From the NCBI GenBank assembly GCA_010909165.1, contig MU008207.1:1-64000 (forward strand): 64,000 bases of DNA, given 5' to 3'. Shown piece by piece: positions 1 to 64,000 of this stretch. The stretch is from Anthoceros angustus (lineage: Eukaryota; Plantae; Anthocerotophyta). The first letter of the stretch is position 1. Each line of letters starts with the position of its first letter. Below the pieces are notes generated by a model. It was not told the DNA's origin and did not search any database. It saw only the letters and a program-made list of their open reading frames with translations. A program made the translations under genes and the position numbers.

Positions 1-554
1 GTAGCGCCGGACGAGGACTCGAGTGAACAACGGACCCCGCACTATGGCAAGCTCCGACCACGGAGTAACGGATAAGTCCGAACCCACCTGTGTCAAAAGG
101 ATAAGTACGCCTGTGAAAGTAACCTAGGAGCGGAGGCGTGAGGATGACGAGGCGGCGCCACGGACGGCCCCGAGTGGAGGTCGCATGCAGAGGTCGTGAC
201 TGCACCTGCGAGGCCGCGAGGCGGTATTCACGCCCGGGCCCGCGGCGCGAAGGCCGCAGGGTTGGGCGAGGGTCGAAAGCCATGCACTCGCGCCATGACA
301 ACGAAGAGGCGCCTTCCGCCCGCCGCCAAGGAGGGAGCCGCCAGCCTCCACAACCTCACCCCCTTGCGCCCGCAATCCGGCCTCGCGCCATCTTTTGGGC
401 GCCGCCCTTTAGAGCGCGCTCACCAAGGTTGGAGCAATGAAGAAGGAGGAACATCGTGCCGACTCCAAGCAGCCTACAGAACAAGAGGAGGAGAAAGCAA
501 TGGCACCTAAAAGCCGTGAAGTTCTGGGAGCCATGGACCTCGTGAGCGCAACAT

Positions 555-1586
555 TGTGACCCGGGCGCTATCCGGACTTCGGGCCCGCTGAGGAAGGTGG
601 GAATTGGGGAATGGCACTGTATTCAGCTGTCCTGGACCTTCGAAGCAATTACATTTGGTCCGGAGTTCGCCGGGAAGATGCTGGCCAACAAGGAGGTTGA
701 TCCAAGAACCTCCTGAGGACCGAGGCGATGGACCTGGAGGTCCCGAGGACGGCCTACAACCGCCTGAGGAGGAAACCCGGTCGTGAGTCCACTTTGTCCG
801 GACCTCAGAGAGGGAGGCTTGACCAAGTCCCAGTAATAAGTCCGGACCAAGTCCGGACCCCATTAATCCGGACCCCGAGGTCCGGACCCCGACAAGGCTC
901 CCGGACCTAGCGGGCGGACTCAGAATGTTTGACTCAAGTTCGAGTCGAGACAGGACTCGAGGTCCTGACCGCGGCAAGAAGGGAGGAGCCCCTCGACTTA
1001 CGCTAGGGGAAGCAGATAGCTGGTGGCCCCACCGGGCGAGGACCTGTGGGGAGGCCAGGGAGGATGACGCGTAACGTATGGGTTGCCCCATCACGGTGAG
1101 CCCAACCTCGGGATTCCGGGAGAGAGGAGGCATGACTATCGATTACAACTGCGTGACGGGATTGGACCACCCATCCCGAGGAGGGCCCAGGACCTTCCAG
1201 CCACAATGCAAGGAGATAGGGAGGAAATAGGATAGCGGCCCATTAGGGTGCATACCGCAAGGCACGCCGTGGGTGTAATAAAGACGCCTTGGGCGCAGAT
1301 GAGGTCAGTTCAGTAAAGCATCTTTCTCTTGGTGTTGATGCTGTTCTTGCACCTTTGTGAGTCTTCTTGCTAACGTGAGTCTGAGTCCGGCGAGGCACAG
1401 CAGCTCGGAGATTGATCAAGGTCCCGGACCTAGCAGCGTTGTGTGTGCGAGGGTGACTGGTGACCCGTGCTCGTCCCGAGCCGCGGCCCGGCACGAGCAA
1501 TTTGGGCGTGAGCCGGAGGAACTCCGGAGGCGTGCTGAGTCTGACGGGAGGCTCAGGAACGACCAGGAGGTCCGGGCGCTGTAACA
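555..1586. mobile_element. Possible LTR / solo-LTR-like segment
   Basis: Starts TGTGAC and ends GTAACA (imperfect TG...CA terminal inverted repeat). Contains many short CCGGACC-type subrepeats and an AATAAA at ~1277, with no credible ORF. No target-site duplication found. Confidence 0.3.
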
Positions 1587-1886
1587 CCGTCTTTCTAAGA
1601 CCGAGGCAGGTGTAGCGTGAGGGGAGAGAGGAAAGGACCTGGATCGTGAGGGACGGAGGTGAATCTGGTGTGACAGGTCCTTAACGCGTTTAACCGGCCC
1701 GACTGCACAGTGAAACGTTGTTAGTTAGAGTATGTGTGTGTGTTGAGGCCTAAGCCAGGCGCTAAGGACGGTGGAATCCACGAAACGCTGATAACCAACT
1801 CTATCATTCCCTTGGGAACGGACTTCTTCCTACAACGACACGGGATTGTGCGCGCCCGGCTGGCCATCAGCAAAAGTCGCGCCACA

Positions 1887-4400
1887 ATATCCCTTCCCCA
1901 CCAACCTTGCCTTGTATTGCTCTATGCTCCCATCAGCGTTGTGCTTAATCTTGAACCGCCATTTGGATCCTACGCATTTCCTTCCTTGGAGTAAAGGATC
2001 CCAAGTAACTTTCGGAATAACTTCCCAAGTCTTGTTCTTGATAAGTGAGTTATACTCAATATCCATGGCTTCTTTCCACTCCTTTGCTTTTGGCCCTTCC
2101 AAGGCTTTCTTCAAGCTTTGCGGCTCGTTAGCGTCTACTAACATAGTCTCTTCGTACTTGCATGAATTCATGGACTCCAAAATTTTCTGTGAAGGTTTTC
2201 ATCGCCTTGCTGATTTCCTGATCAGGGTTGGTGGCTCTTCTTGGATTCTTTGATCTCTCTCATTTTCATCATCCTCGACATCCAGGGCTTCTCCACCTCC
2301 TATATCACCTTGTGGTAGAGGCTGCTCATGCTCAGGAATGAGTTGAGCATGCTCAAGTAGGTTGCTTAAGAGCCGAATCTTCCGCTTCATCACGCTCCTT
2401 CAATTCCTTGATGACAACTTGCGTTGCTCGCACTCCTTTGTTAGGTTCCACAACCTCATGAAAAACAACATCCCTACTAAAGATGACTTTCTTGGTTGTA
2501 GGGTCGTATAATCTATATCCCTTTACCTCATCGGAGTACCCAAGCATGATGCACTGGATGTCTTTAAGGTCCCACTTGGTTCGGTTTTGCTTTGGAACAT
2601 GGGCATAAATTTCAGAACTAAAGATCCTAAAATGGCTCACGTCAGGTTTGACACCAGACCATGCCTTCTCCGGGGTCATTCCAAGTACAACCTTAGTTGG
2701 AACTCTATTCAAAATATAAGTTGCTGTAGCAACAGCCTCTCCCCAAAACCGTACCTCCAACCCACTTTAAAGGAGCATACACTTGGCCACCTCCACTAGG
2801 CTCCTTAGCTTGCGCTCCACCACTCTTTTTTGCTCCGATGTGTGAGGAATTGTTAGTTGCCTCCGACACCATGCTCCTTGCAAAAGCTTTTGAATTGAGA
2901 AGAGATGTATCCTCCTCCATTATCACTCCTTAGAGTCTTGAGGTGTTCTCCACTTTCATTCTCCATCAAGACTTTCCACTCCTTGAATGTCTTGAACACC
3001 TCGGACTTCTCCTTCAAAAGATATGTCCAACTTCTCCTTGTGAAGTCATCCAGAAACACTAGAATGCAGCGGGCTCCTCCATGGGTAGGGTTCTTCATTG
3101 GTCCACACACATTGGTATGTACAAGCTCCAACAACAGCGTCTATGTAGAAAGGGTTTCTCCACACCCTTTTTGCCTATGACGGACCCCTTACTTGAAAAA
3201 TCCTTTATAATCGACCTTTTTTGGTATTTCTTTGCCGGACATGTCACGCAACCTTTTGAATAATTGTTTTGATACACGTTATTTGAGATTATAGATTGCA
3301 AGTATGTGGCAAAAACCTAAAGTCCCAGTCTTGTTCGGCTTTTTCTTTCAAACTAGAACCCACGAGTCGTCAAATTTATAGCGCATCTCAACAGTCTCAA
3401 CACGGCAATCATTGTCTTCAGTGTTGAATGGATAAATGTTTAGAGTTTTTAGGGCTTCTTGTAATTACGATGCGCCGATTTGTTTGTGCACCAACCTTTC
3501 GTCATACGGTCAATCCTCGACTATACTCTCGCACAGGGAATTTTCTGAGGACTTTGTTTCTTAGACATTGGGACAATAATATCTTACGTTGACCTAATGC
3601 TCTTGATCCATGCGGTCTTGATCAAATGATGAGTGGCGTAGTACGCACTTGGAGCTAGTGTGGGAGGGAAAACTCCGGGTCTTCCGAGGCTTCCCCCTCT
3701 AGCGGCCACACTTATCCCACTGTCACTTCGTACGTTGGGTTTCATCCCATGAGACTCGTGTGAAAGTTCAAGGTCTTGTGATAATCGATTGCTACATGCA
3801 GTGACACAACTTCTCAGCCTTCTAAACAAGCAAGGCACCCTCTACTCACCCTCTTACAAAGAATCGCACAGCCTGCGCTTGCTCGAAAGACTACCATTCT
3901 CAACCTACAAGACACCATTGCAGATCCACCTTGGCGGAGACCACAGGCGCCGGACCCCGATCCACGCACCGCAATTTCGTCTACTTCAAGACCAATCCTC
4001 TCCACTCGAGGGCGCCCCTTTTGCTTAGTTTGGGATTCGTCCGCCTTAGGCTCACACTGGCCACTGCACCTACACTTCAACCTCTACTCATCTCCTCATC
4101 CTCTCCTCCTATTCTAACCTCGGTTCGGGCTTCTGGCCCGACTGCGCCCTTACAGCTGGCTGGGGTCGGCCTCCACCAGCAAGTTCTTCCTTGGGCGGTT
4201 GCTATGAGTTTGACAGCAGGCGCGAGCACCCTCCGAGTCTTTCCTGGTGATCAACCTCTGGCCGAGTTCCCTGGGCATTGCCACCCACCCAAAGCAAAGC
4301 AATTCCAGAACCATTCAAGGGCAACCTGCGTTTAGGCACTTGCTGTCCTCCACCAAGCACTCAGCCACATGACTTCCTCTCTACCCAGGCGTTGGCTCAC
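1887..4400 (-). mobile_element. Degenerate Ty1/copia gag-pol remnant (integrase, start of RT, traces of gag/protease)
   Basis: Integrase motifs LELVHTNVCGPM...DDFTRRSWTYLLKEKSEVF, KTLRSDNGGGY, FWGEAVATATYILNRVP and YRLYDP. RT motifs EPQSLKKAL...WKEAMDIEYNSLIKNKTWE and YKARLVGKGY. INT-before-RT order is copia. RT is cut at KGY (1887) by unrelated sequence starting TG on the minus strand. Many frameshifts. Confidence 0.9.
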
Positions 4401-4719
4401 GGCCGGCCAGATTCCTTTACAAGGTAAAGGACTCGGAGTGTGGAAGCGCGAGACATGATACTTTGCTGAAATCCTCCTCCTTTTATAGGAGGCCTTCCAC
4501 AACTAGCCTCCCTTGGGTGACCCTCATGGAGTCACCTTTTCCAATATTTTATCATTTCTCTTGACATTTTAGGGCATGGCATCTAAGTCTACTGTCTGAT
4601 CCTAGGTAAATTCTATTCTAGCAACTTCACCTATGGTCATCCTTAAAGAATGTCAGTCTATTCCAGCTATTCCCCCTATTCTTCCTCTTATCATTTATGG
4701 TCTTTGACCATATCTAGTC

Positions 4720-6528
4720 CTCACCGTGCTGAGATAGTGACGCGTCCTTGGTGGATTGGCTCCCTCGCCCTCCTTTTGCTCTCTGGCTTCCCGGTTCACG
4801 TCTTCCTAATGTGTGAGCAGTACAATTCGCCCCTTCCTCCAACTCTGTGGCGGACTCCTCCCATCATCTAGCAATGGCCCCCTGCACTCGGGCCTTCTCC
4901 TCGGCCCTACTGCCCTTTGGTGGCGCTCCTTCCTCCCTGATACGGCGAGACTACCGGGGTAGTATGACTACCTACCATGGTAGTCTGGTCCCCATCTTAC
5001 TTTCTTTCTCCAATCGACGCCGTTCCTTGGGTTGGAATTCCTTGCTCCTTTCCTCCTGTTTGGTTTGTCCATACCTATCATGGAGCATTCTCAAAGAGTC
5101 TTCTTCCCCCAGTTGTTGGCCGATGCCTCCATTAACTCCTCCGGGCCCTCTTAGCATTGGACTCCTCCCCTGGCCCGGGCTCTTCCCTTGTTCGTGGGGC
5201 GAGGGAATTCCTTACCCCTCCCCCTTCCTCGGCGGATCTAACTCCGCTCTTGATCTCCTCGGTGGGAATTTGTTTCCCCACCACCTGCCTCTTCTCCTCA
5301 GGGGGTATCTTCTTGGGACCCCAGCTTTTTCGTGCAGCGAGCCTCCATGCCCGACTCCCCAGCAGGCTCCCGGCGCTTGCAGGCACCCTACTCCCGGTGG
5401 CGGACTACCGTGGTGGGCATCACCACAGTATTGGACTACCGTGGTAGAGATGATCACCTACATTGGTAGTAGTGTGACCCCAGTATCCCCTCCTTACTCT
5501 CGCGCTCCCTCTCTTGTGCGGTACCTCTCCTCCATCTTGACTCCCCATTGTGGTCCATGTCGTGGCCTCATCAAAATCAGGCCTCTGGCTGCACTGTTGC
5601 AGGCTCCTTCCGGTCATCATCATGAGGACCCAATGTCCTCCTCTTGGCCAAGCGCATACCTCGTTGTTGGCCTTGAGAATCTGATGTGGATCCCCAAGGG
5701 CAAGCTTGTGATCGCATTTGGAATCCATCAATCTCATGGCCACCTCTCATCCTCGCACCTACTCTTGTAGGCATCTCTTGCGGTGGTTAGAATTCCCCTC
5801 TATGGATGATATACTGAATTGTTGGGGCAGTCACGGTAAGTTTGTTGAAGTCAAAGTTCACAGTTCATACTTAACAGGCTGAGCTGCTGCTATTCTTTGC
5901 ATGCTCCTTTTAAGGACGGTTCCATCTGCCAAACCACTGCCTCACTCCTTACTGCGCCCTTGCTCTCTAACCAGTTCAGTCCAATCCACAGGGGCTTGGC
6001 TCCTGAATTCCCTCGCCGATTGCTTGTCTTTCGGATGTGAGCACACTCCTACATCCAGTCCAAGTTCATGTAATAGTTTTACGTTCTCCAGCGTAAACAG
6101 CTCTCACCAATTCCGCTCGGACTTTCCAATGATCCATGTTTGGCCATTGGGCAAGCACTGGTCAGGTATGACCTTGAAACTCCTCCCACGTGATCTCTCC
6201 ACAGCACCGCGCCTCAAATGATGACACCTACTTGCGAATTTCATGAGTCGGGTCTCGAGTTCCTACCTCCCTCGGCCAAGGCCACCGCCGTGCCGCCTTC
6301 CTCCTCTGGCGTCGCGACTCTGATGCTCGGAGTGGGGTTCGGAGCTCCTTCCCTTGGTGGGTGCGCCTCAGCGCCCTCCTACGATCGTAATGTCGGCGGG
6401 GCTCCTCGACTTAGGTGGCGCTCCGACCATCGTTGCGGCTGTTTGCTCGCTCCGCCCCGGCCGCCGTTGCGCCGTTAGGTTGTCAAAGCGGACATTACTT
6501 CCCTGGGGTTAGTTCCCGGTTCCCTACC
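4720..6528 (-). mobile_element. Degenerate gypsy-type gag/protease remnant downstream of the LTR at 6529-6969
   Basis: Follows the LTR/PBS. 5720-6528 is homologous to the gag-like start at 7455-8248. A decayed protease-like reading lies around 5420-5740. Heavily frameshifted. Confidence 0.55.
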
Positions 6529-6969
6529 TGTTCGACCTCACGAGCTCGCTCCACACCCCAATCCACAGCCCCACTGGATTCATTCTGTGCAATCGGTTGA
6601 CTCCAGCCCTATAGACCTATCATTTTCCTAATTATACAACCCCTACCTCACATATATATACTTTTGGTGGACATCCAAGTCCATGGGCCAAGGAACATCG
6701 AGCTCCGGACCATTTGTTATCTAACCTACAGAAATAAAAACAAGAAAAACCCCGCATAGGCCAAGGGACGTTTCTTCTATAAATACAGCCTACATCAACT
6801 GACTTATTTTCATACCACATGACAAAAACAAAAAAAAAAACACTTCAAGGCACATCCCAGGGGTTTCAAGTCCAGGATTGACAGTGCGACCCTCTGTCGT
6901 GGCAGTTCAAGGGACAAGCGTGTAGTGATAATCATTCATAGAGGAACTGTACCACATGGTGTGTCTACA
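6529..6969 (-). repeat. ~440-bp LTR (copy of 8249-8682)
   Basis: Minus-strand termini TGTAGAC...GTCGAACA, near-identical to 8249-8682, contains TATATATA. Confidence 0.7.
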
Positions 6970-7450
6970 TAGTGCAGGCCTCCACCATCGTGTGCAATAG
7001 TAGGTGTACTAGGATATATTGGTTTTGTCTCCGTCTTTGGGTACGGATGGGAATGGCAGCGAATCTATTCCCCATTTTTCGAATGGCGCCGGGCCAATAT
7101 CGAACCATTGGCCATTGGGTGGTTGCGGATGGTTTTCCAACCCCTCGCGCGTCGCAACGTTTACAAACTCCTTAGCATCACATGCATGGTTTGCCACCAA
7201 TACCATTTCGAGCACCTTTTTTGGCGTGATATGTGCTGCAAAATGTCCCCTTCTCCTTCGTGCATCTCGTCGCCTCGAATAACCTCTCTGCTCTCACACC
7301 ACAACCTCTGTCCATCCGGTCCTGATTTGTACAAATTGTTCCTGCGTCATTACAAAAGACGCGAATAGTGCACAAACGCCTGCTGCTGTGGTCTCGAAAG
7401 ATCCATGGTATTCCTCCCGTCTCGAGAACTCAAGCATCTCCGTGGGTGGG
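6970..7450 (-). mobile_element. Ty3/gypsy integrase fragment (duplicate of 8683-9150)
   Basis: HACDAKEFV and PFEKWGID motifs. Aligns by eye with 8683-9150 but has many small deletions. Confidence 0.8.
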
Positions 7451-7454
7451 CTAG

Positions 7455-8248
7455 CTGTAATCGCATTTGGAGATCATCAATCTCAGTGAGGCCCTCTCCA
7501 TCCTGCACCTACTCTTGTAGGCATCTCTTGCAGTGGTTGAATTCACCTCTATGTGGATGATACTAATTGTTGGGAGCAGTCTTGATGAGATTTGTTGAAG
7601 TCAAAGTTCCGAATTCATACATAACTTGCTGCTTTCTATTCTTTGCATGCTCCTTTTCAGGACGGTTCCATCACCAAACCACTGCCTCCTCCTTCTTTGC
7701 CCTCTCTAACCAGTTCCCCAATCCACAAACGCTCCTGAATTCCCTCGCCGATTGCTTGTCTTTTGGATTGTGAGCACCTCCTACATCAGTCCAAGTTCAT
7801 GTAATTCACCGTTTCTCCATAAACAGCCCGATATTCACCAATTCCCAGCTCGGACTTTCCATGATCCATGTTTGGCCATTGGGCAAGCTGATTCATTTGG
7901 ACCTTGAAACCATCCTCCACAGTCTCCACGGCCTCGCGCCTCAAATGTGAAACCTCGCTTGCGAATTTCAGCGGGGTCGGGTCTCGAGGGTTCCTCTCCT
8001 CGGCCAAGGCCGCATGCCGTGCGCGCCTTCCTCCTCTAAGCGTCGCGACTCACGATGCTCGCGTGGGGTTCGGGCTCCTTCCCTTGGTAGGTGCGCCTCG
8101 CCCTCCGATGTAATGTCCTTGACTCCTCGACTTACGTGGCGCTCCGACCATCGTTGCGCTCATTGCTCGCTCCACCCGGTAGCCGTTGCTTGGTTATTAA
8201 AACGGACACATTACTTCCCTAGGGTTAAGTTCCCGGGTTCCCTACCAC
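7455..8248 (-). mobile_element. PBS, leader and gag N-terminus of an LTR retrotransposon
   Basis: TGG-starting PBS-like site at 8247, one nt after the LTR end. ORF 7786-8007 (MAEERNPRDPTPLKF...) follows. Confidence 0.6.
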
Positions 8249-8682
8249 TGTTCGACCTCGACCCGCTCCACACCCCAATCCACAGCCCCACTGGATTCAT
8301 TCTGCCCAATCGGTTGACTCAAGCCTATAGACCTATCATTCCCTAATTATACAACCCCTACCTCACATATATATACTTTTTAGTGGACATCCAAGTCCAT
8401 GGGCCAGGAACATCGAGCTCCGGACCATTTATTATCTAACCTAAGAAATAAAACAAGAAAAACCCCCATAGGCCAAGGGCGTTTCTTCTATAAATACCAG
8501 CGCCTCTGTCAACTGACTTATTTTCATACCACATGACCAAAAACAAAAAAAAAAACACTTCAAGGCACATCCCAGGGGTTTCAAGTCGATTAATGCGACC
8601 CTCATCGTGAGGTTCAAGGGACAAGCGTGTCAGTGATAATCATTCATAGAGGAACTGGCCACCACATGGGTACATGTCTACA
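8249..8682 (-). repeat. ~430-bp LTR inserted into gypsy integrase
   Basis: TG...CA termini. Interrupts the integrase immediately after the W/MVEA motif and is followed by a PBS. Confidence 0.7.
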
Positions 8683-10020
8683 TGGTGCAGGCCTCCACCA
8701 TCGTGTGCAATAGTAGGTGGCCACTAGGATGTATTGGTTTTGTCGCGTCTTGGTTTTGGGTGGATGGGACCAACAATCTATTCCCATTTCTCAAATGGCG
8801 CCAGGGCCAATATCGGAACCATTGGCCATTGGGTTGTTGCGGACGGTTTCCCAACCCTCTGACAGGCATCGCAACGTTTAACAAACTCCTTAGCATCCTG
8901 ATGCATGGTTTGCCACCAATACTCCGTTTCGAGCACCTTTTTGCACGTGATATGTGCTGCAAAATGTCCCCCCGCTTCTCCTCGTGCATCTCTCGGCTTT
9001 CGGATAACTGCTCTCATCACCCACTCTCCGTCCATCCGGTCCCGGTTGTACAAATTGTCTGCGTCGTACAAGCGGACGCGAATAGTCTGCGCTGCCTGTG
9101 GTCTCGAAAGATCCGGGTATTCCTCCCGTCTCCGAGAATTCCATCTCTCCTCGTGGGCTGGCGTATCGTTCTCCCCTTCTCATTTCTGCCCGAGCCACCA
9201 TTACCCTCGCCTTATGATTGTAGTGCCGCTTCCCCCTCTAACTTCATGCGAACAAAGCTTCATCGGAAAATCGTCGTTACGGTCTGTGTAACCACCTGTT
9301 CTTGACCTCGATGTAACGCATTCACATGCTTACTACCCTCCCTTGTCTCCACCGTGAACGTGAATTCCTGCGATGGATCCATCTTGCTATCGTCCGGACA
9401 AGTCGATTTTGTTTACCGGTGTTTGAGGCGAAGTGGTCCCACATGGAAGGCGAACTCGTAGGATAGCAAATAGTGGCAAACTTGCAAACCGTATACCATT
9501 CCAGTAGCCTCCCTCTCGGTGGTGGTATATTTCTTCTGCGTCGATGTGTCTCCTGCATAATAGATTGGGTAATCATGCTTCTTGTCATCCCTCTGGCTTA
9601 GAATAGTTCCGATTGCATAGGCGAAACGTCTACAAACACATGGAATTTCTTGCTCGATCCGCTCCTCGCGTGGGTCTTGTGATCGGTGGTTGAAGGTCAT
9701 TGAAGGCCTCCTCTCGTTCCTGCGTCCACTCTCACTCCCCAGTCTTGGGCACTCACATAGCCTTGTGCCCGGAGAAATTCTTCCTGGCGTGCGATAATAG
9801 CCTACCATCCGAGGAATCCCTAAGCTCTTTGATTGGTAGGTGGCAGGCGGTGATGATTTTGACTTTATCCGGCTTCACTTCTATCCCGGTAATCACGGTG
9901 CCCCAACAAAATACCCTCTGACATGCCGAAATAACATTTCTCGGGATGCAGACACAATTGGGTCTGTTGACATCGTTCCAAACATTTGCGAAGGTGGTGC
10001 AGATGATCTTTCACTGCCCC
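8683..10020 (-). mobile_element. Ty3/gypsy pol remnant: RT C-half, RNase H, integrase HHCC domain
   Basis: AVKDHLHHLRKCLERCQQTQLCLHPEKC (RT), YAIGTILSQ...YPIYYA...YTTTERE (RNase H), GGHFAAHITCKKV...YWW...FVKRCDACQR...PFEKW (integrase). Confidence 0.9.
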
Positions 10021-10235
10021 TGAAGAGAATTGAGGACTTGCTCAAAGGATCTTATACATTGATTATCATAATAGAAAGTACATTGAGTTTATATGAAGTA
10101 GGTGGTTATAGGTTGTTGTAACCAATTAACCATAAATAACTAAAGCAACTACTTCTAACCCTAAGAATTAATTAATTATTAATTCTAGGATTTATAGGAG
10201 CTAATGAATAGTGCCCTAATATGCAAAGTATTTCA
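10021..10235 (-). repeat. 3' LTR of the copia element
   Basis: Plus-strand TGAAGAG...TATTTCA, near-identical to 19640-19849. Preceded on the minus strand by the purine-rich tract AGTGAGTGGAGTGA. Confidence 0.9.
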
Positions 10236-11564
10236 TCACTCCACTCACTATGAAGTAGGGGTAAGACTAGCTATCCAATTAGCTAAGTAGCTAAGGAGAA
10301 CTCCCACTTATTGAGAAATAGGGCCTAAAAGTTGAAATGAAAACTTGAACTGAAAATACATTTCATCGTTATTGCCTCCATAATAAAGTTGAAATAACTA
10401 GCCTTGATAACGGGCTGTAAATATGGCATAAGTAAATATCAACGAAAATATGGTCTTCAATTTAATGAATATAAGGATAAGGCCATATTCCTCCAACCAC
10501 TAAAAAGCAGTGAAAACCCGTCTCCATCCACTAGTTGTTGCTTCATTCTCGACAAGGGCAAGCAAGAGCTATGGCGAGGTTGAAAATGCCTAGAGGAAGC
10601 ATATGCGAAAAACAGCAGGCAGGTGCGGCGCCAGGACTGAGAGAGGGCATCACTTGCCTGGGGACTCTCGCGGCCGATTTGCGGAGTCCCTATCAACAAG
10701 AAACGCCTCAAAGGCCCATCATGCACAAACAACTCCATCTTCGAAAACCAAGATACCCCTCGGCGTCACGAGGAAACCATCAGCAAACAACAAGCTTGAT
10801 CATCTTCATCGGATGACGAGAAGAGGAAGGAGGAGATTGGAGCCATGCCACTAGAGAAGACGGGAAAGGTGAGATACCTCCCTTCTTTCCTTCTTATTGT
10901 TGCTGCTGTGGAAAAGCCGTAGGACACATGCTCCATGCTCCTTGGTACTTGTGGCACCACCCTCTCCGGCTGCTAACCAACCAAGTGTGGACGATGAAGG
11001 TGAAAAAAAAACCCATGTTTGCAGATCTGCAAAAGTCACACACCACCCGAGATACGGATCAGAGGTCCTCTTTGCTGTGTGAGCACGCTCCCACAGTGGC
11101 TGCGCCTATAAATCTCTAAAAAATGGAGGAGATGGCGCTGCGAGCGGAGGCACCCACAAAACATGCGCCTTGGTGAAGGATGGCGCCCCAGCCGAGCCCG
11201 TCCTTAGCCATATGTGTGTCTTGGAGGAGGAGAGGCGCTGGTGCAGCGCATCTTGTAGCTTCGCTTGTTAGCAGCCCATAAGCACGCCTTGGGGCTGTCA
11301 CGTCTTGAATCTGCTGGAAACTGACAGAGGCGCTCCTCTCTTGATGGAGTCGTCCTCCTTACATCCAACAGATGGCGCATGGACGCCTCTCTTCCACACA
11401 CTACTCTTGAGAAGAAGCCTTGGATTGAAATATCTCGTACTCGAGATGGTTGCAGCGGGCTGACGTGATTCCTTGTAAAGCTGATTATTACATCTGTAGA
11501 TAAGATGACACATCCAAGTTGTATGTGGCTAAGGTGTCTTGGATCGTTGGTGGCATGTGTGCAG

Positions 11565-12205
11565 AGGCTGGAGATAAGGATAAGGGAAAAGCTGAACAGG
11601 AACTGACAAAAGACACAGGTATGTATTTTTCCTTTGTCATTCAGTGAGGATCCCTTAGAGTATTTCCAGGTGACTGCTGATATAAGAAAATAGACTAACA
11701 GAAATTTCTACTTGCATAAATTGCAGATGCGGCTTATTCGAAATGTAACAGGAGAAATGCTAATATCCCAACATGCAGAAACGTGGGCTACTATAAACCA
11801 GGCTTGTTGCCCCTAGGGGACTATGAAAAGAAAGTCTATGTTATTACCCTAGGGAAGGAAACTAGTCGAGGAGATGTGCCAGAAGCCTATGTCTGTGAGG
11901 AAACAGGGATCCATATGATGAAGATAGCCTGTCTACCATGTGAGGAATTTCCAGGGCACATGAAACACGTGTTTCGTAAGTGCCTTTGGTGTTAAGCTAA
12001 TCCCGTTACTATAACTTTATTATATTAAATATATAATACTTTATTATATTTAATATTAATATATGCCAAAAACTACAAGGGCATTTTTGCAGGATGTGTG
12101 TGGACAAGTAATGATGAGGCCGAAAAAGATGACAACTCCTATTTCGAAATAGAAGAGGAAATTTATGAAGAGGAAATAAACTTAAGTAATATTTCTGGGC
12201 TGTAA
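11565..12205 (+). CDS. 3' exons of an antisense, intron-containing gene of unknown function inside the copia element (exons 11565-11618, 11727-11975, 12093-12205; 5' exons probably lie in 10570-11480)
   Basis: Canonical introns 11619-11726 (GTATGT..TTGCAG) and 11976-12092 (GTAAGT..TTTTGCAG) join in frame to give AGDKDKGKAEQELTKDTDAAYSKCNRRNANIPTCRNVGYYKPG...CEETGIHMMKIACLPCEEFPGHMKHVFRCVWTSNDEAEKDDNSYFEIEEEIYEEEINLSNISGL*. Confidence 0.65.
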
Positions 12206-12250
12206 TTATGAAATTAACTTAATTCCGCCCACTAGCTGCTAGGTGTGAGA

Positions 12251-15200
12251 TTAGGGTAGGGGTTTGGACACCAAGTCCATAATACCTAGACACTTCATGT
12301 GTTTCCTATGCAACTCACGACCTAATGATTTTGTTAACAAATCAGCAGCATTATCTTTGGTTTGAATATAACTTATGTCTATTGTATTATCTTCTAACTT
12401 CTCTCTTATAAAATGATACTCAACTCCTACATGTTTTGTTCGAGGAAAACAGGGTTTCTAGCTAGGCAATGGCACCCGACTATCACTAAACAAAATTGTA
12501 GGCTTGTTGAAGATGTTGGAGTTCGCCTAAAATTAATCGACTCCAAACTATATCCTTTGCTCTGAGGTTAATACCCTATTGATTACTAGATAGGGCAACA
12601 GCGGTAGGTTGTTTCTTACTTGACGGATATGGAGCTCCTCCTAAAAGTAATACATAACGTCTGATTTTAGTCGGGATCACAGCATAATCGACATATGCAT
12701 TAATGTGTTGATGCGGTGTATGCTTGAACATTAGTCCCTTGCATAGTGCCTTCAAATATAAAGATAATAGCGATGTCCAATGCTCACGTCCGGATTCTCA
12801 AAATTGGGGCGAGCTTACTTCAAAAGCAATATCTGGTCTAGTAAAATTGCTCAAATATATAAATTACCAACGGCATGTCGATATGGAGCTAGACATCTCT
12901 AACTTCTCTTGTGTCTTGGGACTCATATCGAGTAAGCCTAACTCCACTTGCAAAGGTGTAGAAGCGGCTTTAGCATCCTCAAGACCAAACTTAACTAAAC
13001 ATTCTTTAATGTACTTGGTTTGTACTAATGCTTAAAGTCTTATTCACGATTTCTAATGATATTAACTCCTAGTGCATATGTCATCTCTCCTAAGTCGGAC
13101 ATCTCAAACAAAGTCCTCAACCATGCTTTGTTTCGCTAGGAGTGTAGGAGAAGATGTGCCATAAAAACATCATCAACATATAATAGGAGATAAAATATAT
13201 CTTTACCGGATATTAAGAATATATAAACAAGCATCACCTTTGCTTAAATCCTCTCCCAAGTTGTACATGAATAGTTAAGTTCCAATTCTTGCTGATTGCT
13301 TGAGGCCATAAAGGCCTTTAATAAATACATACCCAATCTTCTTTGCCTTTAACTTCCGTAACCCTCGGGTTGTCTCATGTATATTTCCTCTTTCAAGCCC
13401 ATATAAATATCTTGTCTTAACATCCATCATATGGTTCAAGATCAAATGTTGGGCACATAAGCAAATATCATTGAAGTGTGGCAAATTTGACTCTTGGGGC
13501 ATAAGTGGCCCAAGGTATGTAATCTAGACCGAGAATTTGTGTAAAACCTCTAGCTACTAGGCGTGCCTTATATCTTTCTATAGAACCATCTCCTTTTCTT
13601 TTAATTTTGAATACCCATTTGCTGGTTACTATCTTCCTACCCTAGGTGGTTTGACCAATTCCATGTAGAGTTATTAACTAGGAATTATATTGAATCTCAC
13701 TACCTTCCATAAGTCTTTTTCGGAGAGAAAGCTTGTTTTAAGGTAAGAGGTTCTTACGGGTCTATAGTAGCTTGCCAGGACTTGAGAATAAAGAGATATA
13801 GGGGTATAGGATCATCAAAACAAGGTATCCTAAAGGAGGTTCCTTCCAACTGCGGGACTGATAGTAGGTCGGGATCTAAGGTTGTACCTTTGTCGGTGCA
13901 TCATCCCATAGGAGCTGGATCATCTATGATCATGGACTCTTCATCATCACCCTCAAGTGTGTCAAGCAGGCGCCTCTCTTTGATGTAAGAGAGTTGTATG
14001 CATTGTGGAAGATGCTAACTCCTCCTCCTCCTGCATAATAGGTTCAACTAAAGGAACACGAGGCGGGAATGGGTATGAAATCAGTCATCAAAATAAGAAG
14101 GAGGTCTCATGAGAGGAAACATCAAAATCAGCTCGCTCCCCTTTGTGGGGAAAGAGGTAAGACTCATGAAAGTAACACTCGGGCATAAAAAGTTGCCTTG
14201 TAGAAGGGTTGAACAATTTGTACCCTTTGATACCTTGGTGTAGCCAATGAAGTGTACTTAGGCTGCTTTGGGATCTTCTTCGCAATGCTTTGGGAATAAA
14301 AACATATGCGGGATCCAAAAATTCGAAGGTGGTCAATAGAGGCTTCTTGCCAATAATGCTTCATATGAGTCATACCTTGAGCTGATGTAGGCAATCGATT
14401 CATGAGATAGGTTCTGAGGAGGGCCTCTTAATAAGCCTTAGATAACAGCTTGTACCAATAAGCAACAGATCTCTTGGGCGTAGATTCTTGTTCTCATCGC
14501 CATTTTGTTGAGGAGTAGACAAGCGTAAGTTGTTGAGCTATACCTTCACTCGACAAAACGCCTCAAATTGATGAATGTAAACTCTCCACCATTGTCGGAG
14601 CGTAAGGTCTTGAGTTTTCTTATCTGTAAGCCATTTCATGTAGTCCTTGAAGAGTGAAAGGCATCACTCTTGTTTTCGGGATGTAGGAAAGACAAAGCGA
14701 GAGAATATCATCTATGAAGGTCAAAAATATCTACTACCACTAAAGGAGGTGTAGACAAGGGTCCACAAATGTGCACTATCTCTAAAGGTGTCTTGGCCTT
14801 TGTGGAGATTTATTTTGAAAGGTTCTTGTATGCTTAGTGAGGACACATGTTTCGCACTGTGAAGGTGTTCAACCTTTGCAAGGCAAGGAGTTCTATAAAG
14901 AGGACCCTTAGACATTTGTGTTAATTTTTGACTATTAGGATGACCCAAACGACAATGCCAAAGCATGGTATGTGAAGGGATTGCTGAATTTGAAGAGGTA
15001 ACATTAGCAAACTGGGAAACTCCCACTTGGGCTGACAATCTATAGAGACCATCATCTAAAGTACCTGTGCAGATGGCTTGAGTCCTATGTCTTGTGTAGG
15101 AGAGGGAACAGCTATCTGTGAAAAATGTCACTTGCATAGTATGTTCTCTACAAAGACTAGCAACTGACACTAAATTTTTGCACATGGCAGGAACATAAAG

Positions 15201-16398
15201 GACTTCATGAATAAGAAGAGTTTGACCTGAATCACACCTGAATACAACAGAACCTACACCTACTATGGTTAGGTTGTGATCATCTCCCAAGAGAATCGTG
15301 TTCTGGTCACAGTAAGACTCAAAAGATCTCTGCATATGTGATGTAGCTCCACCCAAGTACCAATGAGGATTGGAAGGCTTGGAAGAAGCCAAGCACAGTA
15401 CAGGAGTTGAGAGTTGAAGAAGATGCCTTGTTCTTTGCAACAACATTTCTCGTGGGCCTCTTCCTAGGTTCCCGCTCTTCTTTTATGCGACAATCCTTCC
15501 AAATGGTTTGGAATCCTGCACCAATTGCAAATAACTCCACGCTTCTTGTTACCTCTTACAGGTGTGAAAGAAGATGAAGATTCTCCAAGTTGAGAATTAT
15601 GTTGGGGTCGCGAGGAAGTGGGACCTCGGCCTCTGCCTCGTCCTCTGCCTCTACCCCTGTGAGTATATAACCTGTGGTTTATTGAATCTGGAGCGATTGG
15701 GACGTCTACTTGCCTCCTCCTGTAGCAATGCTCCTATGAGTTCAGAAACACTGATGTCAGGCTCTTCATCTGGATCTTCATCAGCAGTTTTTCTAGCATT
15801 GCGAATCACTGCATTTTGAGTAGTAATAAAGGGCCTATAAGAAGATGGCAAGGAAGATAATAGAATGACGTAAGCCTCCATTTCAGTGATGGGTACGCCA
15901 GTTGCAGATTCCAATTGAGATCGAGCCACTCGAAAAGCATTAACATGATGTTCGATGGTGTCAGACTCCTTCATTGAGAGATTGCGGAAATTACGTGAGG
16001 TTGCAACAATACTCATTACATCTTGAGATGAATATAATTGAGCAAGGTGAGTCCACATATCCTTAGAGGTCTTTGCGTGTGCGACATGTCTCACCATATG
16101 CTGAGAAAGTCCACTAAACAATAAATCTTGTGCCTTCTCGCCCCTGGCGCCCCTGAAGGTTGAAGTTCACGTCAAATCGGCGTTGGTCTTGGAATTGATC
16201 CATCGACAATACCCCAAATGTCTCTTTGCCGCAAAGCTCCTCTCATTCTCAATGACCAGATGTCATAGTCTTTTCCATTGAATCTGTCTTTCTCTTTGAA
16301 GCTGTCACTATAATGACAATGCAAGGAGGTGTTAGCAGTATCATTACCTTTGGGGGATTAGTGGCAGCTTGTTCGTCCTCATTGATCACTCCAGCCAT
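12251..16398 (-). pseudogene. Copia gag-pol (gag, protease, GAG-pre-integrase, integrase, RT, RNase H), frameshifted
   Basis: Gag HVAHAKTSKDMWTHL, protease WYL.GATSHM, LWHCRLGHPN, MNRLPT, GYKLFNP and KGLYGLKQSAR motifs. RNase H reading ends at a stop near 12251. Confidence 0.9.
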
Positions 16399-16408
16399 TG
16401 TAGTTGAT

Positions 16409-17148
16409 TTAGAGAACTAAATTGCCGCCTCGTAGGAAGCGCTCTTCATCAGCTTCTGCTTCATAACTAGATGAAGGTGATGTGCATCTGCTACTTGATT
16501 GCTGCTGAGAAATCATATCAATTAAAATGGACAACTTTGATCTAAAATCTAGGATTTGACTCATAAAGTCATGGAATTCGAGTTTATAAGGAAATAACTC
16601 GTTACAAATAGATTTAGGAGGTTGTCCAAATTTATTATATGTTAGCAAGAGAATCAGAAGCAGAAGATCTAGATACAGAAATATTTAATTTATCAAATAT
16701 TCTAGAAAGATCACAAACTTCGTGTTTTAAAAGTTCTATGTGATTATTAAGAGAATTTTGAAAATGATGGATTTCTGATCTAATTTTTGCAACTACTTCA
16801 GATGTGGTATTGAGCTGCAAATTTGTAGATGAGGAGGAAGAAACAGTAGGGCCAGCACGCAAGTTGGGTACGTGATTAAGGGCTAATTCAATAGCTTTTA
16901 CCTGAGTAAGGTTGAAAACCTTTTAAACTCGTCTAGAGTTTGATTAGTTCCCCTTGATCAGATTGTGAAATTAAAATAGAGGCAATAAAATTAGAGATGT
17001 AAATAGAGGTTCTATCAATTTCTCTATCAATTATGTCAAGTTCTCTATTACATCTAACCTGATGGCTCTTAATCTGGGCTTCCTTCTTTGCAGAATTATT
17101 TCTTCTCTTAATTCTATGCCTATATCTTCTAGGGATAAGGAAGTCCAT
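16409..17148 (-). CDS. Extra ORF upstream of gag (copy 1, frameshifted), about 245 aa, unknown function
   Basis: ORF pieces 16933-17148, 16635-16862 and 16409-16648 are complemented by the second copy. The stop lies 10 nt before the gag ATG at 16398. Confidence 0.55.
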
Positions 17149-17344
17149 GAAGATTAGACCAAGGATTTACACAATGATGCATTGTTAGAGAAGAAATGTG
17201 TACACAAATGAAATACATTCAAAAGGAGCAATTCTAGGAAAAGCAAACTCCATTTCTGAAATCCTAGGTAGATGTCGCCTCCTAGAGGAGCTCCTTAGGT
17301 GCTAGTTGCATGGTCAATTTGAGAGCAAGAATGCTACGATACCA

Positions 17345-17545
17345 TGAAGAGAGAGTGCTCAAGAATCTTATACATTGATTATCATAATAGAAAGTACATT
17401 GAGTTTATGTAGTAGGTGGTTATAGGTTGTTGTAACCAATTAACCATAAATAACTAAGCAACTACTTCTAACCCTAAGAATTAATTAATTATTAATTCTA
17501 GATTTATAGAGCCCTAATGAATAGTGCCCTAATATGCGTATTTCC
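17345..17545 (-). repeat. Third, indel-rich copy of the copia LTR (part of the tandem duplication)
   Basis: Matches 19640-19849. Preceded by a degenerate PBS and followed by the same gypsy RT flank. Confidence 0.85.
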
Positions 17546-17879
17546 TTGACCACGGAAGTCATCGAGGAAGACTTCCATGAAGTCCACGGTATTCCTTAAA
17601 AATCTTGACAAGCTGCATGAAGGATCACGGTACTTAATCCGAGCGTGCTCGGTTTGTAGGCGTAGGTTCCCGATGCATGGTGAAGGGCATGGTGGCCAAT
17701 CATTCTCCACGAGATGCGGTGATTATACCGAATACCCATCCGAGCAGTAGACCATTCTCCCGCAACTAAATCCGATTATGTTGTCTATGAATGGAAGCGG
17801 GTAGTGGTCCTTTTTGGTCACCTTGTTTAACTTCCTCCAATCTGGACGTATCTTCCCTTACGCTTCTTGGGACCACTTG

Positions 17880-18698
17880 CGGTGTTGAAGAAGATGCCTC
17901 TCCAAGTTGAGGTATGTTGAAATTATGGAAAGTAGAACCTCGGCCTCGCTCCTCTTCCTCTACCCCTTTGTGAATACATCACTGCTTTATTGGTCTGGAG
18001 TGATGATGGCGCTTGCCTCCTCCTGTAGCAATGCTCCAATAAGTTCGAAACAACGATGTCGGCTCTTCATTTGGATCTTCATCTGCGGTTTTCTACATTA
18101 AATCACGCATTTTGAGTTGTAATGAAAGCCCTATAAGAAGGTGGCAATGAAGATAAGAGAATGGCGTAAGCCTCCATCTACGAGATAGATGCATGATTGA
18201 AGATTCCAAATGGGATCGTGCCAATCGAAATGCATTAACATGATGTTCGATGGTGTCGGACTCCTTCATTGAGAGATTGCGGAAATTACGTGAGGCTGCA
18301 ACAATACTCATTACATCTCGAGATGAATATAATTGAGCAAGGTGAGTCCACATATCCTTAGAGGTCTTTGCGTGTGCGACATGTCTCACCATATGCTGAG
18401 AAAGTCCACTAACCAATAAATCTTGTGCCTTCTCGTCCCTGGCGTCCCAGGAAGGTTGAAGTTCACGTTCAAATCGGGCGTTTGGTCTTGGAATTGATCC
18501 ATCGACAATACCCCAAAGGTCTCTTTGCCGCAAAGCTCCTCTCATTCTCAATGACCAGATGTCATAGTCTTTTCCATTGAATCTGTCTTTCTCTTTGAAG
18601 CTGTCACTATAATGATAATGCAAGGAGGTGTTAGCAGTATCATTACCCACTGGGGGATTAGTGGCAGCTTGTTCGTCCTCATTGATCACTCCAGCCAT
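17880..18698 (-). pseudogene. Copia gag (second copy, truncated)
   Basis: MAGVINED...DRFNGKDYDIWSLRMRGALRQRDLWGIVDGS, a typical copia gag N-terminus. Confidence 0.85.
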
Positions 18699-18708
18699 TG
18701 TAGTTGAT

Positions 18709-19437
18709 TTAGAGAACTAAATTGCCGCCTCGTGAGCGCTCTTCATCGCCGCTTCATAACTAGATGAAGGTGATGTGCATCTGCTACTTGATTGCTGCTG
18801 AGAAATCATATCAATTAAAATGGACAACTTTGATCTAAAATCTAGGATTTGACTCATAAAGTCATGGAATTCGAGTTTATAAGGAAATAACTCGTTACAA
18901 ATAGATTTAGGAGGTTGTCCAAATTTATTATATGTTAGCAAAGAATCAGAAGCAGAAGATCTAGATACAGAAATATTTAATTTATCAAATATTCTAGAAA
19001 GATCACAAACTTCGTGTTTTAAAAGTTCTATGTGATTATTAAGAGAATTTTGAAAATGATGGATTTCTGATCTAATTTTGCAACTACTTGATGTGGTATT
19101 GAGCTGCAAATTTGTAGATGAGGAGGAAGATGAGGGCCGACGCAAAGTTGAGTGCGTGATTAAGGGCTAATTCAATAGCTTTTACCTGAGTAAGGTTGAA
19201 AACCTTTAGCAAACTACGTCTAGAGAGTTTGATTAGTTCCCCTTGATCAGATTGTGAAATTAAAATAGAGGCAATAAAATTAGAGATGTAAATAGAGGTT
19301 CTATCAATTTCTCTATCAATTATGTCAAGTTCTCTATTACATCTAACCTGATGGCTCTTAATCTGGGCTTCCTTCTTTGCAGATTTATTTCTTCTCTTAA
19401 TTCTATGCCTATATCTTCTAGGGATAAGGAAGTCCAT
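18709..19437 (-). CDS. Extra ORF upstream of gag (copy 2, frameshifted)
   Basis: ORFs 19084-19437 and 18717-19145. Starts MDFLIPRRYRHRIKRRNKSAKK about 190 nt downstream of the PBS. Confidence 0.55.
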
Positions 19438-19627
19438 GAAGATTAGACCAAGGATTTACACAATGATGCATTGTTAGAGAAGAAATGTGTACACAAATGA
19501 AATACATTCAAAAGGAGCAATTCTAGGAAAAGCAAACTCCATTTCTAGGGAAATCCTAGGTAGATGTCGCCTCCTAGAGGAGCTCCTTAGGTGCTTGTAG
19601 TTGCATGGTCAATTTGAGAGCAAGAAT

Positions 19628-19639
19628 GCTCTGATACCA
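19628..19639 (-). promoter_or_regulatory. Primer-binding site, tRNA-iMet type
   Basis: Plus-strand GCTCTGATACCA = minus-strand TGGTATCAGAGC, directly adjacent to the 5' LTR. Confidence 0.95.
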
Positions 19640-19849
19640 TGAAGAGAATTGAGTGCTCAAAGAATCTTATACATTGATTATCATAATAGAAAGTACATTG
19701 AGTTTATATGAAGTAGGTGGTTATAGGTTGTTGTAACCAATTAACCATAAATAACTAAAGCAACTACTTCTAACCCTAAGAATTAATTAATTATTAATTC
19801 TAGGATTTATAGAGCCCTAATGAATAGTGCCCTAATATGCAGTATTTCA
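19640..19849 (-). repeat. 5' LTR of the copia element
   Basis: TG...CA termini, adjacent PBS, matches 10021-10235. Confidence 0.92.
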
Positions 19850-22400
19850 TTGTTGATAGACAGTCAAGGAAGACTTCCATGAAGTCCCGAGGTATTCCTT
19901 AAAATCTTGACAAGCTGTCGCATGAAGGATCCCGTGCCTCTTAATCCGAACGTGCTCAGTTTGTAGGCGTAGGTTCCCGATGCATGGTGAAGGGTGGCCA
20001 ATCACTCTCCCTGAGATGCAGCTGATTATACCCCGAATACCCATCCAGGAACGAGTAGACCATTCTCCCAGCAACTAAATCCAGTATGTTGTCTATGAAT
20101 GGAAGCGGGTAGTGGTCCTTTTTGGTCACCTTGTTTAACTTCCTCCAATCCTGGCAGACCCGTATCTTCCCCTTCTGCTTCTTGGGGACCACCACAATCG
20201 GGGCTACCCACTCCGATGTCACAATAGGATATATGACGTCCGCGCGCAAGTAAAGCTCCAGCTGTTCCTTTACCTTCAGCGAATATTTTGGATTTAGCTT
20301 GTATTGCGGTATCCTGACTGGCACGGCGCCAGGCTCGAGATCAATTTTGTGCTCCCCCCACTCCTTCGGTATGCCCTTCATGTCCGTAACGTCAAAAGCA
20401 AAAACATGGATGAATTCCGCCAACAGCTGCTTCATCCCCCTTTCCAAGTCTGCATTCATTCGGTTCGAAAACTTAAGGACTTTCCCAGGCAACACCTCCA
20501 CGTCTTTGATTTCATCTGTCTGTACCCACTCTCTTTCCACTGGCGCGGATGTGATTCCGAACCCTTCCTCAGGCTGTCTTGGTTCGCCTTCACGCATTCC
20601 CCATTCCGGAATAGATCGTCTGAGGTAAAACGTGTGACACCCTCCATCCCTCCAAGTTTGTCCAGACAAGCCGCCTCCGCCAGCCCACGCCATCCTGTTC
20701 CTCGACCGTCGTTCCAGCCTTTTCAATCCCGATCCTACTCTCCACCACATTATTGTCAACTGTGACTCCATAGCAACCCAATAGGCTGATGGAGTGGGGG
20801 ATGTCCCTCCGATAGTCGTCCTCTTCATCCGACCAGGAAATATGTGCGAACGGGAATTTCTCTTTCTCATCCTCCCCCCCAGAGGTGTCTTCTGCAGAGG
20901 TGTATCCATCCGTTTCCATGGGTGTCTCCCCTGCGTACGTATCTTGCTCCAAGTCAAACATATCCTTCCCTCCTTAATTTTGGGATCCCAATCCAAAGGT
21001 TTGAACCCCACTTCCTTCCTTGCCCATTTGAAGGTGCAACGGGCCCCATACGTCCACCTACGTCCAATGAGAACCTCATATCCTGGAGCTTTTTGTTTAA
21101 TGACCACATAGTCCATGAGGTACGGAATGGTACAATATGGGTTAGGACTCCTGTCAACTCCCCCACCGGCGCCATTTTGGACATGTCCACACCGCAAAGA
21201 CACTTTGACGTATGTTCTATCGCAACCCAAGCTTAGGCGGTCTCTTACATCATGATGTTGACCCCGACCGGAATCTAGCGGCACCTTCTTGATTACACAT
21301 CCCGCAATTTCTACGCGGCTCCGGACCACAGTCAACCATGGCCACCATATTCACAAAGAAGGGTTTGGGCCTTGGGGTGGAAGGCTCCGCCTCTTCTTGG
21401 CCAGCCTTCAATGCCCCACGGACGTTCGGTACTGCGGATTGTCCTCGAGAGTGTCCGAACGTTATCATGAACTTTTGGTCCATGATAACTTCCGCCAGAT
21501 TGAAAGGGACACTTGGCTGTGTTCTCCCCCTCTCCGCGCCAACCCCCACTCTCGTTTCAACAACCGCAGTAGCTCCTTGGTGTGTCGTTGAAAGCAGGAT
21601 GTGATGGGTTGGGTGGGCGAGGGACAGGAGGTGACTGGTCTGCCTTCAGTTCTTCTTGGATCATCTCCATAACTTCCCTTCTGACATCTGGCGGAAATGC
21701 CAACTCATCCTTCTTTCTCTCCTGGTTTTTCGCCAGATGTGTCGACTCGAGTTCCACTCCTCGGCTGTCTTCTTTTCGCACGTCACCCCTCGAATCCGCG
21801 GGTTCGGCTGCTAAGGGAGTTACATCTGTGGTGCCCCCCAAAATCGCAATTTTTGCGTTGGGTGTGACGTTCGTGCCTTGCTCCCCGTCCGCTGGATTCG
21901 CATGCCCTCCCTTTTGTCTGCCGGTTTCCATACCGAGTCCCTCGTTGGCATTTTGTGGCTGGACCCCTTTCCTTCCTCGCCTGATGAGGACGCAACTTCC
22001 TCCTCACTCGCAGATGTTATGGAGGCTCCCAATCCTTCCTTCTTTCTCTTCTTCCCCGTTCCCCCCTTCTGAGGGTGTCCGCCTTCCTCTCGCCGCTCCG
22101 CGTTCGAACAGCCATGGCAGGAGTTTCATAATACCCGCTATCCATATCCCCCAAACCTTCCAGGCTCCTCAGTACGCTGGCCTCGGAATCCTCCCATACG
22201 GCCATGAGCGCATCTTCGACTTGCATCGCTGGCAACGGGCTTTGCTTTATGGGTGGGTGGGCTGCCGTAACCGGAGGTTGAGCAATCCTCACATGTTTCT
22301 TCGGTGTCTGACAGAGGACGCTGCCAGCTACGTGACCTGATTGCTTGCAATCCATACTTCTGCACTAGTACCTCCAAACTTCGTGCCTCCAAACTTCTGC
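19850..22400 (-). mobile_element. Ty3/gypsy gag-protease-RT N-half (degenerate)
   Basis: Zinc-knuckle-like CKQSGHVAGSVLC, protease VPLDSG...YEVLIGR, RT WVAPIVVVPKK...IRVCQDWRKLNKVTKKDHYPLPFID...FLDGYSGYNQ, ending in an FMEVFLDD-like motif at the LTR. Confidence 0.92.
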
Positions 22401-23299
22401 ACTATATGTGTCTCCATGCTTGTTGACACCATGTTTAGTTTGCCTGCAATTGATCTTGAAGATCAAAGAACCTCACTTGCAGGCGCTACAACGGAAGAGA
22501 GCAAGCGTTCTGCAGGAATGTAGGTCCACCAGATCAGAAAGGACGTACGCCCGGGACACTAGCACCGCCAATGAACAACGCTATCTTGCACAATCAAGGA
22601 GAACCTGTTCATGAGGCTTCAAGGACAGCGTCGGAGGCTTCAAAGAACAGATGATCCTGTCAGCCGCTTCAAGCGCAAGAAGCAAAATATAGCATTGGGC
22701 TTGATAAAATTTCGAGGAACAAGCACGTAATGTACCTCGATATATCATGGGAACCAGCATGTACGCGAGACTGTGAACCTAATCTTGATCATCAAGACCA
22801 TGTCGATATAGCGACCCCGACCCCTTTAACCCAGAATCGGCGGGTGGTAGTCTGGCTGCCTGATCGGCCTCGCCAGCCGCGCGATCAGGCCGTCGGACCT
22901 TTTAGACCTTTGGGCTTCTGTGTACTAACGATCTAGTTATTGGAGTAGGAGAAAGCTTGTAGTACCATCACAAGCTTGGCCACCTTCACAGTGCTTGACA
23001 GGCTTTTGGCCAAGCGTCCCAGTAATCTAAGCTTGGGATCATTTAGAAATTGTTGAGATCGGAGTAATTTAAGACTCCTAGCCTGCACTACTCTCAAGAG
23101 AGCTCTCTCATAGCATAGACTACCAGAGTTGGCTCAGGGGGTCCAGCATTTCTTGAATGAGCTGTGCAGATGGGCCGAACGCACTAAAGTTGCTCAAGAG
23201 CTTGAGCAAGTCGTATTCAATTTCTTGTTCTCGAACTTTTGACACAGTCTTAGGTCATATCTTGTCGTGGTATACAGGAGAATCACTGTGCATGCATAC

Positions 23300-23720
23300 G
23301 TAGTGACGGCCATCCCTCTCAGCTCTTCGCGTCGTTGCAGAAGCTGTTGTGCTCCAGGAGCAGGACAGCCTCTCGATTGATATCCCCAGCGAGCTGTTGA
23401 AGTACATGCATGTCAATCACGAATCTCACTCCGAGTCCTGGGATGGTGATTCTGCTCTTAGCAATGTCTGTGGCAATCAGTACTTTGGCAGCTCCTGGAG
23501 AGGGTGGCTGAAACAACGCCGCTTGCTCGTCTTTTTCAAGCAGGGAGTGCAACAAAATCGTTTCCAGACGTTCTTCTCCTGCTGCCTTTGACTGGCGTTT
23601 GAATTCCTCGTGCACCCCAACAATGTCGACCAGTTCAGGCACAAATCTCTGTACAACATCCCCACCTTTGGCACTAGTACAGCATTCCCCCTTTGCACTA
23701 GAACAGCAGCCCCCACTTTT
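23300..23720 (-). pseudogene. Fragment of a DExH/DEAH-box RNA helicase (helicase C-terminal domain)
   Basis: LHSLLEKDEQAALFQPPSPG...KVLIATDIAKSRITIPG..VRFVID resembles the conserved LHS...KVILATNIAESSITIP.V.YVID, with degraded key residues. No N-terminal domain seen. Confidence 0.7.
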
Positions 23721-25877
23721 GCAGTCAGGTTCACAAGGTACACCACAAGTGGGTATATGCAAAACTGGAAAAGGACGCACCGGTGGCTGGGAATTTCAGG
23801 CGCCTTCGTACAATCCCCTTCCCCACAGTATTAAGGGTCGGGATGGGTGGAGTGGCCACTTTACAGAACCTTGGGCGGGTAGCTTCACAGATCCGACACT
23901 GCTTGTGTGTTGTCTGCGCACCATGGCTCTGATCCTGATGCATAAACTGGACATCGACACTTCTTGTGTGTTGTCTGCAGTACTGCCGGACAGACTTTCA
24001 CTCAATATACGTCCATCCGGCAGAAAGACCAAACGTATCCACCAAACCGACAAGAAACGTGAGCATCTCCTGCAGATGTAAAGTGATGGTAGCAAACACA
24101 CAATTCAACAACATTCACTGAATGTCTATATCCAGGAGAAAAACCAAACATATCCTCCAGACCGACGAGAAAAGTGAGAATCTCCTGCAGATGTTCATCG
24201 CCGTAGCAAACGTTTCCCTTGAGGGAAACCTTCGCCACCAAGTGCAACAAGTTGCTCAGCTATGAGAAGAAATTGCATCAGTGACCCGTAGATCTATACC
24301 TGAGAAATGTATATGAACTTCATGTAGTCATGGACTTGATAGGCCCAAACTATTTCCTTTCTAGAGGACAGGTTGAAGGCCTTGTGGACAGGCCTCAGCG
24401 TACGCAAGCTTGCAGAGCCCTCGTCAAAATTTGCTCAGGACGCCGGATTTGAGTATGACGTAGAGCGTATTGAGAAGGAGAAGACTTGCTCCTGCCCAAG
24501 AACCCATGAGCCACTGGTAACCTGTTGCGCCTCAGGCCCTATAACCCTAAAATTGATCGTTCAGCTTCCAACATTCAATTTGGTTTCTAAAATCTTCGGA
24601 CAAGGGGGTATTTGGTTGTTTAATCGGGCTCTAAATCAGTCCATCCGATCAAGCCTTGAAATATTGCTTGCAAAAACTAAATGGCCACGTACATGTTGAC
24701 ATGGTGAGGGGTTCCTTGCGGTAGGACTTTGAGCAGAAACAGATCCTCTCGCTCATCAGGATGCGTGACATCACGTACATGATCAAGTAGGCTGATGTCT
24801 GTTTATGGTGTGGTGTAGCACCGTCGTCCTCCAAGATACACCTAACCAGGAACTGCCAACCTCTTCTACCCACATCTTTTGGAACTGCTCAACAATCTTG
24901 AGCGTCAGAAGCCCCAGGGTAAGCCAGCTTCCTAAGACCATACAATGACATGTGCAAAAACCATGAAGGTCTTTCGCACACATATCTGCTAACAAACGAT
25001 GTCATTGAAATGCTGACCCACAATCAGACAGTACCGTTTTTGGACCACAGGCTTACTCAACCATTGTAAGGTATGAAAAGTTGGGTCTAGGGTTGCACTT
25101 GATACTGACGAGAGAAATCTCCAATGGGGGCAGTAGGAGACGAATATCATGAAGTGATTCTTGAGCACCTCTTGACTGGAAAGATCGAAGAGTCTCCTAT
25201 ATATCAACAAGATAAGCGCAGATGTGGCTTGTCACTTGGCAGAGGCTTGCACTAATAAAAAATCTGAATTATTCCTGCGCACTGTCCAGTGAGAGCGATT
25301 CAGGTAAGGTTCCCTGCTGAAGTGTAAGAGTGTTTGTGCGGTTCAGTTCCAAAAGTGCTAGTATGCCGAGGACTTTTGCTTGTCACCATGTTGATGCATA
25401 TATGTCCTCCTCCTCGTGAATGATAAACGCAATACATAGCTGTGTGAACCTGGTTGAGCGCTTTGATCAAGATGATCATAGTCCCCTCCAGGTTCACGGT
25501 CTACACGTGCAGAAGGGCAATGCAAGGAAAACCTGTGATGTCCTACAGTGCCTACGCCTACTATTGGCTGGGCCAGCTTGTCACGAATTTACGCAGCTTT
25601 TCTAGTGTTTACAATGATTAATAAAGGGGCATAGGTGCATGTGCAGGGAGATCCCAGTCGGAGAGTCGGCTCGGTTTCAGCAAGGCTCCTAGGCAAGTGG
25701 CAGAGTACTGGAGATGCCTCTGGAGGTCATGCCCATCTCTGTGAATGCAGTGGCACGGGCTTTGAAGACGCGGAATATTGTGCTCGATTGCGATATGATT
25801 TCTACAGTCTCAAGCTGGCCTAGTATATATCAGTCCCAGAATGCGGTGTGTGCAAACTACCCAGCCAGTGCAGAGAC

Positions 25878-28800
25878 ATGGCCAGAATGGCCATGGCCGG
25901 AGGCCTGCTGCTGGTCTTTGTTCTGGTCCTGATTGTGGGGACGCCAGCCTCTGCAGGAAAGGTGATCGTCAGCAACTGCCCAGAAGACTTCAATGTAAGA
26001 ACTCTGTCTGAGCTATGTTTTCATCTCAAGTGCCAGCTTTGTGTGTGAAGGATGCAGTGTGATTGCGTGATGGGTTGTTTCCAGTCATGGCTTCGGTTCT
26101 CAATGACGACGTGATTGAATGCCCCCGCTGCATAAAATTTCGTTGAATGCATTCACACACATTGGTGGCGTGTGTGTGGGGGTATGCAGGTGCAGTCGTG
26201 TGATTTGATATCAGAGCAGGTAGAGGGATCAGGGAGCGTGGGATTGAGGAAGACCTGCTGCATACAGAACCCGGCAGTAGCATCTGCGGCAGGCGAGATT
26301 TCGCTGCCAAACTCGCAGGTGTGCGTGTCGCTCCACTCCCATCCAGGCTACTGCGGTGATTGCACCACCGTTTGCAATGCAGGACATTCGTGCTTTCGGG
26401 GAGGGTGTGTTTCTGCTGCAGCCCTGCCCAATGTCGTGGGCCCGAATCCAAATGCCTCACCTCCACCTCCCCCTCCTCCCTCACCACCTCCCCACCTCCC
26501 TCACCACCTCCCCACCTCCTCACCACCTCCCCTCCTCACCACCTCCCCTCCTCCCTCACCACCTCCCCTCCTCCTCACCACCTCCCTCCTCCTCACCACC
26601 TCCCCTCCTCCCTCACCACCTCCCCTCCTCCCTCACCACCTCCTCCTCACCCCGCCCCTCCTCCCTCACCACCGCCCCTCCTCCCTCACCACCACCCCTC
26701 CTCCCTCACCACCACCCCTCCTCACCACCACCCCTCCTCCTCCCCACCACCCCTCCTCCTCACCACCACCCTCCTCCCTCACCACCACCCCTCCTCCATC
26801 ACCACCACCCCTCCTCCATCACCACCACCACCTCCTCCATCACCACCACCACCTCCTCCACCACCACCCCTCCTCCATCACCACCACCCCTCCTCCATCA
26901 CCACCACCCCTCCTCCCTCACCACCACCACCCTCCTCCGTCACCACCACCCCTCCTCCGTCACCACCACCCCTCCTCCATCACCACCACCCCTCCTCCAT
27001 CACCACCTCCCCTCCTCCCTCACCACCACCCCTCCTCCTCACCACCACCCCTCCTCCCTCACCACCACCCCTCCTCCTCACCACCACCCCTCCTCCCTCA
27101 CCACCGCCCCTCCTCCCTCACCACCGCCCCTCCTCCCTCACCACCGCCCCTCCTCCCTCACCACCACCCCTCCTCACCACCTCCCTCCTCCTCCCTCACC
27201 ACCTCCCTCCTCACCACCTCCCCTCCTCCCTCACCACCTCCCCTCCTCCCTCACCACCTCCCCTCCTCCTCACCACCTCCCCTCCTCCTCTCCACCTCCC
27301 CTCCTCCTCCCGAATCACCTCCCCTCCTCCTCCCGAATCACCTCCCCCTCCTCCCTCACCACCTCCCCTCCTCCTCACCACCTCCCTCCTCCTCCACCTC
27401 CCCTCCTCCTCTCCACCTCCCCTCCTCCTCCACCGCCCCTCCTCCTCCTGCCCCCTCCTCCCTCACCACCCCCTCCTCCCTCACCACCACCCCTCCTCCT
27501 CACCACCTCCCCTCCTCCCTCACCACCTCCCCTCCTCCTCCCCCTCCCCTCCTCCCTCCCCACCCCTCCTCCCTCACCACCTCCCCTCCTCCCTCACCAC
27601 CTCCCCTCCTCCATCACCACCACCACCTCCTCCATCACCACCACCACCTCCTCCACCACCACCCCTCCTCCATCACCACCACCCCTCCTCCATCACCACC
27701 ACCCCTCCTCCCTCACCACCACCACCCTCCTCCGTCACCACCACCCCTCCTCCGTCACCACCACCCCTCCTCCATCACCACCACCCCTCCTCCATCACCA
27801 CCTCCCCTCCTCCCTCACCACCACCCCTCCTCCTCACCACCACCCCTCCTCCCTCACCACCACCCCTCCTCCTCACCACCACCCCTCCTCCCTCACCACC
27901 GCCCCTCCTCCCTCACCACCGCCCCTCCTCCCTCACCACCGCCCCTCCTCCCTCACCACCACCCCTCCTCACCACCTCCCTCCTCCTCCCTCACCACCTC
28001 CCTCCTCACCACCTCCCCTCCTCCCTCACCACCTCCCCTCCTCCCTCACCACCTCCCCTCCTCCTCACCACCTCCCCTCCTCCTCTCCACCTCCCCTCCT
28101 CCTCCCGAATCACCTCCCCTCCTCCTCCCGAATCACCTCCCCCTCCTCCCTCACCACCTCCCCTCCTCCTCACCACCTCCCTCCTCCTCCACCTCCCCTC
28201 CTCCTCTCCACCTCCCCTCCTCCCTCCACCGCCCCTCCTCCCTCACCACCTCCTCCCTCACCACCGCCCCTCCTCCCTCACCACCACCCCTCCTCCCTCA
28301 CCACCTCCCCTCCTCCCTCACCACCTCCCCCTCCTCCCTCACCACCTCCCCTCCTCCCTCACCACCTCCCCTCCTCCCTCACCACCTCCCCTCCTCCTCA
28401 CCACCTCCCCTCCTCCTCTCCACCTCCCCTCCTCCTCCAGAATCACCTCCCCTCCTCCTCCAGAATCACCTCCCCCTCCTCCCTCACCACCTCCCCTCCT
28501 CCCTCACCTCCCCTCCTCCTCTCCACCTCCCCTCCTCCTCCACCTCCCCTCCTCCTCTCCACCGCCCCTCCTCCTCTCCACCTCCCCTCCTCCTCCCAGA
28601 TCACCTCCCCCACCTCCCAGATCACCTCCCCTCCTCCTCCCGAATCACCACCCCTCCTCCTCCCAGATCACCCCTCCTCCTCTTGAATCACCACCACCTC
28701 CTCCTCCCGAATCACCACCACCTCCTCCTCCCGAATCACCACCACCTCCTCCTCCCGAATCACCACCACCTCCTGCTCCCAGATCACCACCACCTCCTGC

Positions 28801-30516
28801 TCCTCCTTCACCACCACCACCCCTCCTCCCCTCACCACCACCACCCCTCCTCCCCTCACCACCACCTCCCCTCCTCCCGAATCACCACCTCCCCCTCCTC
28901 CGGAGTCACCACCACCTCCTCCTCCCGAATCACCACCACCTCCTCCTCCCGAGTCACCACCTCCCCCTGCTCCGGAGTCACCACCACCTCCTCCTCCCGA
29001 ATCACCTCCACCACCTGCTCCGGAGTCACCACCTCCTCCTCCAGAATCACCACCTCCACCCCCTCCAGAGTCACCACCTCCTCCTCCTCCAGAGTCACCA
29101 CCGCCTCCTCCTCCCGAGTCTCCACCTCCTCCTCCTCCCGAGTCTCCACCTCCTCCTCCTCCCGAGTCTCCACCTCCTCCTCCTCCCGAGTCTCCACCTC
29201 CTCCTCCTCCCGGGTCACCACCCCCTCCTGCTCCAGAGTCACCACCTCCTCCTCCTGCTCCAGAGTCACCACCTCTTGCTGCTGCTCCAGAGTCACCACC
29301 GCCTCCTCCTCCCGAGTCTCCACCACCTCCCTCTCCTTCGCGGCTACCTCCCCCTCCTCCAGTTTATGCTCCACCACTACCACTACCACCTCCACCTCCT
29401 CCAATCGAGGTCCCTGCCCCTTCACCATCTCCTTCAGTCAACACCAGTGCAACCCCGCCTCCTCCCCCAGTTAATGCTCCACCACCACAGCAACCACCGC
29501 CACCACTACCACTGCCCCCACCTCCTCCTCCTGTCCAGGTGCCTGCCCCTTCACCATCACCTTCAAACCACACTAACCCACCTCTTTCTCCTCCTCCTTC
29601 TCCTCCAGTCGAGGTGTTTGCCCCTGCACCATCTCCTTCAGTCCAGGCCAGTCCACCACCACCTCCTCCTCCTCCAGTCGAGGTGTTTGCCCCTGCACCA
29701 TCTCCTTCAGTCCAGGGCAATCCACCACCACCTCCTCCTCTTTCGCCACAAGTTTACCAATCATCTCCTCCTCCTCCTCCACCACCAAATTACCAATCAC
29801 CTCCTCCTCCTCCTCCACCAGTTTCCCAATTACCTCCTCCTCCACTAGTTTACCAATCACCTCCCCCTCCTCCGGCTAACCCATCATCACCTCCTCCCGC
29901 TCCACCGGTTTACCGATCATCACCTCCTCCCCACCACCGGCAGTTTACCAATCACCTCCTCCCCACCACCGCCAGTTTACCGATCACCTCCACCTCCTCC
30001 TCCGCCTGTTTACAAATCACCTCCTCCACCCCCGCCAGTCTACAAATCGCCTCCACCACCCCCGCCAGTCTATAAATCGCCTCCACCACCCCCTCCAGTC
30101 TACAAATCACCTCCACCACCACCACCAGTTTATAAGTCACCTCCACCGCCACCACCATTGTACAAGTCACCGCCACCACCACCAGTATACAGATCACCTC
30201 CTCCACCGACTCCGAAACCATCTCCTCCTCCTCCTTCATCACCACTGAAATCACCACCACCACCACCTCCCAAAAAAAGCCCTCCCCCTCCTTCTCCGCC
30301 ACCACCACAGCTGTCACCTCCTCCTCCTCCACCACCTAAGACATCTCCGCCTCCTCCACATAAGAAATCTCCGCCTCCTCCACATCAGAAATCTCCGCCT
30401 CCTCCACATAAGAAATCTCCGCCTCCCCCACCACCACCCAAGAAACCTTGCCCCTCCTCCCCTCCTCCGCCTCCTCCCCTCCTCCTTCAAAAAAGCCACC
30501 ACCTCCTTCTGAATAG
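25878..30516 (+). CDS. Secreted chimeric extensin (HRGP) with an N-terminal STIG1-like Cys-rich domain; exon 1 25878-25994, exon 2 from 26190; the repeat region carries apparent frameshifts
   Basis: Signal peptide MARMAMAGGLLLVFVLVLIVGTPASAG and a phase-0 GT-AG intron. Cys pattern CC..C..H..CGDCTTVC..GHSC..GGCV. Then more than 1000 codons of SPPP/SPPPP, ESPPPP, VYQ/YKSPPPP and SPPPPHKK repeats. Probable stop TAG at 30514-30516. Confidence 0.85.
26455..30510 (+). repeat. Low-complexity CCT/CCA/TCA (Ser-Pro n) coding repeat with an internal ~830-bp duplicated block
   Basis: C-rich triplet repeats. The block at about 26770-27430 recurs at about 27600-28220. Confidence 0.9.
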
Positions 30517-31319
30517 TGCCTGACGAGCCTCATTTCCACGGAAAGAGAAGTTCAACTAAAGCTTGCCCAACATGAAGATTGATGCCTCTTCTAGACTCAA
30601 AATCAGTTTGTAGGGGCATCAATCTGATCCACTTTGTGATCCAGACAGTTTGTAGGACATAGCTGAAAAGAAGACAGCAGTCTGCCTGAAATACCGGATC
30701 AGAGGAGCACAGGGCAGCATCAGGGCTACTGAGCTTGCTGATGCTAATGCAACTGGAGAAGTTCCAGGAACGCATGCCAATTTAAACTGTAACGGCTTCC
30801 TCTCTGGTCTTGAACCGATTAATTCATCAATGCCTGCTGTTGTCCAGCTTGACATCTGATCGCACCAGTTCAGAGCTAGAACAGACACGGTCACGGATAG
30901 CGAATCCTGTTTGTTGACACTAGAGCTAGCTTCTCAGCATGCCCGCAAAGCACACATTCCTTTTCCTTCCCACCAGCGCCTTCAACACCAACTTCGTCTG
31001 TCTTCCTGCTGCGGCCGCTCAATTTGTGCTCTCCACCTGAAGCGCAATGTCGTCTGTCCTTTCTCCTACCACACTTGTTTGTATGTACCTGCTGCTGCAC
31101 CTCAATGCCCGCCACTGCAGGTTTCTAACCAGCTCCTGCTACCATTCTTATTAGCTCTCGCTGCGGGTTTCTTGATAGCTCCTGTTGCCATTCTTGTCAG
31201 CTCTTGCTACCTGCCCACGACCCTACGTTGGTCCTCACATGACAACAGCATGTTCTCAGCCTCGTGTTCTCGCGCAAGAGAAAAAACTATGCAATTGCGA
31301 TGCTCAACGGTAGGTTTGA

Positions 31320-32050
31320 TACAATGCTTTTCAGCCATGGAATCAAAGTGCTTACGATCCTCATCTACCAGTCCCTCGTGCTACTAGAAGGCAAGTAAGA
31401 GTAGCATCATCAGGCTGAACACCTGCAACTAACATCTCCTCAAAACAAGCTACTGCGTTGTGACCCTCACCGCAAGCATCATATCCACATATCAGAGCTA
31501 CCATATCACCACATCCTTTGCGGTCAAGCTGTCGAAGACCCTGCGCGCACCTTGCAGTTCGCCACATACATGTCCACCAGGGAGGTGCCAACCAGTGTTA
31601 TGTCGTCTAGCAGTCCTCTTTCCAAAATCCGTGAGAGCAGCTGCCTCCCCCTTCGCTTCCTCAAACACCAACGCTTCCTCGCGCAGGCCTTCAGAAGGCA
31701 AGCAAAAGTAATATGGTTATCCTCAATCAGGCCCTCCTGCTCCATTTGTCCACACAGAACAAGGGCCTTTTGGCCGAGCCTTTGCCGTGCATACCCAGCA
31801 ATATCAGGGTGATCCATGTCCAGAACCTTTCTGGCCCCGCTGCCACAAACGTGGCGTGCATCTCTCAGTTCGCCAACATTTTGCATACATGTCCAAACCA
31901 GGCAGCTGGTCCAAGACTGTGTCATGCAGCTATATTCTTTTCACATTCTGCGAGTGCAGATGCCTGCCCTTCTGTACGGCACCAACGCTTGCACAGACCT
32001 CGAGAAGGCAAGCAAAAGTAAGATGATCACCCACAATCAAGCCCTTCTCC
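31320..32050 (-). pseudogene. PLS-class pentatricopeptide-repeat (PPR) gene fragment
   Basis: Motifs ARRVFDSLTAKDVVIW, ALICGY...A..CFEEML..GVQPDDATLTCLL and ITFACLLKAC...VGTSLVDMY, scattered over different frames. Confidence 0.8.
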
Positions 32051-32302
32051 TGAAGAAGATGGGGCGCACAATAAACGGTTGAGGCCGTGGCAGGAACAGA
32101 AACCGCCCAAATTCTCTGCCACTTGATCTCAGCCAGAGGGCATGCTATGCACTCTTCTCTTCATTGCACACCTTCGATTGTATGCTTTGCCTGCAACCCA
32201 ACCATACCATCTTCATTCTTCTTCTTCTTCTTCGAGACCAGTCTCCACATTTTGGCTTGTTTTCGTAAGGAAAGGAGGTGTGGAGCTGGACCGGCAATAT
32301 CC

Positions 32303-34106
32303 ATGGAATTCCAGGTAGGTCTAGCTCGTCCCGTACGCAAAACAGTAAAGAAGTCTGACGAAGTGACCTTATCGTGTTTTGTCGTTTGCCTCTTTTCGGC
32401 GGCAGGAGCGACAGGAAGAGGTGGAGGAGGACGAGGACGAGGAGGACGAGGAGGAAGCGAAGGAAGCTCAGGCCCGCGATGCAGCAGGAGCAGGAGCAGG
32501 AAGTGCAATGGAGAACGGAACAGTGGTGGAGAAGACACGCTTCAGCCGCATAGTGGCGGAAGGGGAGAAGCAGCAGCAGCACGTGGTGGTGGTGGAGAGC
32601 GGGTGGCCAGTCCACCAGCTGCAGCACCACAGGCAGCTGCAGCAGCACCACCTGGAGGCGGGCAATCCCTATTCCCAGAATTCCCAGTCCCCGACCCGCT
32701 CCTTGGACAGATCACGCTCAACCGGCAGGCGCGGAGCCCGGAGATGGGAGAAGGTGCAGCCGAGCTGGAACTGGAGCTGCAACTGCCGCCCGCTCCTTCT
32801 CTGCTGCTTCTTCCTGATGATGCTGGTCTTCCCCACGCTGCAGTGGCTGCTCTCCTTCCCCCCGCCCAGCTTCAAGCGCCGTTCTCCCCCGGCATGCAAG
32901 GACCAGGCCAATGCCAGGGCGGGCTACGTTGTGTCTGATTCCGCAGTCTGCACAGACGCGTGCGGGAAGGTCTGCTTCCCCCGAATCCGAGGCCTTTGCA
33001 TCGCCCACAACCGGGTCACGGTCTGCGGGAAGGTGCACCCCGGAACCCAGCTCCCGGCCAGCCTCCGGCTCTCCACTCTGGGGACGCCACGGGCCAAGGT
33101 TCTCGTGCGGAGAGGAAGCTGCCCGGAACCAGACAGGGCGGATTGGATCCGCGGAACCCACATGGTGGCGGACCTGAAGATGATGCCGGTCGGGCCTGGC
33201 CTCGGCCCGAACCCGCACCACGAGGCGGAGAAGGTCATCCCTGCCATCCTACTGTCGCATCTCTACGGACTCAACAAATCCAAGCTCTTCTGGTTCGCAG
33301 ACCCATCGGATCCCAGCTCCATTTCCCGCTGGTCTAAGGGGCTGTTGGAGGCGTTTTCTGAGGGCCTGGAAGTGGAATTCCTGGACGTGCCGGGGCCCGG
33401 GGAGAGGGCGGTGTGTTTCGAGGATGCTGTGCTCTTCTCTGGGCTTACCAATGCCGGGTATGTCCCCGGGGCTGAGGCAAACGACTGGCTTCGGGAGCGG
33501 GTTCTGGGATACTGCGGGGTGGCCGGGAAGGCGGCGCAGAGGCCGCTGGAGGACGTCGTGTTGGTGAGACGCAGCAATTCGTCTCGACCCATTGCGAATT
33601 TGCAGGACGTGGCGGATGTGCTGCAGAAGGAGCTGGTGGTGGGCGTGCGGCACGTCACCAGCGGGGTTGGTGGGTTCTGCGACCAGGTTAGGGTTGTGGC
33701 GGAGGCGGATTTCCTGCTCACTCCTCACGGGAGCCACAACGTCAATGTGCTCTTTGCTAGGCCTCAGGCTACCGTGTTCGAGGCGTTCCCGTTCTTGTAC
33801 TACATTGATTGGTTCAGGAACTATGTGCATGCTGCGGGGCTGAACCACTACGAGCTGTACGGGACCTGGCCCTCGGAGGAGGGAGGCATGCCGTTCAAGA
33901 TGAGGGTTTTTGCGTTGCTGGTGGGCTGGCGGCGTTGCTTCTCTGTCAAGCAGTGCATGAACTACGCCAAGGGGCAGAGGATTTTTGTGGATCTGGAGCA
34001 GCTGGAGTCCGAGCTGCACAAGCTCACCATGACGTGCAGGATTGCTGTGAAAGATTCCTGGTGTCAGACTACGGCTGCATGGAATGCCGACCTCGTAGTG
34101 GGGTGA
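32303..34106 (+). CDS. Glycosyltransferase family 61 (DUF563) type-II membrane protein; 12-nt first exon 32303-32314 plus exon 32406-34106 (alternative start ATG 32508)
   Basis: Single TM segment LLLCCFFLMMLVFPTLQWLL. GT61-type motifs VCFEDAVL, VRRSNSSRPIAN..DV and QVRVVAEADFLLTPHGSHNVNVLFARP..VFE. In-frame GT-AG intron at 32315-32405. Confidence 0.8.
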
Positions 34107-34969
34107 TTTGGATGAGAAGATGTATGCGAATGAAGCCATATTCGCTCTCTTTCTGGATAACATGAGGCATCGAGAAGCTGGATGGGTGGCTCAGGGTTGC
34201 TGTCCTGGACACATGTTTAGCAGGTGGAACACATTTCATTCCTTGTGTATCAAGTGCTACAATGGTGGCAAATGCTCCTTGTGCACATTTTTCTGAGCCT
34301 CATGGTGGTGGAGAGTCTTGTTGTTGAAAGACGATGTGAGTTGGTGATTGGACAACCCTAAAGCGGTCATGGAATGGAACACATCAGCAGCAGGGTGAGC
34401 GGATTTTTCCTACTTACCAGGGCTTTGAGAACTCGTTCTTTACCTCGACTGAGCAAACGAACTCGTGCATTCAAATGTCTCAGTGGTGTTGACAAGGCAC
34501 TAATTTTGTGAACTTTTACCATACATCGGACTTGTCTTGTCTTACTGCTTGCTATCCCTGCCTTTGTTGCCCAACAGTTCACTTCACTTCAGTGAGCCAG
34601 TGCGGACTATCGCAACTATTTCATCAGCTCATGCATGCGCATGCTGAACAGCGCAAGAGAGAGGTATGCTCTGCTTGTATGAGTTTGTTTTGGTACCTTC
34701 CTCGGAAGAATGCGGTCTCTTATCCCTTATCTGGTGGCAGATATTGAAGCAGCAGAGTGGGCAAGGAATGCGAAGGTAGAAAGAATGGTGCGCGAAAATT
34801 ATGAATGGGCACACACGGTTTTCTAAAACTTTATCAGTAGCAGACCGATGTCTAATTTAATAATTCTAAAATGTGAAGTCTAATTAGCAGCATTTAATTC
34901 TGCGCCTAATTATGACCACTCCGGAATGTGTAATGTGTAAAGGTGGAACTGTGAAAGCAAGTGTACAAG

Positions 34970-36434
34970 TTATCCACCCAACGCGCCATTGTCCTCTGCA
35001 CCTACTTCAACTATCTGGCTAGGATCTATCGCCGCAGCTTGCTCTCTGCCATGCATTGTGAAGTACACCTTGACCTGCCACAGTTGCGACATCAGCACCT
35101 CGTTCGGTTCGGACCCTACGAGCAACCTCTACCAGCATTGACCGGAATTTAAGACAAACATCCGTCCATACCTTCTCCCCCTTCTTAGGAGACTGTACAA
35201 CAACGCCGGTGAAGTCTTGGAAAGGCCCGGAGATGGCCATGATCCTGTCTCCCACACGAAATGGTTTCAACACCGGCACAGGCGCTCGATTCGTCTCGAG
35301 CATCTGTTGCATCTTCATCCTCTCCCTGTCTTCCTTAGCTTGCCTCCTCTTATCGGCCGCAATCGCTTTCGCTTCTTCTTTCTTGCGCTCCTTCTCCTCG
35401 GCCTTTATCTCCTCTACCCTCTGCCTATCTACTTCAGCCTCCTTCCAATCGGCTTCTGCCTTTCTCACTTGCTCTAAAATATCCTCGATCTGGTTAATGG
35501 ACACAGGGGCCGGCATTATGCGGTCCAGGTACCTGCAAGAGAAGAAAAATAAAATCACCGCCTTGCAGCAAGCAAGAAAAACCTGTGCTCACTCCCCTCC
35601 CTCCTGCCAGGGAGGAAGCGACAGCCAAACCACTCCCATCCAGAGCGGAACCAGCACAACGGGGAAAACGCAGACTTACGATGGCCCGGCCTTATGTCCG
35701 AAGAAATCCATGACATTGTACGTCCTGGCAAAGAAGTTGTACTTGTCCCTGTTAAGAACGCAGCGAATGAGAACGATGCACGGGAACAGCCTCTTCCTTC
35801 CATCGAAATAAGCTCCTCCTCTCCCAGCCTTCCCGCAAGGAACCGAGGGCACCAGAACCTGCACCGATATTTTACCGCAGGCTCTGTAAAACAGGTCGGG
35901 ATCTGATAAGAGCAGCGCTCCCTCCGCCTATCCGGACCAGCAAAAACGTAACAGCAAACAATCCAAATCCACACCACACCACGGCGATGGTGATGGCATG
36001 CTCTGCTAAGCCGGCCGAATCCTCACCTCAAAGTGCTCTCCCGGAAATCGTTCGGGGAATTCAGCCTCAAAATAATCAGCCAGCTCCTTCTCCTTGTTCT
36101 TAAACACCTGCAGCATCCACCATCTGAGCCCCTGCTCAGCCAGCCGATTGGTGTCCAGCTCCTGCTCCCAGCCTTGAAGCTTCTTCTTCTTCACATCCAG
36201 CCTCCTCTCCACCTCCTCCCTCCAGTTCTCCCGAGACGTTTTAAGCTCCTCCCGCCGTGCATTCCTCTGCTTCCTCCTCTCCCGACCTGACAGGCTCAGG
36301 CTCTCACTCTCCAAGCTCGTGTCTGCGGAAGCTGCCAGGCAGCACACCACATCTCCGCTCCGCCTGATGCCGCAGGCTCCTGCCGCACCGACTGGAATCA
36401 CAGTCAGGCAAGGCATGGCGGCTGCAGCTGGCAT
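34970..36434 (-). CDS. PTAC13: Plastid-targeted NusG-like transcription factor (pTAC13-like); exons 36434-36027, 35858-35680, 35532-35172, 35074-34970
   Basis: Transit-peptide-like N-terminus, NGN domain (RWWMLQV...EVLVP...KRLFP.IVLIRC) and KOW motif FRVGDRIMAISGPFQDFTGVV...KVKVYFTMHGRE. All three GT-AG introns join in frame. Confidence 0.88.
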
Positions 36435-36994
36435 CGATGCATCCGATGGATCGATCACCAAGCAGCAGCAATCAGCGATGGTCCATGGAGCGGAGATCGG
36501 GTGCGCTGCCAGATCTCGGTAACGACCCTAGGAACGGTGTTTCCAGTACGCAGTGTGAAATGACACATCTCGGAACGGGTTTCTTTTTTCTTATGTAGCT
36601 ACATGTCTATATTTGTGTAAATTTAATTGTGTCCAGCGCCGTTGAATACGGAAGGTTCAGGACCGGGGGGCAGGGAGGAAGGACATATTCCAAGGCCATG
36701 GCGGCCGGGCCTTCGAATGTCTGATGGACGGCACGGGTTTTCGGGGCTGGAGGTGGCTGTGGCAGGGAGCCGTGCCCCAACGCAATGGAGCCTTGCCCGC
36801 GGGGGAGATGGGTGAGTGCGTGTCACGGAAGATGGATTGCCCGTTTTGAGACTGATGTTCAGCTGTTGTTTTTTTGCCAAATTTGTTCAGTCTTTGTTGA
36901 AAACGTGAAACTTGTTTGCAGGTTGAGGGAGCCGGCGAGGAATGAGTTTTGAGCCATCGCACATGTTTTGTTGACTGGGGGCGGAGGCTGCAGA

Positions 36995-39900
36995 ATGGGG
37001 ACCGGTGGGGTGTTGAGTGCGGTGGCTGCAGAGGACGACTTTGAAGGAGCGCTGAATGCTTTTAGGAGAGCTCTGAAGGAGGAGGAGAACGAGGACGAGT
37101 ATCTGGAGGATGCTGGGGAGGAGAGGATTGGTCGTGTGGGGGAAAAGTTCTTGGACGATAGCTTGTCGAGTCGTATGGAATTGGTGGCTGATTCTCAGCT
37201 GTCTTATGAGATTCCCTTGGGGGAGTTGGACGAGGAGGACACTCTGCCAGAGGGTTGGGATGAAGAGATGTCCAGTCTGGGAATGGAGGGGTTGGGAAGT
37301 GCCGAGGCGGGTGAGCATGAGCGTGAACATGAGGCGAGATTAGTGTACAGGGACTCAGAGGATGCAGATTCTGCTCGTTGTTGCCCTTCCAGCTCCCCTG
37401 CGTTCTCCCACCCTTATCTACCAGCTAGGGTGGGAGGGGAAGAAAAAAATGGTGAAAGAGAATTCGTGGAACCTGCTGTTTTACGGACCCAGCATGAGAC
37501 AGGTGGGGCTAATGATGCAGTGTTACCAGTTGAGCTGATGAGTACTGCCGCAGAAGAAGTAGTTGCTGGAGGTATGTGTCAAGTTGGGGTGGAGGGGTAT
37601 AGTTTAGTGTCTCGCTCGGAAGTTGAAGTTCGCAGAGAGGCCGAGGGTGCTGTGGAAACAGGTGAGGTACTTACAACCTTATCAGGGAAGGCATCCTCCG
37701 AGCTTCCAATCTCACCAACATCACCTGAGGGCCGTTTCTCTGCGATGGCTAATCTTGAATATATTCAGGACACTGCTCCGGATGTGAATCTAAAACCCAA
37801 GCGGGATGATGTGGATGGTACTTTTCAGCCAGTCTGGGACCCACAACAGACTGGCGAGACTGCTGTGCCTAAAATCCAAGAAGTGGAACATGCAAGAGAG
37901 CTGGAAGTGCAACGACAAGGAGGATATGCATCCTATGCTGGGGAGATACTGGAGCCAGCAATGGTGGAAGGAACAGAAGCAGATCATGAAGGAGAACTCC
38001 TGGACCCTGCACCGACAGGGAACCTGGATGAGACCAGTGGGGTTACTGGATTACCAGTAGAGTCGACGGGTACTTTCACAGAAGAAAAACTTGCTGACAG
38101 TGCATACCAGGTTGGGGCGGAGAGGTGCACTTTGGCAACTGTGCCCAAGGTTAACGAAGTTTGCAAGGAGGCAGAGGGTGCTGGGAGGCCAAGCGAGGTG
38201 CATATTGAAATTTTAAGTGCGGCACCCTCCGAGCTTCCCATCACACCAGAGTTGTTGGAGTGTAGCCAACTTCCGAGTGGTGCTGAACATACACAGGAGA
38301 GTGCTCCAGATGTGAATGCAGAAACACAACAGCTGCCCTTGGGCACGCTGAAAATGCAGGAGCTGGTTTTAGCGCCAGAGTTTGCAGGATTAAGTGGTAT
38401 ATCCTTTCATAATGGAACCCAAGATGCCAAACACTTGCCTTTGGAGCATTCAAGTAGGCAAGCGAGTTCAAAAGATGCCAATAGCCTGGAGGTTTCTGTG
38501 ACGGAGAAGCTAGAGGACATACAGGACCCCGCACCTAAGGATCAGTCTCTACCCATGGGTATAGATATTCCACGTGTAGCTCATGAGGCAATGCTGACCA
38601 TGAAGTCAGCGGTCGCTGAGCAAGATGCAGCTGTCCAAACAAGTGTAGAATACGTAGACAGCAATATGATAACTGGTCTGAACTTGGATGTAGAGACTAG
38701 GGACAACAATAATTGTTCGTCTTGGGAGTGTTTGTCATCCTCTGCAGCTGGAATGACCAATCTTCTTCCAGTTCCACGAACTGTGGAGCACTGCAATGCA
38801 GAGCAGGTGCTTGAGAAACCTGAAGCTACTCTACATGTTGTTGAGGAGATATTTTTACAATCTATTGAGCACACTATGCTCTTGTACACAAAGTCCTCTT
38901 CAGCTATAGTGCATGAAGATGAAGACATCCAGGAGGTAGACTTGGATACGCCTGGAGATGATGCAAGGCATCTTCCTGAAGATGGTGACGCCCTTGATCA
39001 TGATGTTGTGAAGGATATGCTGCACCCTGTTGGGAGCTCATCTCCTGATAAGTTGTCCCAATACAAAAGTGAAATCGCTGCTAAAGGAGCTGTGGCCAAT
39101 GGTGCAGATGATAGACGAACCCATGCGTGCCCTGAGAGTAGTTTAGCCACCAGTAATGCTGGTACGCAGGAGGACAGCATTGTAGACGAGTCCCCATCTG
39201 AGCTTGAGGCTAGAATACATGTTGACGAGGGAATGGCCGAGGGAATGGCAATACGCTCAGCAGTTTACGCTGCACACGGGTTCACACAGACCTCTTTGAA
39301 TGGAGATGACAGCATACAGGGATCCAGACTGGATGGGGATGTAATTAACGCTGGTACTATTTCTAGTTCCATGCCTGGTACTCTCCAAGCTGTGGAATGT
39401 GCTTTGCCACGCACAGCAGTGACTTTGGAAGGTGATTGTATGCCATCAGAGCGCGAGATGGAACTCATAGATCTGGTCCGTGGCGAAAATGAGGATGCTG
39501 GCTCAATGTCAGCTGCTGTCTCTGTTGCGCAACAACAGCAAGCTCAGATCGACCGAGGGGACTGCGCAGCTGAACTGGACTTAGCACCATCCATTTGCTC
39601 TAACAATATTTCTGAAAGTTCAGGACGTCGAGAAGCAGGTATTGCAAGTAGCTCTCTAACTGAAATGTATTACTTTCTCAGTAATGGCGGAAGACATGAC
39701 GAGTTTCAGCAACAGCTGCCTGTAGCTCCTGCCTCGAGCAGTGCTGAAAAGGATGGAAGCCTGTCAAGTGTGACAGGTATGTCAGGTGAAGGTGTATTGC
39801 CTTCAACGGAATGCCAGGCAACAGTATCGGTGAGTCAAGAGGTAGATGTGCTTCCTGCGACCTGTGGAACATTGCAGGATGTTGAGTTATTACAACCTTC

Positions 39901-42900
39901 AGTCCATGTTATGGAAGTACAGCCAGACAATCCCATGCTTGTTGACATCAGCGCAGTTAGGCAGGTAACACCTGGAATGTATCATGGAACGCTGAACGAG
40001 GAGAGGTCAACGTCTCAACTTGATGGAGTACAATATTATGGTAAAGCTGCAACGTATAATATAGCCTCTGTAGGGGACGAACTTGCAGCAACACCATCTG
40101 AGGGAACAGGTGGGTCTATGGAATCCATGGAACAAGGATTAAAGGTAGGATTCCTCAAATCAGTCAGAAGTGTTCCACTGTCCAAGGAAGGAACTGTGGA
40201 TGATGACTATTTACAGCAAGGGATTGAGGCTACGGCTGTCTGCTCATCTGGGCTTGTAGAAATGTCAGCAGCGCCTGATGAAGTTATTTCAGAACCAGAA
40301 GGTAGAAGCTTACATGAGAATCAGGAAGCAGGAGCCATAACTGAAATGTTCGATGGCAGGGATGCACTTCCTGGGGTTCCGGCAGATAGACAATGTGCCG
40401 GGGAGAATGGAGTTAGTGTTCTTGGCAATATTGCTGTGGGCTCTGCTACAGACTCTCAGTGCTCATTGAATGGAGCTGAGGCATCTCATCTTGTGGCCGC
40501 AACAAGGCAACATGCTGAAAACATGGAAGTCCATAAGGCTGATTGGATTCCGGAAGAAGAGGCGTGTCTTCAACCACTCCCTGGCACAGATGAAACAACT
40601 TTCAGTTGTGCGGATGATGAGATGCAGCTGGAAATGGACAGTCACAGCGATACTGCCGTGGTGGCTGGATTTGAAGAGGACAAGCCTGTGTACGTGCAGA
40701 AATCAACAGCTTTATTGGGTACAGAAAGTGATGGCAGACGTACTTGCACATCAGAACAACAAGCTACAGGGCTTGATGAGATAAGTGGAAGAGCTGGCAT
40801 TGATAATGCTTTGGGTGACAAGCAGCATGATAGAACTGGCATGTGCGAAATGTCCCTCGGCTTCACCAATGTTGATATGGGCAATGCTCAGGATGCTCAC
40901 ATTGATGGTTCTCAAGAGGGTCATAAACAACCAGGTACAGACAAGGGATTGGTTGTGGAGGATGTACCTTCTTTAGATGATGCAGGCAGAGTGCATGGTC
41001 ATCTGAAGCAACAAACCAATTCCAAGGGGGCTCATGCAGTTCCAGCAGTCTCAGAGGCTTATCAGCTAGCTGAAATTGAGAAATCCCGTGAAATCTTAAG
41101 AGCGGAGGCCAGAAGGGCATTAGCATTTGAATGTGCTGAGGTCAATGAGGTAGAGAAAACGACAGTCTTGCACAAGGCCTTTGTCAGCTACGGCGCAACA
41201 ACTGCCAGAAGCTTCAGGGACAGAGAGACTGGGCAGAATGTTCAAGTCCGTGGAGACTGGAGCTCAGACATTGAAGATGGCCCTGAAGAGGACGACCCGG
41301 TCTCATGTCTTACTGAGAGCTTGGCTGATGTAACCAAATTGGCAAAGGAAGTCGCTGATGCAGAGGAACCATGTGGTGTGGGAGATATGGATCACACAAC
41401 TATGTCGTTTTGGAATGAGGGCGAGGAGCACATATCGAAAACTGATCCTTCCGATGAAGTGCAGGACTTGTTTAATGTGGGAAGTATTAATAATGAGAGA
41501 GGCTCTGTTAGAAAGTCAGACGGAGATACAGGGATTGCTTGCAAGCCTTCCAGGTGTCTTGAAGGTGCTCCAGTCACGGAATTGTTGTATTCGTCAGCTA
41601 TGGATGTTGAACGACTTGATGAAGAGGAAGGCGCTGACACAAAGTTGACGTTGACAGTTGGGCTTCAAGATGACCGTAGTAACTTGCAGCCATTTGTGCA
41701 CCTTCAGAGTTTTCAGGGTTGTTTCCAACCTCAGAAGGCAACTTCCTTGTTGTCAGGAAATCAGCTTGAAGGAGAGGACTCTTCTGACACAAAGCTCTGT
41801 TTGAACTCTGGATTGGTAGGGAATATCATTAAGGAACAGAACGTCATCTTGGACCTTCCTTCAATGGAGGCCGGATCTGCTTCTGAGGAAATTTCGCCTG
41901 CTACAGAAGTTACTGTTCAGAAACACTCCTCGGAACAAGCAGTTGGTCCAGTGGAGCTGGGATTTGCTGTTGGATTAGACGATAGCTGTGAATTGAATCA
42001 GGCTGTTAGGGCTAATGGTGTATATGAGGCAATATCAATGACGGAAGACATAAATTCAGATCCAGGGAGTTTGCGTTCTACTGCTAAGGATTCCAGAGGG
42101 GCTGGGCCGACACTTGGGAATACCCTGGTGTACTCAGAGCTAAGGGCTTTGATGGACTTCGTGAAAACACAGAGCTCCCCTCCTGAGGAGGTAGCATCTG
42201 TGGCAGATGATTTGATATCTTCAGGTCCAAGTGTAGTTGATGCCTTACCTCATCAGGACACGTGCCCGTCTGATTTGGGTAGTGACATGAAAGCGCTATG
42301 TGCTGGTAATATACCTTGTGAAAGTGATCAGTTAGAAGCAGGGGCGGCGAAGGCTGTCGGAGAAAATGAACATCCCTTGGCTGTCAGAGAGAATGAACAT
42401 CCCTTGGAGTCCACTTTGATTGTTGACTTGCAACACTCACCGACTGGTGGTGGGGTCACAACAGAAGCTGCTAAGGACGGTCTCTTATCAGGCAAGTCAA
42501 GTGTTAGGACCTTTCAGGGCGATCACGGCACAGTGACTGAGGGTGGAGAACATCAGGTTCCTGACATATCCCCATCAACTCACGCCCCCTCGTCTGGGAT
42601 GAGGGGTCCGACAGCTACAACGTCTGGTACAGCTAGGTCTCAGGAAATGGCGGAAAGTCCGACAGTTCCACCTGCTGATGACTCTGTAACCCCAAGCACA
42701 AGAGGGGTGAAGAGGGGAGCAATTTTTCAAACGTACAAGCCCAGGAAAAGAGCTTCCAAGGAACCCCAGCAGATACCAGCTACAAATAGTGCTGACAGTT
42801 TGCAGACGAGCTGCCCGACAAGAAGAGGAGGGGCCAATGATGAACAAGGGATAGGGGTGACGAGGAGCTTAACTGGTCCCCATGAGCACCTTGTAGTTGT

Positions 42901-44602
42901 TGGAGACTTATCGAGTACAACGAGCTGGATCCCTGTAGAGATTCCCATTCTCCAAGAGAAACCTAAACAGAGGTTGAAGACACTAGCAAGGAAGAGGGTT
43001 TCGGATGCTGAGAGTCTTCCAGATGCTGATAGTCAGCCTGCTAAGCGATCATTCTCAACTTCAAGAACAGTTCCTCACCATCAACCTTTCGGTCAGTCTA
43101 GTTTCCCTCCAGTTGTGACCCCTCCTTCTGATGTATGGCCAATGAGGCGGATGGATCATCAACCTTCTGTTGCAGGACCAGCACTTCCTACAGCAGCAAC
43201 TCGGACCCCTCTCGGGGCCCCTCTACACACAGAAAGTGACTTTGCCACTGGTGAGACCCAGTGGTTTGCAGCACAAGACGGTGCTACCAATCCCCACGTG
43301 TCAGGTGCCAGCCTTCATCCCCTACCAGATCCTCCAGCAAGTTGGCCATTTGGGCCCATGGCGCAAACTGTCCACCCAGCTGATTCGCAGAGGGGGGTTC
43401 TTCCTGCTGTTCAAGACCAACCAGCGGCTATGCAGGCCCCCAAAGCCACCAAGAGACAACCCCGGCGGAAGGGGCAGACTGTTGCTGGTGGTATTCCTGC
43501 TGTGGAGTCTCCAGCAGCTGGCGGAACTGAGCTGCCTCGGACAAATGGCAGGCAGAAGCGACAGACTCATGCAACAGGCACAGGTGAGCTCAACGTTAGT
43601 CAGCTAAAGCAAGACGTTCACCGAGTGCGCAATATAATTAGCAGGAGGCTGGAAGCATTGGGCTCTCATTGTAATCTTCTTCTTCAGGTGTTTTGTCGAT
43701 AACTTGTTGCCCCTTGTGATTCGTTTCCTTGTTGGTTATGAAGCTCTTGAGTATCCTAGCCAGGAAAGAAGCATAGGTTCTGAGGTTGTCCCATGAAATT
43801 TGTAGCAACAAAGCCCTCATGTGCTTCTATGCCTCTCTACAGGACATGGGCACGGAAGGGGATGTGGACTTGGCGGCCACTGAAAGTCGTCGCCATTTGA
43901 TCTTCAGCGAAGATCAGAGGGAGGAGTTTGTGCAGAGGGTGGTGAAGAGCTGTCGAACAAATAGTCGGACGAGAACATGGTTCCTTGGTAATGACAACTT
44001 TAAAACAGCTCTACCCTTCTGTGAAAGGATCTTATATGCGGACTCTTTTTACAGGTACTGTTAGGATTTTCTTACATGAGGACTTTTTTGACAGGTACTG
44101 TTCGCAAAATAGCTTCTTACGGTGTCATGAAAGACGCAGCATCAAAAATACTCTCTGAGGTGTGTACACATCCTAGTGAGGGTGTCTTTTGATCATTTTG
44201 CACAGCCAATGCGCGCTAACAATGGCCTGAATGCTACAACTGATGACAGGGCCATTGTGAGACTGCTGAAGATGTAGTGACAGCCTGGGAGAGAAGGAAA
44301 TCAGACCCGTCTGACTCCCACGACTCGTTTTTGAACTTGTGTCATACTGTTGATGAGGTGAGGCAGCTTTCGAAGCACAAAGTGCTGTATTCAGATTCCG
44401 GTGGTTGGTTGATGCTTTGGTATTGCTTACTTGTATGCAGCTCCACAAGCAAGGCAGTGGGTTGTTCGATGGACTTGTGGCTTCAGAAGACACAGAATCA
44501 AGCTTGCTGAAGCGCACAGAGGATGGAAAATGGGATCTTCAGATACCGCCTCAAGTTACAAAAACGCCTCGAAAGCGACGCGGTTCAGGATCAGAGAAGT
44601 AG
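36995..44602 (+). CDS. Very large (~2390 aa) acidic, probably disordered protein of unknown function; exons 36995-43687, 43843-43987, 44095-44159, 44250-44357, 44441-44602
   Basis: Uninterrupted 6.7-kb ORF followed by four small exons joined in frame by GT-AG introns. C-terminal PRKRR is NLS-like. No recognised domain. The start may extend to an upstream exon near 36717-36811. Confidence 0.8.
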
Positions 44603-44927
44603 GGGTTGGGGCCTCCTTTCTGTAGGAGACTGAACAACCGTCGCTTAGAAGCCTGTGTACAGTACTGAACAATTCTTTTGTAGTTATTTAACCGATAGGG
44701 ACATTTATGGACTACCTATGTAAACTCTTGTTCTTTCTGGGGGTAAACACTTTGGGGTGTGGGAATTTAAGTCAACGTCATGGTCAGCTGAGCCTTTTCC
44801 CCAAAACAGGGCAACACGTATCTACGTCTTGGTATTGAAGACAGTGCTCTCAAGCTTGGCCCATATCAGGCTGGTAGTTCGGAGTTTTTGTTATGGTTTC
44901 TTTGTGAACTTGACCAACCCAGTAACC

Positions 44928-45508
44928 ATGTCTGAAAAGCCTCTGTCTAACAGAGTAGTTCTGATGACAATGTTCCTTGTCTTCTGGTCCTTTTCATGTA
45001 CAGCAGTTAATGCCAGGAACCTCCCTCGTCCAGGTATGAGCTCGAGGAAGTAGATTCGTCATCGTGAAGCTTGCATTCAGCTGCTGCTGCTGCTCAGAGG
45101 TGTGAAATGACATGAGCTCGGATTTTGATTTTTAGGTTCTGTACAGCAGGTGAGCTCTAGGCAAGTGGGGGAACCCGAGTCTGCAGTGCTTGATCTTGAG
45201 CAGGTATTTACCCGACCTCTATTTTCCTCGCTTGTTCGGCTGAGCTCCTGTTAAGACATGTCAAGGAGATAGTCAAAGACATCCTCTGCTACATGCAGAC
45301 GTGGGACAGAGATGCAGGCCGGCCAGCTTCCCTGAGCCTTAGAGAACTGGCATACGATGACGAACGCTTCAGGCGGTTCTTCCCCGGGGGAAGGAGAATT
45401 CCTAAAGCACCACCCACTGTGCATGACTGTGTACACGATGCACCAGAGCCATCGGGGTCCCGGCCCATCAGTGTTTTGGGAAATCCTGGGTCCGTGTTTG
45501 CACCCTGA
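44928..45508 (+). CDS. Small secreted peptide precursor A (~127 aa); exons 44928-45033, 45136-45203, 45299-45508
   Basis: Signal peptide VVLMTMFLVFWSFSCTAVNA|RNLP, two in-frame GT-AG introns, and the near-C-terminal motif RRIPKAPPTVHD. Confidence 0.72.
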
Positions 45509-46306
45509 GTAGGTAGTCGAACCAGGGACTGTACTTCTTCGAAGCTGTTGACCGCATTCAGATTAATGCAAGCAAGAACGTTTTCCCCCCTTGGAACTCC
45601 TGTATCTGGTTAAAAACTGGCGTTGAACATGATCGCCATCGGTACACCAGAAACGACGAGTAAATTGTTCCAGAATCCTGATTGAAAAGCCCATTGTAGT
45701 TGATCTTCATGAAGTACCAGGAATGTATGACGTAAGCACAGGACATACCTCTCCTGGAAGTGTGGCTCCGGAACAGGCTTCAAAGCATTCAAATGGTGAC
45801 TTCACGTTTTTTTGAGGCTCCGGCCAGACGGGCTGACTGCACTGGGCTCGACCCTTGAGGGGAGCCGCAGAGTTGAGAGTCCTGGTTAACTGTGCTGGCT
45901 GTGATGGTGTGGTGCTTCATTCAAGGCGTTCCTGGAGCTGGCTCGTTCTCAGAGTTGCACATTCACTTTTGACGAATATTCTCCTTCTGGGCATTGTAAT
46001 TACACATCTTCGCCGTTTGATTTTGATAGGCACATGGACATTAAAACACATTTACACATCATGCCTATCAGATGCCCACACGCCTTACAGATTTCTACAT
46101 CTTGATAGGTACGTGTACATCCGCAAGGGATGTTCTCAGCCTTCTTGTGCACCAGTCCGCCCCTGCTCAGAGGGCAACTTTGTATGCCTTGTGTGAGGCC
46201 TTCTGGATGAGAACCCCACCATCTCTATCAATCACGGAACGCAAGACAATATGAATGTAATTCACTGGCAGCATGCCTCATGATGCCTTCACCAGACTCT
46301 TTGGCC

Positions 46307-46908
46307 ATGAGCTCACATGCTTACTATCCAGCTGCAATATTGATCACGCTGCTGCAGCTTTTTTCATTGTGCTGCTTTCTGGAGGCTCAAGGTCACCGCC
46401 AAACCCTTGCTGTGGTGAGATACTTGAAGGTAAAACTTGGCTTCAGTTGGCTCCGTTTGAACAGGTCTTTTGTCAACTTCATGAAACTGAGGGGTTCTTC
46501 CTCTTTGCTCGTCCAATGCCTTTTGCCGCCTTCTGATGTTCACGCGTGCAGTTTTCTGCAGAGGTTCTGGAACACGCTGATTGCAGCAGTGGCTGTGGGA
46601 AACATACCAGTTCGCTGTTACCAGAACCTTCACACAGGCGACAAGATTACTACCTGCGAGGCACCACCTAACTTCTCGACTTGGGCTATACTATTGAAGC
46701 TTATCCAGCGTTCTTCAAGCCACTGCCGAGCCAGCTGTTAGGAGAACGCAGGAGAGTTCAAAGAATAATCCCCATGCCTCCACCAGTGCCTCGTTTCGAT
46801 AAAGTGCCGACGCCCTCACCAGCACCACCACTGCCCCGTTTTCATAAAGTGCCGAGGCCTTCACCAGCACCACCGTCTGAAACATGGAATCAGCTCCATG
46901 GTTGCTGA
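46307..46908 (+). pseudogene. Small secreted peptide precursor B1, paralog of 48752-49274, with a premature stop (TAA 46669-46671)
   Basis: Signal peptide in exon 46307-46429. Exon 2 is colinear with B2, but has CAA>TAA and the homologous acceptor changed from AG to AC. The C-terminus has a twice-repeated PRFxKVPxPSPAPP. Confidence 0.65.
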
Positions 46909-47149
46909 AGACATGATAGATAACACACTAGGTAGATGTAGGTACAAGGTTATTCGCCCCTAAGCAGATGGACCCCGTCGAGTGTAGAAGACAGAATCGT
47001 CTGGACCTCGAGTCTGGGTATCATTGTTGCATTCTCTTTGATGGCAGGTGTGGTGGATAAAATTGTCCAACGATCACGCAAATGGGTGACAAGACTATGG
47101 ACAGTCGGGATGTCTAGTGCAGCAATGTCTAGAGCACAAAGATATTCAC

Positions 47150-47220
47150 AGGAGAGTTGGCCTCACAACCAGGGGGCTCGTACCATAATGAATTTCATCG
47201 CAGCATTGCAAGGTGCCGGA
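47150..47220 (-). pseudogene. Remnant of the subtilase C-terminal coding tail
   Basis: CACAACCAGGGGGCTCGTA...TGCAAGGTGCC matches 49546-49598. Confidence 0.7.
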
Positions 47221-47244
47221 CGAGTATTATCTGTAGTGGATCTT

Positions 47245-47445
47245 CATAGGTTCTGTACAACAGGTGAGCTTAAGGAAAGTGAGTATGCACTACTTGACCT
47301 TCGGTAGGTATTTTCCTGAGCTGTATTTTTCTCACTGGTGTGGCTGAGATCCAGTTAAGACATGGTGAATGGCAACTTCTGCTACATGCTCACGGCCGGC
47401 CAGCTTTCCTGAGCCTTAGAGAACTGGTGTATGATGAGGAGCCGT
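47245..47445 (+). pseudogene. Partial copy of precursor gene A (exons 2-3, no signal-peptide exon)
   Basis: TAGGTTCTGTACAACAGGTGAGC and GGCCGGCCAGCTTTCCTGAGCCTTAGAGAACTGG match 45133-45360. An in-frame stop is present. Confidence 0.7.
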
Positions 47446-47745
47446 TGAGCGCCCACTATATTCGCGTGCTGGTGTAAACAGGGCACCAGTGTAAACATGC
47501 CACCATTTCCTGAGGGAATGGTCCGTCCCTCGGCACCTCAGGCTCATCATTTCGGCTGTGTAGGTTGGCTTGTTATGTCGAACTCCTCCGTTTTGATGAC
47601 CTCCGCGTAGATTATGTCGTCCACCACTCCTACTTATGCTGGAGTGATAACTTGCAATGAGAGAAAATGTCAGGTCTATCTTGTCCGCCATCTCTTATGC
47701 ACTTTCTTGAGGGTGTAGTATTGCCCCTTCGTGTTGTGCACCATT

Positions 47746-48141
47746 TGTTGCACCTTCATGCGCAGCGCATATGACAATGCGGGAGTCCCCGGCCCACTGA
47801 TGTTGTTGCACCTTCATGCATAGCGCATATGGAATGTGGGAGTCCTCGGCCTATCGATGTTGTTGCACCTTCATGCGTAGCGCATATAGAATGTGGGAGT
47901 CCTCAACCTATCGATGTTGTTGCACCTTCATGCCTAGCGCATATGGAATGTGGGAGTCCTCGGCCGATGGATGTTGTTGCACCTTCATGCGCATATGGAA
48001 TGCGGGAGTCCTCGGCCCATCGATGTTGTTGCACCTTCATGCGCAACGCATATGGCAATGCGAGAGTCCCAACCCATCCATGTTGTTGCACCTTGATGTG
48101 CAGCGCTTATGACAATGCGGGAGTCTCCGGCCCATCGATGT
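47746..48141 (+). repeat. Minisatellite, 7 copies of a ~57-bp unit
   Basis: Units beginning TGTTGCACCTTCATGC at 47746, 47804, 47861, 47918, 47975, 48027 and 48084, with no unique spacers. Confidence 0.95.
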
Positions 48142-48751
48142 TTCAGGAAATTCGGGTTTCATGTTTGCACCCCGCGTAGGTAGTGGAACAGGGACTGTGC
48201 TTCTTGAAGATGCACACCTACCTCCGATATGAACCTATGCTGAACCACCCAACAAGACTACTTTCTTCTTTTATCATACTCCGTACATCACAAACGAGGA
48301 GCAATTGGAATTCCCAGTTCATAAAATATCAGGAATCTATGACGTACGCACAGAACATACATTTCCTGAAAGTGTGGTTTCGGAACCGGATCCAGACTCC
48401 GAAGCATTCAAATGGCGACTTCACGTTGTTTTGACGCTCTGGCTAGAAGGGCAAACTGCACCAAGCTCGAGCCTCGATGAGAGCCGCAGAGTTGACAGTC
48501 ATGGTTGACTCAGCTGGCTGTGAGATGTGGTGCTTGATTCAAGAAGTTCCCAATGGCCCATTCTCAAGTTCCACATGCACTTTTGACATTCCTATAAAGC
48601 TAACGAATATTCTCCCTCTGAGCTTTCTCATATATCTTGGACGCCATTTAATATTGATGGGGACGGCGACACTACATCTCTAAGGCATGTCTCACGTTTT
48701 CAGCGAATGCAACACAGTCGGAATGTAATGGCTTTACCGAACTCCTTGGGA

Positions 48752-49274
48752 ATGAGCTCACATGCTCACTGTCGAGCTGCAATATTGATCACGATGTTGC
48801 AGCTCTTCTCATTATGCAGCTTTCTGGAGGCAGAAGGTCATGTCCACACACTCGCTGTGGGATACGGGAAGGTGAACTTGGTGTCTTCAGTTGGCACCAT
48901 TTGAACAAATCTTTGTCAACATGAAATGGAGGGGTTCTTATTGTTTGCTCTTCGAATGACTAAAGCCGCCTTCTGCTGTTGTTCAGGAGTCCAGTTTGCA
49001 CAGCAAGGAACACGCTTATTGCAGTGGCTGCGGGAAGCATAATAAACCGCTGTTGCCGAAACCTTCGCAGAGACGACGAGATAACTACCTGCGAGGCACC
49101 ACTCAACTTCTCGACTTGGGCTATACTATGGAAGGTCATCCAGCTTTCTACGAGCTGCTGCCAAGCCCGCTGTTAGGAGAACCCAGGAGCTTCAGAAGAA
49201 TCCCCCTGCCTCCACCAATCGCCCATGACTCAAGGCCCACGCCACCGCTTGAATACATGACACTAGATCCGTAG
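48752..49274 (+). CDS. Small secreted peptide precursor B2 (135 aa); exons 48752-48871 and 48987-49274
   Basis: Signal peptide AAILITMLQLFSLCSFLEAEG, a phase-0 GT-AG intron, an intact frame and the motif RRIPLPPPIAHD near the C-terminus. Confidence 0.72.
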
Positions 49275-49526
49275 CTGCTGAAGAGATGATAGGATCAAAC
49301 AATAAATACATAGCTACAAGGTAATTTGCCCCTACCATCATGAAGCAGATGGACCTCGTCGAGTCTGGAAGATAGAATCTTCTGGTTCTCGAGTCTGTCA
49401 TTGTTGCGTCTTTCCTTTCATGGCAAGTGTGGTGAATAAAATATCCAACAATCAAGCAAATGGACCATGAAAAAAGTGGACAGAAGGGGGTCGTCGACAG
49501 CAGGAATGTCCAGAGCACATAATTAA

Positions 49527-52500
49527 TCATAATCGAGTAGGCTTCACAACCAGGGGGCTCGTAACAAAATGAATCCCATCAGACCACTGCAAGGTGCCAA
49601 AGGAGTAGGTGCTGCCGGCTGAGGGAAGCTGCACCTGGAAGAAGACGCTGAAGGTAAGCTGTTCCCCTACAAACTGGAACTGCAGGGTGGAGGGCACAAC
49701 AGTGACAGCAACGCCGTAAGGTGCAGCCACGGCTGCATTGTAAGTCACAACACCTTGAGGCCCTACGTTTGTCACAGTCCTCACGACAGTTTGGTTGCCC
49801 AGTAGCTGTGACAGTGTGATGGAAGGATAGTTCAGGTTGAATGCTTGCGGGATGGTCACAGGGCACACCAAACCTGCACAGATAGACAAGATAAGACGGA
49901 CGGCCACCAGATTAGGTCGTGTACAGTGTTTCCCTGCCAGCCCAATCCACAGCCAGCAATGTTTACTTCTTGCAGCGGGGAACACACAACTAACTAGGCT
50001 GTACCTGCGGAGAGAGCAATATCGGAGCCGAAACTGCAAAGGTAACTGACGTAGTCGTCAGGAAGAGCATCATACACAAGTCCAGGCTCGAGGGCCCTGG
50101 CAGGGCTCACATGACCTGCTCCAAAGTCGAAGTACCCACCAGGGCCACCCGAAGGATATGATGTGATGGTTTCGTTTACGGTGCTGCCAGCAGGTAGCTG
50201 TTGTCCACCTGGTAAGCTGCAAGAAAGCTACATAATTCAGTTTCCTTAAGCATCAAGCTGTAGCAATGCTCAGAACCTGAGGAGTAGTGCTGCTACCACA
50301 GTTGTGAACTTCTGTTACCCGTGGTCACGATAGAGGATTTGATGGCAGCAGGACTCCAGTCAGGATGAACGACCTTGAGTAACGCTGCAATCCCTGCAAT
50401 GTGAGGGGTGGACATTGATGTTCCTGAAAGGATGTTGTAGTCCTCCTGCCTGAATGCAGTGGACTGGTCTACAGCCCTTGGGGAGTAGGCTGCTAGGATG
50501 TCAACTCCTGGAGCCGTGATATCAGGCTGCAACCATCCCGAAAATGGCCAACTCATTTCTGCAGACATCTGGATGAAGAACAGCTTGGAAACAAGTTTCA
50601 CACTCCTCACGGGGAATCACTCTGCATCATAGCTAGGTTGGGGTACCTTCAGGATGTCAGGATGGACAACGCTGGGTCCTCTGGAAGAAAACGCTGCCAC
50701 TTTGGGAGCAGGCTTGTAGTCAAAAACTGCCTGTGTAGGAAGGATTTTTGCAACCGGGCTCGCTGTGGACTGGACGTAGGCATCAATGGTTGCAGCAGCT
50801 GCAAAATCGATGACGGTAACTGGCAGAGGAAACTGTTGAGACCCCAGTGGATTTCCTACATAAATCAGTCCCACTCCCCCAACCCTCTTCACCTCATCAA
50901 CAGCATCAATCGTAGGATCGTAGTTACAAAGAACAATGGCATTCGTTGCACGGGCCGGGTCCAAGCTGTAGCCCGCGCAGTAACTGCACAAGGTGATCAC
51001 TCCCCAAGTCAGGTGACCCGCAAGCATTTACAAACAAAGAGACACAGACTTCAAGCTCCATGTGCATCACCTGGCCTGAGTGTTGCTAGAAAATGAGACT
51101 GAAGCCCGCGAGCCGAAGATGATCGGAAAGAAGTTCTCGTATGCGAAAGGATTGGCTACCCATCTGCCCTGCAACACCCAACACAGATCCGCTGAGTCCC
51201 TTTCAAGGGAAGAATCCATTGAATCCAGAGCAACTTCAACAAGCTGGAGGACCACATACTGGAACCAGACTGCCGTCCCCCAGGAGAACATTGGTCACAA
51301 ATTCACGATCCGTGGTGGATGCACCGACTGTGATGATCCAGGGAGCAGCATTGGCAACAGTGCTGTAACCCGGCCCCTCGTTTCCACCGGCTGCCACCAC
51401 CACAACCCCTTGCCTGACGGCGTGGAAAGAGCCCATGCCCAGCGCATCGGTGAGCACAGGCTCGTCCCCCTTAGGCCCAAGAGACACAGACAGCACCTGC
51501 ACTCCATCAGCAATGGCGTCGTCGAAGGCAGCCAGGACATCTGCATCGAAGCAGCTCCCGCTGGGCTTCCAGCACACTTTGTAGATGGCCAATCTGGCTC
51601 CTGGTGCACCACCTGTGACGGTGCCATTCCCGATGAGGTACAAGCCTACATTTGGCACTCTGCTGCCAGCAGCCACGGATGCGCAGTGGGAGCCGTGCCC
51701 GTCTATGTCCCGAGGAGAAAGCACGTCCTGCAGAGCACCCGATGCAGCCGCTGCGGTGTAGTAGTAGCGAGCTCCAATCACCTTCCTGCATGTGCAAGAT
51801 CCAGAGCCTGTCATGTACATGCTTCTGGTCTGGACAGCCTGTGGAAAAATCGTCTTGTTTGATGGAAGCTGTATTGAAAAATCTACAAGCCGCTTACTTG
51901 TTGCAAACATCAGCTGCGAAGGAATCCCCGGGCACGCATGCTCCCCTCCAGCTCAGAGGAACAGGGGGCATGTCCAAGTCACCGAAGCTGGGTGATTCTG
52001 GCCAGTAACCTGTCGTGCAAGTAGTATCTCCATAGGTTAATAGAATCTCGACCATAAACATGCTAAGTCGGCTACACTGAACCAGAGCAGTGTTGAGAAA
52101 TCCGTCACGAATTCCGATGGAACAACGTTATGGCCTCCATACCTGAGTCGATGACACCAATAACAACATCCGACTGGTTGATGAAAGCAGGGAATTGATA
52201 CGAGTTTCCAGTGACATTGTTGTTGATGCCAAGGAAGTCCCAGGAATGTGTGGTCTGGAGTTTACGAGCCTGGCTGAGAAACACGGAGCGGACTTTCTCC
52301 GACTCTGCAACGACATATCATCCATGCTGGAGCCCCAGTGCACAGAATCCGACGCTCGAATGACATGCTTGAATTCTAAGACAAGCGTTTCCAGTACCTC
52401 TCAGAGCTTGTGCGTGATGGGAGGTCAGCTTGGCAGCGAAGCCCTGGAAGGACCTGTGATAATGGTACAGAATAGCGTCCAGGGCACCAGCCGTGCTGCA

Positions 52501-52985
52501 CAACAGCACGATTCCAAGACTCACATCCCACGCACATTGAAGACGGCAGGAAAAGCTCTCAACGGATAGAGCCTTTGAATCTGGATTCAAGATTCAACAG
52601 TTCGGCCGAATCTTACGAAATCCAGAGAAGAGGGCCCGGCCAGGGGGATGCAAATGCAGACTTGGCACAAACCTTCCGAGCACAGATGCGAGGAGGTCAT
52701 GGTGCTCGGAAACAACCTCCACTTCATGTCTGAGGGACTTGGCTCCAATGTACACCACGTACACCTGCCAGTCAAAACAGCTCCCAACTTCCATCAGCAA
52801 CAAAGTTTCCAAAATCCTGCCGGACTAGGATTGGGGCATTCTCCTGAGTCCTGTGCACAGCACGGTGGCGGATCGGATGCACAAACCTCGGTTGGAGCAC
52901 CCCCCTGGACGTGCAGCTCGTTCTGGACGTGGGGAAGAAGCAGCAGCAGGAAGATCGCCGTGAGGAGGCTGGAGGAGCCAGCCAT
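49527..52985 (-). CDS. Subtilisin-like serine protease (plant subtilase, S8A) 1, multi-exon
   Basis: Signal peptide, I9 prodomain ([23 protein letters not shown]), catalytic Asp (VIDSG), His ([15 protein letters not shown]) and Ser (SGTSMSTPH), PA domain, and FN-III-like tail (LNYPSI...RTVTNVG...VTSPLVV). Confidence 0.95.
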
Positions 52986-54578
52986 CGCACCGGTTTCCGT
53001 CTCCCCCAATCCGAGGCCGCATCGATGTAGAGAAGTGGACGAGGAAGTGCGCGAGAGCGCGGGCCGCGGGATCGGGCTCGGGTGCCCGCAAATCCGGAAA
53101 TCCGCGCCCAAGTCTGCGTCGCTGCGTCTCGAAATGCGTCAGCGCGTCTCAGAATTCGTCACGGCGTCTCAAAAAGCTGCCAGAAGGCAAGCCATCCAAC
53201 CAGGCTGCCTCGCCATAATTTCTATCAATAGTCCACCCTATAGCCGTCATGGAAGGCAGCCGGAAAGAGCGCCCTCTGTTTCTGTTCCTGTTCCAGTTCC
53301 TGTTCCCGTTCCCGGGTCCGGACTCGGGCTGCCCGGGCCCACCATTCCATGTTGCTTCCAAGGTAGCCAGGCTTTCACTGGAAGCTCACTTGCTGGGGCC
53401 ACGAGCTTGGTGAAGCACGCTGCTGCAGGCACAGGCACAGGCACAGGCAAAGGTTTCCGGATAATAAATTTTTGAATAATAAAAAACAAGAAAGAATGAG
53501 GGAAAATCAAATTCGTGCAATGCATGTTCTGCAGATGGGGAAGGGCCACTGTTCACAAACAACTTCCTGGCCATATGATCTATGAGGGCGAGGCGAATAA
53601 CATTATTCAGTATGTTGTAACATGAAGAATGAGCTCTCCACCCATTTCATGAGGCAAGAGCTGTGGGTCGGGCAGATGAGAGCCTCTCATAGCTATCTCC
53701 GGCTCTCAAGTTCCGCATAGCCTTGAAAGTAACAACAACCACATCTCGTTTGCCGTTGATGACCGTCTCATTGTAACTCAAGGCTTCCATTTTCTCTTTG
53801 AACTCGTCGACGATTCTAAATGCGAATTGCAAGATTATTGACAAGCGATTTCTTGAAACTCTGTCAATATTTTTTGGAGGCACAAACTTTGGCCCGTCCT
53901 TATGTCAAAAAGAATTGACATCGGACATCCTTGAGATGATGCATTCAGATATCCCCGATTTTGATACGCATTCATATATCCCTGATTTTGATATCCTTGG
54001 CGCGATAGGTAACAATGGTGTTAGGGTTATTCCCTTCCCCTTGGATTAGACGGATTTTTCATCTCTTTTTTATAGTAAAGTCTCCAGGTCAGATGATGCA
54101 TTAGTGTTTCTATGGGTGTCACCCATCCACCCATCCACCCATCCCCAGTTCCAGTTCCATGGATTGGGCGTCACCCATTCCCAAAGTCCAAGTTCTATGG
54201 GGCCGCCTTTTGTAAAAAAACTTGCCGTCGTGCCAACAGTGTGCGAGGATGCCTCTTGTTACCCGTCCTTGCGGAACTTAAGATACATCTTATCTACAAA
54301 GTCATCCGATACGCTATAAAAAAAAATGAAACTTTGGCCCCTTCCTGACCACATAAAGAAGGAGGCCATCGCTTCTAACTCAGAGGCTCGATATCATCAA
54401 ATAAGAACGGTTCATCCTAGAATATCTCCAAGCTCCAAGCTGCAAGGGATGAAAGAAACTTGCATTTGTTTCCCGTTTTCCGGGTAGGTAATAGCATTTT
54501 TTCTCAAATATTAAATACAAGAAAGAATTAAGGATAGTTCAAGTTGAACTACCCTGTAGATCGTACCTGGAGCCTATC

Positions 54579-57500
54579 TTAAAAGTATGAAGGTACCACT
54601 ATCAAAGGACTCGTCACTGTGTGGTACCCATCCGACCATATCAAAGATCCCCAATAGGTGATGGTACCATCTCCAGCAACTGGTGTTGTGAAAGTAACTG
54701 TGAATGACAAAGTCTGTCCTACAGATTGGAAGGAGAGGGCAAGAGGATCAACAGTTACCAAAACCGAAGGATCCGGTGCGATGACTGTGGGCGTGTAGGT
54801 TACAACTCCAACTGCCCCCACATTTGTCACGCTTCTCGTCACTGTCACAGAGGTCACTAGATCAGATACTTTGATGGCTGGATAGTTGATATCATAGTGC
54901 GCCTTGGGAAACAGTGGACAGGCAGCAGAAGGATCTCCTGTATAAGAGCGGAGGTCTGTATCTGTGATGCCGAAGTCGCATATGAAATCAATGTAATCGG
55001 CAAAATTGACATCATATACAAGTCCGGGATCCAGGGCAGCAAGTGGATACACGTGACCAGATCCAAAGTCCAGAGGGCCTCCTGGAGTAAGAGAAGGATA
55101 CGTTGTTATTGAGCTGTTGAAGTTATCAATTTGGGTCGCTGCAGACACAAGGCAGATAGTTAGGATGGAGAACGCTAGAACTGGAGGAGGAGTTAGTTCA
55201 CATGATTCACAAGAAACGAACGAGCTAATGAATCGCAGAGCATTGGAGATGGCGTGCCTGTTGTCATGATGGCGGATTTGATAGCTGCAGGACTCCACGT
55301 TGGGTGGGCAATCTTGACGAGAGCAGATATTGCAGAGATGTGAGGGCAGGCCATAGATGTGCCGGATATAATATTCAGGGTCAGCGATCGACCTCCAGTT
55401 TCAAAATCATCTAGTTGGAGAGGAGAGAAAGCAGCCAGAATGGCTTGTCCTGGAGCTGTTATGTCAGGCTGCAGCCCACACAGGAGTGCTATATCAGATG
55501 AGGGACTAGTCTAGGCAGACTTGGAAACCTTAGAGACAGCAGCCATGGGGAAGCCCCTCACCAGATTACAACAAGTAACCTACACAGACAAGCTTGGGGC
55601 ATTTCATCAGTGTGGGCAACGGGCCATACCTTAGGGATGTCGGGGTTACGAAGGCTGGGACCTCTGGAGGAAAAGGTGGCCACTCTTGGTGCAGGTACTT
55701 GCCCGTAAGTTGCTGCAGTAGGCAGGATGACACCGACAGGAGTCCTGCAAAAGCCATGACACCCAATCTCATCAAACACCTCACTGAAGTTCAACCAAGG
55801 CTGCACTCAGCAACACATGACAGAGAGTGGAGAAAGCTTACGGTGTGTTCTGCAAGTACGGCAGCTGCAGGGCTAGGTTGGCGGCGTCTTCGGAGATGTA
55901 TGTGGCAGGCCCAACAAACTCTCGTGGCACGGACGGAGTGCCGACGAGAATGATACCCACTCCACCGGCTCGTCGCACCTCATCCTCTGCAGCCACGCTT
56001 GGATCATACGCGCACACCACGATGGCTCCTGTCACAATCGAAGAATCCAGGCTGGAGGGGAGGCAGGCACTGCGACACATACAATCCAAACACGTATTAA
56101 ATCATTGCCGGCATATACTTTCCAGTGCTTGCACTCCACACTGTTGAACGAGCATGTTTCACAGAAATCTGCGTCCAGATTTGACATACCTGGCTTGTTC
56201 TACCAAGGCTCCAGGTGCTATTGCATTGGAACCCAGTACGATGGGGACCGGGGTTGTAAACTGGAAGGGGTTGAAGACCCAACCTCCCTGGGGCAATAGG
56301 GCACAAAGTCCAAGGTCAAGAAGCAGTGACGTTAAATCATACAACAGAGGCAGGTCAGGTGAAGATCCTTCCCCATCCAGGAATGACTGGCATCAAGGCA
56401 CTTACAGGGATGATGCTGCCATCTCCGAGCTGCACATTGGTGACGTATTCACGATCTGTGGTGCTGGCAGCAACTGTGACAATCCAAGGAGCAGTGTTGA
56501 CAACAGTGCCGTAATCCGGGCCGTTGTTACCAGCCGAGGCGGACACCAGGATGTTGTTCTTGACAGCGTAGTAGGCTCCTATAGCAATTGAGTCATTGAA
56601 CAGGGAGGAGTCCACTTCCCCGTTGCTGTTTCCGATAGAGATGGAGATGATATCCACGCCATCAGCAATGGCGTCGTCGAAAGCCGCAAATATATCGGCA
56701 TCGGTGCAACCTGCAGGTGTGAAGCAGACCTTGTAGATGGCCAATCTGGCCCCGCTCACACCCCCTGACACTATGCCCTCTCCGATGCCGTAGGGTCCCG
56801 CATCGTACCTCGCTCCTGCTACAGTGGATGCTGTGTGTGAACCATGGCCGATTGTGTCTCTGGGAGAGAGGAGATCATTCAGGGTTCCGCCTTGGGCCTG
56901 CACAGCTGCTAGTGCTCCCTGGTAGTAGTAGCGAGCGCCAATCACCTTGCTGCATTCCGGAACACACACATCCCATCAGCCATCTGAGGAATCAGTTTCA
57001 GCACATGAATTGAATCGAGAGTGTTTTCTTACTTGTTGCAGAGGTCGGCAGTAAATTGGTCGCCTGGAATGCAAGCTCCCTTCCAGCGAAGAGGAACTGG
57101 TGGCATACCCACATCCTGGAAGCTGGGAGATTCGGGCCAGTATCCTGTGAACAGCGGCAACAGCAAACACATTTCAGCGTTCAGCTCCAAGTGAATAATG
57201 CCACAGCATGAAGATCACAAATTTCCCCAACACCGTGCTCTACGAGAACTGTACCAGAGTCGAGCATCCCGATGATGATATCAGTTTGAGAAGCGGGAGG
57301 AGGGAAATAGTAGGAGTTGTTGGTGCCTGGCAGGAGAATGTCACTGCTATCGCGGTTCAAAACGCCCAGAAAATTCCACGAATGACTTGTGTGCGGCTTG
57401 TGAATCAAGCTCTTAAATACGCCGAGAACCTTCTCTGACTCTGCACACACCAGGTTCCTCCATCTGGGTCAGATCGGATTTCGCAGGGGTTCGGATAGAA

Positions 57501-58009
57501 GAACTTCTAATTCAAGGAGGGATCCGGAGCTTGCCTTTGAGTTTTGCAGCATGACTGGCGTCCAGTTTGGCAGCAAAGCCTCGGAATGACCTGTGGTAGT
57601 GGTACAAGATTGACCCAGTTGCAGCCTCGACACTGCGAACACAGAACTTCACACACTCGATCTCATGTTGCTTCCAGATGAATGGGCACTCTACGGCCAC
57701 ACAGCCCACATGGAGGAGGATCCTTGTGGAAAATGCAGAGAACTCACCTTCCCAAAACCGTAGCAAGAAGAGCTGTGTTCTCCAACAACGCGTCCAACTC
57801 ATGGCCTCCAGGGATGGCTCCCAAGTGCACCACATAAACCTGTACCCAGCATCAGATGGTGAGCCCAGTCTGCCAAAAAAACAACTGTGACCCAACGAAT
57901 GTGGTATGATTCGGACCTCTGGAGCAGGCTCGGTTGCAGAAATCGTGGACAAGGGCATCAGAAGCAGCAGCGCTAGGATGAAACAAGCACCCATCCTGTA
58001 GATCGCCAT
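54579..58009 (-). CDS. Subtilisin-like serine protease (plant subtilase, S8A) 2, tandem paralog, multi-exon
   Basis: Signal peptide [84 protein letters not shown] and INYPAI...TVTSPLIV. Confidence 0.95.
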
Positions 58010-58802
58010 GGATCGAATCCAGCCGACCCGTCTGCTCAAGATTCGTCGGGCGGCGTTTGTGGGCGGCTGGGCTTCGAAATGACCAGATGGACAAGGCCTC
58101 AAGGTCGCTCGAGTTGCAGCAACTAGTTCTTATAGAGAGTCGAGTATGTACTTATGCAGGAAGCTTCTCCCTAGCTTCGTCCGGGAAGCGAGCATCTCTA
58201 CTGTAGATATGGTCTGACACACGGCGAGGTGGGACTTGGGACGCGCTTTCTCTTTCCTGTGCCGGCTTGAGTGGAGTAGCTTGGACTGCAAGGAGCCACT
58301 GGATAACGGCAGGAGAAGGAGCAGAATTTGAAACAGGAGGAGGAGAAAAAGAATTTTATTCCAGTCCTGCATCCTTGAAGCAAAAAAGTGTGCACAAAGG
58401 TCTCCACCAGTTGCAACCTGACCTTGTCAAACCCAGAATGCTGAAAGGCGAACACAATAACTTCGGACACTGTGTAAGATCGGACCCAGTCCCAATTGAC
58501 TTCGTACACTGTACGAACATTATCTCCCAATTGCTGACTCCGTACATGTGTACACCGTCTCTGCACCTCAGAATTGTCCTTCCACATCAGAAGTTCCGAA
58601 TGCAGAGGCACAATCCATGGCAAGTTACCCGGGGACGTGGGCCAGCAGGCATCACTACAGAACTTACACGCTTTTGATCTGAGTGGGACACCAAAAATTC
58701 AGTCACACTGAGAGTTTTCGTGGGAAATGCAGTGCCTACATTTCACTGACCCAAATACAAATGTCACGAGGGAGCAGAATTACAGAGCCTGCGGCCTGCG
58801 GG

Positions 58803-61800
58803 TTAAGCATTTGGAGCATGTGCACTGCCATCGTCGTCAGCTAGCAACCGCGCGACCAAGACATCTGCCAGATCGTCTTTGACGACACTCGGGATCACAG
58901 TTGCCGGGACTACTAGCTTGATGAACTTCTTCAACTCCGAGAAGCTGGAGTGCTCGCTGTAAGGAACTTCGTAACTGCGGCAAATCCATTAGACGAGTCA
59001 TGCACGGGCGTGTATATGTACAACAAGGATGGCAGTCGTTGGCGAATGGGGGACCCACCGTATGACTGCTCCCTGCTGCTTTCTACGGCCCGTGAATCGT
59101 TTCTTGTCTCGACCAAAGTTCCAGCCGGTGAGAGAGAATGCAACCACAGAGTTGTACCGCCCCTGCGTCATGGAGCTAACGGTCACTCATGCATCCGGGG
59201 GATCTCGTTGCGGGTGTAGAAGGGAAGCATAGCACTCACATGATAGTGCCGAGATATAGAGGCCATTCTCTTGAAGCTTGCAATGCTCCATAACGGAACC
59301 ACGTGAATCTGACTTTCATGTAGCCATCTTGTCTCGTCTTCGTGCAATGACATGCATGACAACAATCTCCGCTTAGCTGCCCCAACATAAACCTTCTTTT
59401 GGAGTGCTCGGGCCACCTCCAAAAACACTCGCTCCTTCCCTAAACACCACAAAGGCTGAAACCTGTTCAGGAGACGAAGCTCGTTCGAAACACACTACAG
59501 CTGTGTGTTGGAGCTTACCTATTGTGTAGGTGCCGATCAGAAACAGCGTTTCGGATTGAATGTTTCTGCTTGAATAGCCTCGATGACAAACTGGACAGCA
59601 GCATCCTGTTCCGGAAAATCGTACTGGACGAGGCATGCTTGTCAGTCTGAGAATTGTTGAAAATACGTCAGCTCGCTCACAGAAATTCAGACTTACCTGG
59701 GGATCACAGTACGTCGTGTCCAATATCAAAGTGTGGATTTTATTAGCCAGAAGCGCTGGGTCACTGGCCATCTTTGTGCAGTATCGAAAATCTCCAGTAT
59801 GCAGAACATTCTGGAAACCACAGAATCAGATCACATACAACAAACATGAAGCAAGTAAGAGCTCAGACAGTGATCTTTGTCAAATCAGGATACCTTATTG
59901 TCAGCAAGCTGAAATAGAATCATCACAGATCCTGGACAGTGATTTGCATCGATGAACGTGACTTTGACTCCATCAATAGTGACCGCCTTGTTCAGATCGA
60001 TAACCTCAATGTAGCTCAATGGCACACCAATTTGCATGTTAACAAGGGCTGCAGTAATCGCTGAGCCGTATATTTTGCCATGTCTGAAAGCCCTAGTGAG
60101 CCCTTGGTAGTCTGCCGCAGCAATCAAAATCAAAATCTGAGGTCCAACACCAGGAAAGCTTAGTATCACCTATCACTGGCTCTTCGGCTCTGCTCACAAG
60201 CAGGAGCAAGACAGAAACGATTTGAGTTTCAAACGTGAAAACTTACGATCAGTGTGGAAGTGAGTGAGAAACCAGTGAGAGCATTCTGTAGTTAAGTGCC
60301 TAAACGAATCCTGCAGCAGTTCACATACAAAGGTGTGATGCAGAACAGCATGGATGCCCATTTGCCACAACGATTGTACAAGCAAGCAGAGGTGCCAACA
60401 TACATGTACAGCAACCACGCACCACCCAAGACAATGCGCGGACGCGCTCACCACTCTGAAGGTTGTGCCAGGGATACACATCCAAGGCTGGACTGGAGGA
60501 CTGATCCTCCGAGATGAATTCCTGTTCAGAGATGCAGAACCGTTGGCTCGAGGAGGGGGCATTCGTGCAGCTTTGGTAGAACGTGATGTCTGTTGAAGAG
60601 TGGCATGTGGAGTCCTTGATGAACCTGCGGTATGTCCGAAAAGTCGGTGATGCGTTTTGCGCTGGATGAGGTGGTGTTACCGTTCAACTTTTCCTGGCTG
60701 CCAACCTCACTGTTCTCAGCTGTGGAGAGATCCTTTGCTGATTTTAAAACTTGTATCTCAGAGATGATCTTCCTCCTTGGACCGAGAGCTGCTACACCCA
60801 AACCCAGCAGATCCTGTCTCCGAGAATATGACGAAAATGTGAGCAGAACAGACATAATGAAGGAGGAACTTTAAGTTTTTCTTCACAGGATCAGCCAACA
60901 GACGACCAGATTGATCAGACAAGACAGTCAATTCAGTGTACCAAAGGGGTGCACATGCCTGACCTCTTCTTTGAGCCACTGCAGGGTATCCCAATCGATC
61001 TCTTCCTTGATGAAGATATGAGCATACTTTGAGAGCTTCAGTTTCTCCAGCCATCGCAAAACAGGAGCCAGGCCAGCACCTGGCGAGCTCGTCCCCCCAT
61101 TCACTTCCTGATCAGACAATGGACGAGGGTATCAGAACCACATTCCACATCCAAAGCTGGTGCCATCATTGTCCAGCAAGTGCCTCAGTCTCGCTGTACC
61201 TGTTCCCTGTCCAGCTTGTCCAGACATTCATTTGTGTGTGCTTCCCGTTGCTGTAAAGGAAGGCCTCCCAGAGACAGCTGACATATGGGGCACTCAGGAG
61301 TGAACACACCACTGGACACGGAGTCAACATTGAGGCAACCATCAGCAGGTGCTGCCTCCTCTGCGCACTCTCCCCTGCAGCTGTCGTTCACCTCTACGGA
61401 AGCCCCAACCAAATCGCCAAACATCGAGTGGGGTGCAAGGCCCCTGCTATCGTCTGAACCGGAGACCCCTGACACAGCATTCGTAATATCACCCAACGGC
61501 GGCCTCGAAGCTCTGGGGGCATCTCCCTTGTGTCGCTTCCCTCCCTTTCCTCTCGGGGTGCTCACTTGCGTCAAAAATCTAGTTATGTCTTCCTCACAGA
61601 GAGCACTGTCTCTGTCTCCGTTGCTGACAACCGAGTCAGAAGGAACATTTCCGCCACCTCACTAGCTGCATGCTCACCAGCATGTAAAAGACCTGCAGTT
61701 TCCGAATCCCCTGCTTCCCTAGCAGCTCTGCTACACAAGCTCAGCAGAGCATTCAACTGACTTTCCTCGCAGATCCCTTCCGACCCTGCCACTGGCGCAG

Positions 61801-62233
61801 ACGACAGGAAAACCGGCTCGCCAGATGCATCACCAGCTTGAGTCCCGAGAACCGACTCCACATCCGCTTTCACCTCGGTTCGCGCGGAATCCCGGTCACA
61901 CAAGCTCGTCATCCGTCCTGCATTGCTTTCCAGCCGCCTATCCCTCGGCTGCGATGCCGTACGAATCCTACCTTTCTGGACACTAGGCACTCCTGCCTGA
62001 TGCAATGCGGTCCCTGCACTGGTCACTTTCCGAATCTTGCAACCTCCCTCATGCTCTTTGCCTCCTGTGCTTCTCTTGCACCCCGCCTTCCCCGTTCCGG
62101 AACCTCCAAAGAGACGCTCCTGCTTCATCAAAGCAAGATGCTTCCCAGATTGCTGAAAATCATCATCGTCGCTCGCCCCTGCAACAGCCAGAGCCAGCGC
62201 CATGGCCGAATCCAGGTCTGTGTCGGCCGCCAT
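58803..62233 (-). CDS. SNM1: SNM1/PSO2-type DNA cross-link repair nuclease (UBZ-type zinc finger, SAM, metallo-beta-lactamase, beta-CASP); three apparent -1 frameshifts in this assembly
   Basis: CPIC...REAHTNECLD zinc finger, SAM domain (WLEKLKLSKYAHIFIKEEIDW...LGPRRKI), FLTHFHTDHYQGL, DANHCPGS, HTGDFR, LDTTYC, GKERVF, TGW and YEVPYSEHSSFSEL. Confidence 0.88.
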
Positions 62234-62569
62234 TCCTCCTGTTGCTTGTGAATTTCAAGCCCGAGACCGAAAAACCGATGCAAATTCAAATATAAGCCCG
62301 CCAAGTCAAGTAGATACGGCACTACCTGGTGTGGTCTGTTTGTGAACATACACTTGTAGGTATGTACCACCTACTATATGTAGGTAACAGTATTTCCACT
62401 CCATCTCAAAGTTTTACAACATAGAACAACGGGTGTACTTTAGGCATAAAATATAAAGTTAAGATATATTTTATGTAAAAAAATTAAGATAGGTGATTCA
62501 TCTACTCGTTGATATGTGCGCAAATGGCTTAGGACAAATGGACACACACATATTTATAAGGACACTGAT

Positions 62570-63290
62570 GTTAAGCTTCTTAAGCTTAGATTAGTAATTT
62601 GATGGGGTGTCTCGAGGGAGTGGATGTCCTTAGTGCAAGTAGCTTAGATCCATACCTAGACAGGCTACCTATAGGGAGTGGATGTCTTGGTGCAAGTAGC
62701 TTAGTATACCATGGCACAAGTAGTTAAGTACCAAGTCCCACGATAGAAACAATTCCGTCCCATGATAAAAACAATTCCGTCTGAATAGACTTTGATAGAC
62801 TTCTTCTTCTTCTTCAATTCTTATAAGCATGTAGCTGCTAAGCATCCTGCACTTAGATTAGTACTTAGATAGGGTGCTTAGAAGGAGTAAATGCCCTTGG
62901 TGCAAGTAGCTTATTTAATTCTTAGGATTTCTAGGCGCCCTAGCGAATAGTGCCCTAAATAGGTGAGTATTTTATCATGTCTTAGAGTATTAGGTAGTCA
63001 TTATTTTAGTTAATTGGTTATGTTGGTTGGAACAACCTATAATGACCTAATGTATATGAGCACTTCTGCTTTTCTATTATGAATCTAATGCTAGAAATAC
63101 TTTGAGCAAGTGATGATTCTCATCAAGATAATCATGGTACAAGTTGTTAAGTACTTAATAGGGGTGCTTAGAGGGAGTAGAAACCCAGTTGCCTGAGCAA
63201 GTGATGATTCTCATCAAGATACATCATGGTACAAGTTGTTAAGTACTTAATAGGGGTGCTTAGAGGGAGTAGAAACCCAGTTGCCTCATT
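62570..63290. mobile_element. Scrambled LTR/leader debris related to the copia LTR family at 10021/19640, with short direct repeats
   Basis: GAATAGTGCCCTAA at ~62945 matches the LTR on the plus strand, and ~63000-63120 matches its reverse complement. There is a ~92-bp direct repeat (63102-63192 / 63194-63286) and GTGCAAGTAGCTTA x3. Confidence 0.65.
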
Positions 63291-64000
63291 TGTTCGTTGA
63301 TGGTCAATCTGCAATCGCTCACCCAAGCCTTCGCTGTCATCCCTACCTGCCGAGGTCATGGCGAAATTGGTAAGGATTGATTGTTGGTTGGAGCTTAGGG
63401 TGGCGGCTTTGAACTATTGCGGCTTTGCTGCCATTTAGCGGCTTTGGTTATGGATTTATGATTGTCGCAAGCCACGATCAAGACTGTGATCTTGGAAGCG
63501 AATGAGCCTGGAACAAGCCGTCTTGGTTGCTGTGGTTTAGAGTACATATAGGGTATTAAAGACGTATGTCAAGAAGTATTTCCTAACTAATATGGTTGGA
63601 ACTATACTAAGCTGATTATTTATCTAAACTGACTATTTATCTGAATATTACGGGATAAACTAACTTATATGGCCTATTACGGGCAGGCGTGCCGTCTTTC
63701 CGCTTGTGAACTCGACTCCCTCTCGGACGCGAAAAGGGGGTGCCCTAGTTGCCCCCCTGCTATGGTGACCTATCTGGTCCCCAGCTTGCCGACTGAGGAT
63801 ACTGAGTGGTCACCCATGTGACATTCTCCCCCACTTAGCGAGGCTGGTCCTCCGGACCTTGGGCTATTCTTGGAGGCGAGGAAATTGTCGACACCGGATG
63901 ATCGGTTCCAGTGGCCAAGGCGTCGGCTTCGTTGCTCCATCCTACCAAACAATCCGTCAAGGTTCGGTTATGAAGCTTGCGATGTCTAACCTGGAGGATG
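63290..64000 (-). mobile_element. 3' end of a chromovirus-type Ty3/gypsy element: chromodomain remnant, PPT and start of the 3' LTR
   Basis: Minus-strand reading ILQVRHRKLHNRTLTDCLVGWSNEADALAT is chromodomain-like. PPT TAAGTGGGGGAGAA at 63837-63824, then the LTR starts TGTCAC at 63823. Confidence 0.75.

Follow-up and report, generated by a model that had tools for sequence, protein, structure and literature searches.

The locus analysed here, within a 64-kb window of Anthoceros angustus DNA (64,000 nucleotides, the whole stretch), raises the question of whether a plant genome can hold small secreted peptide precursors next to the proteases that mature them. A sequence-only reading had described three precursor genes beside a tandem pair of subtilases, and the positions that it assigned were correct. 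We re-examined the open reading frames, the duplicated DNA and the RNA of the region. The RNA consisted of one small, unstranded, contig-level data set (run X1), in which the region 44700-49500 was examined. An Rfam search gave no match anywhere in the window.

The tandem pair of S8A subtilases on the minus strand was confirmed by Pfam domains and catalytic motifs. Subtilase 1 (49527-52985, multi-exon) and its paralog subtilase 2 (54579-58009, same exon blocks, with a signal-peptide-like N-terminus at 58009) gave Pfam matches to I9 (E = 4e-06), S8 (down to 3.5e-19), fn3_6 (2.9e-28 and 1e-23) and, weakly, PA (E = 0.027), and the D/H/N/S motifs DSG, HGSH, GN and GTSM lie within conserved blocks. 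The best solved relative of subtilase 1 is cucumisin (3VTA, E = 4.9e-49), and a word search with its last exon returned a single 45% fragment. The two proteins share about 41-77% identity, block by block, and look like old, seemingly intact paralogs of the cucumisin type. In signal peptide, I9, S8 with D/H/N/S, PA insertion and fn3_6, both multi-exon genes resemble the plant S8A subtilases of the cucumisin and tomato SBT3 type, with nothing unusual in comparison. In the single X1 sample, the depth was 47 for subtilase 1, about 3 for gene A and 0 for B1 and for exon 1 of B2.

Comparison of unit against unit with blastn and MAFFT revealed a tandem duplication of 2.1-2.4 kb (45133-47226 and 47247-49607), which starts in intron 1 of gene A and ends within the final 27 codons of the subtilase 1 gene. 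The nucleotide identity of the two units is 71-84% over the aligned segments, in coding and non-coding DNA alike. Unit 1 contains exons 2 and 3 of gene A, B1 and a dead copy of the last 27 subtilase 1 codons (47146-47226, minus strand, 79% identical to 49527-49607); unit 2 contains a pseudogene fragment of A, named A', together with B2 and the true 3' end of subtilase 1. The A' fragment (47247-48189, plus strand), recognized by blastn, repeat and ORF analysis, is a fourth piece that had been overlooked. It lacks exon 1, carries a stop at 47475-47477 and a minisatellite of seven copies of a 57-bp (19-codon) unit (47745-48142), and has no genuine coverage by X1 contigs. The duplication produced the B1/B2 pair, the broken A' copy and the subtilase 3' stub, and the locus therefore reads as two genes with decaying copies and not as three independent precursors. 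The three small plus-strand models starting at 44928, 46307 and 48752 do exist, but two of them, B1 and B2, are copies of each other.

Gene A is transcribed on the plus strand. Exon 1 (44928-45033) opens at the first ATG of its ORF and is covered by contigs at 44765-44941 and 45001-45031. Intron 1 (45034-45135, 102 nt, GT..AG) is spliced, a contig joining 45033 to 45136, and leads into a contig-covered model exon 2 (45136-45203), a putative intron 2 (45204-45265, 62 nt, GT..AG) whose removal keeps the frame, and a model exon 3 (45266-45508), an open frame with the dodecamer RRIPKAPPTVHD at 45392-45427. With both introns removed, the model gives a protein of 138 amino acids. The expected splicing was borne out by RNA for intron 1, but the sole contig over intron 2 retains it and reads through to 45264, and X1 coverage of the gene model is zero beyond that position. 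The retained form has an ORF of 74 amino acids that ends at 45253 and lacks the motif. Because of this retention in the sole covering contig, translation of the motif exon is only putative.

The B2 model is composed of exon 1 (48752-48871, plus strand), a phase-0 GT..AG intron (48872-48986) and exon 2 (48987-49274), an open frame with the dodecamer RRIPLPPPIAHD at 49194-49229, together encoding 135 amino acids. Its stop (49272-49274) lies 252 bp from that of subtilase 1 (49527-49529) in convergent orientation, as had been noticed before. In B1 (plus strand), exon 1 (46307-46429) is followed by a B2-type exon 2 (46561-46671) that, with the B2-type acceptor, runs into a TAA at 46669-46671. The proline-rich tail behind it (46672-46908), with 2.1 copies of a 45-nt repeat at 46780-46874, is readable only via an alternative putative acceptor at 46719 or 46734, and does not contain the motif of A and B2. 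The proline-rich C-terminal motif after basic residues, attributed to all three models, is therefore found directly behind a dibasic RR in A and B2, but in B1 the tail lies behind a stop unless another acceptor is used.

The N-termini of the models starting at 44928, 46307 and 48752 are all signal-peptide-like, as proposed. Those of A and B2 passed a crude screen that combines a hydrophobic stretch with the -3/-1 rule and that only 10 of the 387 ATG ORFs in the window passed (2.6%). The usual screens for peptide precursors ask for a length below 200 amino acids, a hydrophobic signal at the N-terminus and a motif close to the C-terminus (PMC8462819), and the A and B2 models show all three features.

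The dodecamer RRIPxxPPxxHD, followed by 14-26 residues, is the only similarity found between A and B2 (8 of 12 residues identical, BLASTP E = 0.002). Only 9 of 20000 composition-preserving shuffles reached eight identities (p about 5e-4), and a six-frame translation of the full 64 kb contains the strict pattern exactly two times. Outside the motif, A and B have no detectable similarity and differ in intron phases; BLASTP of exon 1 of A against exon 1 of B2 gave no alignment. By direct reading, none of the four nucleotide differences among the eight conserved codons changes the amino acid. This is the strongest indication of a selected peptide core, and the dodecamer behind its dibasic site is most likely the functional core.

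In the reading that we prefer, and to which we give an even chance, A and B are a pair of lineage-specific genes that encode small secreted propeptides and adjoin, in convergent orientation, the first of the two old tandem subtilases of the cucumisin type; the later duplication of 2.1-2.4 kb gave B1, the A' fragment and the subtilase stub. This reading is based on the signal-like N-termini, the splicing of intron 1 in A, the shared motif with synonymous differences and the architecture of the duplicated DNA. From the analogy to CLE/IDA-type peptides, we infer that the signal peptide would send the precursor into the secretory pathway, where it may be cut at or near the RR site; the prolines would then be hydroxylated and the C-terminal extension trimmed off, and the peptide would be active in the apoplast. 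Counted against the two-gene reading are the retained intron 2 of A, the lack of RNA over all of B1 and over exon 1 of B2, the explanation of the RNA over exon 2 of B2 by a subtilase 1 transcript, a conservation of the B exons hardly above that of their flanks, dN/dS values in B that overlap those of controls, negative codon scores in B2, the difference of A and B in intron phases and in all sequence outside the motif, and the restriction of the RNA to one small, unstranded, contig-level data set.

The rival that survives best we consider rather unlikely. Only A would be a gene, B1 and B2 would be non-coding open frames in the duplicated subtilase 1 3' UTR and downstream DNA, and the shared dodecamer would be a relic of an old A-like copy now in decay. 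The RNA agrees with this, since exon 2 of B2 is covered only by the depth-47 contig, which runs unbroken from 48975 over this exon into the subtilase 1 coding sequence; this RNA is explained by the subtilase 1 transcript, and all of B1 and exon 1 of B2 are at zero coverage in X1. Likewise, the identity of the B exons is barely above that of the flanks, exon 2 (74-76%) being at the level of intron and flanks, and in B1 the motif is gone and a stop interrupts the frame. By codon score the predicted frame ranks first of three in all exons of A and B2, but the B2 scores are below zero; this test favours open frames and counts for little. A collection of 5.8 billion protein clusters contained no protein with B2 words. 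However, the B2 model is clean, with its phase-0 intron and 135 amino acids, its motif has been retained, the changes against A being synonymous in the kept codons, and exon 1 is more conserved between B1 and B2 (84%, against 71-79% elsewhere). The dN/dS between B1 and B2 is suggestive, being 0.35 for exon 1, the lowest of all frames tested, and 0.64 for exon 2, both at the low end of a control-frame range (0.49-1.64) with which the B values overlap. A low-depth X1 contig upstream of B2 (48478-48736) could be its 5' UTR.

It is improbable that no small ORF of the locus is translated and that the spliced RNA present at a low level over A stems from the strongly expressed gene upstream, as read-through or as non-coding transcription. 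Coverage does fall tenfold where A begins, a depth-31 contig ending at 44770 and a depth-3 contig starting at 44765, and the retained intron 2 is compatible with such an origin. The searches for relatives, all conducted exon by exon, also gave no homologue. Word-index protein searches with exon 2 of B2 and exon 3 of A were both blank, the ESM Atlas look-alikes of the A and B2 exons included no usable match, and Pfam had no match to A or B at E up to 0.1. An exhaustive phmmer search, confined to exon 3 of A, returned seven matches that Pfam and BLASTP checks identified as artefacts, in which long repeat proteins (bacterial WD40/STAND proteins, PdaC repeats and a protein of 62-residue repeats) multiply one weak match. 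However, the spliced intron of A lies exactly between the signal-peptide exon and an in-frame exon, the predicted frame scores best in all three A exons, and the protein-level motif in common with B2 is unlikely to be due to chance. The description as orphan secreted peptide precursors thus holds in part: A and B2 have the features of such precursors, A is spliced, the dodecamer is shared and these searches found no relatives, but B1 runs into its stop with the B2-type acceptor and RNA is absent over all of B1 and over exon 1 of B2.

The proposal that the precursors are clustered with their own maturases is not supported, adjacency being the only evidence for it. Its strong form, in which A and B are a new peptide-signal family matured by the adjoining subtilases and the linkage is kept by selection, appears very improbable. 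The genes are indeed adjacent, B2 runs convergently to subtilase 1 and into its transcribed 3' region, the motif has a dibasic site in front of it, and X1 contains RNA of both A and subtilase 1. Plant subtilases are also known to process IDA, CLE40, PSK, TWS1 and CLEL/GLV precursors (PMC13082318, PMC7162652). However, the multiple peptide copies are a by-product of one duplication which also copied part of subtilase 1 and which truncated both the A copy and the subtilase copy. Subtilase 2 has no peptide neighbour, as blastn and a motif scan in the window found no A/B-like DNA or motif on its 3' side, and the X1 expression levels differ more than tenfold, with B absent. To our knowledge, the known cases show no linkage between a processing subtilase and its substrate. 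A 2026 review of subtilase-peptide pairs makes no mention of genomic clustering (PMC13082318). The link between A/B and the subtilases is positional only, and its best reading is coincidence. Least credible of all is the full claim that RRIPxxPPxxHD defines a new CLE/IDA-like signalling-peptide family of a non-seed land plant, that the neighbouring subtilases process the precursors genetically linked to them, and that an antisense overlap of B2 and the subtilase 1 3' UTR could couple their expression. If true, it would be the first plant gene cluster of a peptide hormone and its maturase. Since little is known of peptide processing in non-flowering plants, according to the same review (PMC13082318), a true linkage would therefore offer a directly testable enzyme-substrate pair.

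The locus is mainly an example of a local duplication that looks like a gene cluster. If real, A and B2 would extend the CLE/IDA-like repertoire of a land plant by a lineage-specific proline-rich peptide, and its His-Asp rather than His-Asn end would raise a question of receptor recognition. CLE peptides have the binding of subfamily XI LRR receptor kinases as a family criterion. Like the CLE precursors, for example CLV3 and MpCLE2 (KEVPNGPNPLHN; Table 1 of PMC8462819), A and B2 are short (135-138 amino acids) and have a signal at the N-terminus, a variable central part and, close to the C-terminus, a proline motif of 12 residues. Against the CLE consensus R/H-x-V/I-P-x-G-P-N/D-P-L/I-H/S-N/H (12-13 residues at or near the C-terminus; Table 1 of PMC8462819), both dodecamers keep R1, I3, P4, P7 and H11, so that Arg1, Ile/Val3, Pro4, Pro7 and His11 stand in the same register and spacing, with basic residues at the N-terminal border. 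They fail at G6, N/D8, P9 and N/H12, where Gly6 is replaced by Ala or Pro, Asn/Asp8 by Pro, Pro9 by Thr or Ile, and Asn/His12 by Asp; they also differ in the 14-26 residues behind the motif and in giving no Pfam or HMM match.

With IDA/IDL peptides (IDA and MpIDA1, EVPPQGPSPIHN), A and B2 have in common a small secreted precursor and, within it, a proline-rich dodecamer that has a Pro at its centre and a His as its last residue but one. Subtilases are known to release IDA. The dodecamer of A and B2 does not follow the motif P-[IV]-P-P-S/Q-[AG]-P-S-x-x-H-N, which ends in a C-terminal His-Asn, since it has no S-[AG]-P-S core and its His-Asp end is continued by an extension. Finally, the arrangement recalls the fungal RiPP/KEX2 clusters, such as gigA with kexB in Epichloe (PMC10540207), in which a secreted precursor with dibasic sites also adjoins a gene for a subtilisin-family protease. 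In those clusters the genes are co-regulated, the protease is of the kexin type and the cores are repeated, whereas here the protease is a plant S8A subtilase, each precursor carries a single core and the linkage is positional.

The stretch under study is eukaryotic, with introns, and we give about an even chance to the reading that its small genes A and B2 are two lineage-specific secreted propeptide genes sharing a probably selected, CLE/IDA-like dodecamer, surrounded by duplication debris and lying by chance beside two ordinary subtilases. The model of A comprises three plus-strand exons (44928-45033, 45136-45203 and 45266-45508; 138 aa), and that of B2 two plus-strand exons (48752-48871 and 48987-49274; 135 aa) separated by a phase-0 GT..AG intron. 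The predicted N-termini of A, B1 and B2 are all signal-peptide-like, A being among the 10 of 387 ATG ORFs of the window that passed a crude signal-peptide screen. Comparison of A exon 3 with B2 exon 2 showed similarity in the dodecamer RRIPxxPPxxHD alone (RRIPKAPPTVHD in A, RRIPLPPPIAHD in B2), with 8 of 12 residues identical (BLASTP E = 0.002). Only 9 of 20000 composition-preserving shuffles reached this identity, and the whole 64 kb, translated in six frames, contained the strict motif pattern at just two places. The eight kept codons exhibited four third-position differences between A and B2, all synonymous, and the four variable codons have diverged freely. Keeping a conserved core while the rest of the precursor can no longer be aligned is typical of genes for post-translationally modified peptides, and the motif is the strongest evidence that A and B2 would be coding. 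A score of codon usage, with the subtilase blocks as training set, ranked the predicted frame first in 5/5 exons of A and B2, with values slightly above zero for A and below zero for B2, but the test is weak because it favours open frames.

Relatives were sought exon by exon, with single exons as queries. The small genes gave no Pfam match, word-index protein searches with A exon 3 and B2 exon 2 came back blank, and the Atlas returned no usable look-alike of A or B2. An exhaustive phmmer search with A exon 3 as query (1.84 billion representatives) gave seven matches, which were rejected because each is a repeat protein that multiplies a single weak match. Since this exhaustive search covered A only, orphan status is firmer for A than for B2. 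The sequence-only reading had proposed orphan secreted peptide precursors, each with a Pro-rich C-terminal motif, and this description suits A and B2, with their signal-like N-termini, shared motif and lack of detected relatives; B1 has lost the dodecamer. With B2-like splicing, B1 codes for 77 aa and then reaches a TAA at 46669-46671 (CAA in B2), and its Pro-rich tail is readable only if splicing goes to another, non-homologous acceptor (46719 or 46734). In this tail, 3' of the B1 stop in the B2-type model, a 45-nt in-frame tandem repeat (46780-46874, 2.1 copies) codes for a 15-residue Pro-rich unit of the form PRF-D/H-KVP-x-PSPAPP.

Repeat finding, blastn and global alignment all detected a tandem duplication of the small-gene region, with a first unit at 45133-47226 and a second at 47247-49607. 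The left edge lies within A intron 1 and the right edge 27 codons into the last exon of subtilase 1, so that the first unit contains A exons 2-3, B1 and, at 47146-47226, a defunct copy of the subtilase 3' end; the second contains A', an A-like fragment overlooked earlier, B2 and the true 3' end of subtilase 1. Identity between the units was 71-79% per aligned segment, coding or non-coding alike, except for B exon 1 with 84%. The three precursor genes described from sequence thus keep their coordinates but not their independence, B1 and B2 being copies from this duplication. No more A or B copies were found in the 64-kb window or 3' of subtilase 2. A' is without exon 1 and has a stop at 47475-47477. 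It also carries a minisatellite at 47745-48142 (seven copies of 57 bp, or 19 codons), which originated in A exon 3, from the segment coding for the dodecamer's second half and the residues that follow; across the minisatellite the A-type frame is open (ORF 47829-48179, 116 aa) and terminates at the homologous stop, and RNA run X1 gave no coverage there. A block of ~46 nt, nearly identical between B1 (46650-46695) and B2 (49085-49130) in a background of ~75% and including the CAA/TAA difference, could be a gene-conversion tract or a subtilase 1 3' UTR element. The dN/dS of B1 versus B2 (Nei-Gojobori) was 0.35 for exon 1 and 0.64 for exon 2, compared to 0.49-1.64 for 13 control frames, which suggests coding, not decisively, and is about the expectation for one constrained and one decaying copy.

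The RNA data consisted of one small, unstranded public run, X1, whose contigs cover parts of the stretch; it is identified as RNA by the patchiness of this coverage and by an exact GT..AG joint. In the contig with this joint, 45033 is linked to 45136, and A is therefore transcribed from the plus strand with a real intron 1. The same contig keeps the proposed 62-nt intron 2, reading on to 45264, and the ORF of this form stops at 45253, ahead of the motif; the splicing proposed for the small genes was thus recovered for A intron 1, A intron 2 being retained. No X1 contig covered B1, A' or B2 exon 1, and a contig of depth 3 (48478-48736) may represent B2 5' UTR. B2 exon 2 was covered solely by one contig, of depth 47, which begins within the proposed B2 intron (48975) and continues unbroken over the 252-bp spacer and into the coding sequence of subtilase 1, where its next letters encode protein on the minus strand. 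In its simplest reading this contig is a ~550-nt subtilase 1 3' UTR, antisense over B2 exon 2; it may alternatively reflect overlapping convergent transcripts of B2 and subtilase 1. Such a 3' UTR would suit the main rival, according to which A alone is a gene and B represents non-coding 3' UTR and flank of the subtilase, but the dodecamer shared by A and B2 argues for coding, and we hold this rival to be rather unlikely.

The two subtilase genes, both on the minus strand (subtilase 1, 49527-52985; subtilase 2, 54579-58009), are paralogs with exon-sized ORFs matching the Pfam families Inhibitor_I9, Peptidase_S8, PA (weakly) and fn3_6, and their closest solved structure is cucumisin (E = 4.9e-49), with tomato SBT3 next. 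Gene-versus-gene tblastn showed ~12 conserved blocks in the same order, with ~41-77% amino-acid identity and no stops inside them, and both genes have the Asp (DSG), His (HGSH), Asn (GN) and Ser (GTSM) motifs. Judged from these sequences, both are apparently intact, ordinary secreted plant S8A subtilases; the duplication that gave rise to them is old. An 80-aa minus-strand ORF (58130-58372) begins ~360 bp past the subtilase 2 start codon, on the same strand. Its N-terminus is very hydrophobic and signal-peptide-like, and a basic stretch comes next; the ORF gave no Pfam match and could be a further small secreted-protein gene, or chance. Elsewhere in the window, all on the plus strand, ~3.5 kb of C/T-only repeats (26172-29848; GC skew ~ -0.8, several frames open) code for Pro/Ser/Leu-rich repeats downstream of an ORF at 25878 with a strong signal-peptide-like start, and the region resembles a gene for a hydroxyproline-rich glycoprotein of the extensin type. 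An ORF at 32379-34103 encodes a domain of glycosyltransferase family 61 (E = 4e-13). An uninterrupted, acidic, Ser/Ala-rich ORF of 2244 codons (36968-43702) gave no Pfam match at E up to 0.001 and lacks an exact entry in the gene-position collection; it is probably expressed, since a depth-31 RNA contig ends at 44770, ~1 kb 3' of it.

Plant subtilases mature the IDA, CLE40, PSK, TWS1 and CLEL/GLV precursors (PMC13082318, PMC7162652); a 2026 review, in which the words cluster, adjacent and tandem are absent, describes peptide processing in non-flowering plants as little known (PMC13082318). A functional module, with the peptides matured by the adjoining subtilases, is nevertheless very improbable here, because A and B are linked to the subtilases by position only, a single duplication, in which A and the subtilase copy were both truncated, accounts for the seeming wealth of the cluster, no peptide gene adjoins subtilase 2, and levels in the single RNA sample were very unequal between the small genes and subtilase 1. 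The sequence-only reading is therefore confirmed in part as an observation and supported in part as an interpretation.

Two secreted propeptide genes with a common dodecamer, the preferred reading, call for comparison with CLV3, MpCLE2 (KEVPNGPNPLHN), MpCLE1, IDA and MpIDA1 (EVPPQGPSPIHN) (Table 1 of PMC8462819). The A/B2 motif is in CLE register at R1, I3, P4, P7 and H11 but departs from it at G6, N/D8, P9 and N/H12. The C-terminal His-Asn or His-His touches two receptor arginines, as that paper stresses (PMC8462819); the A/B2 motif has His-Asp at its end, with 14-26 residues still to follow. Because of these consensus mismatches and the extended His-Asp end, A and B2 are not CLE or IDA members, but by analogy they could act in a CLE/IDA-like manner.
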